From: an uncultured Candidatus Saccharibacteria bacterium
Lineage (GTDB): Bacteria; Patescibacteriota; Minisyncoccia; Phycocordibacterales; G965230995
Length of the DNA stretch: 64,000 bases
Assembly (NCBI GenBank): GCA_965230995.1
Contig: OZ246398.1
Location: 528,213-592,212, forward strand
Reading direction: 5' to 3'
Shown here: piece after piece, positions 1-64,000 of the stretch
Numbering within the stretch: the stretch's first letter is position 1
Layout: the number at the start of each line of letters is the position of its first letter
Made by a program: the position numbers and the translations under genes
Notes under the pieces: generated by a model
The model's input: the letters and a program-made list of their open reading frames with translations, nothing else
The model's database searches: none
Told to the model about the DNA's origin: nothing

Positions 1-491
1 TTGGTGCGGGTAAAGGATTTGATATTGTGGTTTATATTACTGTCAGTACTGGTGTCGGTGGGGTGAGAATAGTTAATGGAAAAATAGACACAAATAGATT
101 TGGCTTTGAACCAGGTCATCAAATAGTCGATGCAGACGGAACAATGGACAAAACACAGCATAGCCACCTCGGCTTGGGACATTTGGATAATCTAATATCT
201 GGTAAGGCTCTATTTGAATCGACAGGAATACAACCAAAGTGTGTCTCAGATGAAGAATTATGGAAAAGACGAGCAAAAGATTTAGCTGTTGGTTTATACA
301 ATACTATTTTGCATTGGTCCCCAGATGTTGTCGTGCTAGGTGGAAGTATGATTACAGGTAAACCTTGTATAGAAATACCCGAAGTGGAAAAAAATCTAAA
401 AGAATTAATGCAGGCTTTTCCAAAACTTCCCGAAATTAAAATGGCAGAACTTGGAGACGAAAGAGGTCTGATCGGGGCAAGTTTAATATAA
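1..491 (+). CDS. ROK-family sugar kinase/regulator, 5'-truncated at the window edge (reading frame enters at nt 3)
   Basis: In-frame translation from nt 3 (GAGKGFDIVVYITVSTGVGGVRIVNG...) shows the glycine-rich ROK/actin-fold core; C-terminal part ends at the stop at 491. Confidence 0.55.
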   Translation, partial: GAGKGFDIVVYITVSTGVGGVRIVNGKIDTNRFGFEPGHQIVDADGTMDKTQHSHLGLGHLDNLISGKALFESTGIQPKCVSDEELWKRRAKDLAVGLYNTILHWSPDVVVLGGSMITGKPCIEIPEVEKNLKELMQAFPKLPEIKMAELGDERGLIGASLI

Positions 492-503
492 TAAAAATAC
501 GTA

Positions 504-1361
504 ATGAATGTCGGAATAATTATTAAAAAAGACGAAAGAACAGTGATGAGAAGACTTAGGGAAAGCCTGGAAAGTCTTGGTCATGAAGTACGTTATTTTT
601 CTGGTATTCATATAAAAGTAAGCAATCCAGATGTCTCAGTTTTTTCTGATATGGATATTATTTACTATTGGAGTGGTTTGGGGCTGATTTCTCAGACATG
701 TTTGGCTACAATGATAAATGATTCTCTAAAGATTCCATTTGTAAACAAATCTGTTTGGAAAAATCCACTTATGAGGGATAAAATATTTCAAATATTTACA
801 GCAAGAGATTCTGGGATAAAGATCCCAAAAACCCTAATCGGTAATATGCTGTCATTTGAAGAAATCCAAAAGGAACTAGGTATCCCATTTGTTGGAAAAA
901 TATCATCAAATTCATCCCAAGGCAGGGGAGTATGTTTAATTAATTGCCTGGAAGATTTGGAAAAATTTGCCCTAGATTTTTCACAAAGAGAAATGTTATT
1001 TCAAGAATTTGTTGATTACGACGCAGATTTTCGAGTTAATGTAATTGGAGGAAGGGCGGTTTGTGCTTTTGAAAAAGCCCTGAGTGATAGCGATTTTCGA
1101 GCAAATATAAAAGTTCCTGGAATAAAAATATCTGATAGTTCATTAATTAAAAAACTATTTTTGCTTGCAGAAAAAATCACAAAAGAATTTGAAGGGGCAG
1201 ATAACGTTGGGGTTGATTTTATAAGAGACAAAAAAAGCGGAGAGATATATTTTCTAGAGATAAATTCTACACCTTGGCTGGAGGACAAAAAAGATGTGGG
1301 TTACGATACCGCTATGGAGTTAGCGATTTTTCTTGCAGACTTAGCAAAAAACAAAAATTAA
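504..1361 (+). CDS. ATP-grasp ligase, RimK-like (about 285 aa)
   Basis: ATP-grasp hallmarks: DFRVNVIGGRAVCAFEK and VDFIRDKKSGEIYFLEINSTP (the Mg/ATP-binding E-x-N loop); size typical of RimK/LysX/CofF class. Confidence 0.65.
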   Translation: MNVGIIIKKDERTVMRRLRESLESLGHEVRYFSGIHIKVSNPDVSVFSDMDIIYYWSGLGLISQTCLATMINDSLKIPFVNKSVWKNPLMRDKIFQIFTARDSGIKIPKTLIGNMLSFEEIQKELGIPFVGKISSNSSQGRGVCLINCLEDLEKFALDFSQREMLFQEFVDYDADFRVNVIGGRAVCAFEKALSDSDFRANIKVPGIKISDSSLIKKLFLLAEKITKEFEGADNVGVDFIRDKKSGEIYFLEINSTPWLEDKKDVGYDTAMELAIFLADLAKNKN

Positions 1362-2263
1362 TCTATAATTTTCTTACGAAAAATCTTTTTCTTTATTATA
1401 TTTGCAATTTCTTTTGGTACATCTATACCAGTAAAGCTCATAAAGCTTCTTTCTCCGTAAAAACCAGGCTTGACGTTTACCTCGAGTACGTATGGTTTGC
1501 CAGTTATTTCATCACGGAGTATGTCAATTCCAGAAAGACTGGTCTCGCAAGCCTTTGCTGCTCTTAGGGCAATATTTTTTTCCTCTTTTGTTATATCAAT
1601 TTTAGATCCTGTTGCACCCTGAGAGATGTTATGTAGAAAGGTGTCTGACTCTCTTTTCATTGAGCCAATTATTTTATTTTCGAAAACCAGAACCCGGATA
1701 TCAAAATTAGATTTTAATATTTTTTGTACAATGAATAACTCTCCAGAAATTTCCTTCAGTTTATTTTTAAGTTCTTGTTCAGTGTCTATTTTCCATACTT
1801 CTTTTCCATTTGCCCCTTTTTTCTTTAACACAAATGGAAGTGGAATTTCTGACATTATTGTAGATTTATTTGATTCAAAAGATTCCTTTGAACAAATAAT
1901 TGTTTTTGGAAATGGTATTTTAAAGAAAGAAAAAATTGCAGCTTGAGTAATTTTGCTTGTTGCTAGATCGTTATATCGCTGTATCGGTGCGTCTAATTTA
2001 TGTCCCTTTAGACTTAGATATCTATATAGGATAGAAACAAAATCATCTTTCACTCCTCTAAACAAAAAATAACAGTCGTTATAGAAAATCTCGTTGTTCT
2101 TTGAGAACAATCGCATTTTATCATTATCAAAAATCATTACAGAATTTGAAGTCAAAAGTTCAATATATTCTGCTTCGGAAAAAAATGTTGGAAAATACTC
2201 AAACCGATGGTCAGGGTTAATTACAACAACTTTTTTTTGTTTAATGCTGTTCTTTTTGGTCAT
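1358..2263 (-). CDS. ATP-grasp ligase, RimK-like (301 aa)
   Basis: DIRVLVFENKIIGSMKRES..., GIDILRDEITGKPYVLEVNVKPGF motifs; convergent 4-nt overlap with the previous ATP-grasp gene. Confidence 0.65.
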   Translation of the reverse strand: MTKKNSIKQKKVVVINPDHRFEYFPTFFSEAEYIELLTSNSVMIFDNDKMRLFSKNNEIFYNDCYFLFRGVKDDFVSILYRYLSLKGHKLDAPIQRYNDLATSKITQAAIFSFFKIPFPKTIICSKESFESNKSTIMSEIPLPFVLKKKGANGKEVWKIDTEQELKNKLKEISGELFIVQKILKSNFDIRVLVFENKIIGSMKRESDTFLHNISQGATGSKIDITKEEKNIALRAAKACETSLSGIDILRDEITGKPYVLEVNVKPGFYGERSFMSFTGIDVPKEIANIIKKKIFRKKIID

Positions 2264-2264
2264 A

Positions 2265-3554
2265 TTATTTATTTTTTGAAGTCTCTATTTTTATCAAAGA
2301 TTCCAATTTTCTTATATCTGCCAAGAGATCTGATCTTGTCTTGTTAAACAGTGTTACATCAATTACACTTTTTCCTCCATTTTTTGCATATTTAGCTCTA
2401 TCTCCGACAACTTTGTTTACCTTTAGTTTTTTTACAGAATTTAATTCCTTTCCTTTTTTTATTCCAGAAATTGATGTGATATATCCTTCGTTCTTTGCAA
2501 AGAACTGTAATACAGAAGTGTAACCTAAAACTGTTTTAGGAATTATTACAGGCTTGGGAATTCTAACCAAAATATCGTTTGAGTTGTGGTCTATCCCGTA
2601 TGATAGTTTGTACATATCATGTCTAAAACCACCAGGTCTTGGTCCTAATTCAATAACCTTCCAACCTTTTTCTGTCCTCATTAATTCAATGTGTGCTGTT
2701 GAGCTGCGTAATCCCAAGGCGTGTATTGCATCATGACAAACGGAATAGGCTTTCTCTATGTTCTCTTTACTGAGTAGTGTAGGAACAATTCTCTGGTATC
2801 CAAAAAAATCATCAAATCCGATCGTTCGTCCGGTTTTTACGTGAACTGGTGGGCAGTAAGAAACTTTTCCTCTCGAAGTAACATAGGCATCAACAGAATA
2901 CATATCACCATCCATAAATTGTTCTACTAGCACCAATGCTTCTCCGCGTCCGTGCGCGTCTTTATAAACACTTTTTATTTTTCTAAAAACTTTATTCAAT
3001 TCTCTTCGAAGTTCATCCTTATGAAATACGAGATTAACCAAGAGACTTTGCGCTAATCCGCTTGGTTTGATTACTAGTGGATATCCAATTTTTTCTTCGA
3101 TTTTTTTTAGGGTGCTTTCTTTATTATCGTGAACAACCATATATTCAGGAGTGATTTTCCTGTTATATGCTTTAAAACGTCTACGCATCTCAATCTTGCT
3201 TGTTGCCCATTCAAGAGATTTTACTGTTGGGGTTCTTAGGTATGGGACGAATGGTATTATTGTTTGCAAATAGGGTATGTTTGTCTCTGATCTAGATGTG
3301 ACAGCTACCAGTTCTTTATAATATGGTAGGAGGGCCTCTTGAATTGATTTACTTGATTCAAAATTAGCAGGGATTGCTATATCGAACATTTTTGAAACCT
3401 CAACCTGTTCCTTTGTGGCTTTGTTGCTCGGATAAATTATTGCAGTCCTATATTCACCCTTGTTGGCATTTTTAAAATCTACAAATGTTTGTGCAACCGC
3501 TTTTCCTGCAAGTCCAGCGAAAAGAACAATGTCCCTTTTTCCTTGGTCTTTCAT
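2265..3554 (-). CDS. ATP-grasp superfamily enzyme with N-terminal pre-ATP-grasp domain (L-amino-acid-ligase/PurK-like), about 430 aa
   Basis: The tracked ORF runs to 4103, but its first 183 codons are low-complexity antisense of the tsaC gene. The plausible start is the Met at 3554 (MKDQGKRDIVLFAGLAG...). The core has YPLVIKPSGL... ALVLVEQFMDGDMYSVDAYV... WKVIELGPRPGG. Confidence 0.55.
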   Translation of the reverse strand: MKDQGKRDIVLFAGLAGKAVAQTFVDFKNANKGEYRTAIIYPSNKATKEQVEVSKMFDIAIPANFESSKSIQEALLPYYKELVAVTSRSETNIPYLQTIIPFVPYLRTPTVKSLEWATSKIEMRRRFKAYNRKITPEYMVVHDNKESTLKKIEEKIGYPLVIKPSGLAQSLLVNLVFHKDELRRELNKVFRKIKSVYKDAHGRGEALVLVEQFMDGDMYSVDAYVTSRGKVSYCPPVHVKTGRTIGFDDFFGYQRIVPTLLSKENIEKAYSVCHDAIHALGLRSSTAHIELMRTEKGWKVIELGPRPGGFRHDMYKLSYGIDHNSNDILVRIPKPVIIPKTVLGYTSVLQFFAKNEGYITSISGIKKGKELNSVKKLKVNKVVGDRAKYAKNGGKSVIDVTLFNKTRSDLLADIRKLESLIKIETSKNK

Positions 3555-3693
3555 GTTTTTGCCAAATATATAAATTAAAAATGCCCTTGTTGGGCATATG
3601 TATATATTATCTATTTCTAAAAGGGCACTGTCAAGCAAAAAGTGGAAAAGAGAGGATAAAAAATAGGTGCTTGTCAATATCCATTTTTTCGGT

Positions 3694-4278
3694 ATGATAA
3701 TTAATATGTTTAAAAAAGAGGAAATTATAAGGTTAAAAGAGGGTGCATTGGCAGTTATCCCCACAGATACTTTATATGGATTGGTCACTACTACGAGAAA
3801 CAAGACGTCATACGAAAAACTTGTTCGTGTAAAAGGTATCAAACCTGAAAGAGTTGGATTTATTGTTTTAATTCCTGAAATTGAATCTCTAAAAGAGTTT
3901 GGAATTAAGCTTGGTGAATTTGAAGAAAAAATTTGCAAAAAGGCGTGGCCAGGACCATTTAGTATTGAATTTAAAATCAGAAGTGATTTTAAGGAAATGA
4001 CAGGTTTTGACGTCCCTGCATTTAGGGTTCCAAACAACGAAGACTTGCTTGCGCTACTAAAAGAGACAGGGCCTCTCTTTGCTCCTTCAGCAAATATAAC
4101 CAATATGCCACCATCAAAAACAATTTCCGAAGCAAAAAAATATTTTGGTGATCAAGTTGATTTTTATATAGATGCAGGGATTTTGGATAACCCACCATCT
4201 ACTGTAATTGCTTTTGATGGAGAAAAAATAATTATTAAAAGGCAGGGGTCTGGCGATATGCAATCTCTCGGTATTTAA
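3694..4278 (+). CDS. tsaC: L-threonylcarbamoyladenylate synthase (YrdC/TsaC family)
   Basis: IPTDTLYGLVTTT... YrdC signature. Start chosen at an internal Met (3694 or 3706) because the upstream part of the tracked ORF overlaps the divergent promoter region. Confidence 0.65.
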   Translation: MIINMFKKEEIIRLKEGALAVIPTDTLYGLVTTTRNKTSYEKLVRVKGIKPERVGFIVLIPEIESLKEFGIKLGEFEEKICKKAWPGPFSIEFKIRSDFKEMTGFDVPAFRVPNNEDLLALLKETGPLFAPSANITNMPPSKTISEAKKYFGDQVDFYIDAGILDNPPSTVIAFDGEKIIIKRQGSGDMQSLGI

Positions 4279-4296
4279 TATGTTACAATAATATAT

Positions 4297-5073
4297 ATGG
4301 AACCTATAAAAGGAATGAAGCAGATTTTTTTTATTTTCGGAGCAATAGTACTTGCGGTAGCTATATTATTTTCAATTTCATTTTTGCTAAAAAAGGATGA
4401 GGTCGTAGATGATACAAAAAATGACCTACCAAAATCAGGGTTTAAATCATTTGAAGTAGAAAGACCATTTTTTGTTATTGAATCTTCTGGATTTGAATCT
4501 GTTGCGATATATGGCGTGCCAACTGGAACAGATATAAAGGACTCTTCTCATGTTGCTATAGCGACGACGACTCTTGCGACAGAAAAAAACAATGAACAAA
4601 TATGGAAAGGTATGATTCCAAATGAACCAATTCTTCTTTCTGAAATATATGCAGTAGCGGTAGATTCTCTAGGAAATAAGTCAGAGAGATATTACTTTCC
4701 ACTAAAGGGAGCAAGTGATATTTACAATGCATTATGGTTCGAGACTCCATCAGAGGTTTTAGAACTTTTATTAAAAGATACTAAAGAGGTAAATGGAATA
4801 AAATTTGAATTAACAAAAATAATATCTGATAGTAGGTGCGGTGTAGATATTAATTGTATTTCTGCTGGTAGTGTCAAAATTGAAGTCATGGCGAAAGCAT
4901 ATGGAAAAGAAGAAAAGATAACACTGGATAGTATGGATAAAGAAAGCGTCTCTGTGTTTGGTCAAAAAATCACGTTCAAAAAAGTTTTGCCAGAGCGTGG
5001 CAAATCTCAAAGTATAATCAAAGACAGTGAATACAGAATATTTTTGCTGGTAGAACAAGAATCTAAAGAGTAA
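4297..5073 (+). CDS. Hypothetical membrane-anchored protein (N-terminal TM helix, 258 aa)
   Basis: Single hydrophobic helix IFFIFGAIVLAVAILFSISFLL then a soluble domain; no recognisable motif. Confidence 0.35.
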   Translation: MEPIKGMKQIFFIFGAIVLAVAILFSISFLLKKDEVVDDTKNDLPKSGFKSFEVERPFFVIESSGFESVAIYGVPTGTDIKDSSHVAIATTTLATEKNNEQIWKGMIPNEPILLSEIYAVAVDSLGNKSERYYFPLKGASDIYNALWFETPSEVLELLLKDTKEVNGIKFELTKIISDSRCGVDINCISAGSVKIEVMAKAYGKEEKITLDSMDKESVSVFGQKITFKKVLPERGKSQSIIKDSEYRIFLLVEQESKE

Positions 5074-5082
5074 AAAATATTT

Positions 5083-5769
5083 TTATATTTTTTTGTAACC
5101 GCTTCTAACAGGAGATTTCTTGATGGTGTCTATTATTTCGTCCAAATTATCTGTTAGTCTGTACAAATCAATATCAGCTGGGCTTACTGTTTTGTGTCTG
5201 ATTAAGTTGTTTATTATAAAGTCATGAAGAGGCCCCCAAAAATCTTTACCTACAAGGAAAATCGGAACTTTTTCAATTTTGTGTGTTTGCACGAGTGTGA
5301 GTATCTCAAAAAATTCGTCCATAGTTCCAAAGCCACCTGGAAAGAATAAATAGGCTTCGGCAGCAAATGAAAGACAAACCTTTCGGCTAAAGAAATAATT
5401 GAATTCCATACCGTTTGTTACATATCTGTTCATGCCTTGCTCTGACGGTAATTTAATCGACAGGCCCAAAGAATGCCCGTCTTTTTCAAATGCTCCTCTG
5501 TTTGCAGCTTCCATAATTCCTGGACCGCCACCAGAAAGAACAGAATATCCTAATTCTGTAACTATTCTTCCAGCAAGTTTTTTTGCGGTATCGTAATATT
5601 TGTTGTCAGAATCAAATCTGGCCGAACCAAAGAAAGTAACAGATCTCGGGTGACCTTGGATAAAACGGAAACCATTTATAAATTCGCCGGTAATTTTGCT
5701 AATTCTTTTTCCTGCTTCTTTTTGAATTTCTGCTAATGTTAGAGGATCGTATTCGGGTTCATTTTTCAT
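5083..5769 (-). CDS. LOG-family (TIGR00730) nucleotide phosphoribohydrolase
   Basis: GGGPGIMEAANRGA and PGGFGTMDEFFE motifs; probable start at MKNEPEYD (nt 5769) rather than the tracked 5820. Confidence 0.65.
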   Translation of the reverse strand: MKNEPEYDPLTLAEIQKEAGKRISKITGEFINGFRFIQGHPRSVTFFGSARFDSDNKYYDTAKKLAGRIVTELGYSVLSGGGPGIMEAANRGAFEKDGHSLGLSIKLPSEQGMNRYVTNGMEFNYFFSRKVCLSFAAEAYLFFPGGFGTMDEFFEILTLVQTHKIEKVPIFLVGKDFWGPLHDFIINNLIRHKTVSPADIDLYRLTDNLDEIIDTIKKSPVRSGYKKI

Positions 5770-5875
5770 ATATGTTAATTGTAATTTGTAAAGCCTTATT
5801 TGCAAAGGCAAAAGTCCCATAGATTTTTATAGTATTTTATGTTATCGTTTTTTTATATCAGATAATTTTTTTTGT

Positions 5876-6388
5876 ATGGATTTTCTTGCACAGCACAAGC
5901 CGGTATTTATAGGGATAGTTCTCCTTGTTCTTGCCACAAGTGTTTTTTCTCTTTTGAGCAATACTGATGAGAGAAACAAAAAGGCAGCTGTCGTCGAAGG
6001 TATACAAGATTTAGCTACAAATATGAATAGTGAATTAAAAATAGAAGACATTATCGTTGGAACAGGAAAAGAAGCTGTAAGCGGAAAAAATATTGTCGCA
6101 AATTACACTGGAAAATTTATTGACGGAACGATTTTTGATACAAGTCTGGAATCTTCAGCAAAATCAGGTGGTGTTTATAATCCAGCAAGACCATATGAAC
6201 CTTTTGAATTTACTCTCGGAGCAGGACAGGTAATCCAAGGTTGGGACAAGGGCTTTGCAGGTATGAAAGTTGGAGGAAAAAGAATTTTGACCATTCCTTC
6301 TGATTTGGCTTATGGACCAAATGATTATGGTCCAATTCCTGGGGGATCAACACTCGTTTTTGAAGTTGAACTCTTGGACGTAAAGTAA
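5876..6388 (+). CDS. FKBP-type peptidyl-prolyl cis-trans isomerase with N-terminal signal/anchor
   Basis: GKFIDGTIFDTS... FEFTLGAGQVIQGWDKGFAGMKVGGKRILTIPSDLAYG... LVFEVELLDV. Confidence 0.8.
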   Translation: MDFLAQHKPVFIGIVLLVLATSVFSLLSNTDERNKKAAVVEGIQDLATNMNSELKIEDIIVGTGKEAVSGKNIVANYTGKFIDGTIFDTSLESSAKSGGVYNPARPYEPFEFTLGAGQVIQGWDKGFAGMKVGGKRILTIPSDLAYGPNDYGPIPGGSTLVFEVELLDVK

Positions 6389-6392
6389 ACAA

Positions 6393-7604
6393 ATGCAAAA
6401 GCCGATTAGCTTTAAAATTACAAAAGAGCTTTCAGGTGAATTAGGTAGAAGCGCTATTCTTGAAACTCCACATGGGCAGGTGAAAACACCTGCTTTTGTG
6501 GTTGTGGGAACGAAAGCAACCGTTAAAGCAATCACTCCGGAAATGTTAAAAGAAACCGGAGCGCAGGTTGCTTTAGCAAATACATATCATCTATATTTGG
6601 AGCCCGGGGACGAAATTATTGCCAAGGCCGGTGGTTTGCATAAATTTATGAACTGGAATGGTCCTACCATGACTGACTCTGGTGGCTTTCAGGTTTTCTC
6701 TTTGGGCTCGGCATACGGGAAGGGAATATCAAAAATTCTCAAATCAACAGAAAAGGAATTAGCTCTCACTCATATTGAAAACGAAAATGAGATTCCAAAA
6801 ATTGCTCATATAGATAATGACGGGGTAATGTTTAGAGACCACTTGTCAGGAACGGCCCATTATTTCACTCCAGAAAAATCTATCGAGATTCAGCACAATA
6901 TTGGTGCTGATATTATTTTTGCTTTTGACGAATGCACATCTCCAACAGAAAGCAGACACTATCAAATGGAGGCTCTAGACAGAACTCATCGCTGGGCAAA
7001 GAAGTCGCTTGAATATCACAAATCAAAAAACAATTCAGAAAGGCAAGCTTTGTTTGGAATTGTTCAGGGTGGTAGGGATGAAGAATTGCGAAAAGAAAGC
7101 GCCCGTGTAATAGGGGAAATGGATTTTGATGGTTTTGGTATTGGTGGATCATTTGCAAAAGAAGATATGTCCACAGCAGTAAAATGGGTTAATGAAATTT
7201 TGCCAAAAGAAAAACCAAGACACCTTCTTGGGATAGGCGAGCCTCTCGATTTGTTTATGGGTGTTAGAAATGGTGTTGATCTCTTTGATTGTGTTGCTCC
7301 GACAAGGATGGCAAGAAATGGTGGGCTCTATACAAAATTTGGAAAGATAAATATTACAAATAGTAAATACACTGATGATTTTTCTGTAATTGACGAAAGT
7401 TGCGAATGCTATACCTGCAAAAATTATACCAAAGCATATTTAGCACATCTTTTCAGAGCAAAAGAAATGCTCGCGGGTACGCTGGCAACAATTCACAATA
7501 TACATTTTATAGTGAACCTCGTAGAAAAAATGAGGGCATCAATTGAAGATGGAACTTTTAATGAATTGGAAAAAGAGTTTTTCTCCACATACAAAGAAAA
7601 ATAG
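6393..7604 (+). CDS. tgt: Queuine tRNA-ribosyltransferase
   Basis: Zn-binding CECYTCKNYTKAYLAHL and the catalytic region are conserved; length 403 aa. Confidence 0.85.
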   Translation: MQKPISFKITKELSGELGRSAILETPHGQVKTPAFVVVGTKATVKAITPEMLKETGAQVALANTYHLYLEPGDEIIAKAGGLHKFMNWNGPTMTDSGGFQVFSLGSAYGKGISKILKSTEKELALTHIENENEIPKIAHIDNDGVMFRDHLSGTAHYFTPEKSIEIQHNIGADIIFAFDECTSPTESRHYQMEALDRTHRWAKKSLEYHKSKNNSERQALFGIVQGGRDEELRKESARVIGEMDFDGFGIGGSFAKEDMSTAVKWVNEILPKEKPRHLLGIGEPLDLFMGVRNGVDLFDCVAPTRMARNGGLYTKFGKINITNSKYTDDFSVIDESCECYTCKNYTKAYLAHLFRAKEMLAGTLATIHNIHFIVNLVEKMRASIEDGTFNELEKEFFSTYKEK

Positions 7605-7660
7605 AACTTTTGTCATTATTTTGTCCAAAACATTTAAATGATGTATGCTAAAAATCTAAA

Positions 7661-9712
7661 ATGTCGATTTTTAAACTTCATTCTGAATACAAGCCTGCCG
7701 GCGATCAGCCAAAGGCAATAAAAAATCTGCTAGATGGTCTTCAAAAAAAAGAACGCTATCAGACTCTTTTAGGCGTGACTGGATCCGGCAAGACCTACAC
7801 AATGGCAAATGTGATAGAAAAAATTGGCAAACCCACTTTGGTGATTGCTCACAACAAAACTCTTGCTGCTCAGCTTGCCCAAGAATACAGAGAATTTTTT
7901 CCAGAAAACGCAGTACACTATTTTGTCTCATATTATGATTACTATCAGCCGGAAGCATATATACCAGTCACAGATACATACATAGAAAAAGAAGCTCAAA
8001 TAAACGAAGAGATCGAAAGACTTCGACATGCCTCAACACAAGCCTTGCTTACTAGAAAGGATGTGATAATAGTCGCGTCTGTTTCTTGTATTTACGGATT
8101 GGGAAGCCCAGCAGAATACGAAAAAGTACATTTAAAAATTAAAAAAGGTGAAAAATCAGACAGAGCCATTTTAATCAGAAAACTCGTAGATATTCATTTC
8201 GAGAGAACAAATGCCGATTTACTACCTGGTCTTTTTCGAGCAATCGGAAATATGGTCGAAATTATGCCTGTTAACGAAAGAATTATATACAGAATTTCAT
8301 TTTCAAATGGAGAGATTTCAGACATAGAAAAAATTGATGCCATAACCAGAGAAATATTATCTAACGAAAATTTATTTTATCTATTTCCCGCTAAGCATTT
8401 CATTACAGATAAAAATGAAATTGAAAGAGCTATAAAAGATATTCAAGATGAATTAAAGGCCAGATTAAAAGAATTAGAAGACTCCGGAAAAATACTCGAG
8501 GCAGAGAGATTAAAGAGAAGAACTTCTTATGACCTCGCAATGATTCGTGAAATTGGCTACTGCAACGGTATCGAAAATTACTCGCGACATTTTTCTGGCA
8601 AAAAACAGGGCGAAGCTCCAGATACACTGCTTTCATATTTTCCTCACAAAGAAAATGGGGAGCCAGATTTTCTGACTATTATAGATGAATCTCACGTGAC
8701 TGTTCCGCAAATTGGTGCAATGTATGCTGGGGATGCTTCGAGAAAGCAATCTTTGGTTGATCACGGTTTTAGATTGCCATCTGCAAAAGACAATAGACCG
8801 CTGACATTTCCAGAATTTGAAAAAAGAGTCGGACAAGTAATATTTACTTCTGCTACGCCAGGAGATTTTGAAAGAGAAAAATGTCCAAAAATGGTTGAAC
8901 AGATTATCAGACCAACAGGTTTGATTGACCCAGTAATAGACGTAAAGCCAGTTACGGGAAATGAAAATTACAATGGTCAAATAAAAGATTTGATTGAGGA
9001 GTCGCAAAAAGCCATTTCAAAAGGTGGCCGTGTTATCGCCACAACCCTTACAAAAAAGATGGCAGAAGATCTCTGTGATTTTCTAAAGGAAAAGGGTATA
9101 AGCACTGCATATTTGCATAGTGATATAAAAACAATAGAGAGAATAGAAATAATATCTGATTTTAGAAAAGGTAAATACGATATTTTGGTTGGGGTGAATT
9201 TGCTCAGGGAGGGACTCGATATGCCAGAAGTTACTTTGATTGGAATACTTGATGGAGACAAAGAAGGATTTTTGCGATCAGAAACTTCTCTTATCCAAAT
9301 AATAGGTAGGGCAGCGAGAAATTCCCTCGGACGCGTGATTATTTATGCTGATAAAATAACAAAAGCAATAAATTATGCGATAAACGAAACAACTCGCAGA
9401 AGAGAAATACAAAACAAATACAATACAGAAAATAATATCACTCCAAAGACTATAATCAAAAAGATAAACGATATTACAGAGAGTATTAAATCGGAACATC
9501 AAAAAACTGTTTCTTCTTTGGTTGCTATCGATAAAACATTAAAAGGGGGTGATATTAAAAAAGTTATTGCAATGAAGGAAAAGCAGATGAACGGTGCAGT
9601 AAAGATATTAGATTTTGAAAGCGCCGCTATTTTGAGAGATGAGATTGCAGAGCTCTCAAAACTTCTTCCACAGGAAAAGCAGAAAAAAACTATCAAACGA
9701 AAAGCTTCGTGA
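7661..9712 (+). CDS. uvrB: Excinuclease ABC subunit B
   Basis: GVTGSGKTYTMANVI Walker A, helicase motifs, C-terminal UVR domain (AAILRDEIAELSK). Confidence 0.9.
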   Translation: MSIFKLHSEYKPAGDQPKAIKNLLDGLQKKERYQTLLGVTGSGKTYTMANVIEKIGKPTLVIAHNKTLAAQLAQEYREFFPENAVHYFVSYYDYYQPEAYIPVTDTYIEKEAQINEEIERLRHASTQALLTRKDVIIVASVSCIYGLGSPAEYEKVHLKIKKGEKSDRAILIRKLVDIHFERTNADLLPGLFRAIGNMVEIMPVNERIIYRISFSNGEISDIEKIDAITREILSNENLFYLFPAKHFITDKNEIERAIKDIQDELKARLKELEDSGKILEAERLKRRTSYDLAMIREIGYCNGIENYSRHFSGKKQGEAPDTLLSYFPHKENGEPDFLTIIDESHVTVPQIGAMYAGDASRKQSLVDHGFRLPSAKDNRPLTFPEFEKRVGQVIFTSATPGDFEREKCPKMVEQIIRPTGLIDPVIDVKPVTGNENYNGQIKDLIEESQKAISKGGRVIATTLTKKMAEDLCDFLKEKGISTAYLHSDIKTIERIEIISDFRKGKYDILVGVNLLREGLDMPEVTLIGILDGDKEGFLRSETSLIQIIGRAARNSLGRVIIYADKITKAINYAINETTRRREIQNKYNTENNITPKTIIKKINDITESIKSEHQKTVSSLVAIDKTLKGGDIKKVIAMKEKQMNGAVKILDFESAAILRDEIAELSKLLPQEKQKKTIKRKAS

Positions 9713-9724
9713 TATAATTTCTAT

Positions 9725-10468
9725 ATGGATAATAAAGACGAAAGGAAGGACGAATCCGACCTCCTTGTAGTTGCTCATCAAATACAGGCGCCCTTAGCTG
9801 CTGTAAAATGGACTCTTTCAATGCTTGAAAATGGTGATGTGGGGAAGTTAACCAAAGACCAATTAGAGCTTGTAGATAAAGCTCAAAAGAGCAATGCACG
9901 CGCGATTCGTTTTATCGAAGATTTGCTTTCGGTTACAAAACTTGAATATGGCGGAGAAAATCTTGATTACTCTCTAGTCCCAATTATAGATGTTATTCAT
10001 GACACGATACACGAACTATCACCTGTCGCAAAAGAAAAGGGCGTTAAAATAATTGTAAACGATTTCAAAAGCGAAAGCCCTCTTATCGAAATAGACAAAG
10101 AAAAAATCAGAAGCGCTTTCGAAAATATTTTGGATAATGCAATAAAATATTCTGGACAAGATGGTTCAGTTGTAATCAATCTAGTAAAAGAAAGCACTGA
10201 TGTTTTAATTTCTGTTGATGATTCTGGTATTGGAATAAGCGAAGAAGACGAATCCGATTTGTTTAAAAAATTCTTTAGGAGCAGGCAAGCAAGAGAAACG
10301 GGTGCCGCGGGTACTGGTCTCGGTCTATTTATTGCAAAGCGAATAATAGAAAAACATGGCGGTAAAATATGGTTTGAAGACAAAAAAAGAGACTTACACC
10401 TAAAACAATCCGGTGCAAGATTTTCATTCACCATTCCTTTTAAAGTAATTGATGATATGGTAATATAA
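9725..10468 (+). CDS. Soluble sensor histidine kinase (HisKA + HATPase_c only, no sensor/TM domain)
   Basis: H-box VAHQIQAPL, N/G boxes (ILDNAIKYS, DDSGIGI, GTGLGLFIAKRIIE). Confidence 0.7.
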   Translation: MDNKDERKDESDLLVVAHQIQAPLAAVKWTLSMLENGDVGKLTKDQLELVDKAQKSNARAIRFIEDLLSVTKLEYGGENLDYSLVPIIDVIHDTIHELSPVAKEKGVKIIVNDFKSESPLIEIDKEKIRSAFENILDNAIKYSGQDGSVVINLVKESTDVLISVDDSGIGISEEDESDLFKKFFRSRQARETGAAGTGLGLFIAKRIIEKHGGKIWFEDKKRDLHLKQSGARFSFTIPFKVIDDMVI

Positions 10469-10491
10469 ACTAGCTTAATTTACATATTTAT

Positions 10492-10875
10492 ATGGACCAA
10501 AAACTAAAAGGAAAGAAGATAATGTGGATCGAAGACGATCAGTTTCTAAGCGGTATAATAGCCCAAAAATTATCTTCACACGGCGGAACTCTCGTACACT
10601 CTTCAAATGGCGAAGACGGTCTTGCTATGGCAAGAAAAGAACTCCCAGATGTCCTTATATTGGATATCCTTTTGCCAGGGCTGTCAGGTTATGATGTCTT
10701 AGCTGGTATTAAAGATGATCCAAAAACAAAAGATATTCCGGTTATAATGTTTTCAAACCTCGGAGATCCAGAAGACATGAAAAAAGCAAGCGAGCTTGGA
10801 GCAACGAAATTCTTGATGAAAGCTACTATCGTTCCAGAGGAATTGGTAGAAGAAATTCTTAAAGTAATAAAATAG
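10492..10875 (+). CDS. Stand-alone response-regulator receiver domain (CheY-like, no output domain)
   Basis: MWIEDD... LDILLPGLSGYDVL... IPVIMFSNLG receiver motifs. Confidence 0.7.
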   Translation: MDQKLKGKKIMWIEDDQFLSGIIAQKLSSHGGTLVHSSNGEDGLAMARKELPDVLILDILLPGLSGYDVLAGIKDDPKTKDIPVIMFSNLGDPEDMKKASELGATKFLMKATIVPEELVEEILKVIK

Positions 10876-10927
10876 GCTTGATTTATCCTGTTTTGATTGT
10901 ATAGTGTTTCCACAAGTATTTTTTGGT

Positions 10928-13573
10928 ATGTCACAGAAAAAAGAAAAACAGAATAGAAACAGTCATTTTGGACCACAAGACATTGTAGTCAGAGGGGCGA
11001 GAACTCACAATCTAAAAAATATAGATGTGACAATCCCTAGAAATACTATGACTGTTATTACAGGACTTTCAGGATCAGGAAAGTCATCTTTGGCATTTGA
11101 TACTATTTTTGCAGAAGGTCAGAGGAAATATGTAGAATCTCTTTCTTCTTATGCCAGACAATTCCTAAAGCAAATGCAGAAACCAGATGTGGATGAAATT
11201 ATCGGAATCTCTCCGTCGATTTCTATTGATCAAAAATCTAGATCAAACAATCCTCGTTCAACCGTTGCGACCATAACAGAAATATATGACTATCTTCGTG
11301 TTTTGTATGCCAGAATTGGTAAACCACATTGTCTAATATGTGGAGATGAAATAAAGAGACTAACAAATGATGAAATAAAAAATGTCATCATAAGAAAAGT
11401 AGATGAAGAGCTCGAAAAATTAAAAGAAAAAAGAAAAGGCGATACAAAAAAGCAAAAAATAGAATTGCCTTCGTATGTTGAGATTTTTGCTCCGCTAGTT
11501 AGAGGCAGGAAGGGTGAATACTACCAATTGTTATACGATTTGCTCGGTAAAGGATATAGCGAAGTCCTAGTAGATGGAAAAAGAAAAAAATTGAGAGAAC
11601 AAATAATTCTTTCAAAAAACAAAAGACATGACATTGATGTTCTTGTCGATCAGATTAGTCTTTCTGAATTTGAAAGTACCAGAAAATCTGCCGAGGAAAG
11701 ACTGTCAGAAGATATCGAAAAAGCAATCGACGAATCAGAAGGCTTGATTGCAATCAGCTTCTACGATATGGCAATGAAAAAAGAGGAAAATTACAAACCA
11801 GAATCTTTTGTGATGTCTGTTAAATTCTCTTGCCCAAAAGACGGATATTCATATCCAGAAATTGAACCCAGACTATTTTCTTTCAACTCGCCTTATGGTG
11901 CGTGCCCAGAATGTAATGGTCTCGGAACTAGACATTTCTTTGGATCAGAGCCGTGTCCTGTTTGTGGTGGTGCGAGACTAAGGCCAGAAGCTTTGCGTGT
12001 TTTGGTCAACGGTAAAAATATTATCGAAAGCATATCTCAATCAATAGATGATGCTTATGATTTTTTTGATAATCTAAAATTAACAAAAACAGAAAAGGAA
12101 ATTGCTTCGGTTATGCTCCGCGAGATTACTTTGAGATTGCTCTTTATGAAAAATGTCGGTATCGAATATTTGTCTTTGGATAGAAGGGCTCATACGCTAT
12201 CCGGTGGTGAAGCTCAGAGAATTCGTCTCGCTTCACAGCTTGGTTCAGGTTTAGTCGGTGCTACATATGTGCTCGATGAACCAACTATCGGTTTGCATTC
12301 GAGAGATAATGCGAGATTGGTTGAGACTTTGGTTGAACTACGAAATCTTGGTAATACAATAATAATTGTTGAACACGACGAAGATACTATTTATGCTTCG
12401 GATTATATTGTTGATATTGGACCTGGTGCTGGTGTTCATGGTGGAAATGTCGTAGTGCAAGGCTATCTCGAAGAGCTTCTCTCTGCAAAGACCAATAAAA
12501 GCGGTTCAGTTACTCTCGACTATTTACGAAAAGAAAAACAAATTCCTGTACCAGAAAAAAGAAGGACACAAGATAAAGGTTCGCTTTCAATACGCGGAGG
12601 AAAAGTCTTTAATATAAAAAACCTTAATGTTGATATACCGCTAGGGCGTTTTGTGACAATAACTGGTGTATCGGGATCTGGAAAATCTTCTTTTATGTAT
12701 GAAATCGTACATAAAAATCTACTCGCAAGACTCGAAAGGAGATACCGATCAAATGAAATTCATAATTGTTCGAGCTTTACCGGCACGGAATATGTGAGCC
12801 GAGTTGTATTAGTTGATCAATCACCAATAGGTAGAACACCAAGATCAAACCCAGCAACGTATACAGGTGCTTGGACATTTATCAGGGATATGTTTGCTGA
12901 AACTAGCGAAGCTAGAGCGAGAGGTTGGAAAGCAAAAAGATTTTCTTTCAATGTAAAGGGAGGAAGATGTGAAGCGTGCCAAGGAAATGGTGAAATAGCT
13001 GTTGAAATGCATTTTCTTCCGACTGTATATGTTCCGTGTGAAGTCTGCGAGGGTAAAAGATTTATGAAGGAAACACTCGAAGTAAAATACAAGAAAAAAA
13101 GCATATATGATGTTCTAAAAATGACTGTCGAAGAAGCCTGTGTCTTCTTTGAAGATATTCCCGCAATACATGACAGACTAAAAACCATGCTTGATGTCGG
13201 TTTGGGTTATCTTGAATTGGGGCAATCAGCAACAACACTTTCTGGTGGAGAAGCACAAAGAGTAAAAATATCATCAGAGCTTTACAGACCTCATGTACAA
13301 AAGACAATTTATCTTTTGGATGAACCAACAGTTGGTTTGCATTACGAAGACGTAAAAAAACTAATAGACATTTTGCAATTGCTTGTATCAAAAGGAAACA
13401 CTGTTTTGGTGATCGAACACAATCTCGACCTAATCAAATCATCTGATTATGTTATCGATATTGGACCAGAGGGGGGAATAAATGGTGGAGAATTGGTTGC
13501 AAAGGGAACACCAGAACAGGTGGCAGAGTCTAAAAAATCCCATACAGGATCGTATCTGAAAAAAGTCCTTTAA
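10928..13573 (+). CDS. uvrA: Excinuclease ABC subunit A
   Basis: Two ABC modules (GLSGSGKSSLAF, GVSGSGKSSF, two LSGGE signatures) and Zn-finger cysteines. The tracked ORF starts with GTG at 10904; the ATG at 10928 (MSQKKEK) is preferred. Confidence 0.9.
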   Translation: MSQKKEKQNRNSHFGPQDIVVRGARTHNLKNIDVTIPRNTMTVITGLSGSGKSSLAFDTIFAEGQRKYVESLSSYARQFLKQMQKPDVDEIIGISPSISIDQKSRSNNPRSTVATITEIYDYLRVLYARIGKPHCLICGDEIKRLTNDEIKNVIIRKVDEELEKLKEKRKGDTKKQKIELPSYVEIFAPLVRGRKGEYYQLLYDLLGKGYSEVLVDGKRKKLREQIILSKNKRHDIDVLVDQISLSEFESTRKSAEERLSEDIEKAIDESEGLIAISFYDMAMKKEENYKPESFVMSVKFSCPKDGYSYPEIEPRLFSFNSPYGACPECNGLGTRHFFGSEPCPVCGGARLRPEALRVLVNGKNIIESISQSIDDAYDFFDNLKLTKTEKEIASVMLREITLRLLFMKNVGIEYLSLDRRAHTLSGGEAQRIRLASQLGSGLVGATYVLDEPTIGLHSRDNARLVETLVELRNLGNTIIIVEHDEDTIYASDYIVDIGPGAGVHGGNVVVQGYLEELLSAKTNKSGSVTLDYLRKEKQIPVPEKRRTQDKGSLSIRGGKVFNIKNLNVDIPLGRFVTITGVSGSGKSSFMYEIVHKNLLARLERRYRSNEIHNCSSFTGTEYVSRVVLVDQSPIGRTPRSNPATYTGAWTFIRDMFAETSEARARGWKAKRFSFNVKGGRCEACQGNGEIAVEMHFLPTVYVPCEVCEGKRFMKETLEVKYKKKSIYDVLKMTVEEACVFFEDIPAIHDRLKTMLDVGLGYLELGQSATTLSGGEAQRVKISSELYRPHVQKTIYLLDEPTVGLHYEDVKKLIDILQLLVSKGNTVLVIEHNLDLIKSSDYVIDIGPEGGINGGELVAKGTPEQVAESKKSHTGSYLKKVL

Positions 13574-13605
13574 AAAGGAAACGCCCCGAGGCGTTCCTAA
13601 TTAAT

Positions 13606-14850
13606 ATGTCATTGTCAAACCTAAAAGAAGAAATAAATAATCTACCCGACGAAAGCGGTGCGTATTTTTTTCGTGACAAAGAAAATAATATTTTGTATAT
13701 CGGCAAAGCGACTTCTTTAAAATCTAGAGTAAAAAGCTATCTCTCGTCTGATTTGATAGAAAGTCGCGGTGAGAGAATAGTAAAGATGACACAGGAAACT
13801 GAAAAAATTTCGTTTGAAAAAACGGATTCAGTTTTGGAAGCCCTGGTCCTAGAGGCATACCTAATAAAAAAACATAGACCGAAATATAACGTCCTAGAGA
13901 AAGACGACAAAAGCTATAATTTTGTCGTTATCTCAAAAGAAAAGAAAGACGGTTTCCCAAAACTGGTTGTAATGAGGGGAAAAGATATTTTGTCTGGAAA
14001 TTTAGATTTTAAAATCGCATATTCTTTTGGGCCATTTACCCAAGGTAAATCCTTAAAAGTTGCATTGAAAATAATTCGAAAAATATTTCCATTTCGAGAC
14101 AAATGTGAACCAAATCTAAATGGTAAACCTTGTTTTAATTATGAATTAGGTCTTTGTCCGGGAATGTGTGCAGGGAAAATTTCCGCAGAAGATTACAGAA
14201 AAAATATAAAAAATATTGTTTTATTTTTTGAAGGAAAAAAGAAGAAAATTCTTTCATCTTTTAAAAAAGAAATGGCTTTGCTCGCAAAACAAGAAAAATT
14301 TGAGGAAGCAGAACAGATAAAAAGAAAAATCTTTGCATTAGAACATATACAGGACGTCGCATTAATTTCTGATGATTTATTGCAAAAGGGTAGTAGTGAT
14401 GAATATAGAATTGAAAGCTATGATATTGCACATTTGTCCGGGGACAATGTAGTCGGTGTTATGACAGTTGTGTCGAATGGCGAAGCTAGAAAAAATGAAT
14501 ATCGAAAATTCAAAATTAGGGGCGGATACGGCAATAATGATGTTGCTTCTTTAACAGAAGTAATAGAAAGGCGACTTGAACACAATGAATGGGAGTATCC
14601 CAAACTTATAGTTGTTGATGGTGGTATTGCACAAAAAAATGCGATTGAAAGTGTTCTAGAAAAAACTGGGATCTCAATTCCTGTTGTTTCGGTTTTAAAA
14701 GACGAAAGACACAAACCAAAACAAATTCTAGGGGATAAAAAAATAGCTTTGGAAAAAGAAGCTGATATTTTACTTGCAAATTCAGAATCTCATCGCTTTG
14801 CAATCACATATCATAGGAATATGAGAAACAAGAATTTTCGTTTGTTATAA
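13606..14850 (+). CDS. uvrC: Excinuclease ABC subunit C, short form lacking the C-terminal (HhH)2 domain
   Basis: GIY-YIG (GAYFFRDKENNILYIGKATSLKSRVKSY), UVR motif (EEAEQIKRKIFALEHI), RNase-H-like endonuclease domain (VVDGGIAQKNAI). Ends after ESHRFAITYHR with no HhH tail. Confidence 0.8.
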   Translation: MSLSNLKEEINNLPDESGAYFFRDKENNILYIGKATSLKSRVKSYLSSDLIESRGERIVKMTQETEKISFEKTDSVLEALVLEAYLIKKHRPKYNVLEKDDKSYNFVVISKEKKDGFPKLVVMRGKDILSGNLDFKIAYSFGPFTQGKSLKVALKIIRKIFPFRDKCEPNLNGKPCFNYELGLCPGMCAGKISAEDYRKNIKNIVLFFEGKKKKILSSFKKEMALLAKQEKFEEAEQIKRKIFALEHIQDVALISDDLLQKGSSDEYRIESYDIAHLSGDNVVGVMTVVSNGEARKNEYRKFKIRGGYGNNDVASLTEVIERRLEHNEWEYPKLIVVDGGIAQKNAIESVLEKTGISIPVVSVLKDERHKPKQILGDKKIALEKEADILLANSESHRFAITYHRNMRNKNFRLL

Positions 14851-14891
14851 CTGTTGATACTCTTACAGCATTTAGGTGGTATAATTAACTA

Positions 14892-15863
14892 ATGCTAAAA
14901 GGTAGAGTGGCAATTTTGAGGGGTGGACCATCGTCTGAATACGATGTTTCTTTGCGTTCGGGACATACAATTCTTAAAAATATGCCAGATAACTGGGATG
15001 CCAAAGATATTTTCATCGACAAACTCGGAAGGTGGCATATTGGTGGTGTAGAAAAAAGCCCTGAAAAAATTCTCAGAAATTTTGACGTTGTGTTTAATGC
15101 TATGCACGGAGAATATGGCGAAGACGGAAAGGTCCAAGCCTTGCTCGAATCGCTGAAAATACCATTTAACGGATCAAAATCTCTTCCGTCGGCGATAGCG
15201 ATGAACAAAATCAAAACAAAAGAAATTCTAGAACTTCATGGTATTAAAACACCTCGTTTTACATATATTAAAAAACAGGATTATACATACGGAGATTTGG
15301 CCGAGCTCTACGCTAGCCTGCCTAGACCGATTGTAGTCAAACCCGCATTTGCCGGCTCATCAATAGGAATATCAATTGTTAATTCTTTTGAGGAACTCGT
15401 AAATGCAGTAAATATTGCTTTCAAAGTGAGCGATTATATTTTGCTCGAAGAATTTGTTTCTGGTAGGGAATTGACTTGTGGAGTCCTAGATCACTCGAAT
15501 GGCAAAGATATTTATGCTCTATATCCGGTAGAAATACATTTTGATAAACAAAAAAAGATTTGGGACTATCAATCAAAATATGACAAGAATAGTCATTCAT
15601 ACAGTTGTCCCGCAAGAATGCCCGCGAGAATTAAACGCGAAGTCCAAGACATCTCTCACAAAGTTCACAGTGTGCTCAATCTTTCTCATTATTCAAGAAG
15701 CGACTTTATTGTAAATGATAAGGGTGATGTTTATTTCCTCGAAGTAAACACTCTCCCAGGGCTCACCGAAACATCTCTTTATCCTCTCAGTCTCGACACT
15801 GTTGGTATTAAAATGCCAAAGTTTATTAATCATATTTTGACCCTTGCAATAAAAAGAAAATAG
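14892..15863 (+). CDS. ddl: D-alanine--D-alanine ligase
   Basis: AILRGGPSSEYDVSLRSG N-terminus, ATP-grasp core, EVNTLPGLTETSLYP C-terminus. Confidence 0.8.
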   Translation: MLKGRVAILRGGPSSEYDVSLRSGHTILKNMPDNWDAKDIFIDKLGRWHIGGVEKSPEKILRNFDVVFNAMHGEYGEDGKVQALLESLKIPFNGSKSLPSAIAMNKIKTKEILELHGIKTPRFTYIKKQDYTYGDLAELYASLPRPIVVKPAFAGSSIGISIVNSFEELVNAVNIAFKVSDYILLEEFVSGRELTCGVLDHSNGKDIYALYPVEIHFDKQKKIWDYQSKYDKNSHSYSCPARMPARIKREVQDISHKVHSVLNLSHYSRSDFIVNDKGDVYFLEVNTLPGLTETSLYPLSLDTVGIKMPKFINHILTLAIKRK

Positions 15864-15888
15864 GGTAAAATGTCATTTGTCGTTTAAC

Positions 15889-15964
15889 GGGCCCGTAGCT
15901 CATCTGGTAGAGCACTTCACTTGCACTGAAGGGGTGGCAGGTTCGAGTCCTGTCGGGTCCACCA
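15889..15964 (+). tRNA. tRNA-Ala (anticodon TGC), CCA encoded
   Basis: Manual cloverleaf: acceptor GGGCCCG/CGGGTCC with the G3:U70 alanine identity pair, D-arm GCTCATCTGGTAGAGC, anticodon loop CTTGCAC, T-arm GCAGG-TTCGAGT-CCTGT, 3' ACCA. Confidence 0.85.
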
Positions 15965-16005
15965 CAAATATAAAACCGGCTTCAATGCCGGTTTTATATT
16001 TGTGG
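15962..16005. terminator. Perfect 19-bp inverted repeat (CCACAAATATAAAACCGGC-ttcaat-GCCGGTTTTATATTTGTGG) overlapping the tRNA CCA; likely intrinsic terminator
   Basis: Read directly: GC core stem followed by a T-rich run on the right arm. Confidence 0.5.
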
Positions 16006-16093
16006 AAGGGGTCGGGGGACTCGAAACCTTTGTGAGATTTTATGGAGTCCGATAGGACGAACAGAAAATCCACAAATGGGTACTGACCCTGTA

Positions 16094-16113
16094 AGGTTCG
16101 AGTCCTGTCGGGT
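16094..16113 (+). repeat. Direct repeat of 20 nt of the tRNA-Ala T-arm/acceptor segment (AGGTTCGAGTCCTGTCGGGT); att-like footprint
   Basis: Exact 20/20 identity with tRNA positions ~51-70 (15939-15958), 130 bp downstream of the intact tRNA. The sequence diverges exactly where the tRNA continues with CCACCA. Confidence 0.6.
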
Positions 16114-16205
16114 AGCTCAGATATTTTAGGAGTGAAACGAACTAAAATATCCACGAGAGTGACCGAGTCCTTCATAATCATTATGTTATGTTATAAAGTA
16201 ACATG

Positions 16206-16216
16206 TGTGTTATAAT
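16206..16216 (+). promoter_or_regulatory. Extended -10 promoter (TGtTATAAT) upstream of the controller-protein gene; near-palindrome ATGTTAT...GTAACAT just upstream may be the C-box
   Basis: TG-n-TATAAT read at 16208-16216, 7 nt before the C-gene ATG region. Unverified. Confidence 0.3.
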
Positions 16217-16222
16217 TTATGA

Positions 16223-16429
16223 ATGAATGATGAATCAGTGAGACTTGGTATAAATCTGAGAAAGGTAAGAATGGTTAAGGAAAAGTCTCAGACTGATATC
16301 GCACATAATTTGGGAGTTAGTCGCGGCTTCATAAGTATGATAGAAAATGGAAAAACAAATCCAACACTTACAACAATATCAAAGCTGGCAAAGTCGGTTG
16401 GCGTTTCCATTGATGAACTTTTGAAATAA
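16223..16429 (+). CDS. XRE-family HTH protein, likely R-M controller (C) protein (68 aa)
   Basis: Canonical Cro/C1 HTH (QTDIAHNLGVSRGFISMIENGKTNPTLTTISKLAKSVGVS); position immediately upstream of the M and R genes. Confidence 0.6.
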   Translation: MNDESVRLGINLRKVRMVKEKSQTDIAHNLGVSRGFISMIENGKTNPTLTTISKLAKSVGVSIDELLK

Positions 16430-16433
16430 ATTT

Positions 16434-17432
16434 ATGTCCAAAACAAAATTAAAAAATTTAAAATTTATGGACTACTGTGCCGGAATTGGTGCAGGTCGTA
16501 TTGGCCTTGAAAGAAACGGGCTAACCTGTGTCGGTTTTTCTGAAATTGATAGACAAGCAGAAAAAACTTATAGAAAATTTTTTGGTGAGGGCGAAACAAA
16601 TTATGGGGATTTGATGAAAATTGATACAAGTAAATTACCAGATTTTGACATGATGATCGCAGGTTTTCCATGTCAAACTTTTTCCGTTATTGGACAAAGA
16701 AAAGGAATGCAAGATGAACGAGGACAGATTATTTATGGACTTATCAAGATAATGCTTGATAAAAATTTAAAATATTTCATTTTAGAAAATGTAAAGGGAT
16801 TAACAAATCATGACAATGGAAATTCTCTTAAGGTTATTTTAAGTGAATTAGATAAGGCAGGTTATAAGGTTTTTTATCAGGTTTTAAATAGTGTCGATTA
16901 TGGTGTCCCCCAGATGAGGGAGAGAATTTATTTTGTTGGCATAAGAAAAGATTTAGTTCCAAATAATTTTCAATTTTATTTTCCAGAACGCCAACCAAGA
17001 GCTGATGTTAAAGATTATCTAATTGATACTAAAGAGCTTGAATTTGATGAGAAAAAAGTTGCGTACGAGACTTTTTTGAAATATTTAAATAACAAATACA
17101 ATAAAGGACAACATGATATTAAAGAAATTCTTAAACAAGATTATTTAGTTATAGATACAAGACAATCTGATTTAAGAATTTATATAAATAAAGTACCAAC
17201 ACTTCGAACTGGCAGACACGGGATTTTATATGTAAAAGACGGAAAATTTAGAAAATTATCAGGATATGAATCATTGTTACTTCAGGGTTTTCCAAAAGAA
17301 CTCGCAAAAAAAGTCGATGGAGTTATCGAGGAAATACATTTATTAAAACAAACAGGAAATGCTATGACAGTCAATACCATTGAAGCCATTGCGAGAGAGC
17401 TGTTTAATACACTAGAAAAACATGAAAAATAA
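16434..17432 (+). CDS. DNA (cytosine-5)-methyltransferase
   Basis: Motif I YCAGIGAG, motif IV GFPCQTFS, motif VI ENVKG, motif VIII QMRERIYFVG, motif X QTGNAM. Confidence 0.85.
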   Translation: MSKTKLKNLKFMDYCAGIGAGRIGLERNGLTCVGFSEIDRQAEKTYRKFFGEGETNYGDLMKIDTSKLPDFDMMIAGFPCQTFSVIGQRKGMQDERGQIIYGLIKIMLDKNLKYFILENVKGLTNHDNGNSLKVILSELDKAGYKVFYQVLNSVDYGVPQMRERIYFVGIRKDLVPNNFQFYFPERQPRADVKDYLIDTKELEFDEKKVAYETFLKYLNNKYNKGQHDIKEILKQDYLVIDTRQSDLRIYINKVPTLRTGRHGILYVKDGKFRKLSGYESLLLQGFPKELAKKVDGVIEEIHLLKQTGNAMTVNTIEAIARELFNTLEKHEK

Positions 17433-18201
17433 TAAAAAGAAAAATTTAAAACAAATGATAGCTCTCGGCTCAAAAACCGCAAAAGGCGGATTTACCAATG
17501 AACAAGATGTTATTGATCGTTTTAATAACTGGAAAACAGATAAAGTTGCTCAAGAATGGCTTGCAGAAATGAATTACAAAATTGACGATATTGAGTTTGT
17601 AAAAGCGTCAAAAGTCAGAGGTCAATACAAAGCTGATATTCAAGTGCGAATAACTATTTTGATTAAATTAAAATCTCAGGAAGATTTACAAAATTTACAA
17701 GTAAAACTAGTAAGCAATCCGCAAGGATTTAATCAGATAGATAAAAGATGGGTTGATAAATATGTTGAGCTTTGGAATATTCCAAGTAATATTGTAAAGA
17801 TTTTGAAACTTTTTACGGGTGAAATTGCACCAATAAATAATGACTTGCGAGACCCTCGCAGAATGTTTTTAGATGAAATGAGTGAATCTGATCAAAATAA
17901 GTTAATCAATTTCATTAAAGAAAATAAGATTCTTATTGTTTCTGATTTGCTAAAAGGACGAGGCGAATTTTCTGCTGATTGGACCTTGGTTATTCTGAAA
18001 GTGAACGGAAAGAATGCTTGGGTTTTAAAATCAATAAATCATGTCATGAATGTTTTTGGGGCTGGTGATATTCGTATAACACGAGAAGGAAGTTTGAAAA
18101 TCGGAAAAATCGGAATGCAAAGAAAGGGGGGTGATGGTGGTCGTGATACTGCTAAAATGTTGCAGTTTAAAATAAACCCCGTTGAATTGTTTGAGAAGTA
18201 G
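17422..18201 (+). CDS. Type II restriction endonuclease, MspI/HpaII-like (putative CCGG specificity)
   Basis: Position immediately after, and overlapping, the C5-MTase. C-terminal ...GGDGGRDTAKMLQFK resembles the ...KAKKMQFKG C-terminus of R.MspI as I recall it (from memory, unverified). Confidence 0.45.
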   Translation: MKNNKKKNLKQMIALGSKTAKGGFTNEQDVIDRFNNWKTDKVAQEWLAEMNYKIDDIEFVKASKVRGQYKADIQVRITILIKLKSQEDLQNLQVKLVSNPQGFNQIDKRWVDKYVELWNIPSNIVKILKLFTGEIAPINNDLRDPRRMFLDEMSESDQNKLINFIKENKILIVSDLLKGRGEFSADWTLVILKVNGKNAWVLKSINHVMNVFGAGDIRITREGSLKIGKIGMQRKGGDGGRDTAKMLQFKINPVELFEK

Positions 18202-18214
18202 TTTTTGATTATTT

Positions 18215-20788
18215 ATGTCTAGTAAAATATTAAAAATAAATAAGGGTTCTGAATGGAGAAAGTGGGATTTACACCTACACTCTTTTTACACATCCATAAA
18301 TAATAAATTTTCGTCTTCTAGTGTTGATGATTATTTAAATAAAATTTCTAATGAAAATATTGAAGTTGTTGGATTAACTAACTATTTTAATTTTAGTGAT
18401 GACGACTGGAAGTTAAAAGAAAAATTGGAATCTAAAAACGTTGTTGTATTTTTGAATCTAGAACTACGATTAACTTACACTAATAAAGAAGATGATTGTT
18501 GTGATATACACATAATATTTTCAAATGATCTGACAAAGGAAAATATTAATACTTTTTTAACAAAATTAAACTGCTCAATATCTGGGTCACAAAAAACCCT
18601 TAGCACAATCACTACACAGGCAGATAAGACAAGTGCTGTAGTTGAGTTTTCTAAGATTATAGAAGTATTGAACGATCCAGCTGTATCTGAGCTAAAAAAT
18701 AAAATTCTTATAGGCATGCTTTCTCGAGGTAAAGGTAATTCGAGAAGCTCAAAAATGTACGCGTCTCTTACTAAAGATTGCAATTTTATAATTCATTCTT
18801 CTGAAAAAGTTAAGAATATTGATGATGATCTAAAATATTGGTCTGGGAATGATATCAAAAAACCCATAAAGAATAAAGCGTTATTTCAAAGTAGCGACGC
18901 ACATAGTATAGACGATATTGGTAAAAAATATTCTTGGGTTAAGGGTAACGCATGTTTTGAGACATTAAGGCAGTCAGTTGTAGACTATGAAAATAGAATT
19001 TTGATACAGGAAAGAAACCCTGCTGATAGTAAAAATGCCTCCCTTGAACTATTTATCGATAAAATAGAATATAAAGAAGGTAAAAAAACACACATTTTAT
19101 ATTTTAATAAAGACATAAATTCAATTATTGGTAAGAGAGGTGCTGGAAAATCTGTTTTGATTAAACACATAGCTTTTAATATCCTTGGGGGATCTTCTGT
19201 TAAAAAAATATCAAAACTTAATGATTTTAAAATATATTGGTGTGATGGTAAGTCTGAAAATAAATTTGTTGAATATATTCCACAAAATTATCTATCGTCA
19301 ATAACTTATGAAGATGGTGACAAATACGATAAACGCGACCAAGAACTTAGAACTCGATTATTTAATAACGAGCTATTTAAAAATGCCGACAAGACAAAAG
19401 TTGAGGCTATTAACTCCATAGAATTGAAAATTTATGAAAAAATAAAAGAATCTATAAGTCTACATAAACAAATAATTGAAACCAGTATCCAACTAAAACC
19501 ATTGGGAATTATTACAGATAAAGAAAAAGCTATAAAAACAAAGCAAGAGGAAATCAATAAAATTGGTAAAGTAAATATTAGTGATACAGATATTGAAAAT
19601 CAAAAAAAATATGTATCGGAAATAGAAATTTTGGAAAGAGAGATTAAACTTTTAACACAAGATGTTCAGATATTAGAAACTATAAAAAAAGATGGTGATT
19701 TAAGTTTTATCACTGTTGACGACGATGTGTTTTTGGGATTATCACAATCGACATTAGGTTTAATTAAAAAACAAATAAAAAAACTTTCTAGTAAAGAAAT
19801 TAAATCTTATTTAGAAAGTTTATTTGAGGAATTTAAAAATACAATTAATGAAAAGGAGAAAATAAGATTAACTACTGAAAATAATCTAAAGCCGATTAAT
19901 AAAAAACTACAGAAAAACAAAACGATAGAAAAAATACTAAAAGAAGTTAATAAACTTGAGAGTGATAGAAAAGAAATTGAAAATCTCAATAGATTTGTTA
20001 AGGATAGTAATAATAAAAAAGAAGTTTTGATCAATGAAATTGTTGATCTGTATTTATCCTTTAAAGACAAAATTGATGGCATTGTAAAATCTCTGAAAGA
20101 TAAATTTAATAGTTTTACTTTTATAACTTTTGATTTTACTGTTAGTTATAATACAGATTTATACAAAAAGGCGTTTTTTGATGTATATATCGACGCTCGA
20201 TCAGGCGAAAGATTTAGAAAGTTTATTGATGAGAAAAGAGATTTTAAAAAAGATGAAATATTAGAAATAGTTAATGATATTGTTTCTTGTTCGGATAAAG
20301 CAAAACTTAAAACTACAGGCGGAGATATGGAAAGTGCTTTAGTCACTCTTTTAAGTTGTAAGTATGATATAGATTTTACTAAATCAGTTAAATATAAGGA
20401 CAATAAAACTCTTGTCGATTTTGAAAATATGACTGGAGGACAAAAAGCAATGGCATTACTTGATTTAATTTTTAATCTTTCAAAGGGTGGTTATCCTATA
20501 ATTATTGATCAACCAGAAAATGATATAGATGTTTCTGGAATTTCAAATGAGTTAAGGAAATTGATAATAGATCAAAAAGAAAAAAGACAGGTGATAATGG
20601 CAACACATAGTCCAAACTTACTTTTACTAACTGATTCTGAAAACGTGGTAGTAGCAGAAAACGAGAGTAATAATATTGAGTATCACAATGGAGGAATTGA
20701 GGATTCTAAAATTCAAAATGAAATTGTAACTATTCTTGAGGGTGGTAAAAATGCACTAATGAAAAGAATGGAGAAATTGAACATCTAG
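18215..20788 (+). CDS. Fusion of an N-terminal PHP-like phosphoesterase domain with a Rad50/SbcC/OLD-type ABC ATPase containing a long coiled-coil insert (857 aa); putative defence nuclease
   Basis: N-terminal WDLHLHSFYT and VVGLTNYFNF (PHP motifs I/II). Walker A GKRGAGKS at ~aa 305, Lys/Glu-rich coiled coil ~aa 420-720, then signature MTGGQKAMALLDL, Walker B PIIIDQPENDID and H-loop MATHSP. Confidence 0.55.
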   Translation: MSSKILKINKGSEWRKWDLHLHSFYTSINNKFSSSSVDDYLNKISNENIEVVGLTNYFNFSDDDWKLKEKLESKNVVVFLNLELRLTYTNKEDDCCDIHIIFSNDLTKENINTFLTKLNCSISGSQKTLSTITTQADKTSAVVEFSKIIEVLNDPAVSELKNKILIGMLSRGKGNSRSSKMYASLTKDCNFIIHSSEKVKNIDDDLKYWSGNDIKKPIKNKALFQSSDAHSIDDIGKKYSWVKGNACFETLRQSVVDYENRILIQERNPADSKNASLELFIDKIEYKEGKKTHILYFNKDINSIIGKRGAGKSVLIKHIAFNILGGSSVKKISKLNDFKIYWCDGKSENKFVEYIPQNYLSSITYEDGDKYDKRDQELRTRLFNNELFKNADKTKVEAINSIELKIYEKIKESISLHKQIIETSIQLKPLGIITDKEKAIKTKQEEINKIGKVNISDTDIENQKKYVSEIEILEREIKLLTQDVQILETIKKDGDLSFITVDDDVFLGLSQSTLGLIKKQIKKLSSKEIKSYLESLFEEFKNTINEKEKIRLTTENNLKPINKKLQKNKTIEKILKEVNKLESDRKEIENLNRFVKDSNNKKEVLINEIVDLYLSFKDKIDGIVKSLKDKFNSFTFITFDFTVSYNTDLYKKAFFDVYIDARSGERFRKFIDEKRDFKKDEILEIVNDIVSCSDKAKLKTTGGDMESALVTLLSCKYDIDFTKSVKYKDNKTLVDFENMTGGQKAMALLDLIFNLSKGGYPIIIDQPENDIDVSGISNELRKLIIDQKEKRQVIMATHSPNLLLLTDSENVVVAENESNNIEYHNGGIEDSKIQNEIVTILEGGKNALMKRMEKLNI

Positions 20789-20914
20789 GGAGCCTGCTCG
20801 CACCCATCTTGCCCTTGCGGGCTTGGTTTATGTACATACAAACGGGGATGGTGGGCCAGTGTGCAATACGAATTTGATTCGTTTCACCTATTGTGAGAGT
20901 GTTTGTGGCTTTCA

Positions 20915-21580
20915 TTAAACCCACTTAACCCCTTTCTTCCCAACGCTCACCAAATAATCATTAGTTTTGCTGAAATGCTTACAGCCGAAAAAGCCACTAT
21001 ATGCAGAAAATGGTGATGGATGTGGAGCCTCTAATATTAAATGTTTTTTGGAATCAATTAGTCCCTTTTTATTTCTCGCATAGTTTCCCCACAAAATGAA
21101 AACAACATTTTCTTTTTTATCTGAAATAGTTTTGATTATGCTATCAGTAAAAATCTCCCAGCCTTTGTTTTGATGTGACCCGGCAATTCCAGCTCGCACT
21201 GTTAGTGTTGCATTTAAAAGCAAAACACCTTGTTTTGACCAGTGTTCTAGATTTCCATTATTAGGAATTTCTCCTCCTATATCATTTACTATTTCCTTGT
21301 AAATATTTTTTAATGATGGGGGAATTGGAATATTTTCAGGTACAGAAAAACACAAACCGTGAGCTTGGTTTGGTCCGTGATATGGGTCTTGTCCTAATAT
21401 AACTACAGAGACGTTATCGAATGGGCAGAATCTGAAAGCATTAAAAACAAATTTTGGTGGCGGATATATTTTTGTCGAAAGATATTCATTTCTGACAAAA
21501 ACCGAAAGTTCCTTCCAATATGGCTTTTGGAATTCGTTTTCTAGCGCGTTTTTCCAGCTTTCTTCGATATCGATTTTCAT
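20915..21580 (-). CDS. ung: Uracil-DNA glycosylase (family 1)
   Basis: GQDPYHGPNQAHGLCFSV and HPSPFSA motifs. Confidence 0.85.
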   Translation of the reverse strand: MKIDIEESWKNALENEFQKPYWKELSVFVRNEYLSTKIYPPPKFVFNAFRFCPFDNVSVVILGQDPYHGPNQAHGLCFSVPENIPIPPSLKNIYKEIVNDIGGEIPNNGNLEHWSKQGVLLLNATLTVRAGIAGSHQNKGWEIFTDSIIKTISDKKENVVFILWGNYARNKKGLIDSKKHLILEAPHPSPFSAYSGFFGCKHFSKTNDYLVSVGKKGVKWV

Positions 21581-21633
21581 AAGATTATTTTATTGTATAG
21601 CAAAAGGAAAATAAAATCTGCTAGAATATATAA

Positions 21634-21966
21634 GTGAACGAAATAACTACAATTGAACAGTGGGATAAATTACTAAAGGATTCCTACAAAAAATCAATAA
21701 TTTTATATAAACACAGCGACAATTGTCATGTTTGTGTAGAAAGTCAGAAAGAACTAGAAAATGGAATCTCGAATGGAAAGATAAAAGAAAAAGTAAACAA
21801 AATTTTAGTACCAAAATATAGAGAAATTGCTGATCAAATATCACAAGATTTATCTTTGGAACACGAATCTCCACAGCTCGTTATTGTAAAAGAAGGGCAG
21901 GTTTTATATTTTGCCAATCATCTTGATATTAATTCTGATGATATTGCTCTTTATATGAATCAATGA
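21634..21966 (+). CDS. YtxJ-like thioredoxin-fold protein (DUF2847 / bacillithiol-system type)
   Basis: LYKHSDNCHVC and EHESPQLVIVKEGQVLYFANH closely mirror B. subtilis YtxJ (FLKHSTTCPIS... KHESPQIFLIKNGEVVWH), recalled from memory. Confidence 0.6.
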   Translation: MNEITTIEQWDKLLKDSYKKSIILYKHSDNCHVCVESQKELENGISNGKIKEKVNKILVPKYREIADQISQDLSLEHESPQLVIVKEGQVLYFANHLDINSDDIALYMNQ

Positions 21967-21984
21967 AATTGATATAATAGTTTT

Positions 21985-22239
21985 ATGGAAAAAACTAGAG
22001 TGCAAGAAATAATTAATAATATTCCTGAAATTTTGAATCCAACATTTCTTTGGATTATATTTGGTTTAGCGGTGGTTATTACAGCAATATTTTCTATTGC
22101 TCTTTTGTATCATTGGAGAGAATATGCTTCTGTTCATCACAAGAAACTTGTTCTTGCAGAAAAAGTCTACTTGATAGTCACTATTGTTTTGCTAATTACA
22201 TCACTCAGTACTCTTATTATTTATGTAAACTCACTATGA
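21985..22239 (+). CDS. Small two-TM membrane protein (84 aa)
   Basis: Two hydrophobic helices; stop overlaps the next gene's start (ATGA), suggesting translational coupling. Confidence 0.35.
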   Translation: MEKTRVQEIINNIPEILNPTFLWIIFGLAVVITAIFSIALLYHWREYASVHHKKLVLAEKVYLIVTIVLLITSLSTLIIYVNSL

Positions 22240-22772
22240 TGTTACCAATTGAACAGGACGAAAAAGTGGTTTATGAACTGAGACGACATTGGTTTGATAT
22301 TGTTTTGGTTGCGATATTCCTGCTTGCCATTTCTATCCTTCCAGCAATTTTTATTATATCTCTCGTAACATCTGGCAGCATCACTCTGCCGGTCAATCTT
22401 GATATTTTGCTGATTTTTCTTTTGTCTATTTGGGTTTTGTTTTTGTGGGTTACTTTTGCAATCAGGTGGACTGATTACTATCTCGATACTTGGATCGTTA
22501 CAAACAAGAGAATAATAGATATAGACCAGCAAGGGCTATTTAGACGCGATATTGCTACAGTTAGAATTGAAAATATCCAAGACGTAAAGGTAAAAGTATT
22601 TGGTATTATTCCGACTCTGATAAAGCTCGGTGATATACACTTGCAGACATCTGGAGAATCAAGAGAATTTGAACTATCTAGAGCTCACAATCCAGAACAA
22701 GCCAAACAAGAAATTCAAAAGTTGATGGACGAAAAAGCAAACGAAGTAAAGACAGTAAAGATGCAATCCTAA
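22236..22772 (+). CDS. Bacterial PH-domain membrane protein (bPH_2, YdbS/YdbT-like)
   Basis: Two TM helices then TDYYLDTWIVTNKRIIDIDQQGLFRRDIATVRIENIQDV. Real start at the Met at 22236; the upstream Cys-rich extension of the tracked ORF looks non-coding. Confidence 0.6.
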   Translation: MMLPIEQDEKVVYELRRHWFDIVLVAIFLLAISILPAIFIISLVTSGSITLPVNLDILLIFLLSIWVLFLWVTFAIRWTDYYLDTWIVTNKRIIDIDQQGLFRRDIATVRIENIQDVKVKVFGIIPTLIKLGDIHLQTSGESREFELSRAHNPEQAKQEIQKLMDEKANEVKTVKMQS

Positions 22773-22815
22773 TTGCTCGTGGTACAATATTTCTATTAGA
22801 AGTAATAAAAAATAA

Positions 22816-23379
22816 ATGATAAAGATAAACGAAACCGTGCCTGATTTTTCGACTAGGGCATATCACAATGGAAAATTTACGGATATAAAGCTTTCAGATT
22901 ACAAAGGCAAATGGGTAGCTGTTGTTTTTTATCCTGCTGATTTTACTTTTGTTTGTCCAACAGAACTTGAAGATTTGCAAAATTATTATGAAGAATTTAA
23001 AAAGGCTGGAGCCGAAATACTTTCAGTTTCAAAAGATACTGAATTTGTTCATAAGGCATGGCACGATAATTCGCCTGCGATAGGAAAAATTACATATCCT
23101 ATGCTTGCAGATCCAACTGGAAAATTATGTAAACTCTTTGGTACGTATATCGAGGATGATGGTCTCTCGCTACGCGGTACATTTTTGATTGATCCAAACG
23201 GAATTTTGAAAACAATAGAAATTCACGATAACAGTATCGGAAGGAACGCAAAAGAATTACTTCGAAAAGTCCAAGCGGCAAAATTTGTATCAGAAAATGA
23301 TGGGCAAGTCTGTCCAGCTAGCTGGGAACCTGGAAAAGACACCCTCACACCAGGTGAAGATTTGGTAGGGAAGATTTAA
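22816..23379 (+). CDS. 2-Cys peroxiredoxin (AhpC/Tsa family)
   Basis: FTFVCPTEL peroxidatic-cysteine motif and resolving Cys in VCPA near the C-terminus. Confidence 0.85.
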   Translation: MIKINETVPDFSTRAYHNGKFTDIKLSDYKGKWVAVVFYPADFTFVCPTELEDLQNYYEEFKKAGAEILSVSKDTEFVHKAWHDNSPAIGKITYPMLADPTGKLCKLFGTYIEDDGLSLRGTFLIDPNGILKTIEIHDNSIGRNAKELLRKVQAAKFVSENDGQVCPASWEPGKDTLTPGEDLVGKI

Positions 23380-23391
23380 AAAATAATAAAA

Positions 23392-23426
23392 CAGCACGGA
23401 TGCCTTCGGCATCCGTGCTGTTTTAT
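23392..23426 (+). terminator. Rho-independent terminator (CAGCACGGATGCC-ttcg-GGCATCCGTGCTG + TTTTAT)
   Basis: 13-bp GC-rich stem with UUCG loop and a T-run. Confidence 0.65.
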
Positions 23427-23555
23427 GTGTGGATAAAAATTTGACAATACCGATAAAAATTGTAGCATTAATCAGATGACCGCCACTGTGTGACGGTCTG
23501 ACACCTTCGGGTGTCGCATTATTTCCAACGGTGTGTTAGTGAAGGAGTTAGTCTT

Positions 23556-23798
23556 ATGGCTGACCAGCACCAGGGCCTGAGGAAGCGTATCAAGGAGATC
23601 CTCAAGGGCCAAAAGGTGGACATCAACACCGTGAACAGGGTGATGAAGCCGTTTGAGAACGGCGACATCAACGGCGGCATTTCGATGGCGAAGCGGTTGC
23701 TTCCTCCCGTTGTCTCGCAGGCGATCGAGAGGGCGGTCTCTGACCGGTTCAATCGCCGGGAAGTCACTACCAAGTTCCGGCTCGCGGACGCCTCGTAG
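23556..23798 (+). CDS. Hypothetical 80-aa protein encoded in a GC-rich insert (foreign codon usage)
   Basis: Strong SD GAAGGAG (23541-23547) 8 nt before ATG; MADQHQGLRKRIKEILKGQKVDINTVNRVMKPFENGDINGG...; G/C-ending codons throughout, unlike all neighbouring genes. Confidence 0.4.
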   Translation: MADQHQGLRKRIKEILKGQKVDINTVNRVMKPFENGDINGGISMAKRLLPPVVSQAIERAVSDRFNRREVTTKFRLADAS

Positions 23799-23959
23799 TC
23801 GGCAAGTTTCCAGCGGGTTCCCACCTTCTAGCCAAGGGTGGGGCCCGCAGCTAGTCCGTAGTTCTTTTTTGTTCATTTGTAATGTTGAGGGCGGTACTAT
23901 GGTTTCCATAGGCCGCTTTGTTTGTTTATAAAATCAACATGTTAAGATATAATCACAAT

Positions 23960-25369
23960 ATGAACAACATTTTACCGACGACTTTTATAATAATGGGTGT
24001 TACTGGAGATTTGGCAAAAAACAAACTACTCCCTGCTCTCGCTGACTTGTCGGTAAAGAATCTATTACCAAAAGATTTTAGAATCGTTGGCTTTTCCAGA
24101 AGAGAAATGTCCCCTGATGAATATAGTAATTTTGTAAAAGAGTCTCTTGATAAAAAACAGAAATATTCAGACAAACAGATTTCTGATTTTATCGAACGCA
24201 CAGAATATGTTCGTGGGGATTTCAGTAGTCTAGAAAGTTTTAAAAATCTAAAGGCAAGAGTGACAGAAATAGATAATGAAAGAGGTGTTTGCGGTAATAA
24301 AATGATATATCTTTCTGTACCGCCTTCACTTTACGAAACCTTGTTTGAAAATATTTCAAAATCAGGATTATCAAAACCTTGTGGTGGCGAAAATGACTGG
24401 GCGAGAATTCTTGTTGAAAAGCCATTTGGAAACAATACAGAAACTGCAAAAAAATTAGAAGAAAAGCTTTCTGCAAATTTTAAAGAAGAACAGATTTTTA
24501 GAATTGACCATTATCTTGCAAAAGAAGTTTTGCAAAATATTTTGACATTTAGGTTCAGTAACACAATGTTTGAACCTTTGTGGAATAAAAAACACATAAA
24601 ATCAGTCCATATACATTTCTTTGAATCTGGTGATGTATCAAAAAGGGGAACATTTTATGATTCGATCGGGGCTCTTCGTGATGTGGGGCAAAATCATATG
24701 CTTCAAATGCTTGCGCTCATAGCAATGGAAAAACCAAAAAATTTCATCTGCGCTGATATACGAAAAGAAAGGGCTAAAGCTCTTTCAAAATTAAAGATAA
24801 ATGGTAGTGAATTTCTTCGGGGGAGATATGTTGGTTATACAAGCGAAGATGGAGTGTCACCAGAATCACAAACAGAAACATTTTTCAGTCTTAAAACCTA
24901 TGTAGATAATTCTAGATGGAAAAATGTGCCGTTTTTCCTTGTGAGCGGAAAAGCGTTAAAAGAATCTAGAGTTGAGATAAAAATACGTTTTATCGATCCA
25001 GATCCTTCTTCTGTTCTTCCGATTGAATATCCAGACCAGGAACAAAATACTCTAACTTTTAGAATACAGCCTCACGAAGGAATCGGTCTTTTGTTTTGGT
25101 TTAGGGTGCCTGGCTTTGGTTCAAAAATCGAACCTCAAACATTAAAATTCAATTATGCAGATAGTGAGAGCTCGCGAGTGATCCCAGATGCTTATGAAAA
25201 GGTTCTCTATGACTGTATATCCGGAGACCAGACTCTTTTTGCAAGCAGTAAAGAGGTGGAGTTTTCATGGAAATATATTACAAAAATTATGGATCTATGG
25301 AAAAACTCTCCAATGATAGAATATGAAAAGGGAAGCGACCCGTTTTCTATCGGCAAGCAAAAAAAATAG
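23960..25369 (+). CDS. zwf: Glucose-6-phosphate 1-dehydrogenase
   Basis: NADP-binding IMGVTGDLAKNKLLPAL and active-site RIDHYLAKE; start at MNNILP (23960). Confidence 0.85.
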   Translation: MNNILPTTFIIMGVTGDLAKNKLLPALADLSVKNLLPKDFRIVGFSRREMSPDEYSNFVKESLDKKQKYSDKQISDFIERTEYVRGDFSSLESFKNLKARVTEIDNERGVCGNKMIYLSVPPSLYETLFENISKSGLSKPCGGENDWARILVEKPFGNNTETAKKLEEKLSANFKEEQIFRIDHYLAKEVLQNILTFRFSNTMFEPLWNKKHIKSVHIHFFESGDVSKRGTFYDSIGALRDVGQNHMLQMLALIAMEKPKNFICADIRKERAKALSKLKINGSEFLRGRYVGYTSEDGVSPESQTETFFSLKTYVDNSRWKNVPFFLVSGKALKESRVEIKIRFIDPDPSSVLPIEYPDQEQNTLTFRIQPHEGIGLLFWFRVPGFGSKIEPQTLKFNYADSESSRVIPDAYEKVLYDCISGDQTLFASSKEVEFSWKYITKIMDLWKNSPMIEYEKGSDPFSIGKQKK

Positions 25370-25411
25370 GATATGCTATAATACTGCCGTTATACATAAA
25401 AGAAAAAAACA

Positions 25412-25642
25412 ATGTCACTCAAAACTTTTTTGATGAAGAAGATGATAAAGAGCAAGATGAAAGGAGTTCCAGATGAACAGATAGACAAAATCCTAGAGGT
25501 TATCGACAAAAATCCTGATTTTTTCAAAAAAATTGCAAGCGAAATTGAACACGAAACTAAAAACGGTAAAAATCAGCAAGCCGCAACAATGGAAGTAATG
25601 CGAAAATACCAGGGAGAAATCCAAAAAATGATGCAAGGATAA
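25412..25642 (+). CDS. Small hypothetical protein (76 aa, Lys-rich)
   Basis: ORF only, followed by a terminator hairpin; no motif. Confidence 0.3.
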   Translation: MSLKTFLMKKMIKSKMKGVPDEQIDKILEVIDKNPDFFKKIASEIEHETKNGKNQQAATMEVMRKYQGEIQKMMQG

Positions 25643-25649
25643 AGAAAAC

Positions 25650-25674
25650 AAAAACGCCCAAGGGCGTTTTTGTT
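25650..25674 (+). terminator. Rho-independent terminator (AAAACGCCC-aag-GGCGTTTTTG)
   Basis: Stem-loop plus T-run read directly. Confidence 0.5.
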
Positions 25675-25690
25675 ATGATATAATCCGCAT

Positions 25691-26851
25691 ATGAAAAGAT
25701 CGGTATATCTGGATAATTCGGCAACAACACCCGTTTCAAAGGATGTATTTAATGCTATGAAGCCGTATTTTGTAGAATCATTTGGTAACCCTTCGGCAAT
25801 GTATGAAATAGGAAGAAAAAACAAAGATGCGATCGAGAATTCTAGAAATAAAATAGCTAATCTCATTAATGCGAACAAATCAGAGATTATATTTACAAGT
25901 GGCGGAACAGAATCAGATAACCTTGCTATTTTAGGAATTGCTAGAGCAAACAGAGATATTGGCAACCATATAATCGTCTCGAGTATAGAGCACAAAGCCA
26001 TAATCGACCCTTGCAAAAAATTATCCAAAGAAGGTTTTGAGATTACATATCTAAAAGTCGACTCAAATGGAAATATCTCACTTGAAGACCTAGAAAAAAA
26101 TATTAGGCATGACACGATTTTGGTTTCTATTATGTCTGCCAATAATGAAATAGGTACAATTGCACAGATAGAAAGAATTTCTCAAATTATTAAAAACAAA
26201 AATAAAAAAACTATATTTCATACTGATGCGTGCCAATATGCACCCTGGTATAAAATAGATGTTCTGAAAATGGGTGTAGATAGTCTAACCGCAAGTTCAT
26301 CTAAAATATACGGACCAAAAGGTGTTGGCTTTTTGTATTTAAAAACAGGCATTAAAATTGAACCAATAATTTTTGGTGGTGGTCAGGAGAGGAACATAAG
26401 ATCAGGAACAGAAAACGTCGCAGGTATTGTCGGTATGACAAAGGCTCTAGAGCTAATTTCAAAAAAACATAAAGATATTAAAAAAGTTTCTAAACTGCGA
26501 GATTATTTATTTAGTGAAATTACAAAAAATATTCAAGGTGTACATTTAAACGGCAGTCTGGAAAATAGGCTTCCAAATAACCTAAATGTTTCGTTTGAAG
26601 GTGTCGAGGGGGAATCTTTGGTGTTAATGCTAGATAATAGCGGAATATTTGTTTCTACAGGGTCTGCTTGTTCTTCTTCTGATCTAAATCCATCCCATGT
26701 CTTGCTTGCAATTGGTACGCCAATTGAATTAGCACATTGTAGTATAAGATTTTCGCTTGGATATGATACAAAAAAATCTGATATTGATTATGCTGTTTCT
26801 TGTCTAACAAAATCAGTTGAAAAGATTAGAAAAATGTCTTCTCTAAAATAG
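25691..26851 (+). CDS. Cysteine desulfurase (IscS/NifS class V aminotransferase)
   Basis: PLP-lysine region SSSKIYGPKGVGFLYLK and active-site loop STGSACSS. Confidence 0.8.
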   Translation: MKRSVYLDNSATTPVSKDVFNAMKPYFVESFGNPSAMYEIGRKNKDAIENSRNKIANLINANKSEIIFTSGGTESDNLAILGIARANRDIGNHIIVSSIEHKAIIDPCKKLSKEGFEITYLKVDSNGNISLEDLEKNIRHDTILVSIMSANNEIGTIAQIERISQIIKNKNKKTIFHTDACQYAPWYKIDVLKMGVDSLTASSSKIYGPKGVGFLYLKTGIKIEPIIFGGGQERNIRSGTENVAGIVGMTKALELISKKHKDIKKVSKLRDYLFSEITKNIQGVHLNGSLENRLPNNLNVSFEGVEGESLVLMLDNSGIFVSTGSACSSSDLNPSHVLLAIGTPIELAHCSIRFSLGYDTKKSDIDYAVSCLTKSVEKIRKMSSLK

Positions 26852-26891
26852 CTATTTACACTTTTACAATTTACCTTTAATCTTACAAAAT

Positions 26892-27989
26892 ATGTCACTT
26901 TCAATAGGAATAGTCGGTTTGCCGAATGTTGGTAAAAGCACATTGTTTAATGCACTTACCAAAAAGTCAGTACCGGCAGAAAATTATCCATTTTGTACGA
27001 TAGATCCATCTGTTGGTGTTGTTGCTGTGCCAGATGAAAGACTGGAAAAGTTAAATGATTTTTCAAAATCAAAAAAGAAGATTCCTGCCGCTGTTGAATT
27101 CGTTGATATTGCAGGTTTGGTCAAGGGTGCTTCCGAAGGCGAGGGTCTGGGAAACCAATTCCTTTCAAATATTAGAGAAACAGACGCCATTGCACAGGTT
27201 GTGAGAATATTCGAGGATAACAATGTAATACACGTAAATGGAAAAATTGACCCTCTTTCTGATATCGAGGTAATAAATCTTGAGTTAATAATTGCCGATC
27301 AGCAAACAGTCTCAAAGAGAAAATCTAACCTCACTCGCGACGTAAAAAGAGGTGATAAAATTGCAGTGGCCGAAGACGCTCTACTTTCTAGAATGGAAAA
27401 ACATCTTGAGAGCGGAAAATTGGGAAATAGTCTCGATGTAAACGATGACGAAAAGAAAATGCTAAAACAGTTAAATCTTTTAACAATCAAACCTTTTCTG
27501 TATGTATTGAACAAAAAAGCCGGCGGACAAAATCTTGATGAAATTTCTGATGAAAGATTTTTGAAACTGATAGAATTCTTTAAAAAGGAAAATGCAATAT
27601 ATACAATAGTAGACGCTGGTATTGAAATGGAACTTTCAAATTTTGTAGGTGAAGAAAGAGAAATGTTTCGAAATGAGCTCGGAGGAAAAGATGATGGAAT
27701 AAATGCTTTAATTAAAAAAGGATATGAATTGCTCGATCTGATTACTTTTTTTACTACAGGTGAAGACGAAACTAGGGCTTGGACAACAAAAAGAGGATCG
27801 ACGGCACCGCAAGCAGGAAAGGCTATCCATAACGACTTCGAACAAAAATTCATTAGAGCAGAAATAATCCACTGGGACGAATTACTCGATGCTGGTTCAT
27901 ATGCAAATGCAAGAGAGAAAGGCCTGCTTCGAACAGAAGGCAAAGAATATATTGTAAAAGATGGAGATGTGATTGAGTTTAAAATCTAG
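26892..27989 (+). CDS. ychF: Ribosome-binding ATPase YchF
   Basis: GIVGLPNVGKSTLFNALT, the characteristic NxxE (NKKA here) in place of NKxD, and a TGS C-terminal domain. Confidence 0.85.
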   Translation: MSLSIGIVGLPNVGKSTLFNALTKKSVPAENYPFCTIDPSVGVVAVPDERLEKLNDFSKSKKKIPAAVEFVDIAGLVKGASEGEGLGNQFLSNIRETDAIAQVVRIFEDNNVIHVNGKIDPLSDIEVINLELIIADQQTVSKRKSNLTRDVKRGDKIAVAEDALLSRMEKHLESGKLGNSLDVNDDEKKMLKQLNLLTIKPFLYVLNKKAGGQNLDEISDERFLKLIEFFKKENAIYTIVDAGIEMELSNFVGEEREMFRNELGGKDDGINALIKKGYELLDLITFFTTGEDETRAWTTKRGSTAPQAGKAIHNDFEQKFIRAEIIHWDELLDAGSYANAREKGLLRTEGKEYIVKDGDVIEFKI

Positions 27990-28097
27990 TTTTTTCAAAA
28001 AGAAAATATAAATTGCAATATGTCAATCAAAAATTGCCATTTGCAATATCTTGCATTATAATTTCAAAACAGTAACTTTAAGAAATTAATAATTTCT

Positions 28098-30974
28098 ATG
28101 ATAAAAAAGAACACGTACGACCATAAAAAGATAGAGAAGAAATGGCAGAAAAAATGGAACGACAGTTCTCTGTACGTGCAAAAGACTCCGCTTGGAAAAA
28201 CAAAGACTCCTAAAAGCTATGTTCTCGATATGTTTCCATATCCTTCTGGTGACGGACTACATGTTGGACATCCAAAGGGCTACATTGCAACAGATATATA
28301 TACTAGATACAAAAAAATGAACGGGCATAGTATTTTGCATACTATGGGTTGGGATGCTTTTGGTTTGCCTGCTGAAAACTACGCAATCAAGAACAAAATA
28401 CATCCTCGAAAAGCAGTAGAAAAAAATATAAAAAGATTCAAGTCACAGCTAGAAAAAATAGGTTTTTCTTATGATTGGAATAGGGAAATAGATACTACAG
28501 ATCCCGCATATTACAAATGGACACAATGGATATTTATAAAAATGTGGGAGAAAGGTTTGGCTTATGAATCCTTTGAGCCAATCAACTGGTGTCCTTCTTG
28601 TCAGACCGGTCTTGCAAATGAAGATTTGGAAAAAGATGGTACCTGTGAAAGATGTGGTTCTGTTGTCGAGAAAAAACCTATGCGACAGTGGGTTCTTCGG
28701 ATTACAAAATATGCAGAAAGACTTCTAAAAGATATTGATACACTAAAAGAATGGCCAAATTCGATCAGAGAATCACAAAAAAACTGGATTGGAAAAAGCG
28801 AAGGTGCAGAAATTTCATTTGATCTAAAATCAAAAGAGGGTGATTTTTCAGAAAAAGTAAATATATTTACAACAAGACCGGATACGCTATTTGGTGTGAC
28901 ATATATTGTGCTTGCTCCGGAACACAAATTGATTGAAAAGGCTCTTCAATTTGTTAAAAATGAAAAAGAGGTCAGAGATTTTATTTCTAAAGTCAAATCA
29001 AAAACAGAAATAGAAAGAACTGCCGAAGGAAAAGAAAAAAACGGAATAATCCTAGAAGGAATCGAAGCAACGAATCCAATTAATGGTGAAAATGTCCCTG
29101 TATTTATTGCAGATTATGTTTTGGCTACATATGGAACAGGTGCAGTAATGGCAGTACCTGCCCATGATGAAAGAGATTTTGCATTTGCAAAAAAATATAA
29201 TTTGGGAATTAAACAGGTTATCTCAAAAATATTTATTGATAATAAAAATCCACATAGAGAAGGAAAAACAGATACAGAAAGATCAATTGTACATTGTGTT
29301 GTAAAGCATCCAACAGAAGATAAAATAATTATATTAAAAAGCAAAAAATTTCCTTGGAAGACATTGATAATCGGTGGAATTGAGGGAGGCGAAAAACCAG
29401 AAGAAGCAACAAGAAGGGAAGTCATAGAAGAAACCGGCTATACAGATATTAAATCAATAGAAAAAATTGGCTGGAATCTCCATACAAAATTCTATGCTGC
29501 TCATAAAGATGTAAAAAGAAATTGTGATGTAAATGTAATGCTCGTTCAACTTGCGAGCTTAAAAAACGATTCCATTAGTGAATCTGAATCACAGCTACAC
29601 GATGTCTTGTGGGTAGAAACAGAAAAAGCATTTTCTGAACTTGATCCTGTTTGCGAAAAAGAAGAAATAAAAAGATTTCTAGGAGGTGAAATGTCTTCTT
29701 TTACAGGAGACGGAATAATGATTAATTCTGGAGAATTTTCTGGTAAAAACAACAGAGATATTTTTGATGAGATAATCAAAAAAGCAAGCGGAAAGAAAAA
29801 GACAAATTACCGATTGCAGGACTGGGTTTTTTCAAGACAAAGATATTGGGGCGAACCAATACCTCTAATTCACTGTGATAAATGCGGAGTTGTTCCCGTA
29901 AAAGAAAAAGATTTGCCGGTTACTTTACCGAATGTAAAAAGCTACGAGCCGACAGGTACGGGGGAATCACCGCTCGCAAATATTTCTTCTTGGGTAAATG
30001 TTAAATGTCCAAAATGTAAAGGAAAAGCAAAAAGGGAAACAAACACAATGCCTCAGTGGGCAGGATCATGCTGGTACTATTTGAGATTTATGGATCCAAA
30101 AAATAAAACAAAACTTGTAGATCCAAAAATTGAAAAATATTGGAAGAGTGTAGATATGTATGTTGGTGGAGCAGAACACGCAACAAGACATCTCATCTAT
30201 GCGAGATTCTGGCACAAATTTCTCTATGATATTGGAGTGGTATCTACAAAAGAACCTTTCAAAGCTCTTCGAAATCAAGGATTGATTCTCGCAAGTGATG
30301 GCAGAAAGATGAGCAAGCGATACGGAAATGTTATTAATCCAGACGACATCGTAGAAGTCTACGGAGCAGACACAATGAGAATCTATGAAATGTTCATGGG
30401 TCCGTTTGAAGGGGCGATAAGCTGGAGCACAGAAAGTATAATCGGATCTAGACGTTTTATAGAAAGAGTCTGGAGTTTGCAAAATAAGGTTTCTGATTCA
30501 GAAAAACCTTCAAAAGAGCTTTTGCATATTTTGCATAAGACAATAAAAAAAGTAGGGGAGGATATCGAAACGTTTTCAATGAACACCGCAATATCAGCTC
30601 TGATGATTCTTCAGAATGAAATGGAAAAAAATGAAAAAATACCAAAGCAAGTGTTCCTTGATTATGTATCATTGCTTTCACCGTTTGCCCCACATATGTC
30701 TGATGAAATAGGGTCTAGCTTTGGAAATAAAAAATCTTTCTTTCTGATGGATTGGCCGAAATATAATAAAAAATATCTTGTTACAGATTCTGTTAAAATC
30801 GCAGTTCAGGTAAACGGAAAGCTCCGAGATGTGGTAGAAATGGCGGTCGACTCGGGCGAAGAAGAAGTAAAGACAAAATCACTTGAATCTGAAAATGTGG
30901 CTAAATGGATAGCTGGAAAGGAAATTAGAAAGGTCATTTTTATAAAAAATAAGCTTATCAACATCGTACTATAA
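28098..30974 (+). CDS. leuS: Leucyl-tRNA synthetase carrying an inserted Nudix hydrolase domain
   Basis: HIGH (HVGHPKGY), editing-domain TTRPDT and GTGAVMAVPAHDERDF, KMSKS (KMSKRYGN). A ~158-aa segment between the editing-domain core and the MINSGEF motif is extra. Confidence 0.85.
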   Translation: MIKKNTYDHKKIEKKWQKKWNDSSLYVQKTPLGKTKTPKSYVLDMFPYPSGDGLHVGHPKGYIATDIYTRYKKMNGHSILHTMGWDAFGLPAENYAIKNKIHPRKAVEKNIKRFKSQLEKIGFSYDWNREIDTTDPAYYKWTQWIFIKMWEKGLAYESFEPINWCPSCQTGLANEDLEKDGTCERCGSVVEKKPMRQWVLRITKYAERLLKDIDTLKEWPNSIRESQKNWIGKSEGAEISFDLKSKEGDFSEKVNIFTTRPDTLFGVTYIVLAPEHKLIEKALQFVKNEKEVRDFISKVKSKTEIERTAEGKEKNGIILEGIEATNPINGENVPVFIADYVLATYGTGAVMAVPAHDERDFAFAKKYNLGIKQVISKIFIDNKNPHREGKTDTERSIVHCVVKHPTEDKIIILKSKKFPWKTLIIGGIEGGEKPEEATRREVIEETGYTDIKSIEKIGWNLHTKFYAAHKDVKRNCDVNVMLVQLASLKNDSISESESQLHDVLWVETEKAFSELDPVCEKEEIKRFLGGEMSSFTGDGIMINSGEFSGKNNRDIFDEIIKKASGKKKTNYRLQDWVFSRQRYWGEPIPLIHCDKCGVVPVKEKDLPVTLPNVKSYEPTGTGESPLANISSWVNVKCPKCKGKAKRETNTMPQWAGSCWYYLRFMDPKNKTKLVDPKIEKYWKSVDMYVGGAEHATRHLIYARFWHKFLYDIGVVSTKEPFKALRNQGLILASDGRKMSKRYGNVINPDDIVEVYGADTMRIYEMFMGPFEGAISWSTESIIGSRRFIERVWSLQNKVSDSEKPSKELLHILHKTIKKVGEDIETFSMNTAISALMILQNEMEKNEKIPKQVFLDYVSLLSPFAPHMSDEIGSSFGNKKSFFLMDWPKYNKKYLVTDSVKIAVQVNGKLRDVVEMAVDSGEEEVKTKSLESENVAKWIAGKEIRKVIFIKNKLINIVL
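29229..29702 (+). other. Nudix hydrolase domain embedded in LeuRS (aa ~378-535); Nudix box at 29373-29441
   Basis: GGIEGGEKPEEATRREVIEETGY fits G-x5-E-x7-R-E-U-x-E-E-x-G-U exactly; flanking beta-strand-like segments (IVHCVVKH, KIIILKSKKFPWKTLIIGG). Confidence 0.7.
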
Positions 30975-30999
30975 AAATCCTTGACTTTATGGTATAATA

Positions 31000-32070
31000 A
31001 TGATAGAAATACAGGACATAAAACATTATATGGCAAGAAAAAAAGCAGTCACATTTAACCCAAAGAACGTAACGAAACACCTTGTTTCGGTTCTTGGTGA
31101 AAGAGCAAAGGATGTCGTTACAAGACGATATGGAATTCTTGAAAGCACAGACAGAATGACACTCGAGGCTATCGGAAAGAAATACGACATTACAAGAGAA
31201 CGAGTCAGACAAATAGAAAATCACTCTCTTGCCATAATTAGAAAATCAAAAGAATACGAGAAAGAATCTCCAGCCTTCGATGAATTGCACAAATTAATCC
31301 ACTCTCTTGGATGTTTGGTTGCAGAAGACGAACTGCTTGCGCACGTCACAAATGATAAAGCTTTGCAGAACCATGTGCATTTTATGCTTGTTGTCGGAAA
31401 TTCATTTATAAAAGAAAAAGAAGACGATAATTTCAAACATAGATGGTGTGTTGATGCAGATTTGTCAAAGAAAATCCAAAATTCAATCGAAAAAGTTTAC
31501 AATTCACTTTCTGATCACGATCTTGTTTCTGAACCAGATATGATCAGAGCTTTTCTTGCTCACCTCGCAGATGTTGCAGACGAACTAAAAACAGAAGAAA
31601 TCGCCAAGAGATGGCTTTCAGTTTCAAAAAAGATTGGAAGAAATCCATTGGGAGAGTGGGGAAAAGCACATTCAACAAATGTAAATGCAAAAGGAATGCG
31701 AGATTATGCGTATCTCGTTATCAGAAAGCATGGTTCTCCTATTCATTTCAGAGAAGTTGCAAAAGCAATTGAAAAAATGTTCGGAAGAAAAGCTCACATT
31801 GCAACTACACACAACGAATTAATCAAAGATAAAAGATTTGTTTTGGTAGGTAGAGGTCTCTACGCGCTATCAGAATGGGGATATATGAGTGGAGTTGTAA
31901 AAGATGTTATCAAAAATATTCTAGAAAAAGACGGCCCTCTTCCAAAAGAAAAAATAATTGAAAAGGTTCTAAAAGAAAGATACGTCAAAGAAAACACTAT
32001 TTTGGTTAATCTTCAGAACCAAAAATATTTCAAGAAAACAAAAGAAGGTCTATACTCAATAGCAGGTTAA
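31000..32070 (+). CDS. Protein with N-terminal sigma-70 region-4-like HTH and an unknown ~260-aa C-terminal domain
   Basis: RYGILESTDRMTLEAIGKKYDITRERVRQIENHSLAIIRK is a textbook sigma-70 region-4 HTH, but at the N-terminus and without regions 2/3. Confidence 0.5.
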   Translation: MIEIQDIKHYMARKKAVTFNPKNVTKHLVSVLGERAKDVVTRRYGILESTDRMTLEAIGKKYDITRERVRQIENHSLAIIRKSKEYEKESPAFDELHKLIHSLGCLVAEDELLAHVTNDKALQNHVHFMLVVGNSFIKEKEDDNFKHRWCVDADLSKKIQNSIEKVYNSLSDHDLVSEPDMIRAFLAHLADVADELKTEEIAKRWLSVSKKIGRNPLGEWGKAHSTNVNAKGMRDYAYLVIRKHGSPIHFREVAKAIEKMFGRKAHIATTHNELIKDKRFVLVGRGLYALSEWGYMSGVVKDVIKNILEKDGPLPKEKIIEKVLKERYVKENTILVNLQNQKYFKKTKEGLYSIAG

Positions 32071-32074
32071 AACA

Positions 32075-32098
32075 AAAAAACGGCTCTGCCGTTTTTTT
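32075..32098 (+). terminator. Rho-independent terminator (AAAAACGGC-tct-GCCGTTTTTTTG)
   Basis: Read directly after the stop of the previous gene. Confidence 0.5.
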
Positions 32099-32139
32099 GT
32101 TCGTTGCTTACAATAAGAAATATCAATATAATATATCTT

Positions 32140-33384
32140 ATGGATTCTTTAGGGTTACAATTTCTTACCGAGCAGGCACTTGTCGCAATTAAATATCTGT
32201 ACCTAACATCTCATTTGTGGCTCCCAATAGTTTTGGGTGGTCTTTTCTTTAAATTATGGGTTGATTATTTGCATATGAAAGCAAATTTCAATTCAAATCC
32301 AGTTTTGCTCGAAATTAAACTTCCAAAAGAAATTCGAAAATCTCCGCTTGCTATGGAATTGGTCTTGATTTCTATGTGGCAAAAGGGAACAATGCATTTT
32401 CTCGAAACTTACTGGAAGGGAAAGGTTGTGCCTAATTATTCTCTCGAAATGGTTTCGATTGATGGACAGGTTCATTTCTATATATGGACTCACGGTAAAA
32501 TGAAAAATGTTATCGAGGCTCAAATATATGCTCAATATCCAACAGTAGAAATATATCAGGTAGACGAGGATTATAGCTATAAAGCCAAATACGACCCATC
32601 AAAAATGATGATGTGGGCAACTTATTTTAAATTAGCAAAACCGGATCCATATCCAATAAAAACATATATTGATTACGAACTAGACAAAAATGCAAAAGAA
32701 GAAGACCAAGAAACGGTTATCGACCCGCTCTCTTCTGTTGTTGAATATTTAGGTTCGATAAAAAAAGGTGAACAAGTCTGGATTCAGATTTTGATTCGTG
32801 CACACAGGTCATATGGAATTGATGCTGGAAAAATTATTAAAAAACCAGACTGGACAAAAGGTATAGACGAAGAAATTCAAAAAGTTCTAGATAAATATAA
32901 AATAGACCCAAAGAAAAACCCAGGAGCAGTTCCTCCTCCGTTTACCGAAGAAGACAAAGGGTTACTCAAGGCTTTAAACAGAAGCAAATCAAAATATGCT
33001 TTTGATGTTGGTATTAGGGGCGTTTATATAAACAAGAAAGAGGCTTTCAATCCAGCAACAATTACAGGCTTGATTGGTGCATTCAGACAATATGATGATC
33101 AGACTTTAAACAACTTTAAACTAGGTATGTTTACAGATTTTGATTATCCATGGCAAGATTTTCGAAGGATGCGAAGAACAGCAAGAGAGCAAGGAATGCT
33201 CGATGCATATAAGCGTAGATCCTTCTATTATGGAAAATATCAATTCTGGGCACAGGAACCTTTCGTTATGACAACCGAAGAATTAGCCACAATATTCCAT
33301 TTGCCAGGCGGTGTTGTTTCTACTCCAACACTAGACAGAATTTCATCCAGAAAATCTGAAGCTCCTGCTAATTTGCCTTCATAA
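32140..33384 (+). CDS. Hypothetical membrane protein (N-terminal TM, large soluble domain)
   Basis: Start placed at the Met at 32140, after the terminator; TM LWLPIVLGGLFF; no recognisable catalytic motif. Confidence 0.35.
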   Translation: MDSLGLQFLTEQALVAIKYLYLTSHLWLPIVLGGLFFKLWVDYLHMKANFNSNPVLLEIKLPKEIRKSPLAMELVLISMWQKGTMHFLETYWKGKVVPNYSLEMVSIDGQVHFYIWTHGKMKNVIEAQIYAQYPTVEIYQVDEDYSYKAKYDPSKMMMWATYFKLAKPDPYPIKTYIDYELDKNAKEEDQETVIDPLSSVVEYLGSIKKGEQVWIQILIRAHRSYGIDAGKIIKKPDWTKGIDEEIQKVLDKYKIDPKKNPGAVPPPFTEEDKGLLKALNRSKSKYAFDVGIRGVYINKKEAFNPATITGLIGAFRQYDDQTLNNFKLGMFTDFDYPWQDFRRMRRTAREQGMLDAYKRRSFYYGKYQFWAQEPFVMTTEELATIFHLPGGVVSTPTLDRISSRKSEAPANLPS

Positions 33385-33385
33385 A

Positions 33386-34333
33386 ATGCCTGTTTCTAAA
33401 CGTTCATTTATATTACAAATTGGAATAGCAATTTTTACGTTGCTAATTTGTGCACTATTTCTTTCTATTCTTCCTCGTGAAATAAAAAGGCAAGATTTTT
33501 TTGTTATAGAAAAAGGTAGCTCGCTATCAAAAATATCATCTGATTTATACAATTCTGGTTTTTTTGCAAATAAAAATTCATTCAAATATTTCTTTCTTTT
33601 TTTCTTTAATGGGGAAAGTGTAAAGGTTGGAACCTATTATCTAAAAGATGTTACAAATATATTTGATTTAGGATACAGGCTCGCTTATGGTGATTTCGAA
33701 AAAGTACCAATAAAAATTACGATAAAAGAAGGTACAAACAAATTCGACATAGCAGATATATTTGAGAGCAAACTTCCGCAATTTAATAGAGAGAACTTTT
33801 TACTACAAGCAAAAGAAGGTTTTCTTTTTCCAGACACATATTTTTTTACAATAGAAAATAACGAAACAGATGTTCTGAAAGTTTTTGAAAAAACATTTAA
33901 TCAAAAGGTTGCCTCGTTATTTACAGAAAAAAAAATTACAGATGAAGAAAAAATTTACGAAGTAATCAATCTAGCTTCGATTGTAGAAGAAGAGGCTTCA
34001 AGGCTTGCTGATAGAAAAATGGTTTCTGGAATTTTGCAAAATAGACTTAGAATAAACATGGCTCTTCAGGTTGATGTTACATTCCAGTATATTAATGGTA
34101 AAAACACATATGAACTTACACTAAAGGATCTAAAAGACCCATCTTTATATAACACATACGTCCATACAGGCCTTCCACCAACACCTATATCTAGTCCAGG
34201 CTTAGATTCAATTCTTGCAGTTCTAGAACCAACCAAAAATGACTACCTATATTTCCTTTCGAGCAAATCCGGTGTAATGTATTATGCCAAGACGTTCGAA
34301 GAGCACAAAAGAAATAGACAGAAGTATTTGTAA
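33386..34333 (+). CDS. mltG: Endolytic murein transglycosylase (YceG/MltG family)
   Basis: N-terminal TM, LASIVEEEASRLADRKMVSGILQNRL and catalytic Glu region, C-terminal TGLPPTPISSPG. Confidence 0.8.
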   Translation: MPVSKRSFILQIGIAIFTLLICALFLSILPREIKRQDFFVIEKGSSLSKISSDLYNSGFFANKNSFKYFFLFFFNGESVKVGTYYLKDVTNIFDLGYRLAYGDFEKVPIKITIKEGTNKFDIADIFESKLPQFNRENFLLQAKEGFLFPDTYFFTIENNETDVLKVFEKTFNQKVASLFTEKKITDEEKIYEVINLASIVEEEASRLADRKMVSGILQNRLRINMALQVDVTFQYINGKNTYELTLKDLKDPSLYNTYVHTGLPPTPISSPGLDSILAVLEPTKNDYLYFLSSKSGVMYYAKTFEEHKRNRQKYL

Positions 34334-35418
34334 TGAAAAAGGATAGTAACAGAAAAATAAAGGTTTTTGTTGGTATGTCTGGAGGAGTAGATAGCTCTGT
34401 TTCGGCATATCTTTTAAAAGAAGCTGGCTATGACGTCACTGGCGTTTTTATACGTGTCTGGCAACCAGATTTTATGGAATGTACCTCGAAAGAAGACAGG
34501 AGGGATGCAATGAGAGTTGCTTCACAAATTGGTATTCCATTTTTTACAATTGATGCAATATCAGAATACAAAAAGGATGTCGTTGATTATATGATAGAAG
34601 AATATAAAAACGGCAGAACACCCAATCCAGACGTAATGTGTAACAACAGTGTAAAATTCGGAGTTTTCTACAAAAAGGCTATGGAGGCAGGTGCAGATTA
34701 TATTGCTACCGGTCATTATGCAAAAAGATTAGAGGGCGAAGACGGGGCATATCTCGGTATTCCAAAAGATAAAGAAAAAGATCAGACATATTTTTTGTGG
34801 AATATATCAAAAGAATCATTAAACAAAACACTCTTTCCGCTTGGTGATTTAACAAAGACAGAGGTGAGAAAGATAGCAAAAAAACAAGGCTTGTATACTG
34901 CTACAAAAAAAGATAGCCAAGGCCTTTGTTTTATTGGAAAAGTTTCAATGAAGGATTTTCTTTCGCATTATTTAAATCTTGAAAATGGTGATGTCTTGGA
35001 TATTGATGGCAAAAAAATTGGTTCTCACGACGGAGCTCTTCTATATACGAATGGTCAGAGACACGGCTTCGAAGTGATAAAAAAGAAAACAGACGACGGA
35101 CCATTTTATGTAATTGATAGAGACACTAAAAAGAATACTATTACAGTGACTTCAGAAAACAAAACTGAAAGTATTTCTCCGAAAACAATCAGTCTTGAAA
35201 ATGTAAATTTGCTCGCAGGTTTTTTTGGGGGTGGAGTAAACGCAAGGGTTAGATATAGACAGCCTTTAAAAGCATGCGAGATTACAATTGATAACCAAAA
35301 CAGAAAAGCTGAAGTGTTATTTGAAGAGAATGTGAGTATGGTATCTATCGGTCAATCTTGTGTTTTTTATGATAATATAAAATGTATTGGAGGAGGAATA
35401 ATATCAGAAATCAAATAA
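34333..35418 (+). CDS. mnmA: tRNA-specific 2-thiouridylase
   Basis: PP-loop VGMSGGVDSSVSA, catalytic Cys residues (NPDVMCNNSVKF, GLCFIGK). Confidence 0.85.
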   Translation: MKKDSNRKIKVFVGMSGGVDSSVSAYLLKEAGYDVTGVFIRVWQPDFMECTSKEDRRDAMRVASQIGIPFFTIDAISEYKKDVVDYMIEEYKNGRTPNPDVMCNNSVKFGVFYKKAMEAGADYIATGHYAKRLEGEDGAYLGIPKDKEKDQTYFLWNISKESLNKTLFPLGDLTKTEVRKIAKKQGLYTATKKDSQGLCFIGKVSMKDFLSHYLNLENGDVLDIDGKKIGSHDGALLYTNGQRHGFEVIKKKTDDGPFYVIDRDTKKNTITVTSENKTESISPKTISLENVNLLAGFFGGGVNARVRYRQPLKACEITIDNQNRKAEVLFEENVSMVSIGQSCVFYDNIKCIGGGIISEIK

Positions 35419-35422
35419 AAAT

Positions 35423-36247
35423 ATGCTGATTACAAAAATAAATGGTGAGAAAGAAGAATTCGACAGGACAAAATTAATTGGATCTCTAAGAAGAGCCGGA
35501 GTGGGCGAAGACCTCATATCTGATATTGTGATGCATATCGAAGCAGAGCTCTCAAGTGCGATGACAACACGTGATATCTATAGCCACGCATACACCCTGC
35601 TTGCAAAAAAAGAAAAAAAAGCAGCTGCAAAATATTCTATGAGAAGAGCTGTTTTGGACCTCGGACCATCGGGATTTCCTTTTGAACAACTTGTTGCAAA
35701 TATTTACAAGGCCAAGGGATACAGCGTTAGTACTGATGGTTATGTAAAAGGGCACTGTGCTGAACACGAAATTGACATCATTGCTCACAACGAAGACGAA
35801 TTGATTATGCTCGAGGCAAAATTTCATAATCAAGACGGTGTAAAGTCTGATTTGAAAGTTGCATTATATGTAAAAGCGAGATTTGATGATCTCTCAAATG
35901 CTGATTTTTCATTTGGTGGAATAAACAGAAAATTAACTAAGGGTATTTTGATTACGAATACAAAATTCACCCATACTGCAGTAGAATATGCAAAATGTGC
36001 TGGTCTAAATATTATCGGTTGGAACTATCCTCACGAATACAATTTGCAGGATATGATACAAGAATCAGGTCTACATCCAATTACCTGTTTAAATAATCTT
36101 TCAAAAAAAGACAAATCTTTGCTTCTAGAAAAGAACATTGTCTTGCTCAAGGAATTACTCGAAAATAGAAAAGAACTTGCAACTATTGGTGTAGATAGAG
36201 AAAAACAAAAACACGTAATAGATGAAATAGAACAAATTATTAATTAA
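35423..36247 (+). CDS. ATP-cone domain fused to an Mrr-like PD-(D/E)xK restriction-endonuclease domain
   Basis: N-terminal ~90 aa resemble the NrdR/RNR ATP-cone (ITKINGEKEEFDRTKLIGSLRRAG...). C-terminal part has EIDIIAHNEDELIMLEAK (D...E-x-K) typical of Mrr_cat. Confidence 0.5.
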   Translation: MLITKINGEKEEFDRTKLIGSLRRAGVGEDLISDIVMHIEAELSSAMTTRDIYSHAYTLLAKKEKKAAAKYSMRRAVLDLGPSGFPFEQLVANIYKAKGYSVSTDGYVKGHCAEHEIDIIAHNEDELIMLEAKFHNQDGVKSDLKVALYVKARFDDLSNADFSFGGINRKLTKGILITNTKFTHTAVEYAKCAGLNIIGWNYPHEYNLQDMIQESGLHPITCLNNLSKKDKSLLLEKNIVLLKELLENRKELATIGVDREKQKHVIDEIEQIIN

Positions 36248-36256
36248 TATTTTTTT

Positions 36257-36730
36257 ATGGAAATTACGATTTTGACGGCTTTTACAAGAATGATAGTTGC
36301 TCTGGTGCTCGGTGCTATTTTGGGAATAGAAAGGTCTGTCTCAAAGAAAAATGCTGGCCTCAGAACATACGCCCTAGTTTCTCTTGGATCATGTCTATTT
36401 GTTTTGACATCGCTTTATGCAATAAACGATATTGGAGTCCTCACATCTGACCCTCTTAGACTTGTTGCTGGTGTGGTTACTGGTATTGGATTTCTTGGTG
36501 CAGGTTTAATATTTAGAGTCGAAGAAAGACTATCTGGTCTAACAACGGCGGCTGGTCTGTGGATGTCATGCGGTATTGGAATTGCAACTGGCTTTGGATA
36601 TTATTTACTCGCAGGACTTGCATCAGTTTTGACTTTAATAACATTTACTGCCCTTTGGTTTGTAGAAAAAAGGGTAGTTTCTGCCTCTGAATCAAAAAAA
36701 GATCAGGTTATAGATTCTAAAAAAGACTAA
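36257..36730 (+). CDS. MgtC/SapB-family membrane protein
   Basis: Four-helix hydrophobic core (ALVSLGSCLFVL..., GVVTGIGFLGAGLIF). Confidence 0.65.
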   Translation: MEITILTAFTRMIVALVLGAILGIERSVSKKNAGLRTYALVSLGSCLFVLTSLYAINDIGVLTSDPLRLVAGVVTGIGFLGAGLIFRVEERLSGLTTAAGLWMSCGIGIATGFGYYLLAGLASVLTLITFTALWFVEKRVVSASESKKDQVIDSKKD

Positions 36731-36731
36731 A

Positions 36732-37946
36732 ATGTATCAGCCAGAAAAAGAAATACTCGAAAAATACGCTCGGGTGATGGTACGTTATGCTCTCGGCAAA
36801 GGAAAAGGAATTAAAAAAGGCGATACTGTCAGGGTAATTGCAGGCGAAAGCGCAAAACCACTTTTTGTCGAGGTTATAAAAGAAATATACAGAGCAGGTG
36901 GAAATGTTATTTCTTCTTATTTGCCCGATGATGACGAAAAATACAATCTATCAAAGGATTTTTACGATATTGCAAACAAAAAACAAATAAATTTCTTTCC
37001 AGAAAAATATTTTAAAGGTCTAGTCGATTCAATTGACCATAGTATCTTTATCCTATCTGAAACAAACAAAAAATCTCTCGAAGGTGTTCCTCCTAAAAAA
37101 ATAATGCAAAGAGGAATTGCACAGAAGGCCTTCAGGGAAATGCTTGAAGAAAAAGAGAATCGAAAAAAATTTTCTTGGACACTTTGTATGTATGGAACCG
37201 AAGAAATGGCAAGGGAATCAAAGCAATCCTTAAAGAGCTATTGGAATGAAATAATAAAAGCATGTTATCTCGATGTAGATGATCCTGTTAAAAAATGGCA
37301 GGAAATACAAAAAAATACAGCCCAAACAATAAAAAAATTAAACAAGCTAAAAATCGAAAGTGTTCACATAAAAGGTGACGATACAGATTTGCATTTAAAA
37401 ATAGGAGAAAAAAGAAAATGGCTTGGTGGGTCTGGTGCCAATATACCAAGTTTTGAAATATTTATTTCTCCAGATTGGAGAGGTACAAATGGAAAGATAA
37501 GATTTACAGAACCGCTATATCGCTATGGCAATCTAATAGATGGAATTGAACTAGAATTCAAGGACGGCAAAGTAATAAATTCAAAAGCAAAAATCGGAGA
37601 AAAAGTTTTGAAGGAAATGATTGCCACAAAAGATGCAGACAAAGTCGGTGAATTTTCTCTGACTGATGGAAGGGTTTCTAGGATTACAAAGTTTATGGCA
37701 GAAACTCTTTTTGATGAAAACGTCGGAGGAAAATATGGGAATACGCACATTGCCTTAGGTAATGCATACAAAGACAGTTTAGACGGGGATCCATCTAAAC
37801 TGAAAAAGACCGATTGGGACAAACTCGGTTTCAATTCATCTGTTGTTCATACAGATATTGTATCTACTGCAAATAGGGTAGTTACAGCAAAACTAAAAAA
37901 CGGCAAAGAAATAATCCTATACAAAGACGGAAGTTTTGTAATATAG
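36732..37946 (+). CDS. Aminopeptidase, M29 (AmpS/aminopeptidase T) family
   Basis: Overall architecture and N-terminal YARVMVRYALG... GESAKPLFVEVIKEIYRAGG; weaker than a motif-level call. Confidence 0.55.
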   Translation: MYQPEKEILEKYARVMVRYALGKGKGIKKGDTVRVIAGESAKPLFVEVIKEIYRAGGNVISSYLPDDDEKYNLSKDFYDIANKKQINFFPEKYFKGLVDSIDHSIFILSETNKKSLEGVPPKKIMQRGIAQKAFREMLEEKENRKKFSWTLCMYGTEEMARESKQSLKSYWNEIIKACYLDVDDPVKKWQEIQKNTAQTIKKLNKLKIESVHIKGDDTDLHLKIGEKRKWLGGSGANIPSFEIFISPDWRGTNGKIRFTEPLYRYGNLIDGIELEFKDGKVINSKAKIGEKVLKEMIATKDADKVGEFSLTDGRVSRITKFMAETLFDENVGGKYGNTHIALGNAYKDSLDGDPSKLKKTDWDKLGFNSSVVHTDIVSTANRVVTAKLKNGKEIILYKDGSFVI

Positions 37947-37953
37947 ACACATC

Positions 37954-39765
37954 TTGAGTAAAAGCCATAAAAACGCTATATTTACAGCAATGAAATCACA
38001 AGAAATTCGCAATCGTTTTTTGAAGTTTTTTGAGGAAAATAAGCACGCCATAATTCCGTCGGCTTCTCTTATTCCAGAAAACGACCCATCTGTTTTGTTT
38101 AATACCGCAGGTATGCAACCGCTCGTGCCATATTTGCTTGGTCAAAAGCACCCGCTTGGAACGAGACTTGCTAATGTTCAAAAATGTGTTCGTACAGGAG
38201 ATATTGATGAAATCGGAGACAATACCCACGGTACTTTTTTTGAAATGATGGGAAACTGGTCTCTTGGAGATTATTTCAAAAAAGAAGCAATCAATTGGAG
38301 CTACGAACTTTTGACCGACAAGGAAAAGGGTTTTGGTCTTGATCCACAGAGACTCTATGTGACTTGTTTTGAAGGGGACGAAAACGCTCCAAAGGACATT
38401 GATTCTGAAAAAATCTGGAAGGAAATTTTTGATAAAAATGGTGTTACGGGCGAACGTATTTATTTTATGCCCGCAAAAAATAACTGGTGGAGTCCAGGAG
38501 ACAATGGCCCTTGCGGTCCAGATACAGAAATGTTTTATGATGTAACTGGAAAATTAACTGCCGGATTGACCAAAGAAGAATATTTGCATGCCGATGACAA
38601 ACAAGAAGTTGTTGAGATATGGAACGATGTCTTTATGGAGTACGAGAAAAAAGACGGCAAGGTCATAGGCAAGCTCGCAAAACAAAATGTTGATACAGGT
38701 TCAGGATTTGAACGTGTAGCTATGGTTTTGCAGGGTAAAAATAATATTTTTGATACAGATATTTTTGAGGGTGTAATGAATGTGACTAGAACCCTTGCCT
38801 CAAATGAAAAATCAGCAAGAATAATTGCCGACCATATGCGAACATCTGTGTTTATGATTGCAGATGGTGCAAAACCATCAAATACTGATCAAGGGTATAT
38901 TTTGAGACGCCTTCTTAGACGAGCCGTATTCAATACTGATGCAAAAAAACTTTCAGAGGATGAGGTTAGAAAAATAGTAAATGCAGTTCTTTCATATTAC
39001 GGAAATGTTTATGCGCAAATGGTTGCGGAAACAGAAAACATAATCAAGGTTATATCTGATGAAGCCGACAAATTTGCAAAAACCATAGAAAGAGGTCTAA
39101 AAGAATTTGAAAAACTTTCAGTTGGCAATATATCCGGCCACGATGCTTTTGTTTTGTTTACAAGCTACGGTTTTCCAATTGATATGACAATGGAGCTTGC
39201 AAAAGCAAAGAATATTTCTGTGCACAGAACTGGTTTTGATGAAGAATTCAAAAAACACCAAGATCTATCACGAGTAGGTGCCGAGAAAAAATTCAAAGGG
39301 GGTCTCGCTGGAACCGGTGAAATGGAGACAAAATACCATACAGCAACTCATCTATTAAATGCTTCACTTCGAGCAGTGCTTGGAAATCACATAATGCAAA
39401 AGGGAAGTAATATTACAGCAGAAAGATTGCGTTTTGACTTTGCACATCCAGAAAAAATGACAGATGAACAAAAGAAAAAAGTAGAAGATATGGTAAATGA
39501 TGCAATAAAATCAAATTATCCAGTATCTTGGACAGAAATGCCAATAGAAAAAGCTCGCGAGCTAGGAGCTATTGGTGTCTTTGGTGATAAATACGGAGAA
39601 GTTGTAAAAGTCTATTCTGTGGGCGACGAAAAGACAGGTGTGTTTTCAAGAGAACTTTGTGGTGGTCCACATGTAACAGAAACCGGCACTCTTGGCACGT
39701 TCAAAATTCAAAAAGAAGAAGCAGTTTCTGCAGGGGTTAGGCGCATCAAGGCGGTATTAGAATAA
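37954..39765 (+). CDS. alaS: Alanyl-tRNA synthetase, short form (catalytic + editing, no C-Ala domain)
   Basis: Class-II catalytic N-terminus (FLKFFEENKHAIIPSASLIPENDPSVLFNTAGM), editing HxxxH (HTATHLLNASL) and CGGPHV, then stop at 603 aa. Confidence 0.8.
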   Translation: MSKSHKNAIFTAMKSQEIRNRFLKFFEENKHAIIPSASLIPENDPSVLFNTAGMQPLVPYLLGQKHPLGTRLANVQKCVRTGDIDEIGDNTHGTFFEMMGNWSLGDYFKKEAINWSYELLTDKEKGFGLDPQRLYVTCFEGDENAPKDIDSEKIWKEIFDKNGVTGERIYFMPAKNNWWSPGDNGPCGPDTEMFYDVTGKLTAGLTKEEYLHADDKQEVVEIWNDVFMEYEKKDGKVIGKLAKQNVDTGSGFERVAMVLQGKNNIFDTDIFEGVMNVTRTLASNEKSARIIADHMRTSVFMIADGAKPSNTDQGYILRRLLRRAVFNTDAKKLSEDEVRKIVNAVLSYYGNVYAQMVAETENIIKVISDEADKFAKTIERGLKEFEKLSVGNISGHDAFVLFTSYGFPIDMTMELAKAKNISVHRTGFDEEFKKHQDLSRVGAEKKFKGGLAGTGEMETKYHTATHLLNASLRAVLGNHIMQKGSNITAERLRFDFAHPEKMTDEQKKKVEDMVNDAIKSNYPVSWTEMPIEKARELGAIGVFGDKYGEVVKVYSVGDEKTGVFSRELCGGPHVTETGTLGTFKIQKEEAVSAGVRRIKAVLE

Positions 39766-39809
39766 TATTCCTTTAATATTTTTTGTGTAGATGGTATAAT
39801 TTGTCTACA

Positions 39810-40985
39810 ATGTTTCTTTTCAAGTCAAAATTGAAAGAAAAAGCAGAGCTTGTTTTTGACGTGGGCAGTGGAAGCGTGGCTCTTGCTTTGGTGACTAAAA
39901 AAAATACAAATTCAAAACCAAAGGTTTTGTGGTATGAAATATTGGCAGTAAAGGAATCTCCGGCAGGCGATGAAAAAAGGGAATTAAAAAAGGTTTTCTT
40001 GATACTATCAAAAAAGTTTTTTCCTGAAATTAAAAAGTTTTCAGACTATAAAATAACAGATGCCCATATTATATTTTCTGCTCCTTGGTATGTATCCGAA
40101 GCACGGAAAATCAATATAGCTTATGGTTCTCCTAAAATTATTCTTGCCGAGGACATTGCAAAAGAACTCCAAAGAGTCGCAGACGATTTAGACGAAAGGA
40201 CAAAGAAAAAAACTTCCCTTGCACGACACATCTTTTCAAATGATGCCAGGGTTGTTGAAAAAGTAATTCTAAATACAGAAATAAACGGCTATCGAATAGA
40301 TGACCCAATTGGAAAAAGTGTCAAAGAATTATCAATGGACTTATTTCTGAGCGTCTCCCCAAAGGATTTGTGCGAATCATTATCCAGCATAATTTTGAAT
40401 GAAATTGTGAGATGTAATATCTCAATTCATTCCTTTCCAATGGCACACGCAACTGTTTTGTCTTTGGGCGATGAACACAATGACACGATTCTTATAGATA
40501 TGTCTGGAACGACAACAGATATCACAAAAGTTTCTAACGGTTCAATTACAGATTCCGTCCATTTGCCGATGGGAAAGCGAGATTTAATCAGAACTCTCTC
40601 CAAAGAAATGTCTGTTGATACATTTTTGGCAGAAAGCCTCCTTAGGCTTTACTCTTCTAGCACTTTATCGAATAGAGAAATGGCTGATATTGATTTTATT
40701 CTCAAAGACACAGAGTTACTGTGGAAAAAATTAGTCCTAGAAACTATCCAAAAGATGCAAACAAATGGATATAGATGTTCATCTTATATTCTTTCTGCAG
40801 ACGATGATGTTGTAGTCCATTTAAATCATTCACTCGAAAGTATTCTCAAAAATGACAACAATGAATTACATTGTGCCACATCTGTAAAGACTATTTCAAA
40901 TTATACTGAACAGGTAGATTTTTCTCTCGTTCTAAAGAAAGACCCGTTTATTGCCCTAGAAGCGTTATACGTAACAAGTTATTAA
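39810..40985 (+). CDS. Actin-like (ASKHA) ATPase, FtsA/PilM-like
   Basis: Phosphate-1 LVFDVGSGSVALALV and phosphate-2 ILIDMSGTTTDITKV. Lacks a clear adenosine motif, so the family assignment is tentative. Confidence 0.4.
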   Translation: MFLFKSKLKEKAELVFDVGSGSVALALVTKKNTNSKPKVLWYEILAVKESPAGDEKRELKKVFLILSKKFFPEIKKFSDYKITDAHIIFSAPWYVSEARKINIAYGSPKIILAEDIAKELQRVADDLDERTKKKTSLARHIFSNDARVVEKVILNTEINGYRIDDPIGKSVKELSMDLFLSVSPKDLCESLSSIILNEIVRCNISIHSFPMAHATVLSLGDEHNDTILIDMSGTTTDITKVSNGSITDSVHLPMGKRDLIRTLSKEMSVDTFLAESLLRLYSSSTLSNREMADIDFILKDTELLWKKLVLETIQKMQTNGYRCSSYILSADDDVVVHLNHSLESILKNDNNELHCATSVKTISNYTEQVDFSLVLKKDPFIALEALYVTSY

Positions 40986-41030
40986 TTTGCGAAAAGATTT
41001 TTTTGATATTAAAATTGATTAGTAAAGCTT

Positions 41031-42362
41031 ATGACAAAAAAAGTTATTCAAGACGTAGTGCCACCAGGAGAAAAAAAGGGCATCAGAAACATTCCTGTTC
41101 CTGATAGGACGCTCCGTTCCAGATTCGTGTCTCGAGTCAAAGCAGATCATTCAAACGAGGATGAAGCCGAAGAAGAAACCTCTGACGATAATTTTGAACA
41201 TGGCAGGAAAGCTCCAAACGAAAGAGTATCAAAATCAAAGGCACCTCTAGTTCTGTCCCTCGTAATTATATTGCTTGTAATTGCATTTTTTGTTGCAAAT
41301 ATGTTTGGTAGTACGACTGTAAAGATAGTAAGACACAGCGTCATCGGGAACTATAGTAATGAATTAATTGTCATAGATTATGGTGGAGAAAATTCTGTTG
41401 CAAAACCCTTGTCTATAGATATAACCGCATCAGAAAAAGTTCAGGCAACCGAAGAAGAAACAATAAAGACCAAAGCCTCAGGAAAAATAATCATTTACAA
41501 TGATTTCAGTAGCGACTCTCAAAAACTCATAAAAAACACAAGATTCGAGGCTTCAAACAAAAAAATATACAGAATCAATGACTCAGTTGTTGTACCAGGC
41601 CAGAAAAAAGTAAATGGCAAAAATGTTCCAGGTAGCCTCGAGGTTACAGTCTATGCAGATGCCGAAGGAGAAGAATTCAACATAGAAATGTCTGATTTGA
41701 CCATTCCGGGTTTCAAGGGTACATCAAGATATAATGCGATCTATGCTAGAACCAAGACAGCAATCTCTGGTGGTTTTAACGGCACCATAAAAAAAGTTTC
41801 TTCTGAAATAGGTGCTTCCGCAAAGCTAAAAATGCAAAAGCAAATTGAAGAAAAAATGACTAACGAAATCAATTCTTCAATTCCAGAAAATTACATATTC
41901 TTTTTGCCTCTCGCAAAAATTACATATAGCGAATTACCACAAACTGAAGTTACAGCAGATTCTGTGACTTTGAACCTCAGAGCAAAAATAGATGTTCCAG
42001 TTTTCTCGAAAGAAGCCCTTGCAAGAACTCTCGCAAAAAAATATGTTGACCTGGAATTATCAAAAGACAACCCATTTGTTTTTGATGTAAATACTCTTGA
42101 ATATTCAACTCCATCAGTAGAGGAATCTTCTGGTAAAAAAACACTTTCTTTCAAGACAAATGGCAGTGTCAGAATAATGTGGCCTGTCGACGAAGTTTTG
42201 CTCAAGGCAAAAATAGCTGGTTCAAAGAGAAATGATATAGCCGATATATTTTCTGAACATAAAACGATAAGCAAGGCAAAGGCCTATGTTAAGCCATTTT
42301 GGAAGTCTTCATTTAACAGTGACGTAAAAGAGATTAAAATTGAATTCGTAGATGAACTGTAG
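41031..42362 (+). CDS. Hypothetical bitopic membrane protein (acidic cytoplasmic tail, one TM, large extracytoplasmic domain)
   Basis: TM PLVLSLVIILLVIAFFVANMF; no motif. Confidence 0.35.
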   Translation: MTKKVIQDVVPPGEKKGIRNIPVPDRTLRSRFVSRVKADHSNEDEAEEETSDDNFEHGRKAPNERVSKSKAPLVLSLVIILLVIAFFVANMFGSTTVKIVRHSVIGNYSNELIVIDYGGENSVAKPLSIDITASEKVQATEEETIKTKASGKIIIYNDFSSDSQKLIKNTRFEASNKKIYRINDSVVVPGQKKVNGKNVPGSLEVTVYADAEGEEFNIEMSDLTIPGFKGTSRYNAIYARTKTAISGGFNGTIKKVSSEIGASAKLKMQKQIEEKMTNEINSSIPENYIFFLPLAKITYSELPQTEVTADSVTLNLRAKIDVPVFSKEALARTLAKKYVDLELSKDNPFVFDVNTLEYSTPSVEESSGKKTLSFKTNGSVRIMWPVDEVLLKAKIAGSKRNDIADIFSEHKTISKAKAYVKPFWKSSFNSDVKEIKIEFVDEL

Positions 42363-42433
42363 TGCAAAAATACAGTTGACTAAAAGCCTTAATATCTGCT
42401 ATTATATCACGCGCTTGCTATTTTAAATAATAA

Positions 42434-42649
42434 ATGAACGAAACAAAGGAAAAAGCAGTCGTCGCCACAGTTATCGAAGCTCTCCCAAACGCTATGTTTC
42501 GATGTGTAATCGAAAAGAGCGGAGAAGAGTTGCTCACATTCCTTTCAGGTAAAATGAGGTTGCATCGCATCCGAGTTTTGCTTGGAGACAAGGTAGAAGT
42601 TGAGCTAGATCCATATGGTGGCAAAGGACGAATTATTAGAAGGCTATAA
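42434..42649 (+). CDS. infA: Translation initiation factor IF-1
   Basis: S1-like fold sequence [54 protein letters not shown]. Confidence 0.85.
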
Positions 42650-42654
42650 ACAAC

Positions 42655-42771
42655 ATGAAAGTTAAAGCATCAGTTAAAACAATCTGCCCAAAATGCAAGG
42701 TCGTGCGAAGAAAAGGGTATGTGTACGTCGTCTGCAAGGGGGACGCAAGACATAAGCAAAGACAAGGATAG
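42655..42771 (+). CDS. rpmJ: 50S ribosomal protein L36
   Basis: Not in the ORF track (38 aa): [38 protein letters not shown], zinc-ribbon CxxC...CxxxxH pattern. Confidence 0.8.
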
Positions 42772-42820
42772 GTCTTGATTTTTTTGTTATTTTTAGTATG
42801 CTATCTCGAATATATTAATT

Positions 42821-43201
42821 ATGAGAATTTTGGGAATCACATTGCCGGAAGAAAAGAGAATGGATATCGCGCTAACAGCGATTTATGGTATTGGTCGTCC
42901 TCGAGCTAAAAAAATATTAGACGAGGCAAAAGTAGAGCCTTCAAAGAGACCAAAAGATGTAACAGCTTCAGAGGAAAACGCCATCAGAGCACTTGTTGAA
43001 TCAATCAAGCTCGAAGGTGACCTCAAGAGAGAGATATCTCAGAACATAAAAAGATTAAAAGATATCAAAGCTTACCGAGGCATAAGACACATCAAAGGTT
43101 TGCCAGTAAGGGGCCAGAGAACAAAAACAAATTCCCGAACAAGAAGAGGAAATACCCGAAAGACTATGGGAACAGGACGAAAAATAGCTGATAAGAAATA
43201 G
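42821..43201 (+). CDS. rpsM: 30S ribosomal protein S13
   Basis: MRILGITLPEEKRMDIALTAIYGIGRPRAKKIL. Confidence 0.9.
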   Translation: MRILGITLPEEKRMDIALTAIYGIGRPRAKKILDEAKVEPSKRPKDVTASEENAIRALVESIKLEGDLKREISQNIKRLKDIKAYRGIRHIKGLPVRGQRTKTNSRTRRGNTRKTMGTGRKIADKK

Positions 43202-43210
43202 CAATAATAT

Positions 43211-43642
43211 ATGGGAAAAAAACGAATTGTAACAAATAAAGGAAACGGCTCTGGCGATGATCAGCCAAAGAAGCAATCTCTCTCTTCAAAAAAGAGAGTA
43301 GACGTTGGTGTTCTTGCTATTGAATCTACATACAACAACACAAAGGCTGTTCTTACTGATACAAAAGGAAATACACTTTCTTGGTCTTCATCTGGTGCTC
43401 TAGGATTTAAGGGTGCAAAAAAAGGAACACCATTTGCTGCTGCAAAAATCGGCGAAGTCCTTGCAGAAAAAGCAGAAGGTATGGGACTAAAAGATGTTCA
43501 TGTAATTATTAGAGGTGTGGGATCAGGTAGAGAGTCAGTGGTTCGAGGATTCATTTCCAAGGGCTTCAATATTATTTCTATGAAAGACACGACTCCAGTT
43601 CCACATAACGGCCCAAAGCCACCAAAGCCAAGACGAGTCTAA
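43211..43642 (+). CDS. rpsK: 30S ribosomal protein S11
   Basis: GVLAIESTYNNT... VHVIIRGVGSGRESVVRG... KDTTPVPHNGPKPPKPRRV. Confidence 0.9.
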   Translation: MGKKRIVTNKGNGSGDDQPKKQSLSSKKRVDVGVLAIESTYNNTKAVLTDTKGNTLSWSSSGALGFKGAKKGTPFAAAKIGEVLAEKAEGMGLKDVHVIIRGVGSGRESVVRGFISKGFNIISMKDTTPVPHNGPKPPKPRRV

Positions 43643-43666
43643 TCAGTATAATTCTTAAAAAACTTT

Positions 43667-44278
43667 ATGATCATCAAGGGAAAATACAGAATAGCGCGTC
43701 GATTGGGCGCTCCAATATTTGAAAAAACACAAACACAAAAGTTTGCTCTTTCTTCACAGCGAAAACTAAAAGCAAAAAAACAGGGTAAACCAAAGCAAAA
43801 GACAGACTACGGAATGCAGTTTAATGAAAAGCAAAAAGCTAGATTTACATACATTGTAAACGAAAGACAATTTAACAATTACGTTACAGAAGCCCTTGCA
43901 GAAAAAGGAAAATCTACTCAGATTCTTTTTGAAAAACTTGAACTACGACTCGATAACGTCATCGCTAGACTTGGTATTGCAAAGACAAGACTACATGCAA
44001 GACAAATCGTGAGCCATGGTCATATAAAAGTAAACGGCAGAAAAGTAGACGTCCCATCATATCACCTTAGAGTTGGAGACAAAATATCAATCAGACAGGG
44101 AAGCCTTTCAAAAGCACTTTTCGCGAATCTTACAGAAAGACTTGCTGAAACAAAATCCCCTTCATGGATTAAATTCAACGTCGAGAAAAACGAAGGAGAA
44201 GTTCTCGGAATGCCAAAGCTCGAAGGAGAAGAGCTTATGTTCAATCTCGGTGCAGTTATAGAGTTTTATAGCCGATAA
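43667..44278 (+). CDS. rpsD: 30S ribosomal protein S4
   Basis: N-terminal MIIKGKYRIARRLG, S4 RNA-binding domain (RLDNVIARLGIAKTRLHARQIVSHGHIKVNGRKVDVPSY). Confidence 0.9.
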   Translation: MIIKGKYRIARRLGAPIFEKTQTQKFALSSQRKLKAKKQGKPKQKTDYGMQFNEKQKARFTYIVNERQFNNYVTEALAEKGKSTQILFEKLELRLDNVIARLGIAKTRLHARQIVSHGHIKVNGRKVDVPSYHLRVGDKISIRQGSLSKALFANLTERLAETKSPSWIKFNVEKNEGEVLGMPKLEGEELMFNLGAVIEFYSR

Positions 44279-44305
44279 TAAATAATTAATAACAAATTAA
44301 AAGCT

Positions 44306-45265
44306 ATGCTAGATCATAAAATAGTTTTACCTTCGAAGCCAAAGGTTATCTCCGAGAAAGACTTCAAAGGAACATACGAGATTGACGGACTTTATCCGGG
44401 ATATGGACACACACTCGGAAACTCACTTCGAAGGATTATTCTTTCGTCGCTTGAGGGTTCTGCAATTACATCAGTAAAAATCGATGGTGTATCGCATGAA
44501 TTTTCTGTACTCGACGGTGTCAAAGAAGACGTTGTTACTTTGATACTTAATCTAAAGAAGGTTCGAATGAAGATTCTTACTGACGAACCTCAGACAATCG
44601 AAATAAAAGCAAAAGGTCCAACAGTTGTTACTGCTGGAGATATTATCGTTCCAGGTCAGGTAGAAATACTTAACCCAGAATTGGTAATTGCAAACGTAAC
44701 TGGAAAAGTTACATTGTCAATCGAAATGAGGGCAGAAAAAGGACTTGGATATATTTCAAAGGAAATTCTAGAAAAGAACAGAGTAGATATCGGTGAAATT
44801 ACTCTTGATGCAAGCTTTACTCCAATAAGAAGAGTGAACTACGAAGTCGAGAATATGCGAGTAGGAGATCGAACAGATTTCAACCGACTAAGATTTTTCC
44901 TCGAGACTGACGGAACTCTTTCTCCAAAAGAAGCTCTAGAAAAATCAATTCAGATAATGATAGGACAGCTAAAGGCTATCGTTGGTTTTGAAGAAGAAGC
45001 CCCTGTCGTATCAGAAGACAAAAAAGAAGAATCAGTAGACGAAGAATCAGAAGAAGTAGACACAGAAGTTTTGAAAACAAGAATAGAAAGCCTCGATCTT
45101 TCATCTAGAACTATGAATGCTTTAACAGGAGCAAACATAAGAACAGTTGGAGGACTTGCTAGAAAGAAAGAATCAGACATCCTTTCTATTGACGGCTTGG
45201 GAAATAAAGGACTCGAAGAAATAAAAGAAGTTTTGAAAAACCTTGGCGTTACACTCAAAGACTAA
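44306..45265 (+). CDS. rpoA: DNA-directed RNA polymerase subunit alpha
   Basis: N-terminal dimerisation domain (GYGHTLGNSLRRIILSS), acidic linker and C-terminal HhH domain (LDLSSRTMNALTGANIRTVGGL). Confidence 0.9.
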   Translation: MLDHKIVLPSKPKVISEKDFKGTYEIDGLYPGYGHTLGNSLRRIILSSLEGSAITSVKIDGVSHEFSVLDGVKEDVVTLILNLKKVRMKILTDEPQTIEIKAKGPTVVTAGDIIVPGQVEILNPELVIANVTGKVTLSIEMRAEKGLGYISKEILEKNRVDIGEITLDASFTPIRRVNYEVENMRVGDRTDFNRLRFFLETDGTLSPKEALEKSIQIMIGQLKAIVGFEEEAPVVSEDKKEESVDEESEEVDTEVLKTRIESLDLSSRTMNALTGANIRTVGGLARKKESDILSIDGLGNKGLEEIKEVLKNLGVTLKD

Positions 45266-45280
45266 TTTAACAACACAAAC

Positions 45281-45628
45281 ATGAATCATCACAATTCAGT
45301 ACGAAAATTCGGAAGGCCAATGGCACAGAGGAAAGCTCTCCTCAATTCTTTGGCGCGCTCTCTTGTTATCTACGGAAAAATCGAAACAAGCGAAGCCAAG
45401 GCAAAATCTCTTAGATCATTTGTTGAAAAAATGATTACAAGAGCAAAGTCATCTTCTTTGTCCGTAACGAGAGATATTGCGGTGATGGTCGGAGACGATG
45501 CAGAAAAAATTGTCAGAGAAAAAATAGCACCAAAATACAAAGAACGAAACGGTGGCTATACAAGAATTATTAAAATGCCTCAGACCAGAACAGATGCAAG
45601 CAAGCAGGCAATAATAGAATTTGTTTAG
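45281..45628 (+). CDS. rplQ: 50S ribosomal protein L17
   Basis: MNHHNSVRKFGRPMAQRKALLNSLARSLVIYGKIETSEAKAK. Confidence 0.9.
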   Translation: MNHHNSVRKFGRPMAQRKALLNSLARSLVIYGKIETSEAKAKSLRSFVEKMITRAKSSSLSVTRDIAVMVGDDAEKIVREKIAPKYKERNGGYTRIIKMPQTRTDASKQAIIEFV

Positions 45629-45667
45629 TTGCAAATTAAGACTCATTAAGGTAATCTACAGACGACA

Positions 45668-46021
45668 ATGAAAACCACCAAACATACAATTGATGCAAAG
45701 GGAAAGAAGCTCGGCAGAATTGCAACCGAGGCGGCTACTTACCTTATGGGAAAAAATGATGCTGACTTTGTTAGAAATAAAGTTATGGGTGCAGAAGTAC
45801 ACATCACAAATGCATCTCTTGCGGATATCTCAGAAAAGAAGCTTTCAGAAAAAATCTACAAACGATACTCTGGTTTTGCTAGTGGTCTAAAGAAGACTCC
45901 AATGAACAGAAAAATAGAAGAAAAAGGATATTCAGAAATATTCCGAATTGCTGTTAAGGGTATGCTTCCAAAAAATAGACTACAAGCAGAAATGTTAAAG
46001 AGATTAACAATATCAGAATAG
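45668..46021 (+). CDS. rplM: 50S ribosomal protein L13
   Basis: MKTTKHTIDAKGKKLGRIATEAATYLMGKN. Confidence 0.9.
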   Translation: MKTTKHTIDAKGKKLGRIATEAATYLMGKNDADFVRNKVMGAEVHITNASLADISEKKLSEKIYKRYSGFASGLKKTPMNRKIEEKGYSEIFRIAVKGMLPKNRLQAEMLKRLTISE

Positions 46022-46023
46022 TT

Positions 46024-46434
46024 ATGCCAACCAAGACAACAACAAAAAAATATATCGAAGCAGTCGGAAGACGAAAGACTTCTATTGCGCGTGTCAGAAT
46101 CACAGAAGCTTCAAAGAATACATTTTCAATAAATAACAGAGATGTAAAAGATTTCTTTCCAACAGAAGAACTTCAGCTCATTGCAACCGAAGCTATAACA
46201 AAAACAGAAGTTCCTTCAAAATTTGCAGTTTCAGTAATGGTAAAAGGTGGAGGTGTACACGGTCAGGCAGAGGCCATAAGACACGGAATTGGTAGAGCTC
46301 TAGCATCATATGATATAGAACTTCGAAAACCTCTAAAGAAAGCGGGTTTCCTAAAACGAGATCCTCGTTCAAAGGAAAGAAAGAAATTCGGACTCAAAGC
46401 TGCTCGAAAATCTCCACAGTGGAGCAAACGATAA
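46024..46434 (+). CDS. rpsI: 30S ribosomal protein S9
   Basis: C-terminal GFLKRDPRSKERKKFGLKAARKSPQWSKR. Confidence 0.9.
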   Translation: MPTKTTTKKYIEAVGRRKTSIARVRITEASKNTFSINNRDVKDFFPTEELQLIATEAITKTEVPSKFAVSVMVKGGGVHGQAEAIRHGIGRALASYDIELRKPLKKAGFLKRDPRSKERKKFGLKAARKSPQWSKR

Positions 46435-46445
46435 AAAAGCAGAGA

Positions 46446-46470
46446 CCCGCGAAGGCGGGTTTTTGTTTTG
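46446..46470 (+). terminator. Rho-independent terminator (ACCCGC-gaag-GCGGGT + TTTTTG)
   Basis: Read directly after the rpsI stop. Confidence 0.55.
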
Positions 46471-46521
46471 TTTTTTTATGATATAATCTCAAAAAATTAT
46501 CAGTTAATTATTTAATCAGTT

Positions 46522-47091
46522 ATGCCAGAAGAAGAAACAAAAAAAGAGGAAAAAGAAGAGTCAGATGATGTCGTTTATGATAACGACAATGATTCTGATC
46601 AATCTGACCAAATACAAAAAATAAAGAAACTGAAAAAAGAAATAGAGAGTGTAAAAAAGGAAAAGACAGATCTGCTTTTTGAATTACAAAAAGCAAAAGC
46701 TGACTTTATTAATATGCGAAAACGCGATGAAGACCATCTTCGTGATATGGTCAAATTCGCAGGAAGTAATATTATTTCTGATCTAATACCGGTATTAGAT
46801 AGTTTTGATATGGCCTTTTCAAATAAAGAAGCCTGGGAAAAAGCACCAAAGGATTGGAGAGTTGGCGTTGAATATATATTCAATCAATTACACTCAGTAC
46901 TTCAAAATAATGGAGTTACCGTAATAGACAAGATTGGTGTTGATTTTGACACCTCTCTACACGAAGCTGTTGAAAATGTAGAGGTAGAAAAGAAGGATGA
47001 CCATAAAATAATAGCTGTTATACAAAAAGGGTATAAGCTAGGCGATAGGTTGATACGTCCAGCAAAAGTCAAGGTAGGTATTTCAAAATAG
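46522..47091 (+). CDS. grpE: Nucleotide exchange factor GrpE
   Basis: Acidic N-terminus, coiled coil, FINMRKRDEDHLRDMVKFAG... LIPVLDSFDMAF. Confidence 0.85.
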   Translation: MPEEETKKEEKEESDDVVYDNDNDSDQSDQIQKIKKLKKEIESVKKEKTDLLFELQKAKADFINMRKRDEDHLRDMVKFAGSNIISDLIPVLDSFDMAFSNKEAWEKAPKDWRVGVEYIFNQLHSVLQNNGVTVIDKIGVDFDTSLHEAVENVEVEKKDDHKIIAVIQKGYKLGDRLIRPAKVKVGISK

Positions 47092-47157
47092 CCTTGAACT
47101 TTTTTCTCAATATCATAGAATATTGTCATAATAATTTAACAGTTAAGAAAATTTCAT

Positions 47158-49047
47158 ATGTCAAAAATAATTGGTATAGATTTGGGTACTACAAACTCTG
47201 CTGTAGCGGTGATGGAGGCAGGTGACCCTCGTATTATAGAAACAGCCGAGGGAACGAGAACCTTGCCGTCTATTGTTGCTCTCTCAAAAACAGGAGAGAG
47301 ACTAGCAGGCGTGCTTGCAAAGAGGCAAGCTGTTACAAACCCTCTAAACACAATATTCCAGATTAAAAGATTTATGGGGCATTCATTTGATGAACCTGCA
47401 GTTCAAAAGGACATCAAAGCAATTCCTTATGAAGTACGAAAAGCAAAGGATGGTGGAATAGAGGTAAAGATGGGTGACAAATATTACAGACCAGAAGAGA
47501 TTTCTGCGATGATTCTCGCTAAATTAAAAAGTGATGCAGAAGCAAAGCTTGGAGAAAAAATTACAGAAGCCGTAATTACAGTCCCAGCATATTTTAACGA
47601 TGCCCAGAGAAACGCAACCAAAGATGCCGGTAAAATTGCGGGACTAGATGTAAAGAGAATTATTCCAGAGCCAACAGCAGCCGCTTTGGCATATGGCTTC
47701 AATAAAAAGAAAAACGAGAAAATCGCAGTTTTCGACTTTGGTGGAGGAACATTTGATATTTCTATTCTCGAAGTCGGTGATGACGTTGTAGAGGTAAAAT
47801 CAGTTGACGGAGATGCTCATCTCGGAGGAAAGGATATTGATCAAAAAATAATCAATTATCTCGGAGAAGAATTCAAGAAGGAAAATGGAATTGATGTTCG
47901 AAATGACAAATTAGCTCTCCAGAGATTAGACGAAGCAGCTGAAAAAGCAAAAATAGAACTTTCATCTTCGGTAGAAACAGAAATAAATATTCCTTTCATT
48001 ACATCCGATGCAAATGGACCAAAACACTTGGTGATGAAACTCACAAGAGCAAAACTCGAAGAACTATCTCAGGAATTTCTAGATAGAGCTCTTATGATTA
48101 CAAAAAGAGCAGTCGAAGCTTCACCATTTAAATTAAACGAATTAAACGAAATCTTGCTTGTAGGTGGACAGACTAGAATGCCAAAAATGATTGATATGGT
48201 TCGGGCATATTTTGGAAAGGAGCCAAACAGAAGCATAAACCCAGATGAAGTCGTCGCTCTTGGTGCATCAATCCAAGGCGGTGTCATAAAGGGAGATGTA
48301 AAAGACATTTTGCTTTTGGATGTTATTCCACTATCTCTTGGTATTGAAACAATGGGGGGTGTAGCAACAAAATTGATTGAGAGAAACACAACAATCCCAG
48401 CAAGCAAATCACAAGTATTTTCTACTGCTTCAGACAATCAGACTGCTGTCGATATACACGTTGTTCAAGGTGAGAGGCCAATGGCTAGTGACAATAAGTC
48501 TCTAGGAAAATTTATCCTAGATGGTATTCCACCATCTCCTAGGGGTGTACCACAGGTAGAGGTTACATTCGATGTCGATGCAAACGGAATATTAAATGTA
48601 AAGGCAAAAGACAAATCTACAGGCAAAGAGCAGTCTATTAGAATCGAAGCTCGAAATAGTTTGACTGAAGAAGAGATAAACAGAATGCAAAAGGAAGCCG
48701 AAGCTCACGCAGAAGATGACAAAAAGAAAAAGGATCTTGTCGAAGCAAAAAATATTGCAGAGCAGATGTCATATACTGCAGAAAAAGCTCTAAAGGATGC
48801 CGAAGGAAAAATTAGTACAGAAATAAAAGATTCTGTACAGAGCAAGATTGATGCCGTCAATGCAGTAAAAACAAAAGACGATATTGAAGCAATCAAAAAA
48901 GCATCAGAAGAACTTTCGACAGAAATGCAAAAGATTGGTGAACATATGAACAAGGCTTCTTCCTCAAAAACAGACGAAGCAAAAAATGAAGGCGAGGGAA
49001 AGGTTCACGATGCTGATTTTAAAGAGGGTGGAGAAGATAAAAAATAA
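47158..49047 (+). CDS. dnaK: Chaperone DnaK (Hsp70)
   Basis: [39 protein letters not shown] and a full substrate-binding domain. Confidence 0.95.
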
Positions 49048-49069
49048 TTTTAATCAATTTATCTAAACA

Positions 49070-49102
49070 TTCAGGCAATTTTGCTTCGCAAAATTGCCTG
49101 AA
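49070..49102 (+). terminator. 14-15 bp hairpin between dnaK and dnaJ (TTCAGGCAATTTTGC-ttcg-GCAAAATTGCCTGAA); attenuator or terminator
   Basis: Perfect inverted repeat with UUCG loop; the T-run follows only after ~15 nt. Confidence 0.4.
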
Positions 49103-49156
49103 CTTAGATAATAATTTTTTGATTGAATTATCCCTAAATAGTGCTAACATAGGCTT

Positions 49157-50236
49157 ATGTCAAAAGACTATTACAAGATTCTAGGAGTCGAGAAGAACGC
49201 AACCGGAGAAGATATAAAAAAAGCCTTCAGAAAACTTGCTCACAAATATCATCCTGACAAAAAAGATGGAGACGAAGCAAAATTCAAAGAGGTGAACGAA
49301 GCCTATTCTGTTTTGTCGAACGAAAAGAAACGAACAGAATATGATACTTACGGAAAGGTATTTTCAGACAGCAGTAATTCTGGTGGATTCCAGGGAGATT
49401 TTTCTGGTTTTGATTTTTCTCAATTTACAAAAGGCGGAGCCGGTAATGGTTTTGAATTCGATATCGGAGATATCTTCGGTGATTTTTTTGGTGGCGGATC
49501 AAAGAAACAAAAACGAGGTAGAGATATTTCAATTGATATAGAGCTTACATTTGAAGAATCTGTTTTTGGAGTCGAGAGAAAAATACTTTTAAACAAGCTT
49601 TCAACGTGTGAAGCCTGTTCTGGTTTGGGTGCTGAAAAAGGATCAAAAATGCGTTCGTGTTCAACTTGTAATGGAAAAGGAAAAATAAGAGAAGTCAGAC
49701 AATCTTTTATGGGTTCATTTGCGACAGAACGTGTTTGTGATGGTTGTTCTGGACGCGGAGAGATACCAGAAAGGAAATGCGAAAAATGTGATGGCTTTGG
49801 TGTTAGAAAACGAGAATCAGAAATAAAAGTCAAAATTCCAGCAGGTATAGAAAACGGAGAAATGGTCAGATTATCACAAGCAGGTGAAGCCTCGGCTGGC
49901 GGTATTGCTGGTGACTTGTATATAAAGGTTCATGTCAAACAACACTCTACATTTACAAAAGAGGGTACAAACCTATATATGGTAAAGCAAATCAAGCTCA
50001 CAGATGCCCTTCTAGGCTCTAAATTTGAGCTACATACGCTAGACGGAACAATTAGCGTAAAGATACCGCAAGGAATTAGCCACGATGAAATTTTAAGAAT
50101 AAAGGGTAAGGGAGTACCGTTTTCAAATGGTTCCGGACGAGGTGATATACTTATAAAAATAAAGATAGATATTCCATCAAAGTTTTCTAAAAAAGCAAAA
50201 GAGGCAATAGAAAAACTAAAAGAAGAAGGGATATAA
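49157..50236 (+). CDS. dnaJ: Chaperone DnaJ
   Basis: J-domain ([13 protein letters not shown]... HKYHPDKK), G/F-rich region, four CxxCxGxG zinc-finger repeats. Confidence 0.9.
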
Positions 50237-50242
50237 AATAAA

Positions 50243-51898
50243 ATGCAAGACGAAAAAATAAAAAAAGTTATAGACAAAATTTTTCCAGAGGATCTTCCAG
50301 AGACAGAAGAAATTTTGTCTAAATATAAACCAAGAAATATTTCGTCTTCTGCTATGGTAACAAGAGTTGCGCCGAGCCCAACTGGCTTTATGCATATTGG
50401 TACTTTGTACACTGCTCTAATCTGTGAGAGGCTTGCTCATCAAAGCGGTGGTATTTTTTACCTTCGAATTGAAGACACAGACAAAAAAAGAGAGATGGAT
50501 GGAGCTGTAAAAATTATTGTTGATGCTCTACATAGATACAAAATTATTCCAGACGAAGGTGAAGTTTCTGTTGGAAAGGAAGTCGGTGATTATGGACCAT
50601 ACAAACAGAGCGACAGAGAAAAAATATACAAATCATTTGTTAAAAAACTTTTGTTATCTGGTGACGCATATCCAGCATTTGAAACCGCAGAGGAGCTTTC
50701 TGAATTAAACAAAAAACAAACAGCAGAAAAAGTTGTACCTGGCTATTATGGAAAATGGGCAACTTGGAGAGAAAAATCTCTTGATGACGCGATTGTAGAA
50801 CTTGAAAAAGGAAATGTTCCTGTCATTCGTCTAAGGTCCAAAGGTGATCTAAAAAAAGAAATACTTGTGGACGATATGTTCAAGGGTAAAATGTCTCTAC
50901 CACAGAATGATCAGGATATCGTTATCCTAAAATCAGATGGGCTACCCACATACCATTTTGCACACGTAATAGACGATCATCTTATGGGAACAACCCACGT
51001 GCTTCGCGGTGATGAATGGCTTTCTTCACTCACATTGCATTTGCAACTTTTTGATTTGTTTGGATGGAACAAACCAATTTACGGTCATATTGCACCAATC
51101 CAAAAAACAGAAGGTTCTTCTAGAAGGAAGCTTAGCAAGAGAAAAGATCCAGAAGCCAATGTTGAATTTTATTTAAAAGAAGGCTATCCAGAGGAGGCCA
51201 TAATAATGTATCTCTTAAACCTCGCAAACTCGAGCTTTGAAGAGTGGCTTTTGAATAATCCAAGAGTAAATCTTTCTGAATATATACTTGAGACGAAAGA
51301 ATTAAGAAAAGGCGCTGGAGCACTTCTTGATCTCAAAAAAATTGCTTCATTTAGCAAAGATTTTATCGGCACTCTATCTATCGACGAGACATACGATAGG
51401 GCTCTCTCGTGGGCAAAAGGAAATGATGCGGAGCTTGCCTCTGTAATGGAAAAAAATATTGATTACACAAAATCTATATTTTCAATTGACAGGGACGGAA
51501 ATACAGCAAGAAAAGATATTGTTAAATGGTCTGACCTAAGAAATGAAATCGGTTTCTTTTATGATGAAATATTTGATTCTTTATTAATTGATATGTCGCA
51601 AATATCTGAAGTAGATTCTACAGACATCAAAAAAATATCAGATTTTTCAATCAAGGTCTTTAGCGAATGTAAAGACAAAGATGATTGGCTATCAAAAATG
51701 AGAGAGGCTGGAAATTCTATTGGTTATGCTCCAGATATGAAAACCTTCAAAGCTTCTCCAGAAAAATACAAAGGTAATTTTGGAACAGTTGCGAAAGTCG
51801 TGAGAGTATTGCTTGTGGGTAGAAACCAATCACCAGATCTATACGAGGTAATGAAAGTAATGGGAAGGGAAAGAGTAGAAAGAAGATTATCTAAATAA
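50243..51898 (+). CDS. gltX: Glutamyl-tRNA synthetase (long form, 551 aa)
   Basis: RVAPSPTGFMHIGTLYTAL (HIGH-type) and KLSKRK (KMSKS). Confidence 0.85.
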   Translation: MQDEKIKKVIDKIFPEDLPETEEILSKYKPRNISSSAMVTRVAPSPTGFMHIGTLYTALICERLAHQSGGIFYLRIEDTDKKREMDGAVKIIVDALHRYKIIPDEGEVSVGKEVGDYGPYKQSDREKIYKSFVKKLLLSGDAYPAFETAEELSELNKKQTAEKVVPGYYGKWATWREKSLDDAIVELEKGNVPVIRLRSKGDLKKEILVDDMFKGKMSLPQNDQDIVILKSDGLPTYHFAHVIDDHLMGTTHVLRGDEWLSSLTLHLQLFDLFGWNKPIYGHIAPIQKTEGSSRRKLSKRKDPEANVEFYLKEGYPEEAIIMYLLNLANSSFEEWLLNNPRVNLSEYILETKELRKGAGALLDLKKIASFSKDFIGTLSIDETYDRALSWAKGNDAELASVMEKNIDYTKSIFSIDRDGNTARKDIVKWSDLRNEIGFFYDEIFDSLLIDMSQISEVDSTDIKKISDFSIKVFSECKDKDDWLSKMREAGNSIGYAPDMKTFKASPEKYKGNFGTVAKVVRVLLVGRNQSPDLYEVMKVMGRERVERRLSK

Positions 51899-51899
51899 C

Positions 51900-51922
51900 A
51901 AAAACCGCCCTAGGGCGGTTTT
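51900..51922. terminator. Bidirectional rho-independent terminator (AAAACCGCCC-ta-GGGCGGTTTT) between convergent gltX and tyrS
   Basis: Symmetric A-run/T-run flanking a GC stem. Confidence 0.55.
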
Positions 51923-51924
51923 TG

Positions 51925-53127
51925 TTATTTGATTTTGATTCTAAAGAATTTCTTTTTTCCGACTTTTACAACCAAGTCATTGCTATTAGGTTTACTCTCG
52001 AGATCTTCATTGCTAATCTTTTTGTCGTTTATTGTTATTCCGCCAGCATTGACCAATCTTCTAATTTCAGATTTTGAAACTGCGATTTTTGCATCAGCTA
52101 GAGCCTCGAGAATATTTTGTGACGAATTAATCTCTATTGCTGTTATGTCTTCGGTTTTTCCTTGTTCAAAGACTTTTTCTGATTCTGTTTTTGCTTTTTC
52201 GGCTTCGTTTTCACCGTGAACGAATTTTGTTACTTCGTAGGCGAGAATCTTTTTTACAGACCTGATTTCTGCGCCAGTTATCTTTGATAGTTCATTTATT
52301 TTTTCGTCATCGAGGAAAGTAAAGATTTTGAGGAATCTAGCTGTATCTTTGTCGTCTGTGTTTATCCAAAATTGATAGAATTCAAACGGAGAGGTTTTTT
52401 TAGGATCAAGCCAAACCGCACCAGATTCTGTCTTTCCCATTTTCTTTCCACTTGCAGTTGTGAGAAGGGGAATTGTCACCACGAATGCCTGGGCTGATTC
52501 TTTTCTTCTAATCAAATCACTTCCGGCAAGCATATTGCTCCACTGATCATCACCTCCAATTTGGAGAGTACAATTATATTTTTTATACAAATGCAAAAAA
52601 TCGTATCCTTGAAGCAATTGATAATTAAATTCCAAAAATGTGAGTCCATCTTCTCGTTCAAGTCTTGCTCTGTATGTTTCGGCTTTTATCATTTCGTTGA
52701 CCTTGAATATCGGACCAAAATCCCGTAGAAAATCTAAATAATTTATTTTTGAAAGCCAATCTGCATTATCAACAAAAGTAACATTCTTTTTGCCAAGTAT
52801 TTTCTTTGCTTGTGATTGTATGGCGTTAAAATTATTTCGAACATCTTTTTTTGTGAGCATTTTTCGCATTTCTGTTTTGCCAGAAGGGTCACCGATTAAT
52901 GCTGTACCACCACCAACTAAAGCGACAGCTTTGTTGCCCGAATCAATTAGCCATTTAGACATTATTACCGGAAGCAGGTGCCCTACATGCATACTGTCAG
53001 CGGTAGGATCAATACCAAAATAAAAAGAAAGTTTTTTGTCGCTACCTGCCATTTTTTCAAACTCTTCTTTGTTTGAAATCTGTGCTATGAGACCCCTTTC
53101 TTTTAGTTTTTCGAAGATGTTTTTCAT
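51925..53127 (-). CDS. tyrS: Tyrosyl-tRNA synthetase
   Basis: HVGHLLPV (HIGH), KMGKTESGAVWL (KMSKS), C-terminal S4 domain. Confidence 0.9.
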   Translation of the reverse strand: MKNIFEKLKERGLIAQISNKEEFEKMAGSDKKLSFYFGIDPTADSMHVGHLLPVIMSKWLIDSGNKAVALVGGGTALIGDPSGKTEMRKMLTKKDVRNNFNAIQSQAKKILGKKNVTFVDNADWLSKINYLDFLRDFGPIFKVNEMIKAETYRARLEREDGLTFLEFNYQLLQGYDFLHLYKKYNCTLQIGGDDQWSNMLAGSDLIRRKESAQAFVVTIPLLTTASGKKMGKTESGAVWLDPKKTSPFEFYQFWINTDDKDTARFLKIFTFLDDEKINELSKITGAEIRSVKKILAYEVTKFVHGENEAEKAKTESEKVFEQGKTEDITAIEINSSQNILEALADAKIAVSKSEIRRLVNAGGITINDKKISNEDLESKPNSNDLVVKVGKKKFFRIKIK

Positions 53128-53226
53128 ATTTTTCTCTTATCGCTGAATTATATGAGAAATTATCACTATCCGCAATTAGTTATCCTTTGTGCTAATAATT
53201 TACGTTGATATAATTAAAGACTACAT

Positions 53227-54426
53227 ATGGAGAAAAATGATAAACGTGATCTTTTTGGTATTATCGCAGTAATTGCGGTTTTTATTTTTTCTTCTGTTTT
53301 TGGAACCTTTCTTTTGTACGGAGAAGATTCTTTTATTGCATCCATCCAAAGAGCCTTTCCAGAAAAAATTACTCCTGAATCACTAAAGGCTTCATATAAC
53401 GAAAAACCAATCAGAATTCTTTTGGTGCCTGGCCACGACAATAAAGATTATGGCTCTGGAAACGGAGGAATTAGAGAAGCAGACATTTCTCTTGAGACTG
53501 CAAAATATATATCAGAGTATTTTAAATACAATCCAAAATTTACAGTTTTTACCACCAGAGATTTTTCAACTGGAGAATACACTGATGTATTTTCAAAATA
53601 TTTTGAAACAGAAAAAGATTCCATAAAATCATATATGGACGAAAAGACAAAAATTATGGATGAATATGTAGATGCAGGTGCAATCGAAAAACGAAGCACA
53701 ACAAGTCATGCAAAAGCTCCATCAAAAGCCAGAGAAAATCTATATGCCATTAACAAATGGACAAATGAAAACAACATTGATATAGCCTTGCATATACATT
53801 TCAACGACTATCCAGGCAGAAAATGGAACAGCACTGGAAAATATAATGGCTTTTCAATTTATATACCAGAATCTCAATTACCGAACGCCAGAGTGAGCAG
53901 GGTGATTGGTGAAAAAATTCTTTCTGAATTAGATTATATGTTTCCGAAAAGTGATTTGCCTATGGAAGAAGAAACCCTAATAGAAACACAGGAATTAATT
54001 GCCGTTGGCTCAAAAGGCTCAAGAGATGGTGCGTCAGTTCTGGTAGAATTTGGATATATTTATGAACCTCAATTTAATGACGACAATATCAGACCTATTG
54101 TATTAAAAGAAATGGCATACAGAACACACAAAGCAGTTGTGTCATACTTTGATGAAAATGCTGGAAATGCATTACCGCAGAGCACATTGATAGCGCCTTT
54201 TCCGGTTGATATCTTTTCTCTCAGACAGGAAAGGGGAGAAAATATCCTAAAGTTACAAGCTTCGCTATTGTCACTTGGTTTCTATCCTCCAGTCCCAAAG
54301 ACAAAAAATGATTGCCCAGTCAATGGAATATTTGGTAATTGCACGAGAACTGCTATAGACAATCTAAATCTATTTCAGTCTTCAAAAATACAGCAATTCT
54401 CTGCATCCATAGTTCAAGGCTTGTAA
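53227..54426 (+). CDS. N-acetylmuramoyl-L-alanine amidase-like (Amidase_3 type) with C-terminal peptidoglycan-binding-like domain
   Basis: N-terminal TM, then RILLVPGHDNKDYGS... E... DIALHIHFN (His/Glu/His arrangement). C-terminal LQASLLSLGFYP... resembles PG_binding_1. Confidence 0.5.
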   Translation: MEKNDKRDLFGIIAVIAVFIFSSVFGTFLLYGEDSFIASIQRAFPEKITPESLKASYNEKPIRILLVPGHDNKDYGSGNGGIREADISLETAKYISEYFKYNPKFTVFTTRDFSTGEYTDVFSKYFETEKDSIKSYMDEKTKIMDEYVDAGAIEKRSTTSHAKAPSKARENLYAINKWTNENNIDIALHIHFNDYPGRKWNSTGKYNGFSIYIPESQLPNARVSRVIGEKILSELDYMFPKSDLPMEEETLIETQELIAVGSKGSRDGASVLVEFGYIYEPQFNDDNIRPIVLKEMAYRTHKAVVSYFDENAGNALPQSTLIAPFPVDIFSLRQERGENILKLQASLLSLGFYPPVPKTKNDCPVNGIFGNCTRTAIDNLNLFQSSKIQQFSASIVQGL

Positions 54427-54476
54427 AAAAAGCCCAAAAACAATACTATATAAACATAGGAGTCTAAAAACACCAT

Positions 54477-55739
54477 ATGTTAGATATAAAATATATTAGA
54501 GAGAATGTAGAAGCAGTTAAACAGAATTGTAAAAACAGAAAAGTTTCTGTGAGTATTGACGAGCTTATTTCTGTTGACGACAATCGAAAATCCATCGAAA
54601 CAAAGCTTGGTGAGCTTAGATCCCTACGAAATAAAACATCAAAAACAAAGCCAACTCCAGAAGAAATTACAGAGATGAAGCGTGTTGGAGAAGAAATTAA
54701 AAAATTAGAGCAGGAGCTAGTAACCATCGAGGAAAAGCACAGAGAATTAATTCTCGCTGTTCCAAATATGACTCATCCAGAGGTCAGAATTAGCGACAAT
54801 GAAGATGATAATCCTGTTGTAGAGACGTTTCTCGGACCAAAGGAATTTGATTTTGAACCACTTGACCACGTGGCTTTGGCTGAAAAACACGATTTGATCG
54901 ACTTTGACAGAGCAACAAAAATTGCCGGTGCAAAATTCTATTATCTTAAAAATGAACTTGCAATAATAGAGCTCGCTCTCATTCGATACGCGATAGATGT
55001 TGCTATGAAGCACGGTTTTGTTCCGTTCTCGACACCTGATATTGCAAAGAGACAAGTCCTAGAGGGTCTGGGCTTTAACCCACGCGGGGAATCAACACAG
55101 GTATATAACATCGAAAATACTGATCTATCTCTTGTTGGTACAGCAGAGATTACTATGGGTGGATATCATATGGACGAAGTAATCGACCATCTAGAATTAC
55201 CAAAGAAATATATTGCAGTATCACATTGTTTTAGAACAGAAGCCGGTAGCTATTCAAAATTCTCAAAGGGAATTTTTAGAGTTCATCAATTTACAAAAGC
55301 CGAAATGTTCCAGTATGTTCTTCCAGAAAAATCTGAAGAAGCACATAAAGAAATGCTTGAAATAGAAAAAGAAGTATTCAAAGGTCTAGAAATTCCATTT
55401 CGAGTAGTAGATCACTGTACTGCAGATTTGGGCGGGCCATCATATCGAACTTATGACCTCGAAGCATGGCTTCCAGGCAAACCAAACAAAGAAGGAAAAA
55501 TGGGAGAGTGGGGAGAAATTACTTCAACATCTAATTGTACAGACTATCAATCAAGAGGTCTTAACGTTAAATATAAAAACGCCGAAGGAAAGAAAGATTA
55601 CTTGCATATGCTAAATGGTACAGCAATATCAATTGCAAGAGCTATAATAGCACTTATCGAAACACATCAACAAAAAGACGGAACAATAAATATACCAAAA
55701 GCCCTAAGGCCATACACAGGCTTTGATGCTATAAAATAA
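54477..55739 (+). CDS. serS: Seryl-tRNA synthetase
   Basis: N-terminal coiled-coil arm, class-II motifs (FRTEAGS..., GTAISIARAIIALIE). Confidence 0.9.
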   Translation: MLDIKYIRENVEAVKQNCKNRKVSVSIDELISVDDNRKSIETKLGELRSLRNKTSKTKPTPEEITEMKRVGEEIKKLEQELVTIEEKHRELILAVPNMTHPEVRISDNEDDNPVVETFLGPKEFDFEPLDHVALAEKHDLIDFDRATKIAGAKFYYLKNELAIIELALIRYAIDVAMKHGFVPFSTPDIAKRQVLEGLGFNPRGESTQVYNIENTDLSLVGTAEITMGGYHMDEVIDHLELPKKYIAVSHCFRTEAGSYSKFSKGIFRVHQFTKAEMFQYVLPEKSEEAHKEMLEIEKEVFKGLEIPFRVVDHCTADLGGPSYRTYDLEAWLPGKPNKEGKMGEWGEITSTSNCTDYQSRGLNVKYKNAEGKKDYLHMLNGTAISIARAIIALIETHQQKDGTINIPKALRPYTGFDAIK

Positions 55740-55805
55740 TCAAACTATAAAATATTTTTTGTTTTCGTTGTTGATTCAGACGAATTATTTTTGAGCTGAA
55801 AAAAT

Positions 55806-57563
55806 ATGAACTACAAATCAATATTCAAACATTACTGGCAATTTATGAAGAAAAGATTGCCAGAGGGAATTACTTTGCTCGTTATGTATTCCATAGCAAC
55901 GAGTGTTTCCGCATTATCGATACCATATATCTATAAAAGTATTATCGACAATGTTGCAACAGGCGGAACGAGTACAATAGACAGCATAATAAAGCTTCTG
56001 GTTTTTCTCGCACTCTCGATGGTTGCTCTTATGATATTTTATCGAATCGGAGATTTCTTTATGATTAGGTATATTAACGATATCCAAAAGGAATTAAGCA
56101 ATTATGTGCTGGAAAAACTAGAAAAACATTCATATGCGTTTTTTGCGAATTCATTTTCAGGAGGACTTGTGGCAAAGTCATCAAGATTTGTTGATGCGTT
56201 TGATATGCTGTTTTCGCAATTTGTTTGGAACATCTGGCTTGATGTTTTGAGACTTTGCGGTGCAATAGCAATACTTTGGTATCAATCTTGGGTGCTGGGT
56301 CTAATATTTTTTATCTGGTTTGTCACGTTCTTATTTATCGCAAAAAAACTCATATCGCTCCAGGTTCCAAAAAATCTCAAGCAGTCAGAATATGATTCGA
56401 TAAATACATCCAGATTCTCTGATATCATAAGCAATATATTTACAGTAAAAACCTTTGCAACCGAAGAAAGGGAACTTTCAGAATACAAAGACATTACAGA
56501 AAATGAGGCAAAAGTGAGGAGAGTCGCTTGGATGCAGGAAGGTTTTTGGAATCCTATGATTCAGGGTGCTTATGTAAACATTTTTGAAGTCATAATTATG
56601 TCTATCGCAATATTTCTCTGGTACAGAGGAATGATTACACCAGGAACAATTGTGTTGCTTCAAATTTATGTCATTACAACTTTTGAAATTGTTTGGGGAA
56701 TAAGCAAACACGCAATCAGAATTTCAAGCGCCCTAGCAAATGCAGACGAAATGGTACAAATTCTCGACAAAGATCTAGATGTAAAAGATTCAAAAAACCC
56801 GATGCCTCTAGATGTAATCTCTGGCAAAATTGCGTTTAATAATGTGTCGTTCAAATATGAAAAAGGCAACAATGTATTCGCTGGTCTAAACGTATCGATC
56901 AAACCAAAAGAAAAAGTAGCATTGGTAGGAAAATCAGGTTCAGGAAAAAGTACATTTCTCAAATTGCTTATGAGGTTTTCTGATGTAGACAACGGAACGA
57001 TTACAATAGACGGGCAGGATATATCAAAGGTTAAACAAAGCGATTTGAGGGCTTCGATTTCTTATGTACCACAAGACCCAATCCTATTTCACAGAACACT
57101 CAAGGAAAATATTGCTTATGCAAAGCCTAATGCAACTATGGACGAGATTATCGACATTGCAAAAAAAGCTCATGCAAATGATTTCATTCAAAATTTGCCA
57201 GACAAATATGATTCGCTAGTGGGCGAGAGAGGGGTCAAATTATCTGGTGGTGAAAGACAAAGAGTGGCGATTGCAAGAGCAATGATGAAGGAAACAAAAA
57301 TTATTGTACTAGACGAAGCGACGAGCGCTCTCGATTCAGAATCAGAATTAAAAATCCAAGAAGCATTCAAAGAATTGATGGAAGGTAAAACAACTGTTGT
57401 CATTGCTCACAGACTTTCAACTATTAGAAATATGGACAGAATCATTGTCTTTGATAATGGAAAAATAGTAGAAACTGGTTCACATAGTGAGCTAATCAAA
57501 AACAAAAAAGGAATCTACAAAAAACTCTGGGACAGCCAAGTCGGCGGATTCATTGTTGAATAA
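55806..57563 (+). CDS. ABC exporter, fused permease/ATPase (MsbA-like)
   Basis: Six-helix TMD then GKSGSGKST, LSGGERQRVAIARA, IVLDEATSALD. Confidence 0.8.
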   Translation: MNYKSIFKHYWQFMKKRLPEGITLLVMYSIATSVSALSIPYIYKSIIDNVATGGTSTIDSIIKLLVFLALSMVALMIFYRIGDFFMIRYINDIQKELSNYVLEKLEKHSYAFFANSFSGGLVAKSSRFVDAFDMLFSQFVWNIWLDVLRLCGAIAILWYQSWVLGLIFFIWFVTFLFIAKKLISLQVPKNLKQSEYDSINTSRFSDIISNIFTVKTFATEERELSEYKDITENEAKVRRVAWMQEGFWNPMIQGAYVNIFEVIIMSIAIFLWYRGMITPGTIVLLQIYVITTFEIVWGISKHAIRISSALANADEMVQILDKDLDVKDSKNPMPLDVISGKIAFNNVSFKYEKGNNVFAGLNVSIKPKEKVALVGKSGSGKSTFLKLLMRFSDVDNGTITIDGQDISKVKQSDLRASISYVPQDPILFHRTLKENIAYAKPNATMDEIIDIAKKAHANDFIQNLPDKYDSLVGERGVKLSGGERQRVAIARAMMKETKIIVLDEATSALDSESELKIQEAFKELMEGKTTVVIAHRLSTIRNMDRIIVFDNGKIVETGSHSELIKNKKGIYKKLWDSQVGGFIVE

Positions 57564-57617
57564 AAAAAATCGAAAAACTGTCAGGTTTTAACGCTGGGAC
57601 ACAAAAGATATATTTCT

Positions 57618-58583
57618 TCAGATTTTTGAAAAAAATAAGAATTTCTTGTACATATAAGACTTTATAATTCTCTTTGTTGAATTTTTGTCTTCGGCCAAGT
57701 CGCAGAAGTATGTAGATGCATCAGATAATGTACTGAATTTAATCCAAGAGTATAATCTTTGATTCTTTATTATTTTTTCTTTTGAGCTAGAATTATATCC
57801 ATCAAGAAAGGCATTAAATAAATCCTCATTAAATTCGCCACCATCCGGAAATGACCATTCTACAGAAGCAAGTGCAAAATCCTTAATTGCTGGTCCTATG
57901 GTGCTCCAATCAAAATCTATAACTCCAACTACTTCATCATTATTGCCAAAAAATACATTACCAGGTCTGTAATCATTATGGATAAGAGTTTGATATTTGG
58001 TTTGTTTTTTAGCAAACTCGATCATGTTTTTTACGTGATCTATGAAATCCACACCCCCTTCAAAGTCATTTATAAATTTATCTGCCAAGGTAATTGATCT
58101 CTCAAGTTCAGAAAAAATGTTTCTATTTCTTGGTGATGCTGTTATAAACCCATTTGAAATGTTGTTAAATATTCCGAGACTCTTTCCTGCATTAAAAGAT
58201 TGTTTAATAGTCGGAAGATTTTCTTTGTCGATCTGAATTTGATGGCCATCAATAAAATCAAAAAGAACAGCGACATTATCATTAATTAATACATAAAAGT
58301 TACCGTCAACAGTGTGATTAATATTTGGGACAGGGAAGTTGTTTTTTGAAAGATAGTCAATTACTCCAAATTCAAATTGAATGTCTTTAATCGGCAATCT
58401 CTTGCTTACTCTCAAGACTTTTCTATTTTTTTCACCTATTAGAAAGACAGAGTTGTCACTAGATTCTCTAAGTAATATTACTGGAAAATATTCTTTCAAA
58501 TCATAACTTTTAAGTGCTTTTGATATGTTTTCACTATTTATCATATTTTTTATCAAAACCACCAGCTCTTCTGTTGCCAGCAA
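57618..58583 (-). CDS. Aminoglycoside-phosphotransferase/choline-kinase-family small-molecule kinase
   Basis: LIHNDYRPGNVFF (Brenner HxDxxxxN) and VIDFDWS (DFD/DWE). Confidence 0.6.
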   Translation of the reverse strand: MLATEELVVLIKNMINSENISKALKSYDLKEYFPVILLRESSDNSVFLIGEKNRKVLRVSKRLPIKDIQFEFGVIDYLSKNNFPVPNINHTVDGNFYVLINDNVAVLFDFIDGHQIQIDKENLPTIKQSFNAGKSLGIFNNISNGFITASPRNRNIFSELERSITLADKFINDFEGGVDFIDHVKNMIEFAKKQTKYQTLIHNDYRPGNVFFGNNDEVVGVIDFDWSTIGPAIKDFALASVEWSFPDGGEFNEDLFNAFLDGYNSSSKEKIIKNQRLYSWIKFSTLSDASTYFCDLAEDKNSTKRIIKSYMYKKFLFFSKI

Positions 58584-58944
58584 ATGTATGTTTTTTCATA
58601 AAATCTGCGGGAAAACGTTTTTCAAACTCCTCCATTCTATCACCTAGAGCTTTTTCTACATCAACATTCAATACGTGGGCTAATTTAAAAACTAAAAAAG
58701 CAATATCGCCGATAGAATCTTCCATCTCGTCTCTGCTCTCTGTTATTATCTTTCTCAACAAAACCTCGTCTTTTTCTAGATGCTTAACAATATTCCAAGT
58801 TTCTCCAACCTCCTCGATGATATTTAATAAAATACCATATACTTGATATGTTTCCGCCCATTTTCGTTCATCAACGAAATCAGCAACTTCTTTTTGCTTG
58901 TCTTTTATAGTTTTTGACATGTTATATGTACCAGTATATTCCAT
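58534..58944 (-). CDS. MazG-like nucleotide pyrophosphohydrolase (single domain)
   Basis: EEVGETWNIVKH and DIAFLVFKLAHVLNVD (MazG EExxE/D motifs); alternative start at the Met at 58920. Overlaps the kinase gene 3' to 5' by 50 nt. Confidence 0.55.
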   Translation of the reverse strand: MEYTGTYNMSKTIKDKQKEVADFVDERKWAETYQVYGILLNIIEEVGETWNIVKHLEKDEVLLRKIITESRDEMEDSIGDIAFLVFKLAHVLNVDVEKALGDRMEEFEKRFPADFMKKHTFAGNRRAGGFDKKYDK

Positions 58945-59186
58945 TTATAATTAGATACAACTTCATATTTATAATCTTACCCTCAATTAATATATAACAG
59001 GCTACTTTTTTATGCTAAAATAACAAAATGAAATATGAACAAACGGGGCAAGGGGAATCATATTATCATTCAATCTTGAATGAAGCAGTTAGAATGCTGG
59101 ATCAAAACAGAGAAAAAGAAGCAGTAGAAAAAGTAAAACAGGTACTCTAAAACCCAGCAAGCTATTCTGAATTAACAGATAGAAAT

Positions 59187-59477
59187 TTGGATGAAGTATT
59201 TTCAAAATTTCCAGCTGAAAACGTGAGCAAATTCAGAGAGACTATTGCAAATTTAATAAGAGCAAAATTAACACCCGATAGAAGAGCAGTAATAGAAATT
59301 GAAACTACACAGCCAGGTAGTTACGAAAAAAGCAAAAAACAAGTCACGCTAACATTCCACCCAGATATATTTGTAACATCGAATGGAAGCACCTCAATTC
59401 AAGCAATGGAGGATAATGAGGATCAATGTAGAATCCACAGCATCTGCAGAATAGTCCCTGAGTTGTTAAAAAACTAG
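59187..59477 (+). CDS. Small hypothetical protein (96 aa)
   Basis: ORF only, in an AT-rich stretch. Confidence 0.25.
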   Translation: MDEVFSKFPAENVSKFRETIANLIRAKLTPDRRAVIEIETTQPGSYEKSKKQVTLTFHPDIFVTSNGSTSIQAMEDNEDQCRIHSICRIVPELLKN

Positions 59478-59537
59478 AAAATAGATTTTATCATTACAGA
59501 ATATTTTATCTAATGTATTTTAAGTATTATATTATAA

Positions 59538-60326
59538 ATGAAGTCAAATATATCAATAAGTGTTGTCATTCCAACATATAACAGAAAAGAAAAAACATTA
59601 AGAGCTGTTAATAGTGTTTTGGAGCAAAATATTGATAACCTAGAGATAATCGTTGTTGATGATGGATCAAATGACGGTACTTATGAGTACCTGATTGAAA
59701 AAGATTTGCCAATAAAAGTAATTACAAAGGAAAACGGAGGAGTCTCAAGTGCGAGAAATATTGGAATTAAGCACTCTGCTGGCAATTACATTGCTTTCCT
59801 AGATTCAGACGATATTTGGTTGCCCCATAAATTGGAAAAGCAGATAAGGGTTTTTGAAGAAAATCCAGACATTAGCCTTGTTTATACCGATCAATATCTA
59901 AATATAGACGGGAAAAACTTGGAACAAACAAGGTTTGAGAGGAATGCACCAAACAAGAGGATGTCCTTACCGGGCTTTGTTGATTATACTCCAATACACA
60001 CATCTACTGTGTTGGTGAAAAAGGAAGTTCTGGACAAAGTTGGAAATTTTAGTGAAGAGTTAAAAGTACATGAAGATAGTGAATTGTGGAATAGAATAAG
60101 CGATTATGGTGAGTTTGGATATGTTGAAGAACCACTATCGGTCTATTATTGGGAATCAAGTGCTGAACATATCACTGCTGAAAAAAATAAGAAAAAATTT
60201 ATTGAAAACGGAAGAAAGTATTTAGAACTATATATTAAGAACAAAAATAGAGATTTAAATGATATTGAAAAAGAAGCCGTCAAAGAAAGCTTGAGAATAA
60301 TTGCAGAAATGGAGGGAAAAGAGTAA
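59538..60326 (+). CDS. Family-2 glycosyltransferase (GT-A fold)
   Basis: ISVVIPTYNRKEKTLRAVNSVLEQ... IVVDDGSNDGT... FLDSDD (DxD). Confidence 0.75.
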   Translation: MKSNISISVVIPTYNRKEKTLRAVNSVLEQNIDNLEIIVVDDGSNDGTYEYLIEKDLPIKVITKENGGVSSARNIGIKHSAGNYIAFLDSDDIWLPHKLEKQIRVFEENPDISLVYTDQYLNIDGKNLEQTRFERNAPNKRMSLPGFVDYTPIHTSTVLVKKEVLDKVGNFSEELKVHEDSELWNRISDYGEFGYVEEPLSVYYWESSAEHITAEKNKKKFIENGRKYLELYIKNKNRDLNDIEKEAVKESLRIIAEMEGKE

Positions 60327-60594
60327 AAACACTATACATGGCAATATCATACAACTCAAAGCTAATAGTAGGTATTATGGGTGGCATTTAAATATTAAAA
60401 AGGTCCTTAATTTTGGATATAATACAAAAAGGTTTCCTGTTCATTTTGAACAGCATGTGTAATAGAGTGTTCTCTTAAACCTATCTTGTACTATTAACAA
60501 AAGAGTATGGCTAAGATACCCACACATTTTCTGATAGGTATCACCAATATAATTATTAAATAATAGTTATTTGTAATCTTTTTACCCTTTACTT

Positions 60595-61464
60595 ATGCTA
60601 AAAAGATGTTATTATACTCGGATGAATGAAGGTAACTTAAAATATTGGTTTTCAGTAATTATTCCAGTCAAGGACGATTTAAGGATAATTAATCTTATTA
60701 ATTCAATAAATAAACAGGCTGGAAAAGATAAAATTGAATTCATTATTTCCTTCAATGGATCAAGCGAAGATTTCATCGATCTTGTAAAGGAAAAGATTTC
60801 AAATAATGATAATTATCATATATTGATTTCAGACATAATTGGTACAGCTAACGCAATAAATTTTGGAATCCTTAAGTCCTTGTCCTCTAGATTTGTCATC
60901 ATTGATAGTGATTGTACTATTGGAGATAATTATTTTCAAATAATGAATGAAAATCTTAACCAAAACATGATTGTCAACGGACGGATAATTTTTTTAGGAA
61001 ATAATTTATTTTCAAAATACACAGCAAAACTACGAACTATAGTTTATAATAATCAGAATAGTGTATTTTATACCCCTAACCTCGGTATGCACAGAGAGGT
61101 AATTAAAGACCTTGGTTTATTTAACACAAAATTAAAATACGGATTTGATTCTGAATTTAGCTCAAGAGTTATTAATACTGGATACAGAGTACATTTTCAA
61201 CCAAATGCTGTGATCTTCCATTCATGCCATGAAAATTTATGGAGAGAGATTTTGATTTGGATTCATTATGGGAAAGGCCGAGCTTATCGGTACAATTCTG
61301 GTTGCTTTGGCAACAAAAGCCTTAAAAATCTTATAAAAACACTTTCAGCACCTAAAATTATCTCTACTAAAAATAGTATAATTTTAAATCTTTTCATTTG
61401 CTTATATTTTCTTGTAAGAGATCTAGCTATGTTATTGGCACTATTGTTTAAAAAGTATGATTAA
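60595..61464 (+). CDS. Glycosyltransferase-like (divergent GT-A)
   Basis: FSVIIPVKDD... VIIDSDCTI; weaker match. Confidence 0.45.
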   Translation: MLKRCYYTRMNEGNLKYWFSVIIPVKDDLRIINLINSINKQAGKDKIEFIISFNGSSEDFIDLVKEKISNNDNYHILISDIIGTANAINFGILKSLSSRFVIIDSDCTIGDNYFQIMNENLNQNMIVNGRIIFLGNNLFSKYTAKLRTIVYNNQNSVFYTPNLGMHREVIKDLGLFNTKLKYGFDSEFSSRVINTGYRVHFQPNAVIFHSCHENLWREILIWIHYGKGRAYRYNSGCFGNKSLKNLIKTLSAPKIISTKNSIILNLFICLYFLVRDLAMLLALLFKKYD

Positions 61465-62905
61465 TACACACGAACATTCTTTTAAATTTAAAAGTATAAA
61501 TCGTTCAAGGAAAGATATATACGGATACAAAACAAGATACAAACTTACTATATTTTTTTCTCTACTATCAAATGATGAGAAACTTAAAAATATAATTGTG
61601 GATAAAATTGAAAAACAAGTCATTGATTATCTTAGTGAAATAGATCTTTCTAGTCTAATTGAAAACACAGATAACGTTTCTCTGCTGGACTGGATTATCA
61701 GAAAACTTAGAAAAATTTTTCCTATAAGGAATGCAATTATCATTAAAGCGACCTTATCTGAGGAAGGCAAAAAGGACATAAACCAAAATTTTATCTCAAT
61801 AAAAAATAAAATAGAAAATATAATAATTTACAACGATAAAATAAAAATAAATAATTCTGAAAAAAGTACCAAAAATATCAATTTTTCTAAAAAATTTATA
61901 TTCTTTAGAAAAATCATCAATGAATTACAATTACAAAATAATGTTGGGCAGGTTAATAAGTTTACAAACAAACCTGATTGGAAAAGCATAGAAGACCTGC
62001 TTAAGAACACAAATGAGGACATCTATCTCTGTAACTATATTTGCCCGCCTTACGTTAATGATGAAAAACTCGGGTATATTGGCTTGTTTGACTCTGTTGT
62101 TAAAAATCCCAGAGAGTTCAATTTTGACTATGACTATATAAAAATTATAAGCAACCTTGAAAAGGTAATCCTGCTTGGTAAAAAATTGCAGTTACCTATC
62201 AGAGGATTAATAGTCTTTTGTGATTGGGGATTAATAAATATTGATGGAATAAAGTCAACACTTAAAACAGATTTAGAAATCCAATTACAATTAAGGAAAT
62301 TTAAGGATTCCCTAGATGATTTATCACTTAAATACTCAGAAATAAATGTCATTGGTTTATCTCAAATGGGAATTGCAGATTATCTACCTCTGGGCTTACC
62401 TTTCTCGTCCAAGGAAAGAAAGAAATTCTTAAATGAAATCAGTAAAAATGAACATAAAATTTTTTCTATAATCGATAGAGATTTTTTTACTAAGACATTG
62501 TCGTGGATAAATGATCAAAATTTAATCAGATTTCTTGATTGGAAAAATTTTAATGAACTAAGTACTTGGGGTATTCTAAAAGAAGATATAATAAATATAA
62601 TAAAGACATATGAGAATATTTTATGGATGAAAATCAATAAAAAATACTTCAAATCTACAAAAGATTTGATGCGATTAAAGGCAAATAAAGAATTGAGAGA
62701 AGAAGCATTTTATGATGCCCTGTTAAGATACGTAGAATACAAAACCTATGGGCAGATAACGTCATTAAGGTTTAGTAAGACAATCTGTCTTTATCAAGAT
62801 ACTGGTTTTCCAGTAGCAGGACATCACTTTAGAAATCACCAGATGCCAATAATCTTTCTTGACCCAAATATAACACAAGAGAAACTAAAATTTGAGGAAA
62901 ATTAA
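61457..62905 (+). CDS. Hypothetical 482-aa Asn/Lys/Ile-rich protein, orphan
   Basis: Long ORF with no recognisable motif; overlaps the preceding glycosyltransferase-like gene by 8 nt (probable operon). Confidence 0.3.
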   Translation: MINTHEHSFKFKSINRSRKDIYGYKTRYKLTIFFSLLSNDEKLKNIIVDKIEKQVIDYLSEIDLSSLIENTDNVSLLDWIIRKLRKIFPIRNAIIIKATLSEEGKKDINQNFISIKNKIENIIIYNDKIKINNSEKSTKNINFSKKFIFFRKIINELQLQNNVGQVNKFTNKPDWKSIEDLLKNTNEDIYLCNYICPPYVNDEKLGYIGLFDSVVKNPREFNFDYDYIKIISNLEKVILLGKKLQLPIRGLIVFCDWGLINIDGIKSTLKTDLEIQLQLRKFKDSLDDLSLKYSEINVIGLSQMGIADYLPLGLPFSSKERKKFLNEISKNEHKIFSIIDRDFFTKTLSWINDQNLIRFLDWKNFNELSTWGILKEDIINIIKTYENILWMKINKKYFKSTKDLMRLKANKELREEAFYDALLRYVEYKTYGQITSLRFSKTICLYQDTGFPVAGHHFRNHQMPIIFLDPNITQEKLKFEEN

Positions 62906-62982
62906 CTAATTTATAGATATTGTATTAACCATTTTTTTCTGATATCCTTGGATTAATCTGTTTTAGTAGTATATATAAAAAT

Positions 62983-64000
62983 ATGGAAAATCTCAATGAC
63001 CTTAATAATAGCCCTATTGAACCAGAAAAAAGTACCGAAGTGAAAGAAAGGTATGAACCTTTTGCAAAAGAGAAGTATTGGCAAGATTTCTGGGAAAAAG
63101 AAGGTGTGTATAGATTTAACCCAGAGCAACCAGGTCGTGTTTTTACTATTGATACTCCGCCACCAACAATATCAGGCTCACTTCACTTGGGTCATATTTT
63201 TTCCTATACTCAAGCAGAAATAATCACTCGTTTTAAAAGAATGCAGGGTTTAAATGTCCGTTATTCATTTGGTCTTGATAATAATGGTTTACCAACAGAG
63301 CGGCTTGTAGAAAAAGAAACCGGCATAAGAGGCAACAATGTAGGTTTAGAAGACTTTACAAGAATTTGTCTTGAAGTAACGGAAAAATATAAACATCTGT
63401 ATGAGGACTTATGGAAATCTATTGGTCTCAGTGTAGATTGGCGATTAGAATATTCAAGCATCTCACCAGAAGTCCAAAGGATAGCACAATCAACCTTCAA
63501 AGAATTGTATGAAATGGGAGCTATCTATAAGAAAAACGCGCCGGCTCTTTATTGTACTGAATGCCATACATCTTTTGCTCAGGCAGAAAAAGAGGACAAA
63601 GAGAAAGAAGCTGTATTTTACGATTTAGCATTCAAGACAGAGGGTGGTCAAGAATTAATTATTGCTACAACACGGCCTGAACTACTTCCTGCGTGTAGTG
63701 CTGTTTTTGTTCATCCAGATGACACTAGATTTACGGATCTGGTAGGTAAAAAGGTTATTACTCCTTTTGGTCATGAAGTTGAAATAATGACAGACGAAAA
63801 AGTTGAAAAAGAAAAGGGTACTGGGGCAGTAATGTGCTGTACTTATGGAGATGAAACTGACATATACTGGGCAAAAAAACATAACTTACCAGAAAAAATT
63901 ATACTCAATAAGGATGGTAAACTTCAAGGAGTTAAAGAAATACCCCAACTTGAGGGAAAGAATGTAAAGGAAGCCAGAGAAATTATAGTTGCAAAATTAA
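62983..64000 (+). CDS. valS: Valyl-tRNA synthetase, 3'-truncated at the window end
   Basis: Not in the ORF track (no stop before the window end): PPPTISGSLHLGHIFSY (HIGH), editing-domain TTRPELLPACSAVFVHPDD. Confidence 0.85.
   Translation, partial: MENLNDLNNSPIEPEKSTEVKERYEPFAKEKYWQDFWEKEGVYRFNPEQPGRVFTIDTPPPTISGSLHLGHIFSYTQAEIITRFKRMQGLNVRYSFGLDNNGLPTERLVEKETGIRGNNVGLEDFTRICLEVTEKYKHLYEDLWKSIGLSVDWRLEYSSISPEVQRIAQSTFKELYEMGAIYKKNAPALYCTECHTSFAQAEKEDKEKEAVFYDLAFKTEGGQELIIATTRPELLPACSAVFVHPDDTRFTDLVGKKVITPFGHEVEIMTDEKVEKEKGTGAVMCCTYGDETDIYWAKKHNLPEKIILNKDGKLQGVKEIPQLEGKNVKEAREIIVAKL

Follow-up and report, generated by a model that had tools for sequence, protein, structure and literature searches.

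A TrlF-family PHP-ABC ATPase encoded behind a type II restriction operon: a candidate single-chain anti-phage effector related to Ppl

What does the 857-aa protein encoded directly behind the restriction-modification (R-M) operon of the window (the whole 64,000-nucleotide stretch of DNA analysed) do, and does it act together with that operon or only travel with it? The gene and the parts of its product are laid out as follows.

18215-20788, + strand: TrlF-family (Ppl-homologous) PHP-ABC ATPase gene, 857 aa, ATG start (NCBIfam NF045780 and hhalign to Ppl)
18242-19024, + strand: PHP phosphoesterase domain, aa ~10-270 (model of the N-domain, Foldseek, conservation)
19052-19315, + strand: N-terminal lobe of the ABC ATPase head, aa ~280-367, with Walker A G306-S313 and Q-loop Q357 (motifs, conservation)
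19316-20089, + strand: antiparallel coiled coil, aa ~368-625 (DSSP on the model, invariant columns, Cys positions)
20090-20785, + strand: C-terminal lobe of the ABC head, aa ~626-857 (motifs, conservation)

Translation of the open reading frame at 18215-20788 recovered the 857 aa and every motif quoted in a preliminary description of this DNA, namely WDLHLHSFYT (aa 17), VVGLTNYFNF (aa 51) and GKRGAGKS (aa 306) and, in the C-terminal part, MTGGQKAMA (aa 739), IIIDQPENDID (aa 762) and ATHSP (aa 796). The frame is not a product of chance, since 1,087 of the candidates that were scored are homologues at E<=1e-5, the top one with 88 % identity, and a full scan of 1.84 billion representatives gave 9,033 homologues at E<=1e-3 and 2,742 clusters (50 % identity) at E<=1e-30.

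The AlphaFold model of residues 1-275 (pLDDT 86.8, pTM 0.87) adopts the PHP fold that had been proposed for the N-terminus. All 24 matches of this model in the PDB at E<=1e-3 (Foldseek) are PHP domains, with TM scores of ~0.45-0.52, and include the PHP domain of Pol III alpha (3e0d, E 3.8e-6), TM0559, RNase AM and M. tuberculosis DnaE1. The hallmarks of the superfamily are present, that is, the distorted TIM-barrel fold in the model, the N-terminal H20-x-H22 and the C-terminal D228-x-H230, both conserved. Together with D18, E83 and H99 these are the conserved PHP residues of the window protein; across 83 family members E83 and D228 are found in all 83, H22 in 78, H20 and D18 in 76 and H230 in 71. 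Pfam sequence models detected no PHP family in the whole protein or in residues 1-282, so the assignment rests on the predicted structure and on the profile alignment to Ppl (Gao_Ppl, a single-gene anti-phage system of E. coli). Of 12 tabulated positions in the PHP motifs of Ppl, the window protein agrees with Ppl in 7 (the seven residues named above). It departs where Ppl retains H19/D20 (here S27/I28), the D-H of motif II (N56/Y57) and the His of motif IV (S170). The metal site of the window PHP domain may for this reason be unlike that of Ppl, and its catalysis may differ as well.

The rest of the chain is a split ABC ATPase head with an inserted coiled coil, again as first described. Walker A, Q-loop, signature, Walker B Asp and H-loop are all present, the C-terminal lobe carrying the signature MTGGQK (739), the Walker B IIIDQPE (762), the H-loop H798 and a C-terminal LEGG motif. 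The Walker A Lys, signature Gly, Walker B Asp and H-loop His each occur in 83/83 family members. The full-length model (pLDDT 84.6) matched in Foldseek the heads and coiled coils of SMC, MukB, JetC, RecN and Rad50 (E 2e-10 to 1e-4), as well as those of LmuB and AriA, and the C-terminal ~580 aa correspond to heads of the SMC/Rad50/RecN/JetC kind. By Pfam, AAA_21 scored 27.4 against a cut-off of 27, and SMC_N and AAA_23 stayed under their cut-offs. The label 'OLD-type', also given to the ATPase, is not retained: neither Pfam, PADLOC nor NCBIfam found a Toprim domain in the protein, its C-terminus is ABC head and its structural neighbours are SMC, Rad50, RecN and JetC. The coiled coil itself stands, with a length of ~260 aa (368-625; 17 % K, 12 % E) in place of the ~400 aa first given, residues 626-735 being the alpha/beta portion of the ATPase head. 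Its tip (~493-525) holds the conserved F506, L509 and S510, with no Cys or CxxC zinc hook, and the chain is free of Cys between aa 344 and 691. Judged from these models, the protein is a genuine fusion of a PHP phosphoesterase and an SMC/Rad50-like ATPase.

The position of the catalytic Glu after the Walker B Asp is taken by Gln766, and a Gln is found there in 83/83 members, Ppl included. In AriA the aligned substitution, E393Q, abolished ATP hydrolysis (PMC10802264). The presence of Gln throughout the family points to the ABC heads of TrlF and Ppl proteins being nucleotide sensors rather than motors, and this family-wide, hydrolysis-disabled Walker B (D-Q-P-E), common to the window protein and Ppl, supports a general sensor reading of such heads.

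Where the preliminary description could not assign the protein to a named defence family, the NCBIfam model NF045780 ('TrlF family AAA-like ATPase') matched it with 396.3 bits (cut-off 350, E 4.6e-118) in a single stretch, aa 10-855 against model positions 1-943 of 944. All 8 other homologues tested, plasmid, phage and candidate-phyla-radiation (CPR) ones among them, pass the same model. The window protein lies at the low-scoring edge of the family (396 bits vs 450-587 for most others tested), near two CPR relatives with 396-403 bits, and is shorter, with 857 aa for a 944-position model. In hhalign the family profile aligned with E. coli Ppl at 99.8 % (E 6.4e-29), collinear over 776 columns (profile positions 19-864, Ppl 2-889) at an identity of about 20 %. 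Ppl is of near-equal length (891 aa) and shares the order of parts, from PHP through Walker A lobe, long coiled coil and signature/Walker B/H-loop lobe to a C-terminal EGG; the motifs it has in common with TrlF are GSxWxKxDxHxH, E, H, SDAH, Walker A, signature, DQPE, H-loop and EGG. The models specific for Ppl are failed, NCBIfam NF042955 with 101.7 bits against an equivalog cut-off of 1000 (best stretch aa 705-854) and PADLOC PDLC02208 with 96.5 bits (best stretch aa 711-854). By these sequence comparisons the window protein is a member of the already catalogued TrlF family, related end to end to anti-phage Ppl, and is in this sense not new in kind. Membership of OLD/Gabija, Lamassu, Septu and MADS was rejected, the PADLOC matches being weak and partial (negligible for LmuB and PtuA) and the partner domains absent.

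Ppl is described as a single-gene system that protects on its own. In PMC12904381 (where no reference is given) and PMC13434339 it is reported as a ssDNA 3'-5' exonuclease triggered by 3'-OH ends and subject to inhibition by NTPs bound at the PHP and NTPase domains; for this inhibition PMC13434339 cites Xu et al., Mol Cell 2026. No Ppl structure was found in the PDB by phmmer, profile search or Foldseek of the full-length model; phmmer and profile search matched only AriA and generic ABC/SMC/Rad50 heads. The searchable literature yielded no experiments on any TrlF-family member and nothing relevant on the origin of the name; the tRNA-associated 'trl' locus of H. pylori showed no connection to the family and is a coincidence of names.

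The surroundings of the gene bear on its role. The preliminary description had placed it after an R-M operon in a tRNA-linked islet, and this arrangement was found as follows.

15889-15964, + strand: tRNA-Ala(UGC), left border of the islet (ARAGORN; Rfam tRNA 63.6 bits)
16094-16113, + strand: 20-nt exact repeat of the 3' part of tRNA-Ala (first copy 15939-15958), an att-like scar just upstream of the cassette
16223-16429, + strand: HTH controller (C) protein of the R-M system, 68 aa (PADLOC Control_protein 5.5e-13, HTH_VI 1.6e-13)
16434-17432, + strand: type II cytosine-5 (m5C) DNA methyltransferase (PADLOC MTase_II 1.2e-104; NCBIfam dcm 278.8 bits)
17422-18201, + strand: type II endonuclease of the R.HinP1I family (Pfam R-HINP1I 3.1e-85; PADLOC REase_II 2.8e-97)
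16332-20877, + strand: mobile cassette block, running from within C (its 3' part) through M, R and TrlF to ~90 bp beyond TrlF (blastn)
20915-21580, - strand: ung (uracil-DNA glycosylase), convergent host gene, right border of the islet (NCBIfam 332.8 bits)

The TrlF gene starts 13 bp past the stop codon of the endonuclease. The GC content of the islet is 29.2 %, against 35-36 % in the flanks, and returns to 36-38 % at ung. The 20-nt repeat gave 2 matches, against 0 expected in 100 shuffles, and Rfam found tRNA alone over the whole window. Promoter and terminator scans of the islet gave promoter-like sites no commoner than in shuffled sequence, for which reason the promoter scan is uninformative. 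The cassette aligned with positions 2011-6555 of locus L096, from another genome, in one 4,551-bp HSP (blastn, 86.8 % identical) with unrelated flanks; there it lies ~215 bp downstream of tRNA-Gln, in a setting that runs from dnaJ/tRNA-Gln to ykuD. C-M-R-TrlF therefore moves as one ~4.5-kb unit, seen beside different tRNA genes in two genomes.

A head of SMC/Rad50 type with a coiled coil, flanked by uvrB, uvrA, uvrC, ddl and ung, might suggest a housekeeping analogue of SbcCD or Rad50-Mre11 in a single chain, serving DNA repair. Such a role is highly improbable. The gene sits in an islet of low GC with a tRNA gene at its border, its cassette recurs between dnaJ/tRNA-Gln and ykuD in another genome, the family is patchily distributed and rich on plasmids and phages, and the protein has neither the zinc hook, nor a nuclease of Mre11 type, nor the Walker B Glu needed for the ATPase cycle of Rad50.

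TrlF is a large family: no fewer than 2,742 clusters score E<=1e-30, and a TrlF homologue is present in 1,083 plasmid records, 805 of them conjugative. Its plasmid neighbours include Abi genes, Gabija-like genes and, on pNP40, the LlaJI R-M system. On an IncR plasmid the gene has Gabija-like ATPase/UvrD genes on one side and an Abi gene on the other, and on pNP40 it follows a DUF2130 gene. The lactococcal plasmidome paper PMC11381338 makes no mention of PHP or DUF2130 and gives no sign of a test of the pNP40 TrlF. In a P2-like Yersinia phage the gene occupies the variable slot between the replication gene gpA and the portal gene gpQ. We take this slot to be the P2 defence hotspot. Homologues in R-M operons, on conjugative plasmids and in the phage slot place the family in defence or mobile rather than housekeeping contexts and, with the homology to Ppl, support the anti-phage role suggested in the preliminary description. 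The two points that had been named there as capable of overturning it, a lack of PHP or ABC similarity and housekeeping settings of the homologues, both came out in its favour.

The clade of the window protein is rich in Patescibacteria, and in it the linkage to R-M is near-obligatory. Of 17 close relatives (>=30 % identity), 14, as a raw count, have an R-M system that directly adjoins trlF on the same strand, with gaps of -11 to +13 bp; the other 3 have no recognisable R-M neighbour. The partners are type I, ISP and type III systems, three distinct classical type II systems (HinP1I, DpnII, EcoO109I) and a pair of EcoRI-methylase-like and GmrSD/HNH proteins. Embedding in a type I operon is seen in L007 and the P0021 locus, and the gene is repeatedly found between hsdM and hsdS, which implies co-transcription. 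With few exceptions in this clade, and regardless of R-M type, trlF closes an R-M operon or lies inside one. TrlF proteins 62-88 % identical to one another are found with at least 4 different R-M types, which argues for repeated re-association and not for one inherited accident. No protein is common to all partners, and the one product that they share is the double-strand break, made in unmodified DNA.

Adjacency and co-transcription are not, however, proof of functional dependence, and it is possible, if less than probable, that TrlF is an independent single-gene defence like Ppl that makes no use of restriction products and owes its place behind R-M operons to clustering in defence islands, shared mobility or stabilisation by an addictive R-M module. 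Many distant trlF genes lie in defence contexts other than R-M (the IncR plasmid, pNP40 and the P2-like phage). An R-M neighbour was seen in at least 22 of 72 more distant loci, and a clustered R-M gene within 3 ORFs in only at least 27 of 79 genome loci overall, where labelling of neighbours by clustering misses the many R-M proteins that are singletons and so sets a minimum. Among the genes that lie upstream in the same direction at 80 genome loci, Methylase_S, N6_Mtase, ResIII, Eco57I and HSDR_N predominate; an AlbA_2/HATPase_c_4 protein and DUF2130 also recur as partners, and the type I loci with trlF harbour other, unrelated accessory genes as well (RhuM, DUF2130). Against such independence stand the tight co-directional spacing in the close clade, the repeated hsdM-hsdS insertion and the variety of R-M types behind which closely similar TrlF proteins are found.

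The explanation that we favour, at a probability of roughly 0.55, is that the TrlF protein is a single-chain anti-phage effector of the Ppl kind, probably acting downstream of restriction. By analogy with Ppl, the N-terminal PHP metal-dependent phosphoesterase would be the nuclease part, and the ABC head would bind nucleotide and dimerise with a hydrolysis near nil, because its catalytic Glu is replaced by Gln. Near-absent hydrolysis would suit the head to the role of a sensor of nucleotide levels or DNA ends, by which the PHP nuclease would be kept off in healthy cells; when NTP pools drop and free DNA ends appear, the PHP domain would degrade DNA from those ends. The gene order, with trlF at the end of a C-M-R type II operon and transcribed together with it, suggests that this would follow restriction: the endonuclease would cut unmethylated invading DNA, and the ends would be entry points for TrlF, which would destroy the fragments. 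A partner should in principle be dispensable, because Ppl protects as a stand-alone gene. HinP1I, DpnII, EcoO109I and type III enzymes leave 5' overhangs, whereas the reported trigger of Ppl is 3'-OH overhangs, which would speak against the coupling.

More tentatively, TrlF may be a portable 'second stage' of restriction, a nucleotide-gated, end-loading PHP exonuclease dependent on the double-strand breaks of the upstream endonuclease. It would have been recruited repeatedly behind type I, ISP, II and III operons, especially in small-genome Patescibacteria, and would turn a repairable cut into the irreversible destruction of the invader. These small genomes may be without RecBCD-type enzymes. 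If this proposal is true, R-M and TrlF are a composite system and not two neighbours, and TrlF would be the first Ppl-type sensor fed by a host-encoded rather than a phage-encoded endonuclease. A functional linkage, which is possibly undescribed, would show restriction coupled to exonucleolytic clean-up and provide a simple two-component model, endonuclease plus TrlF.

Comparison with known systems places these features in perspective. Ppl also occurs on conjugative plasmids, but the plasmid ppl gene inspected had no adjacent R-M system, whereas the window gene closes an R-M operon. PrrC and RloC likewise join an ABC ATPase and a nuclease in one polypeptide. The gene prrC sits inside a type I operon, and silencing of the PrrC type needs direct contact with the R-M partner. 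A similar role as back-up guard can be imagined for TrlF, silent while restriction works and firing as an abortive-infection nuclease once an anti-restriction factor of a phage disables R-M. The type I operons with embedded trlF recall that arrangement, and AriA of PARIS, a sensor of the anti-restriction protein Ocr, is, of the proteins with a solved structure, the one nearest to the ATPase head in sequence. According to PMC3458546, linkage to a type I R-M locus is invariable for prrC, and RloC carries a Rad50-like region. A guard function is nevertheless unlikely. The partners of TrlF span all R-M types, with no subunit in common for a contact-dependent silencing. The nuclease of PrrC and RloC is a C-terminal one of anticodon type, while the window protein has an N-terminal PHP domain, no zinc hook and, by Pfam, PADLOC, NCBIfam and the fold of the N-domain, no C-terminal anticodon-nuclease domain; a Toprim partner domain is absent too. 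The mechanism reported for Ppl is sensing of DNA ends and NTPs, not of anti-restriction proteins.

With SbcCD and Mre11-Rad50, to which the protein had been likened as a one-polypeptide version, it shares an ABC head whose lobes are parted by an antiparallel coiled coil and which is functionally joined to a metal-dependent phosphoesterase, and the model matches Rad50 in structure. The likeness holds as a loose analogy: the window protein is a single chain with a PHP fold, not the calcineurin-like fold of Mre11/SbcD, has no CxxC hook, carries Gln for the catalytic Glu and belongs to a mobile rather than a core gene. AriA is its best match by sequence among solved structures, and Lamassu LmuB and Wadjet JetC are among its fold matches. 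The catalytic Glu is present in wild-type AriA, which depends on hydrolysis (PMC10802264); the window protein has Gln. All three are, as the window protein is proposed to be, defence ABC/SMC ATPases that control a nuclease; in those systems the nucleases are separate proteins (the Toprim protein AriB, LmuA and JetD), whereas in TrlF the putative nuclease is fused to its ATPase.

The open reading frame at 18215-20788 (+) is real, starts with ATG and encodes a protein of 857 residues, in which the six motifs quoted in the preliminary description all lie where they had been placed: WDLHLHSFYT (aa 17), VVGLTNYFNF (aa 51), GKRGAGKS (aa 306), MTGGQKAMA (aa 739), IIIDQPENDID (aa 762) and ATHSP (aa 796). 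The source records of its closest relatives carry the labels Paceibacterota, Patescibacteria, Saccharibacteria, Dojkabacteria or WS6, so that the window most likely derives from a bacterium of the candidate phyla radiation (CPR) with a small genome. In Pfam the protein gives a marginal match to AAA_21 (27.4 bits, cut-off 27) and sub-threshold matches to AAA_23, SMC_N and ABC_tran, and no PHP family was found in the whole protein or in its first 282 residues. The nature of both the PHP half and the ABC half is settled by predicted structure. The separate AlphaFold model of residues 1-275 (pLDDT 86.8, pTM 0.87) matches PHP domains alone in the PDB at E<=1e-3 (24 of 24), among them the Pol III alpha PHP domains of Thermus, E. 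coli and M. tuberculosis, the PHP phosphoesterase TM0559, RNase AM, PsfC and BAD_1165, and the next match drops to E 0.035; the PHP N-terminus proposed earlier is thus supported by the model. The full-length model, built on 30 homologues (alignment A1; mean pLDDT 84.6), finds the SMC structure 5xei as its best match (E 2.4e-10), together with MukB, JetC, RecN, Rad50, cohesin and condensin SMCs, Lamassu LmuB and the PARIS ATPase AriA, all of them ABC heads with attached coiled coils, in line with the Rad50-type split ATPase read from the motifs. The long coiled coil is also present in this model, at a length of about 260 residues (368-625) instead of the roughly 400 first estimated. Its helices fold back at a tip around residues 493-525, where Phe506, Leu509 and Ser510 are conserved and no cysteine is found, so that a Rad50-type zinc hook is lacking.

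The preliminary description, right in substance, had left the protein without a family name, and one can now be given. It passes the curated cut-off of the NCBIfam model NF045780, 'TrlF family AAA-like ATPase' (396.3 bits over aa 10-855, cut-off 350), and stays far under those of the sister model Spaf_1101 (137 bits, cut-off 475) and of the model for Ppl, a single-gene anti-phage protein of E. coli (101.7 bits, cut-off 1000); the PADLOC Ppl model gives 96.5 bits and matches best over aa 711-854. When the family profile was compared by hhalign with the E. coli Ppl annotated by RefSeq on an IncFIA plasmid, the two aligned collinearly over 776 columns, from residue 2 to 889 of Ppl (probability 99.8 %, E 6.4e-29). 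Common to both are GSxWxKxDxHxH, the motif-III Glu and His and SDAH in the PHP part, and the Walker A G-x-RG-x-GKS, the signature G-Q-K, the Walker B D-Q-P-E-D/N-D, the H-loop and a C-terminal EGG-x-x-A motif in the ATPase part. From this collinearity and these landmarks, the protein is by sequence comparison a full-length homologue of Ppl, placed in a separate sister family that is already catalogued. No publication on TrlF was found in the searchable literature. Earlier accounts present Ppl as a stand-alone protein that combines PHP and ATPase domains. More recently it is reported, at second hand, to be a single-stranded DNA 3'-5' exonuclease that is activated by the 3'-OH ends that phage homing endonucleases make and inhibited by NTPs bound to both its PHP and NTPase domains (PMC12904381, where no reference is given; PMC13434339, where the sentence on NTP inhibition cites Xu et al., Mol Cell 2026). 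By analogy, the most economical reading of the 857-residue protein is a Ppl-type defence nuclease, in which the PHP domain would be the effector and the SMC/Rad50-like head, coiled coil included, would serve as a nucleotide-dependent clamp or sensor, probably dependent on DNA ends, instead of a motor.

The family is widely distributed. A profile search of 1.84 billion protein representatives returned 9,033 matches at E<=1e-3, 6,675 at E<=1e-10 and 2,742 at E<=1e-30, almost all of them single-stretch, full-length and 850-1,000 residues long. When one genome of each species was scanned, at least 556 relatives came to light, in Patescibacteria, Bacillota, Actinomycetota, Pseudomonadota, Bacteroidota and a few archaea. 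By tblastn, 1,083 plasmid records (805 conjugative) carry a homologue, mostly annotated 'TrlF family AAA-like ATPase'. In the lactococcal phage-resistance plasmid pNP40 trlF lies between a restriction-modification (R-M) region with two methyltransferases and an Abi gene, in an IncR Enterobacter plasmid between ATP-binding/UvrD-helicase genes and an Abi gene, and in a Levilactobacillus plasmid beside type I hsdR and hsdS. Seven phage records matched. In the P2-like Yersinia phage vB_YenM_42.18 (L093, 2898-5516) an 872-residue gene annotated 'chromosome partition protein Smc' (TrlF model 464.8 bits, Ppl model just 126 bits) is flanked by the replication gene gpA and the portal gene gpQ, in the slot regarded as the P2 defence hotspot. 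None of the plasmid and phage contexts inspected is a housekeeping one. A housekeeping role of TrlF in repair, the alternative that the preliminary description had named, is very unlikely. Several trlF genes seem split or truncated (L012 6953-9570, from WS6 bacterium OLB20; L053, L058, L070/L071), with ORFs of 497-722 residues followed by a second piece, which points to frameshifts or pseudogene formation in some of the genomes.

A closer look at the active-site residues was taken in an alignment of 83 TrlF proteins from genomes, plasmids and phages that includes Ppl. The Walker A Lys, the signature Gly, the Walker B Asp and the H-loop His are each present in 83 of 83 members. ABC ATPases have their catalytic Glu directly behind the Walker B Asp; in all 83 members, Ppl included, this position is occupied by Gln (D-Q-P-E; 20507-20518, aa 765-768). 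In a phmmer alignment this Gln falls on residue 393 of AriA, in which the engineered substitution E393Q eliminates ATP hydrolysis (PMC10802264). These two facts point to a nucleotide-binding head that hydrolyses poorly, and the whole TrlF/Ppl family appears to be naturally impaired in ATP hydrolysis. Compensation by the downstream Glu of D-Q-P-E is unlikely, judging from AriA, whose Walker B (D-E-P-E) also has that Glu. A poorly hydrolysing head would fit the part that Ppl reportedly plays in NTP sensing.

In the PHP domain Glu83 and Asp228 are present in 83/83 members, His22 in 78/83, His20 and Asp18 in 76/83 and His230 in 71/83, and His99 is invariant in the 30-sequence alignment. These seven are the positions at which the protein agrees with Ppl among the 12 PHP motif positions tabulated from the latter; at the other five it differs, the His19/Asp20 pair of Ppl being replaced by Ser27/Ile28, the motif-II Asp-His pair by Asn56/Tyr57 (Tyr stands at the His position in 55/83 members) and the motif-IV His by Ser170. 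The core of the putative metal site is strongly constrained and is not identical to that of Ppl. In up to five of the 83 members Gln, Glu or another residue replaces the histidines of HxH or the Asp before them, and all ATPase motifs are kept; these may be nuclease-dead variants.

The gene order bears out the earlier placement of the gene right behind an R-M operon in a tRNA-linked islet:

7661-9712, uvrB
9725-10468 and 10492-10875, two further ORFs
then, in this order, uvrA, uvrC and ddl
15889-15964, tRNA-Ala
16223-16429, 68-residue HTH controller protein (C)
16434-17432, cytosine-5 methyltransferase (M)
17422-18201, R.HinP1I-family endonuclease (R; Pfam 3.1e-85)
18215-20788 (+), 857-residue TrlF, beginning 13 bp past the endonuclease gene
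then ung, convergent with the trlF gene
beyond ung, genes for a BrxC-like thiol protein, a bPH-domain protein, a peroxiredoxin and G6PD

The GC content of the four-gene islet is 29.2 %, against 36.2 % and 35.4 % in its flanks. Just 5' of the controller gene lies a palindrome, ATGTTA-N5-TAACAT (about 16186-16202), a plausible candidate for the C-box operator of the R-M (and TrlF) operon. Further along, a small ORF of 80-95 residues (23511-23798, +; beginning MADQHQGLRKRIKEIL) lies, flanked by GC-rich hairpins, between the genes for the peroxiredoxin and for G6PD; the surrounding stretch 23200-24100 reaches a sliding-window GC of 48 %, against 35 % for the genome, and has no Rfam family match.

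From the 3' part of the C gene onwards, the islet is conserved as a single 4,551-bp block of 86.8 % identity between 16332-20877 of the window and 2011-6555 of the homologous locus L096, with unrelated flanks. Protein identities are 94.9 % for M, 93.6 % for R, 87.5 % for TrlF and 61.8 % for C. The block lies about 260 bp downstream of tRNA-Ala in the window and about 215 bp downstream of tRNA-Gln, after dnaJ, in L096. tRNA genes border the R-M and trlF unit in three further loci (L005, tRNA-Arg with a tyrosine integrase; L008, tRNA-Gln; L009, a cluster of four tRNA genes). Judging by this single-block conservation and the tRNA borders, the four genes behave like a single unit of transfer. Part of the 3' half of the locus's tRNA-Ala border recurs as an exact 20-nt direct repeat of the tRNA 3' part (15939-15958 and 16094-16113, at a distance of 155 bp; 0 such repeats are expected by chance), with a perfect 19-bp hairpin (15962-16005) between the copies and no third copy where the islet ends on the right; the repeat looks like the att scar of an earlier integration beside the islet.

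The linkage to R-M genes extends to the relatives at least 30 % identical to the protein, which fall into 17 distinct contexts, the window itself counted.

Contexts of the close relatives of the 857-residue protein (L, sequence locus; P, homologous protein and its locus; identity to the protein; neighbouring R-M genes)
Window; reference; C + m5C MTase + R.HinP1I
P0001; 88 %; same cassette as the window
P0003; 80 %; EcoRI-methylase-like + GmrSD_N/HNH
P0007; 70 %; EcoRI-methylase-like + GmrSD_N/HNH
L011; 68 %; EcoRI-methylase-like + GmrSD_N/HNH
P0021; 68 %; type I, hsdM-rhuM-trlF-hsdS-hsdS-hsdR
P0016; 68 %; no R-M recognised
L012; 66 %; type I
P0022; 62 %; single-chain type ISP-like R-M, 11-nt overlap with trlF, then DUF2130
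P0047; 57 %; Dam MTase + DpnII + N6_N4 MTase, 4-nt overlap
P0058; 56 %; type I, hsdM-trlF-hsdS-x-hsdR
L013; 48 %; type I
P0097 (Saccharibacteria); 37 %; N6_N4 MTase + EcoO109I-family endonuclease
P0105 (6.4-Mb genome); 36 %; HTH + type III Mod + Res
L029; 34 %; type I
L014; 32 %; no R-M recognised
L015; 30 %; no R-M recognised

In 14 of the 17 an R-M system directly adjoins trlF on the same strand, at a spacing of -11 to +13 bp. R-M genes are a small minority among prokaryotic genes, so that chance is an unlikely source of the adjacency in the close clade, a judgement that stands on this general rarity. TrlF proteins that share 62-88 % identity are paired with at least four unrelated R-M types, which implies repeated re-pairing. 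Across a wider set of 80 genome loci, mostly of much more distant relatives, the co-directional upstream neighbours are mainly R-M families (Methylase_S 9, N6_Mtase 8, ResIII 7, Eco57I 6, HSDR_N 4, HsdM_N 4, N6_N4_Mtase 3, and EcoRI_methylase, DNA_methylase and GmrSD_N+HNH 2 each), and under conservative clustering an R-M gene lies within three ORFs of trlF in at least 27 of 79 loci. Downstream, an AlbA_2/HATPase_c_4 protein comes first (14 Pfam matches among co-directional neighbours; 18 proteins by clustering), followed by DUF2130 (4), HsdR-type helicases and RhuM.

This SLFN_AlbA_2 + HATPase_c_4 protein, of about 390-420 residues, is encoded directly 3' of trlF (-19 to +3 bp) in distant loci (L066, L072, L073, L075, L081-L083, L086, L088, L089 and others), and the pair may represent a two-gene variant of the system. 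DUF2130 genes stand directly beside trlF upstream in pNP40 (L090, 5662-6945), downstream in L098 (7568-8830) and also in four genome loci; RhuM-family genes are inserted beside trlF within type I R-M operons, as at P0021.

The partner R-M systems have no protein in common, and breaking unmodified DNA is their sole common property. This favours a hand-off, in which the ends made by restriction would be the substrate or trigger of TrlF, over a specific protein-protein contact between TrlF and the R-M enzyme in the style of PrrC, for which a common partner protein is missing. Confidence in the hand-off is only moderate, because Ppl works alone, its reported trigger is a 3'-OH overhang while most partner endonucleases here leave 5' overhangs, 5'-CG in the case of HinP1I, many distant trlF genes have other neighbours, and operon membership alone is no proof of dependence. 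That TrlF and the R-M systems are merely independent neighbours is a serious rival, though the less probable of the two by our estimate.

Set against known systems, the architecture, family and likely mode of action of the 857-residue protein are already known. Possibly new are the way in which trlF in a CPR-rich clade is almost always embedded in an R-M operon, whatever its type, the D-Q-P-E Walker B throughout the family and the partly reduced set of PHP ligands, which alone would not much surprise a specialist in defence systems and which allow a clean experiment.

Follow-up and report, generated by a model that had tools for sequence, protein, structure and literature searches.

A predicted small gene with GC-rich third codon positions and a Shine-Dalgarno start between prx and zwf of an AT-rich bacterial genome

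The window, a stretch of 64,000 nucleotides with 35 % GC, contains a GC-rich island in the slot between the peroxiredoxin gene prx and zwf. This island is predicted to be a monocistronic unit consisting of a promoter, two 5' hairpins, a Shine-Dalgarno (SD) sequence, an ORF, a 3' hairpin and a terminator, and the ORF of 80 codons on the forward strand is, on the evidence of its codon structure, a genuine coding gene. The explanation considered best as a whole, held with slightly more confidence than doubt, is that the gene is a long-standing resident of a small clade and that its excess of G and C at third codon positions (GC3) is a conserved family trait that persists against the AT bias. Judging from the closest prx relatives only, this clade is probably part of the Patescibacteria/CPR.

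The abrupt switch in composition at about 23470-23930, described in the first-pass annotation, was borne out by GC windows of both 200 and 300 nt. The segment 23476-23860 has 58 % GC and is without equal in the 64 kb. Windows of 200 nt over 23500-23899 reach 0.54-0.60 GC, compared to about 0.35 elsewhere, and the 300-nt windows (mean 0.349, sd 0.042) peak at 23551 with 0.60 (z = 5.9), the second-highest value being 0.453 at the tRNA-Ala gene. The 50 G/C counted earlier in the first 90 nt of the ORF were exact on recount. Within the island, the GC-rich parts are only the coding sequence, through its third positions, and the stems. The promoter (0.24), the 5' linker (0.38) and the 3' linker (0.31) are not GC-rich, and the unpaired UTR segments (0.31-0.38) have a host-like composition. 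The unit and its boundaries comprise the following features:

23384-23428, + strand: intrinsic terminator of the upstream prx, a 19-bp stem followed by a T-run; left boundary, outside the unit
23441-23468, + strand: predicted sigma-70-type promoter, TTGACA, 16-nt spacer, TAGCAT (promoter scan, 10 of 12 matches)
23472-23909, - strand: antisense 145-aa ORF (P0002, present in NCBI and Logan), called by gene finders and judged spurious
23478-23498, + strand: 5'-terminal hairpin 1, GACCG...CGGTC (MFE fold)
23500-23515, + strand: 5' hairpin 2, GACACC-UUCG-GGUGUC (read directly in the sequence)
23541-23547, + strand: SD sequence GAAGGAG, 8 nt 5' of ATG 23556 (read directly in the sequence)
23556-23798, + strand: coding sequence of an 80-aa basic protein (codon periodicity, pN/pS, conserved SD and start)
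23813-23848, + strand: GC-rich 3' UTR hairpin GCGGG-uu-CCCACC...GGGUGGG-g-CCCGC (MFE fold; core 23820-23842)
23891-23927, + strand: intrinsic terminator, stem 23891-23916 followed by TTTGTTTGTTT (read in the sequence)
23925-23962, + strand: zwf promoter TTTATA-17-TATAAT (-10 at 23948-23953) and leaderless start ATG 23960 (promoter scan); right boundary, outside the unit

Given the promoter at 23441 and the terminator at 23891-23916, the unit spans about 23441-23927, and transcription would start at about 23475. The promoter can be called host-like because it is AT-rich. In this respect, and in placing TTGACA at 23441, the earlier description was right, whereas its 17-nt spacer had to be corrected, since the distance to TAGCAT (23463-23468) is 16 nt. 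The stem-loop at 23500-23515, the SD sequence and the hairpin CCCACC...GGGTGGG described with it are all present, the last one as the core of a longer stem.

Comparative evidence comes from an orthologue (P0001) that is 77 % identical to the window protein, from a diverged contig (L001) with the same prx-ORF-zwf layout, and from the contigs L085 and L086, which carry a very divergent allele of 114 aa and were reached by walking out from the closest prx proteins. The set amounts to three distinct alleles from three or four short contigs, and every comparative statistic given here has low power because there are only three alleles. In both L001 and L085 the order of elements is that of the window: prx terminator, promoter, hairpins, ORF, hairpin, terminator and zwf. 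The contigs L087-L097, also obtained by the prx walk, carry other small ORFs or none. The small basic ORFs that occupy the same slot in other relatives appear to be unrelated to the window gene; for those of L087, L094 and L095, such kinship was not supported by hhalign.

The signals of the unit are retained in L001 and L085, and partly so by paired changes. Both share the promoter form TTGACA-16-TAGTAT. At the site of hairpin 1 they have a hairpin of another sequence (TCACC...GGTGA) including one compensatory pair, and hairpin 2 is represented by GGUACCC-UAAC-GGGUAUC with one C-G to U-A compensatory pair. The 3' UTR stem is kept with one-sided and two-sided changes, and the terminator stem shows four compensatory base pairs between the window and these two contigs. 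Over the UTR hairpins, compensatory pairs account for 2 of 22 on the 5' side and 7 of 32 on the 3' side. The zwf start, 6 nt past its -10 hexamer, is conserved in the alignment with both contigs, and the SD sequence is conserved in all three alleles as GAGGAG.

This SD sequence stands out in its genome. An SD core at -16 to -5 was found for none of the 41 long ORFs of the window, nine of which have TAnAAT 4-10 nt 5' of the ATG, and the island contains the sole intergenic SD-led start in 64 kb. The host is thus essentially SD-less, and the SD-led start of the island gene is foreign to the genome, as its codon usage is.

The coding evidence is specific to the forward frame. The GC contents at codon positions 1, 2 and 3 of the ORF are 0.56, 0.37 and 0.85 (45, 30 and 69 G/C of 81; chi-square P = 2.5e-9), compared to a GC3 of 0.24-0.27 in the neighbouring genes, which agrees with the earlier remark that the ORF is built largely of G/C-ending codons unlike those of the genome. 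Its preferred codons GGC, ATC, AAG, GAC and CTG are typical of a high-GC genome. The translation given earlier was confirmed for 23556-23798. Compared with L001, pN/pS is 0.31 in the forward frame (P = 1.5e-4) and 0.86-1.11 in four of the remaining frames; the antisense frame with the same third positions has 0.44. The L085 allele differs by a net 108 nt in length with its frame intact, and SD, ATG and a C-terminal KFRL motif are conserved. The length of the ORF in itself is no evidence, since an open frame of 80 codons has a chance of about 0.05 per frame at this composition and the opposite strand also contains ORFs of 145 and 101 aa.

The longer of these antisense ORFs was chosen by gene callers over the forward ORF in the window genome, L085 and L086. 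In its own frame it has a pN/pS of 1.07. The ORF is interrupted in L001, the longest antisense stretches left open there having 97 and 90 codons, and it overlaps the forward-strand terminator and 5' hairpins. A search for homologues, which was also meant to catch mis-called loci, returned only the ORF itself. The only minus-strand promoter-like site detected by the promoter scan in 23200-24200 lies at 24017-23990, inside zwf and outside the island. Since gene callers systematically choose the incorrect strand at this locus, protein-level searches miss genes of this kind, and counts of the family may be too low.

The encoded protein is hydrophilic, with a pI of 10.6, a net charge of +7 and no signal peptide, and every allele is basic (pI 10.2-10.9). 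A confident AF2 model has four helices (pLDDT 80.8, pTM 0.68). The protein, which the first-pass annotation had not recognised, was compared to Pfam, NCBIfam, PHROGs, PADLOC, PDB and BFVD, where neither a match for the window protein nor a match by fold search was obtained. Sub-threshold PADLOC matches, the sole resemblance to a defence family, exist for P0001 and the L085 allele (E 0.01-0.017, about 12 bits); the window protein matches none. HMMER matches to P0003 (2888 aa with 22 repeats) and to P0004 were discarded, as their E-values result from adding up numerous weak matches to near-identical repeats. Taken singly, a repeat unit reaches an hhalign probability of 13 % and a pairwise E-value of 0.002, and P0004 looks like a mistranslated GC-rich repeat. 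The best guess is a nucleic-acid- or ribosome-binding protein, a reading suggested by the charge, as the fold has no match.

The alleles differ in a patchy manner. Between L001 and L085, identity is 96-100 % in bPH_2, 94-98 % in the 5' UTR, 0-62 % in the ORF and 88-100 % in the 3' UTR and the start of zwf. These near-identical UTRs around very different ORFs point to a recombining, hypervariable cassette. Since prx is 88-92 % identical between the two contigs while its flanks are 96-100 % identical, it may itself be recombinant and is an imperfect clock. The window adds another combination, as its SD-proximal leader matches L085 and its ORF matches L001, with 24 nt around the start codon identical between window and L001, synonymous sites included.

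The island had been proposed to be recently acquired. This was not upheld, because the same gene occupies the same slot in L001 and L085/L086 and because the composition of the unpaired UTR is host-like. GC3 is 0.85 in the window, 0.80 in L001 and 0.78 in L085, compared to 0.24-0.32 in prx. As both the codons and the SD sequence recur in relatives, the gene is better understood as an old resident whose odd composition was kept than as a fresh import. Between the window and L001, 91 of 168 prx codons for the same amino acid are identical, with 83.8 expected at saturation. A rough neutral-decay bound based on this prx clock gives a GC3 of at most 0.48, from which the observed values depart with P < 1e-8. 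The synonymous identity of the small ORF (42 of 59 compared to 31.5 expected) is above that of prx, which suggests that the A allele may have moved between lineages after their split. Under such a later transfer, the bound rises to a GC3 of 0.72, with P = 0.003 for the window and P = 0.075 for L001.

An unlikely alternative, which nevertheless survives best among the rivals, is an import from a high-GC, SD-using donor, with GC3 and SD as relics and with repeated import or recent exchange at the conserved flanks. It accommodates the codon usage of high-GC type with its GC3 of 0.85, the unique SD-led start in an SD-less genome, the clearly recombinogenic locus, the other small basic ORFs in the slot of other relatives and the lower saturation of the small ORF at synonymous sites compared to prx. 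The gene is also limited to a narrow clade, being absent from the 80 loci around the nearest GTDB relatives of prx. None of these 80 loci has zwf or bPH_2 adjoining prx, and an empty prx-zwf junction, which would have revealed the insertion event, turned up in no relative. However, searches of about 15 billion proteins and of the DNA collections brought up neither a donor nor a further homologue. Protein clusters (5.8 billion) and HMMER representatives (1.84 billion) yielded P0001 as the only protein relative, protein patterns gave no further orthologues in GTDB genomes or JGI metagenomes, and a degenerate KPFENGDIN DNA pattern found only the contig of L001 itself in metagenomes. IMG/VR, phages and plasmids contained no homologue, so that the high-GC donor suggested earlier found no candidate in any of these collections. 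Import is further opposed by the same site and the lineage-specific UTRs in diverged relatives, by the restriction of high GC to third positions and stems amid a host-like promoter and unpaired UTR, and by the GC3 of about 0.8 that both of two deeply diverged alleles hold. In addition, blastn and tblastn revealed no second copy or repeat of the island in the 64-kb window. The flanking genes are UDG, BrxC, bPH_2, prx, zwf and cysteine desulfurase, with no mobility gene or tRNA adjoining; the sole tRNA of the window lies at 15889. The related notion of a moron was retained as far as its own promoter and terminator and the odd composition are concerned, but not for a phage context or phage homologues.

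GC-biased gene conversion at a recombination hot spot could in principle have driven the synonymous sites to G/C without any selection on RNA or protein, and it is regarded as improbable. The mosaic identity of the co-occurring L001 and L085, the leader and ORF ancestries swapped among three alleles, the strongest enrichment at the least constrained coding sites and a coding sequence without a strong specific fold are all compatible with it. Conversion bias should, however, raise the UTR too, and the unpaired UTR inside the recombining unit is still at 0.31-0.38 GC. Likewise, prx also looks recombinant, yet has a GC3 of 0.26-0.27. To our knowledge, a GC3 shift from 0.25 to 0.85 is far above the effects reported for biased gene conversion in bacteria.

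A structured non-coding or dual-function RNA, with the ORF incidental or secondary, is highly improbable, although several properties resemble one. The GC content is like that of structured RNAs, MFE z-scores of the 471-nt region are -3.9 on the forward and -4.1 on the reverse strand, either end has conserved hairpins that show compensatory changes, and the window and L001 agree in all 24 nt around the start codon. An Rfam scan had been proposed to decide whether the island is a known structured RNA, but no family was found and the periodicity and pN/pS show that the ORF is not incidental. At E <= 1, Rfam gave weak matches in 22800-24600 on the prx terminator hairpin only and none in the island; at gathering score, Rfam (15), whose families include tmRNA, RNase P, SRP, 6S and riboswitches, reported only tRNA-Ala in the whole window, and ARAGORN found neither tmRNA nor tRNA in the island. 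No family was found in the islands of L001, L085, L087, L088, L091, L094 and L095 either; two sub-gathering matches (E <= 0.01) in L091 and L094 lie outside the islands. Three-base periodicity, frame-specific pN/pS and frame-preserving indels indicate coding constraint, and an identity of 0-62 % in the transcript body between L001 and L085 does not suit a conserved RNA fold. The fold of the coding sequence is no better than that of synonymous-codon permutations in the window (z = -0.4), with weak support in the other two alleles (z = -1.8 in L001, -2.3 in L085). A specific fold within the coding sequence was thus rejected, and any RNA-level selection would act on composition and stability rather than on one fold. 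Coding constraint is enough to explain how well the RNA is conserved outside its terminal hairpins. In addition, a survey of AT-rich genomes found many of their GC-rich intergenic regions to be overlooked protein-coding sequence (Stav et al. 2019, PMC6429828).

An assembly chimera, or the antisense 145-aa ORF as the real gene, is effectively refuted despite the abrupt composition switch and the choice of the gene callers, because the Logan assembly of SRR14271374 is 100 % identical over 22472-24909 and spans both junctions, the same architecture recurs in diverged syntenic contigs of other samples, and the antisense frame has a pN/pS of 1.07, is broken in L001 and has no homologue but itself.

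Under the preferred explanation of a long-resident gene with a maintained GC3, a host-type promoter would produce a transcript of about 450 nt whose 5' end is capped by two stable hairpins. A strong SD would then drive translation of the 80-residue basic four-helix protein, and the GC-rich 3' hairpin together with the intrinsic terminator would close the unit; transcription and translation in vivo are what these signals would predict. The G/C-ending codons may be kept by selection at the mRNA level, as a compact, GC-rich, hairpin-capped message might resist AU-directed RNases and be long-lived. Such a message would depend on its own SD, where the other genes start without SD and many are leaderless. 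The UTRs, conserved within the host lineage, could serve as recombination arms around the hypervariable ORF and render it an exchangeable cassette. An AT-rich host should decode G-ending codons poorly, and this is as compatible with low or regulated expression as with a stable mRNA.

A more far-reaching version of this explanation is put forward only tentatively, with doubt prevailing. By this reading, the island would be the first case of an "armoured" message of locked composition, in a genome that is AT-rich, largely SD-less and leaderless and probably that of a CPR bacterium; the GC3 (about 0.8 compared to 0.25), the capping hairpins and the unique SD would themselves be selected. The mRNA would be long-lived or conditionally translated, possibly with an RNA function of its own. 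The small basic protein coupled to it, hypervariable in sequence, would persist as a trans-specific polymorphism whose versions are exchanged by recombination at the UTR arms. The literature search returned nothing specific on genes with a similarly locked GC3 in CPR or AT-rich genomes.

If the GC3 excess is truly maintained, the island offers a clear natural example in which a strong selection or a strong bias on synonymous sites, limited to one small gene, acts against the genome-wide mutation pressure. It would also give access to mRNA stability and translational control in uncultivated bacteria of the type to which this genome seems to belong, where SD sequences are largely missing from the other genes. 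Apart from this, the analysis adds a protein family without detectable relatives and with an unmatched predicted fold, and it shows a hypervariable cassette between two oxidative-stress/NADPH genes.

Among known systems, the island resembles morons and small acquired islets in having one small ORF between housekeeping genes, its own promoter and terminator, a foreign codon usage and translation signal, and a slot that varies among relatives. It differs from them in the missing prophage or mobile context and phage homologues, in its presence at the same site in diverged relatives, in its unameliorated composition and in the lack of a donor. With the missed genes of GC-rich intergenic regions (Stav et al. 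2019, PMC6429828) it shares that a GC-rich "intergenic" island turns out to be a mis-annotated short coding region and not an ncRNA. In the island, the GC excess is concentrated at third positions (0.85, with 0.25 for the host), and the alleles have it in common. For a diversity-generating retroelement target, no template-repeat copy was found in the 64-kb window by blastn or tblastn, and a type I toxin-antitoxin system does not agree with the hydrophilic, basic product and the lack of a minus-strand promoter-like site within the island.

Dual-function sRNA/mRNAs such as RNAIII/hld, SgrS/SgrT and SR1/SR1P are likewise short, highly structured, independently transcribed RNAs with a small ORF. 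Unlike in these, the island ORF is hypervariable and accounts for over half the length of the transcript, Rfam is negative, and no conserved RNA domain was found in the island outside the terminal hairpins. The 5' stem-loops of ompA and ermC are 5'-terminal stabilisers of long-lived bacterial mRNAs, and the island is comparable in its two stable predicted hairpins within about 40 nt of the putative 5' end, upstream of an accessible SD, with the 3' hairpin and terminator at the other end. However, its whole coding body is GC-enriched too, unlike in those examples. Allelic cassettes that are swapped at conserved flanks follow the logic of bacteriocin/immunity or antigen-variation loci. Although the island is without a toxin, immunity, secretion or silent-copy component and encodes a soluble basic protein, it is like such cassettes in its near-identical flanks, in a very divergent ORF between co-occurring strains and in one allele type that is shared across species.

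The GC-rich island between the peroxiredoxin gene (prx) and the glucose-6-phosphate dehydrogenase gene (zwf) is probably a resident, independently transcribed small gene. Its GC-rich body, hairpins and Shine-Dalgarno (SD) sequence would be maintained, and it would give rise to a stable SD-dependent message for a basic, probably nucleic-acid- or ribosome-binding protein. The GC content is 34.9 % for the window and 57.9 % in 23476-23860. A 300-nt scan peaks at 0.60 at 23551 (z = 5.9), and the second-highest value in the 64 kb, outside the island, is at most 0.453. Unusually low GC (0.23-0.26) occurs at 19200-20400, inside the ORF at 18215-20788, which encodes 857 aa with a weak match to AAA_21.

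Inspection of the sequence located all motifs listed by the first-pass annotation where it had placed them, including the host-like promoter, although its spacer is 16 nt and not 17 nt. A further 5' hairpin (23478-23498) and the true intrinsic terminator (23891-23927) were also found. Together with the promoter, they therefore define a unit of promoter, hairpins, SD, ORF, 3' hairpin and terminator:

23384-23428, prx terminator, left-hand boundary of the unit
23441-23468, + strand, promoter (-35 and -10, 16-nt spacer)
23478-23498, + strand, first of two 5' hairpins, both upstream of the SD
23500-23515, + strand, second 5' hairpin
23541-23547, + strand, SD
23556-23798, + strand, small ORF
23813-23848, + strand, 3' hairpin
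23891-23927, + strand, intrinsic terminator
23925-23962, zwf promoter and leaderless start, right-hand boundary of the unit
23472-23909, - strand, antisense 145-aa ORF (P0002) of the public gene calls in NCBI and Logan

The neighbourhood (20915-26851) shows a redox/repair theme, with uracil-DNA glycosylase, a BrxC-family thioredoxin-like protein, a small membrane protein, bPH_2, 2-Cys peroxiredoxin, the small gene, glucose-6-phosphate dehydrogenase, a 76-aa helical ORF (25412-25642) and cysteine desulfurase.

An open frame of 80 codons is unremarkable at the composition of the island: each frame has a probability of about 0.05, and the antisense strand also has ORFs of 145 and 101 aa. In the small ORF, G or C occupies 45, 30 and 69 of 81 first, second and third codon positions (P = 2.5e-9), with GC1 above GC2 as in real genes, and the adjoining genes have a GC3 of 0.24-0.27. 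The comparison with the orthologue P0001 of L001, a diverged metagenome contig from JGI sample 3300014205 (77 % amino-acid identity), yields a pN/pS of 0.31 in the + frame (P = 1.5e-4) and about 1 in four other frames; the 0.44 in the antisense frame with shared third positions is what a mirror effect would give. The SD and ATG, as well as the N-terminal MA..GL.KRI.EIL and C-terminal KFRL motifs, are kept in 3 of 3 alleles, the only ones on which comparisons of the small gene rest. The third, from contig L085, has an intact frame with a net length difference of 108 nt. Judged from sequence comparison, periodicity, selection, conserved signals and reading frame are decisive for a coding ORF, which bears out the first-pass annotation. 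Similarly, Stav et al. 2019 (PMC6429828) report for an AT-rich genome that many of its GC-rich intergenic regions are missed coding regions.

Import from some GC-rich donor, whether recurrent or recent, is the strongest alternative, but an unlikely one. The first-pass annotation had proposed recent acquisition, against which stand the GC3 kept despite a near-saturated prx, the host-like linkers and the missing donor. Between the window and L001, dS in prx is about 2.1, and codons for the same amino acid are identical in 91 of 168 cases versus 83.8 expected under random synonymous redraw, close to saturation; the small ORF has a GC3 of 0.85 in the window and 0.80 in L001. The L085 allele, also present in L086 (an identical contig under a different accession), shares only 36 % protein identity and still has a GC3 of 0.78, compared to 0.27 for its prx. 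A rough neutral-decay bound with prx as the clock allows a GC3 of at most 0.48 (observed values P < 1e-8). However, the synonymous identity of the small ORF exceeds that of prx (42 of 59 observed versus 31.5 expected), and on this basis the allele of the window and L001 may have been exchanged between lineages after their split. With this later clock, the bound is 0.72 and the excess is modest (P = 0.003 and P = 0.075).

The GC excess is limited to third codon positions and RNA stems, while the promoter (0.24), 5' linker (0.38) and 3' linker (0.31) are host-like, which argues against a simple foreign relic. So does the absence of a donor from all collections searched, namely 5.8e9 protein clusters, 1.84e9 representatives screened in full with HMMER, GTDB genomes, JGI metagenomes, IMG/VR, and phage and plasmid sequences. 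Two extra HMMER matches were rejected as homologues due to scores inflated by repeats. The sole resemblance found, a weak one of residues 43-77 to the repeat of P0003 (34 % identity, hhalign probability 13 %), was judged not significant; this metagenomic protein of 2888 aa has about 22 near-identical 88-aa repeats, each with AKQVLPSV...AIE...NEITQEF. In GTDB, the closest relatives of prx reach no more than 75 % identity, and most carry the labels Paceibacteria, Nomurabacteria or Saccharibacteria, with DPANN archaeal MAGs also among them. Judged from these prx relatives alone, the organism is probably a member of the Patescibacteria/CPR. Its contig measures 742,714 bp.

L001 and L085 stem from one JGI sample. 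They are 96-100 % identical in the bPH_2 gene upstream, 88-92 % in prx and 94-98 % over the promoter and 5' hairpins; identity drops to 0-62 % within the ORF and is 88-100 % for the 3' UTR and the start of zwf (96-100 % is also given for the latter). In the window, the SD-proximal leader is L085-like and the ORF L001-like. On this pattern, the locus behaves as a recombining cassette with a hypervariable ORF between conserved UTR arms. The L001/L085 mosaics suggest that co-occurring strains often undergo homologous recombination, or possibly that the metagenome contigs are chimeras of several strains. The reading of the locus as a recombination hot spot subject to GC-biased gene conversion is considered improbable. 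Slightly more distant relatives, with a prx 84-89 % identical, carry different small, very basic ORFs (pI 10.7-11.8) downstream of prx, each with its own hairpins, GC3 raised to differing degrees and no detectable homology to the 80-aa protein family:

L087, slot at 1040-1190 and 1379-1657, small ORF of 92 aa, GC3 0.61, own terminator
L094, slot at 1218-1352 and 1504-1728, small ORF of 74 aa, GC3 0.49, own terminator
L095, slot at 684-950, small ORF of 88 aa, GC3 0.36, own terminator

In L087, a GC-rich 150-nt stretch without an Rfam match directly follows prx.

A primarily RNA function of the island is more doubtful still. The first-pass annotation had considered a structured RNA, and the Rfam 15 scan, with a threshold as lax as E <= 1, matched no known family within the island, nor did ARAGORN detect a tmRNA there. 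The terminal hairpins are supported by compensatory changes, which affect 2 of 22 base pairs in the 5' set and 7 of 32 in the 3' set, four of the latter in the terminator. On both strands, the 471-nt region is more stably folded than its dinucleotide-shuffled versions (z about -4). Compared to synonymous-codon permutations, the CDS folds no better in the window (z = -0.4) and only modestly better in L001 (-1.8) and L085 (-2.3). Composition and overall stability could therefore be the selected property, and one conserved fold is not.

An assembly chimera, the less favoured first-pass reading, or a real antisense gene is scarcely credible: the Logan assembly of SRR14271374 matches 22472-24909 at 100 % identity, both junctions included, L001 shows the same order (prx, terminator, TTGACA-16-TAGTAT, two hairpins, SD, ORF, hairpin, terminator, zwf promoter, zwf), and the antisense 145-aa ORF is ruled out by a pN/pS of 1.07, its interruption in L001 and its overlap with the terminator. 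By these measures it is a by-product of GC-richness. Gene callers annotate it in place of the 80-aa gene, and L085 and L086 likewise received antisense calls of 131 and 159 aa; protein databases therefore miss genes of this kind.

Of the 41 ORFs in the window that encode 200 aa or more, none has an SD core (GGAG or GAGG) at -16 to -5 of its first ATG, and the genome appears to be essentially without SD sites. A TAnAAT hexamer (-10) lies 4-10 nt upstream of the ATG in nine of them, including zwf and the cysteine desulfurase gene, which implies leaderless mRNAs; example starts from this survey of SD-less and leaderless genes are 9725, 14892, 23960 (zwf), 25691, 31000, 39810 and 53227. The small ORF is the sole intergenic SD-led start within 64 kb. 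For zwf, the mechanical ORF list gives TTG 23918, and the first ATG is 23939; the alignment with L001 and L085 and the -10 hexamer at 23948-23953 suggest that ATG 23960 is the conserved start and that it is leaderless.

The small protein has 80 residues, a pI of 10.6 and a net charge of +7, and every allele is basic (pI 10.2-10.9). AlphaFold2, with two sequences only, provides a confident four-helix model (pLDDT 80.8, pTM 0.68; helices 6-18, 23-34, 38-48 and 51-77), and sequence and fold searches gave no significant match. For the resident small gene, we infer the following steps. The hairpin caps, the SD and the high GC content of the coding body would be maintained features, the most plausible effect would be a stable SD-dependent message within an AU-rich, otherwise SD-less transcriptome, and the product would be a fast-evolving small basic protein that probably binds nucleic acids or ribosomes. 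The gene resembles a small ORFan of atypical composition or a 'moron-like' islet, with the twists that its GC3 has not ameliorated, that its SD is unique and that it is hypervariable in the manner of a cassette.
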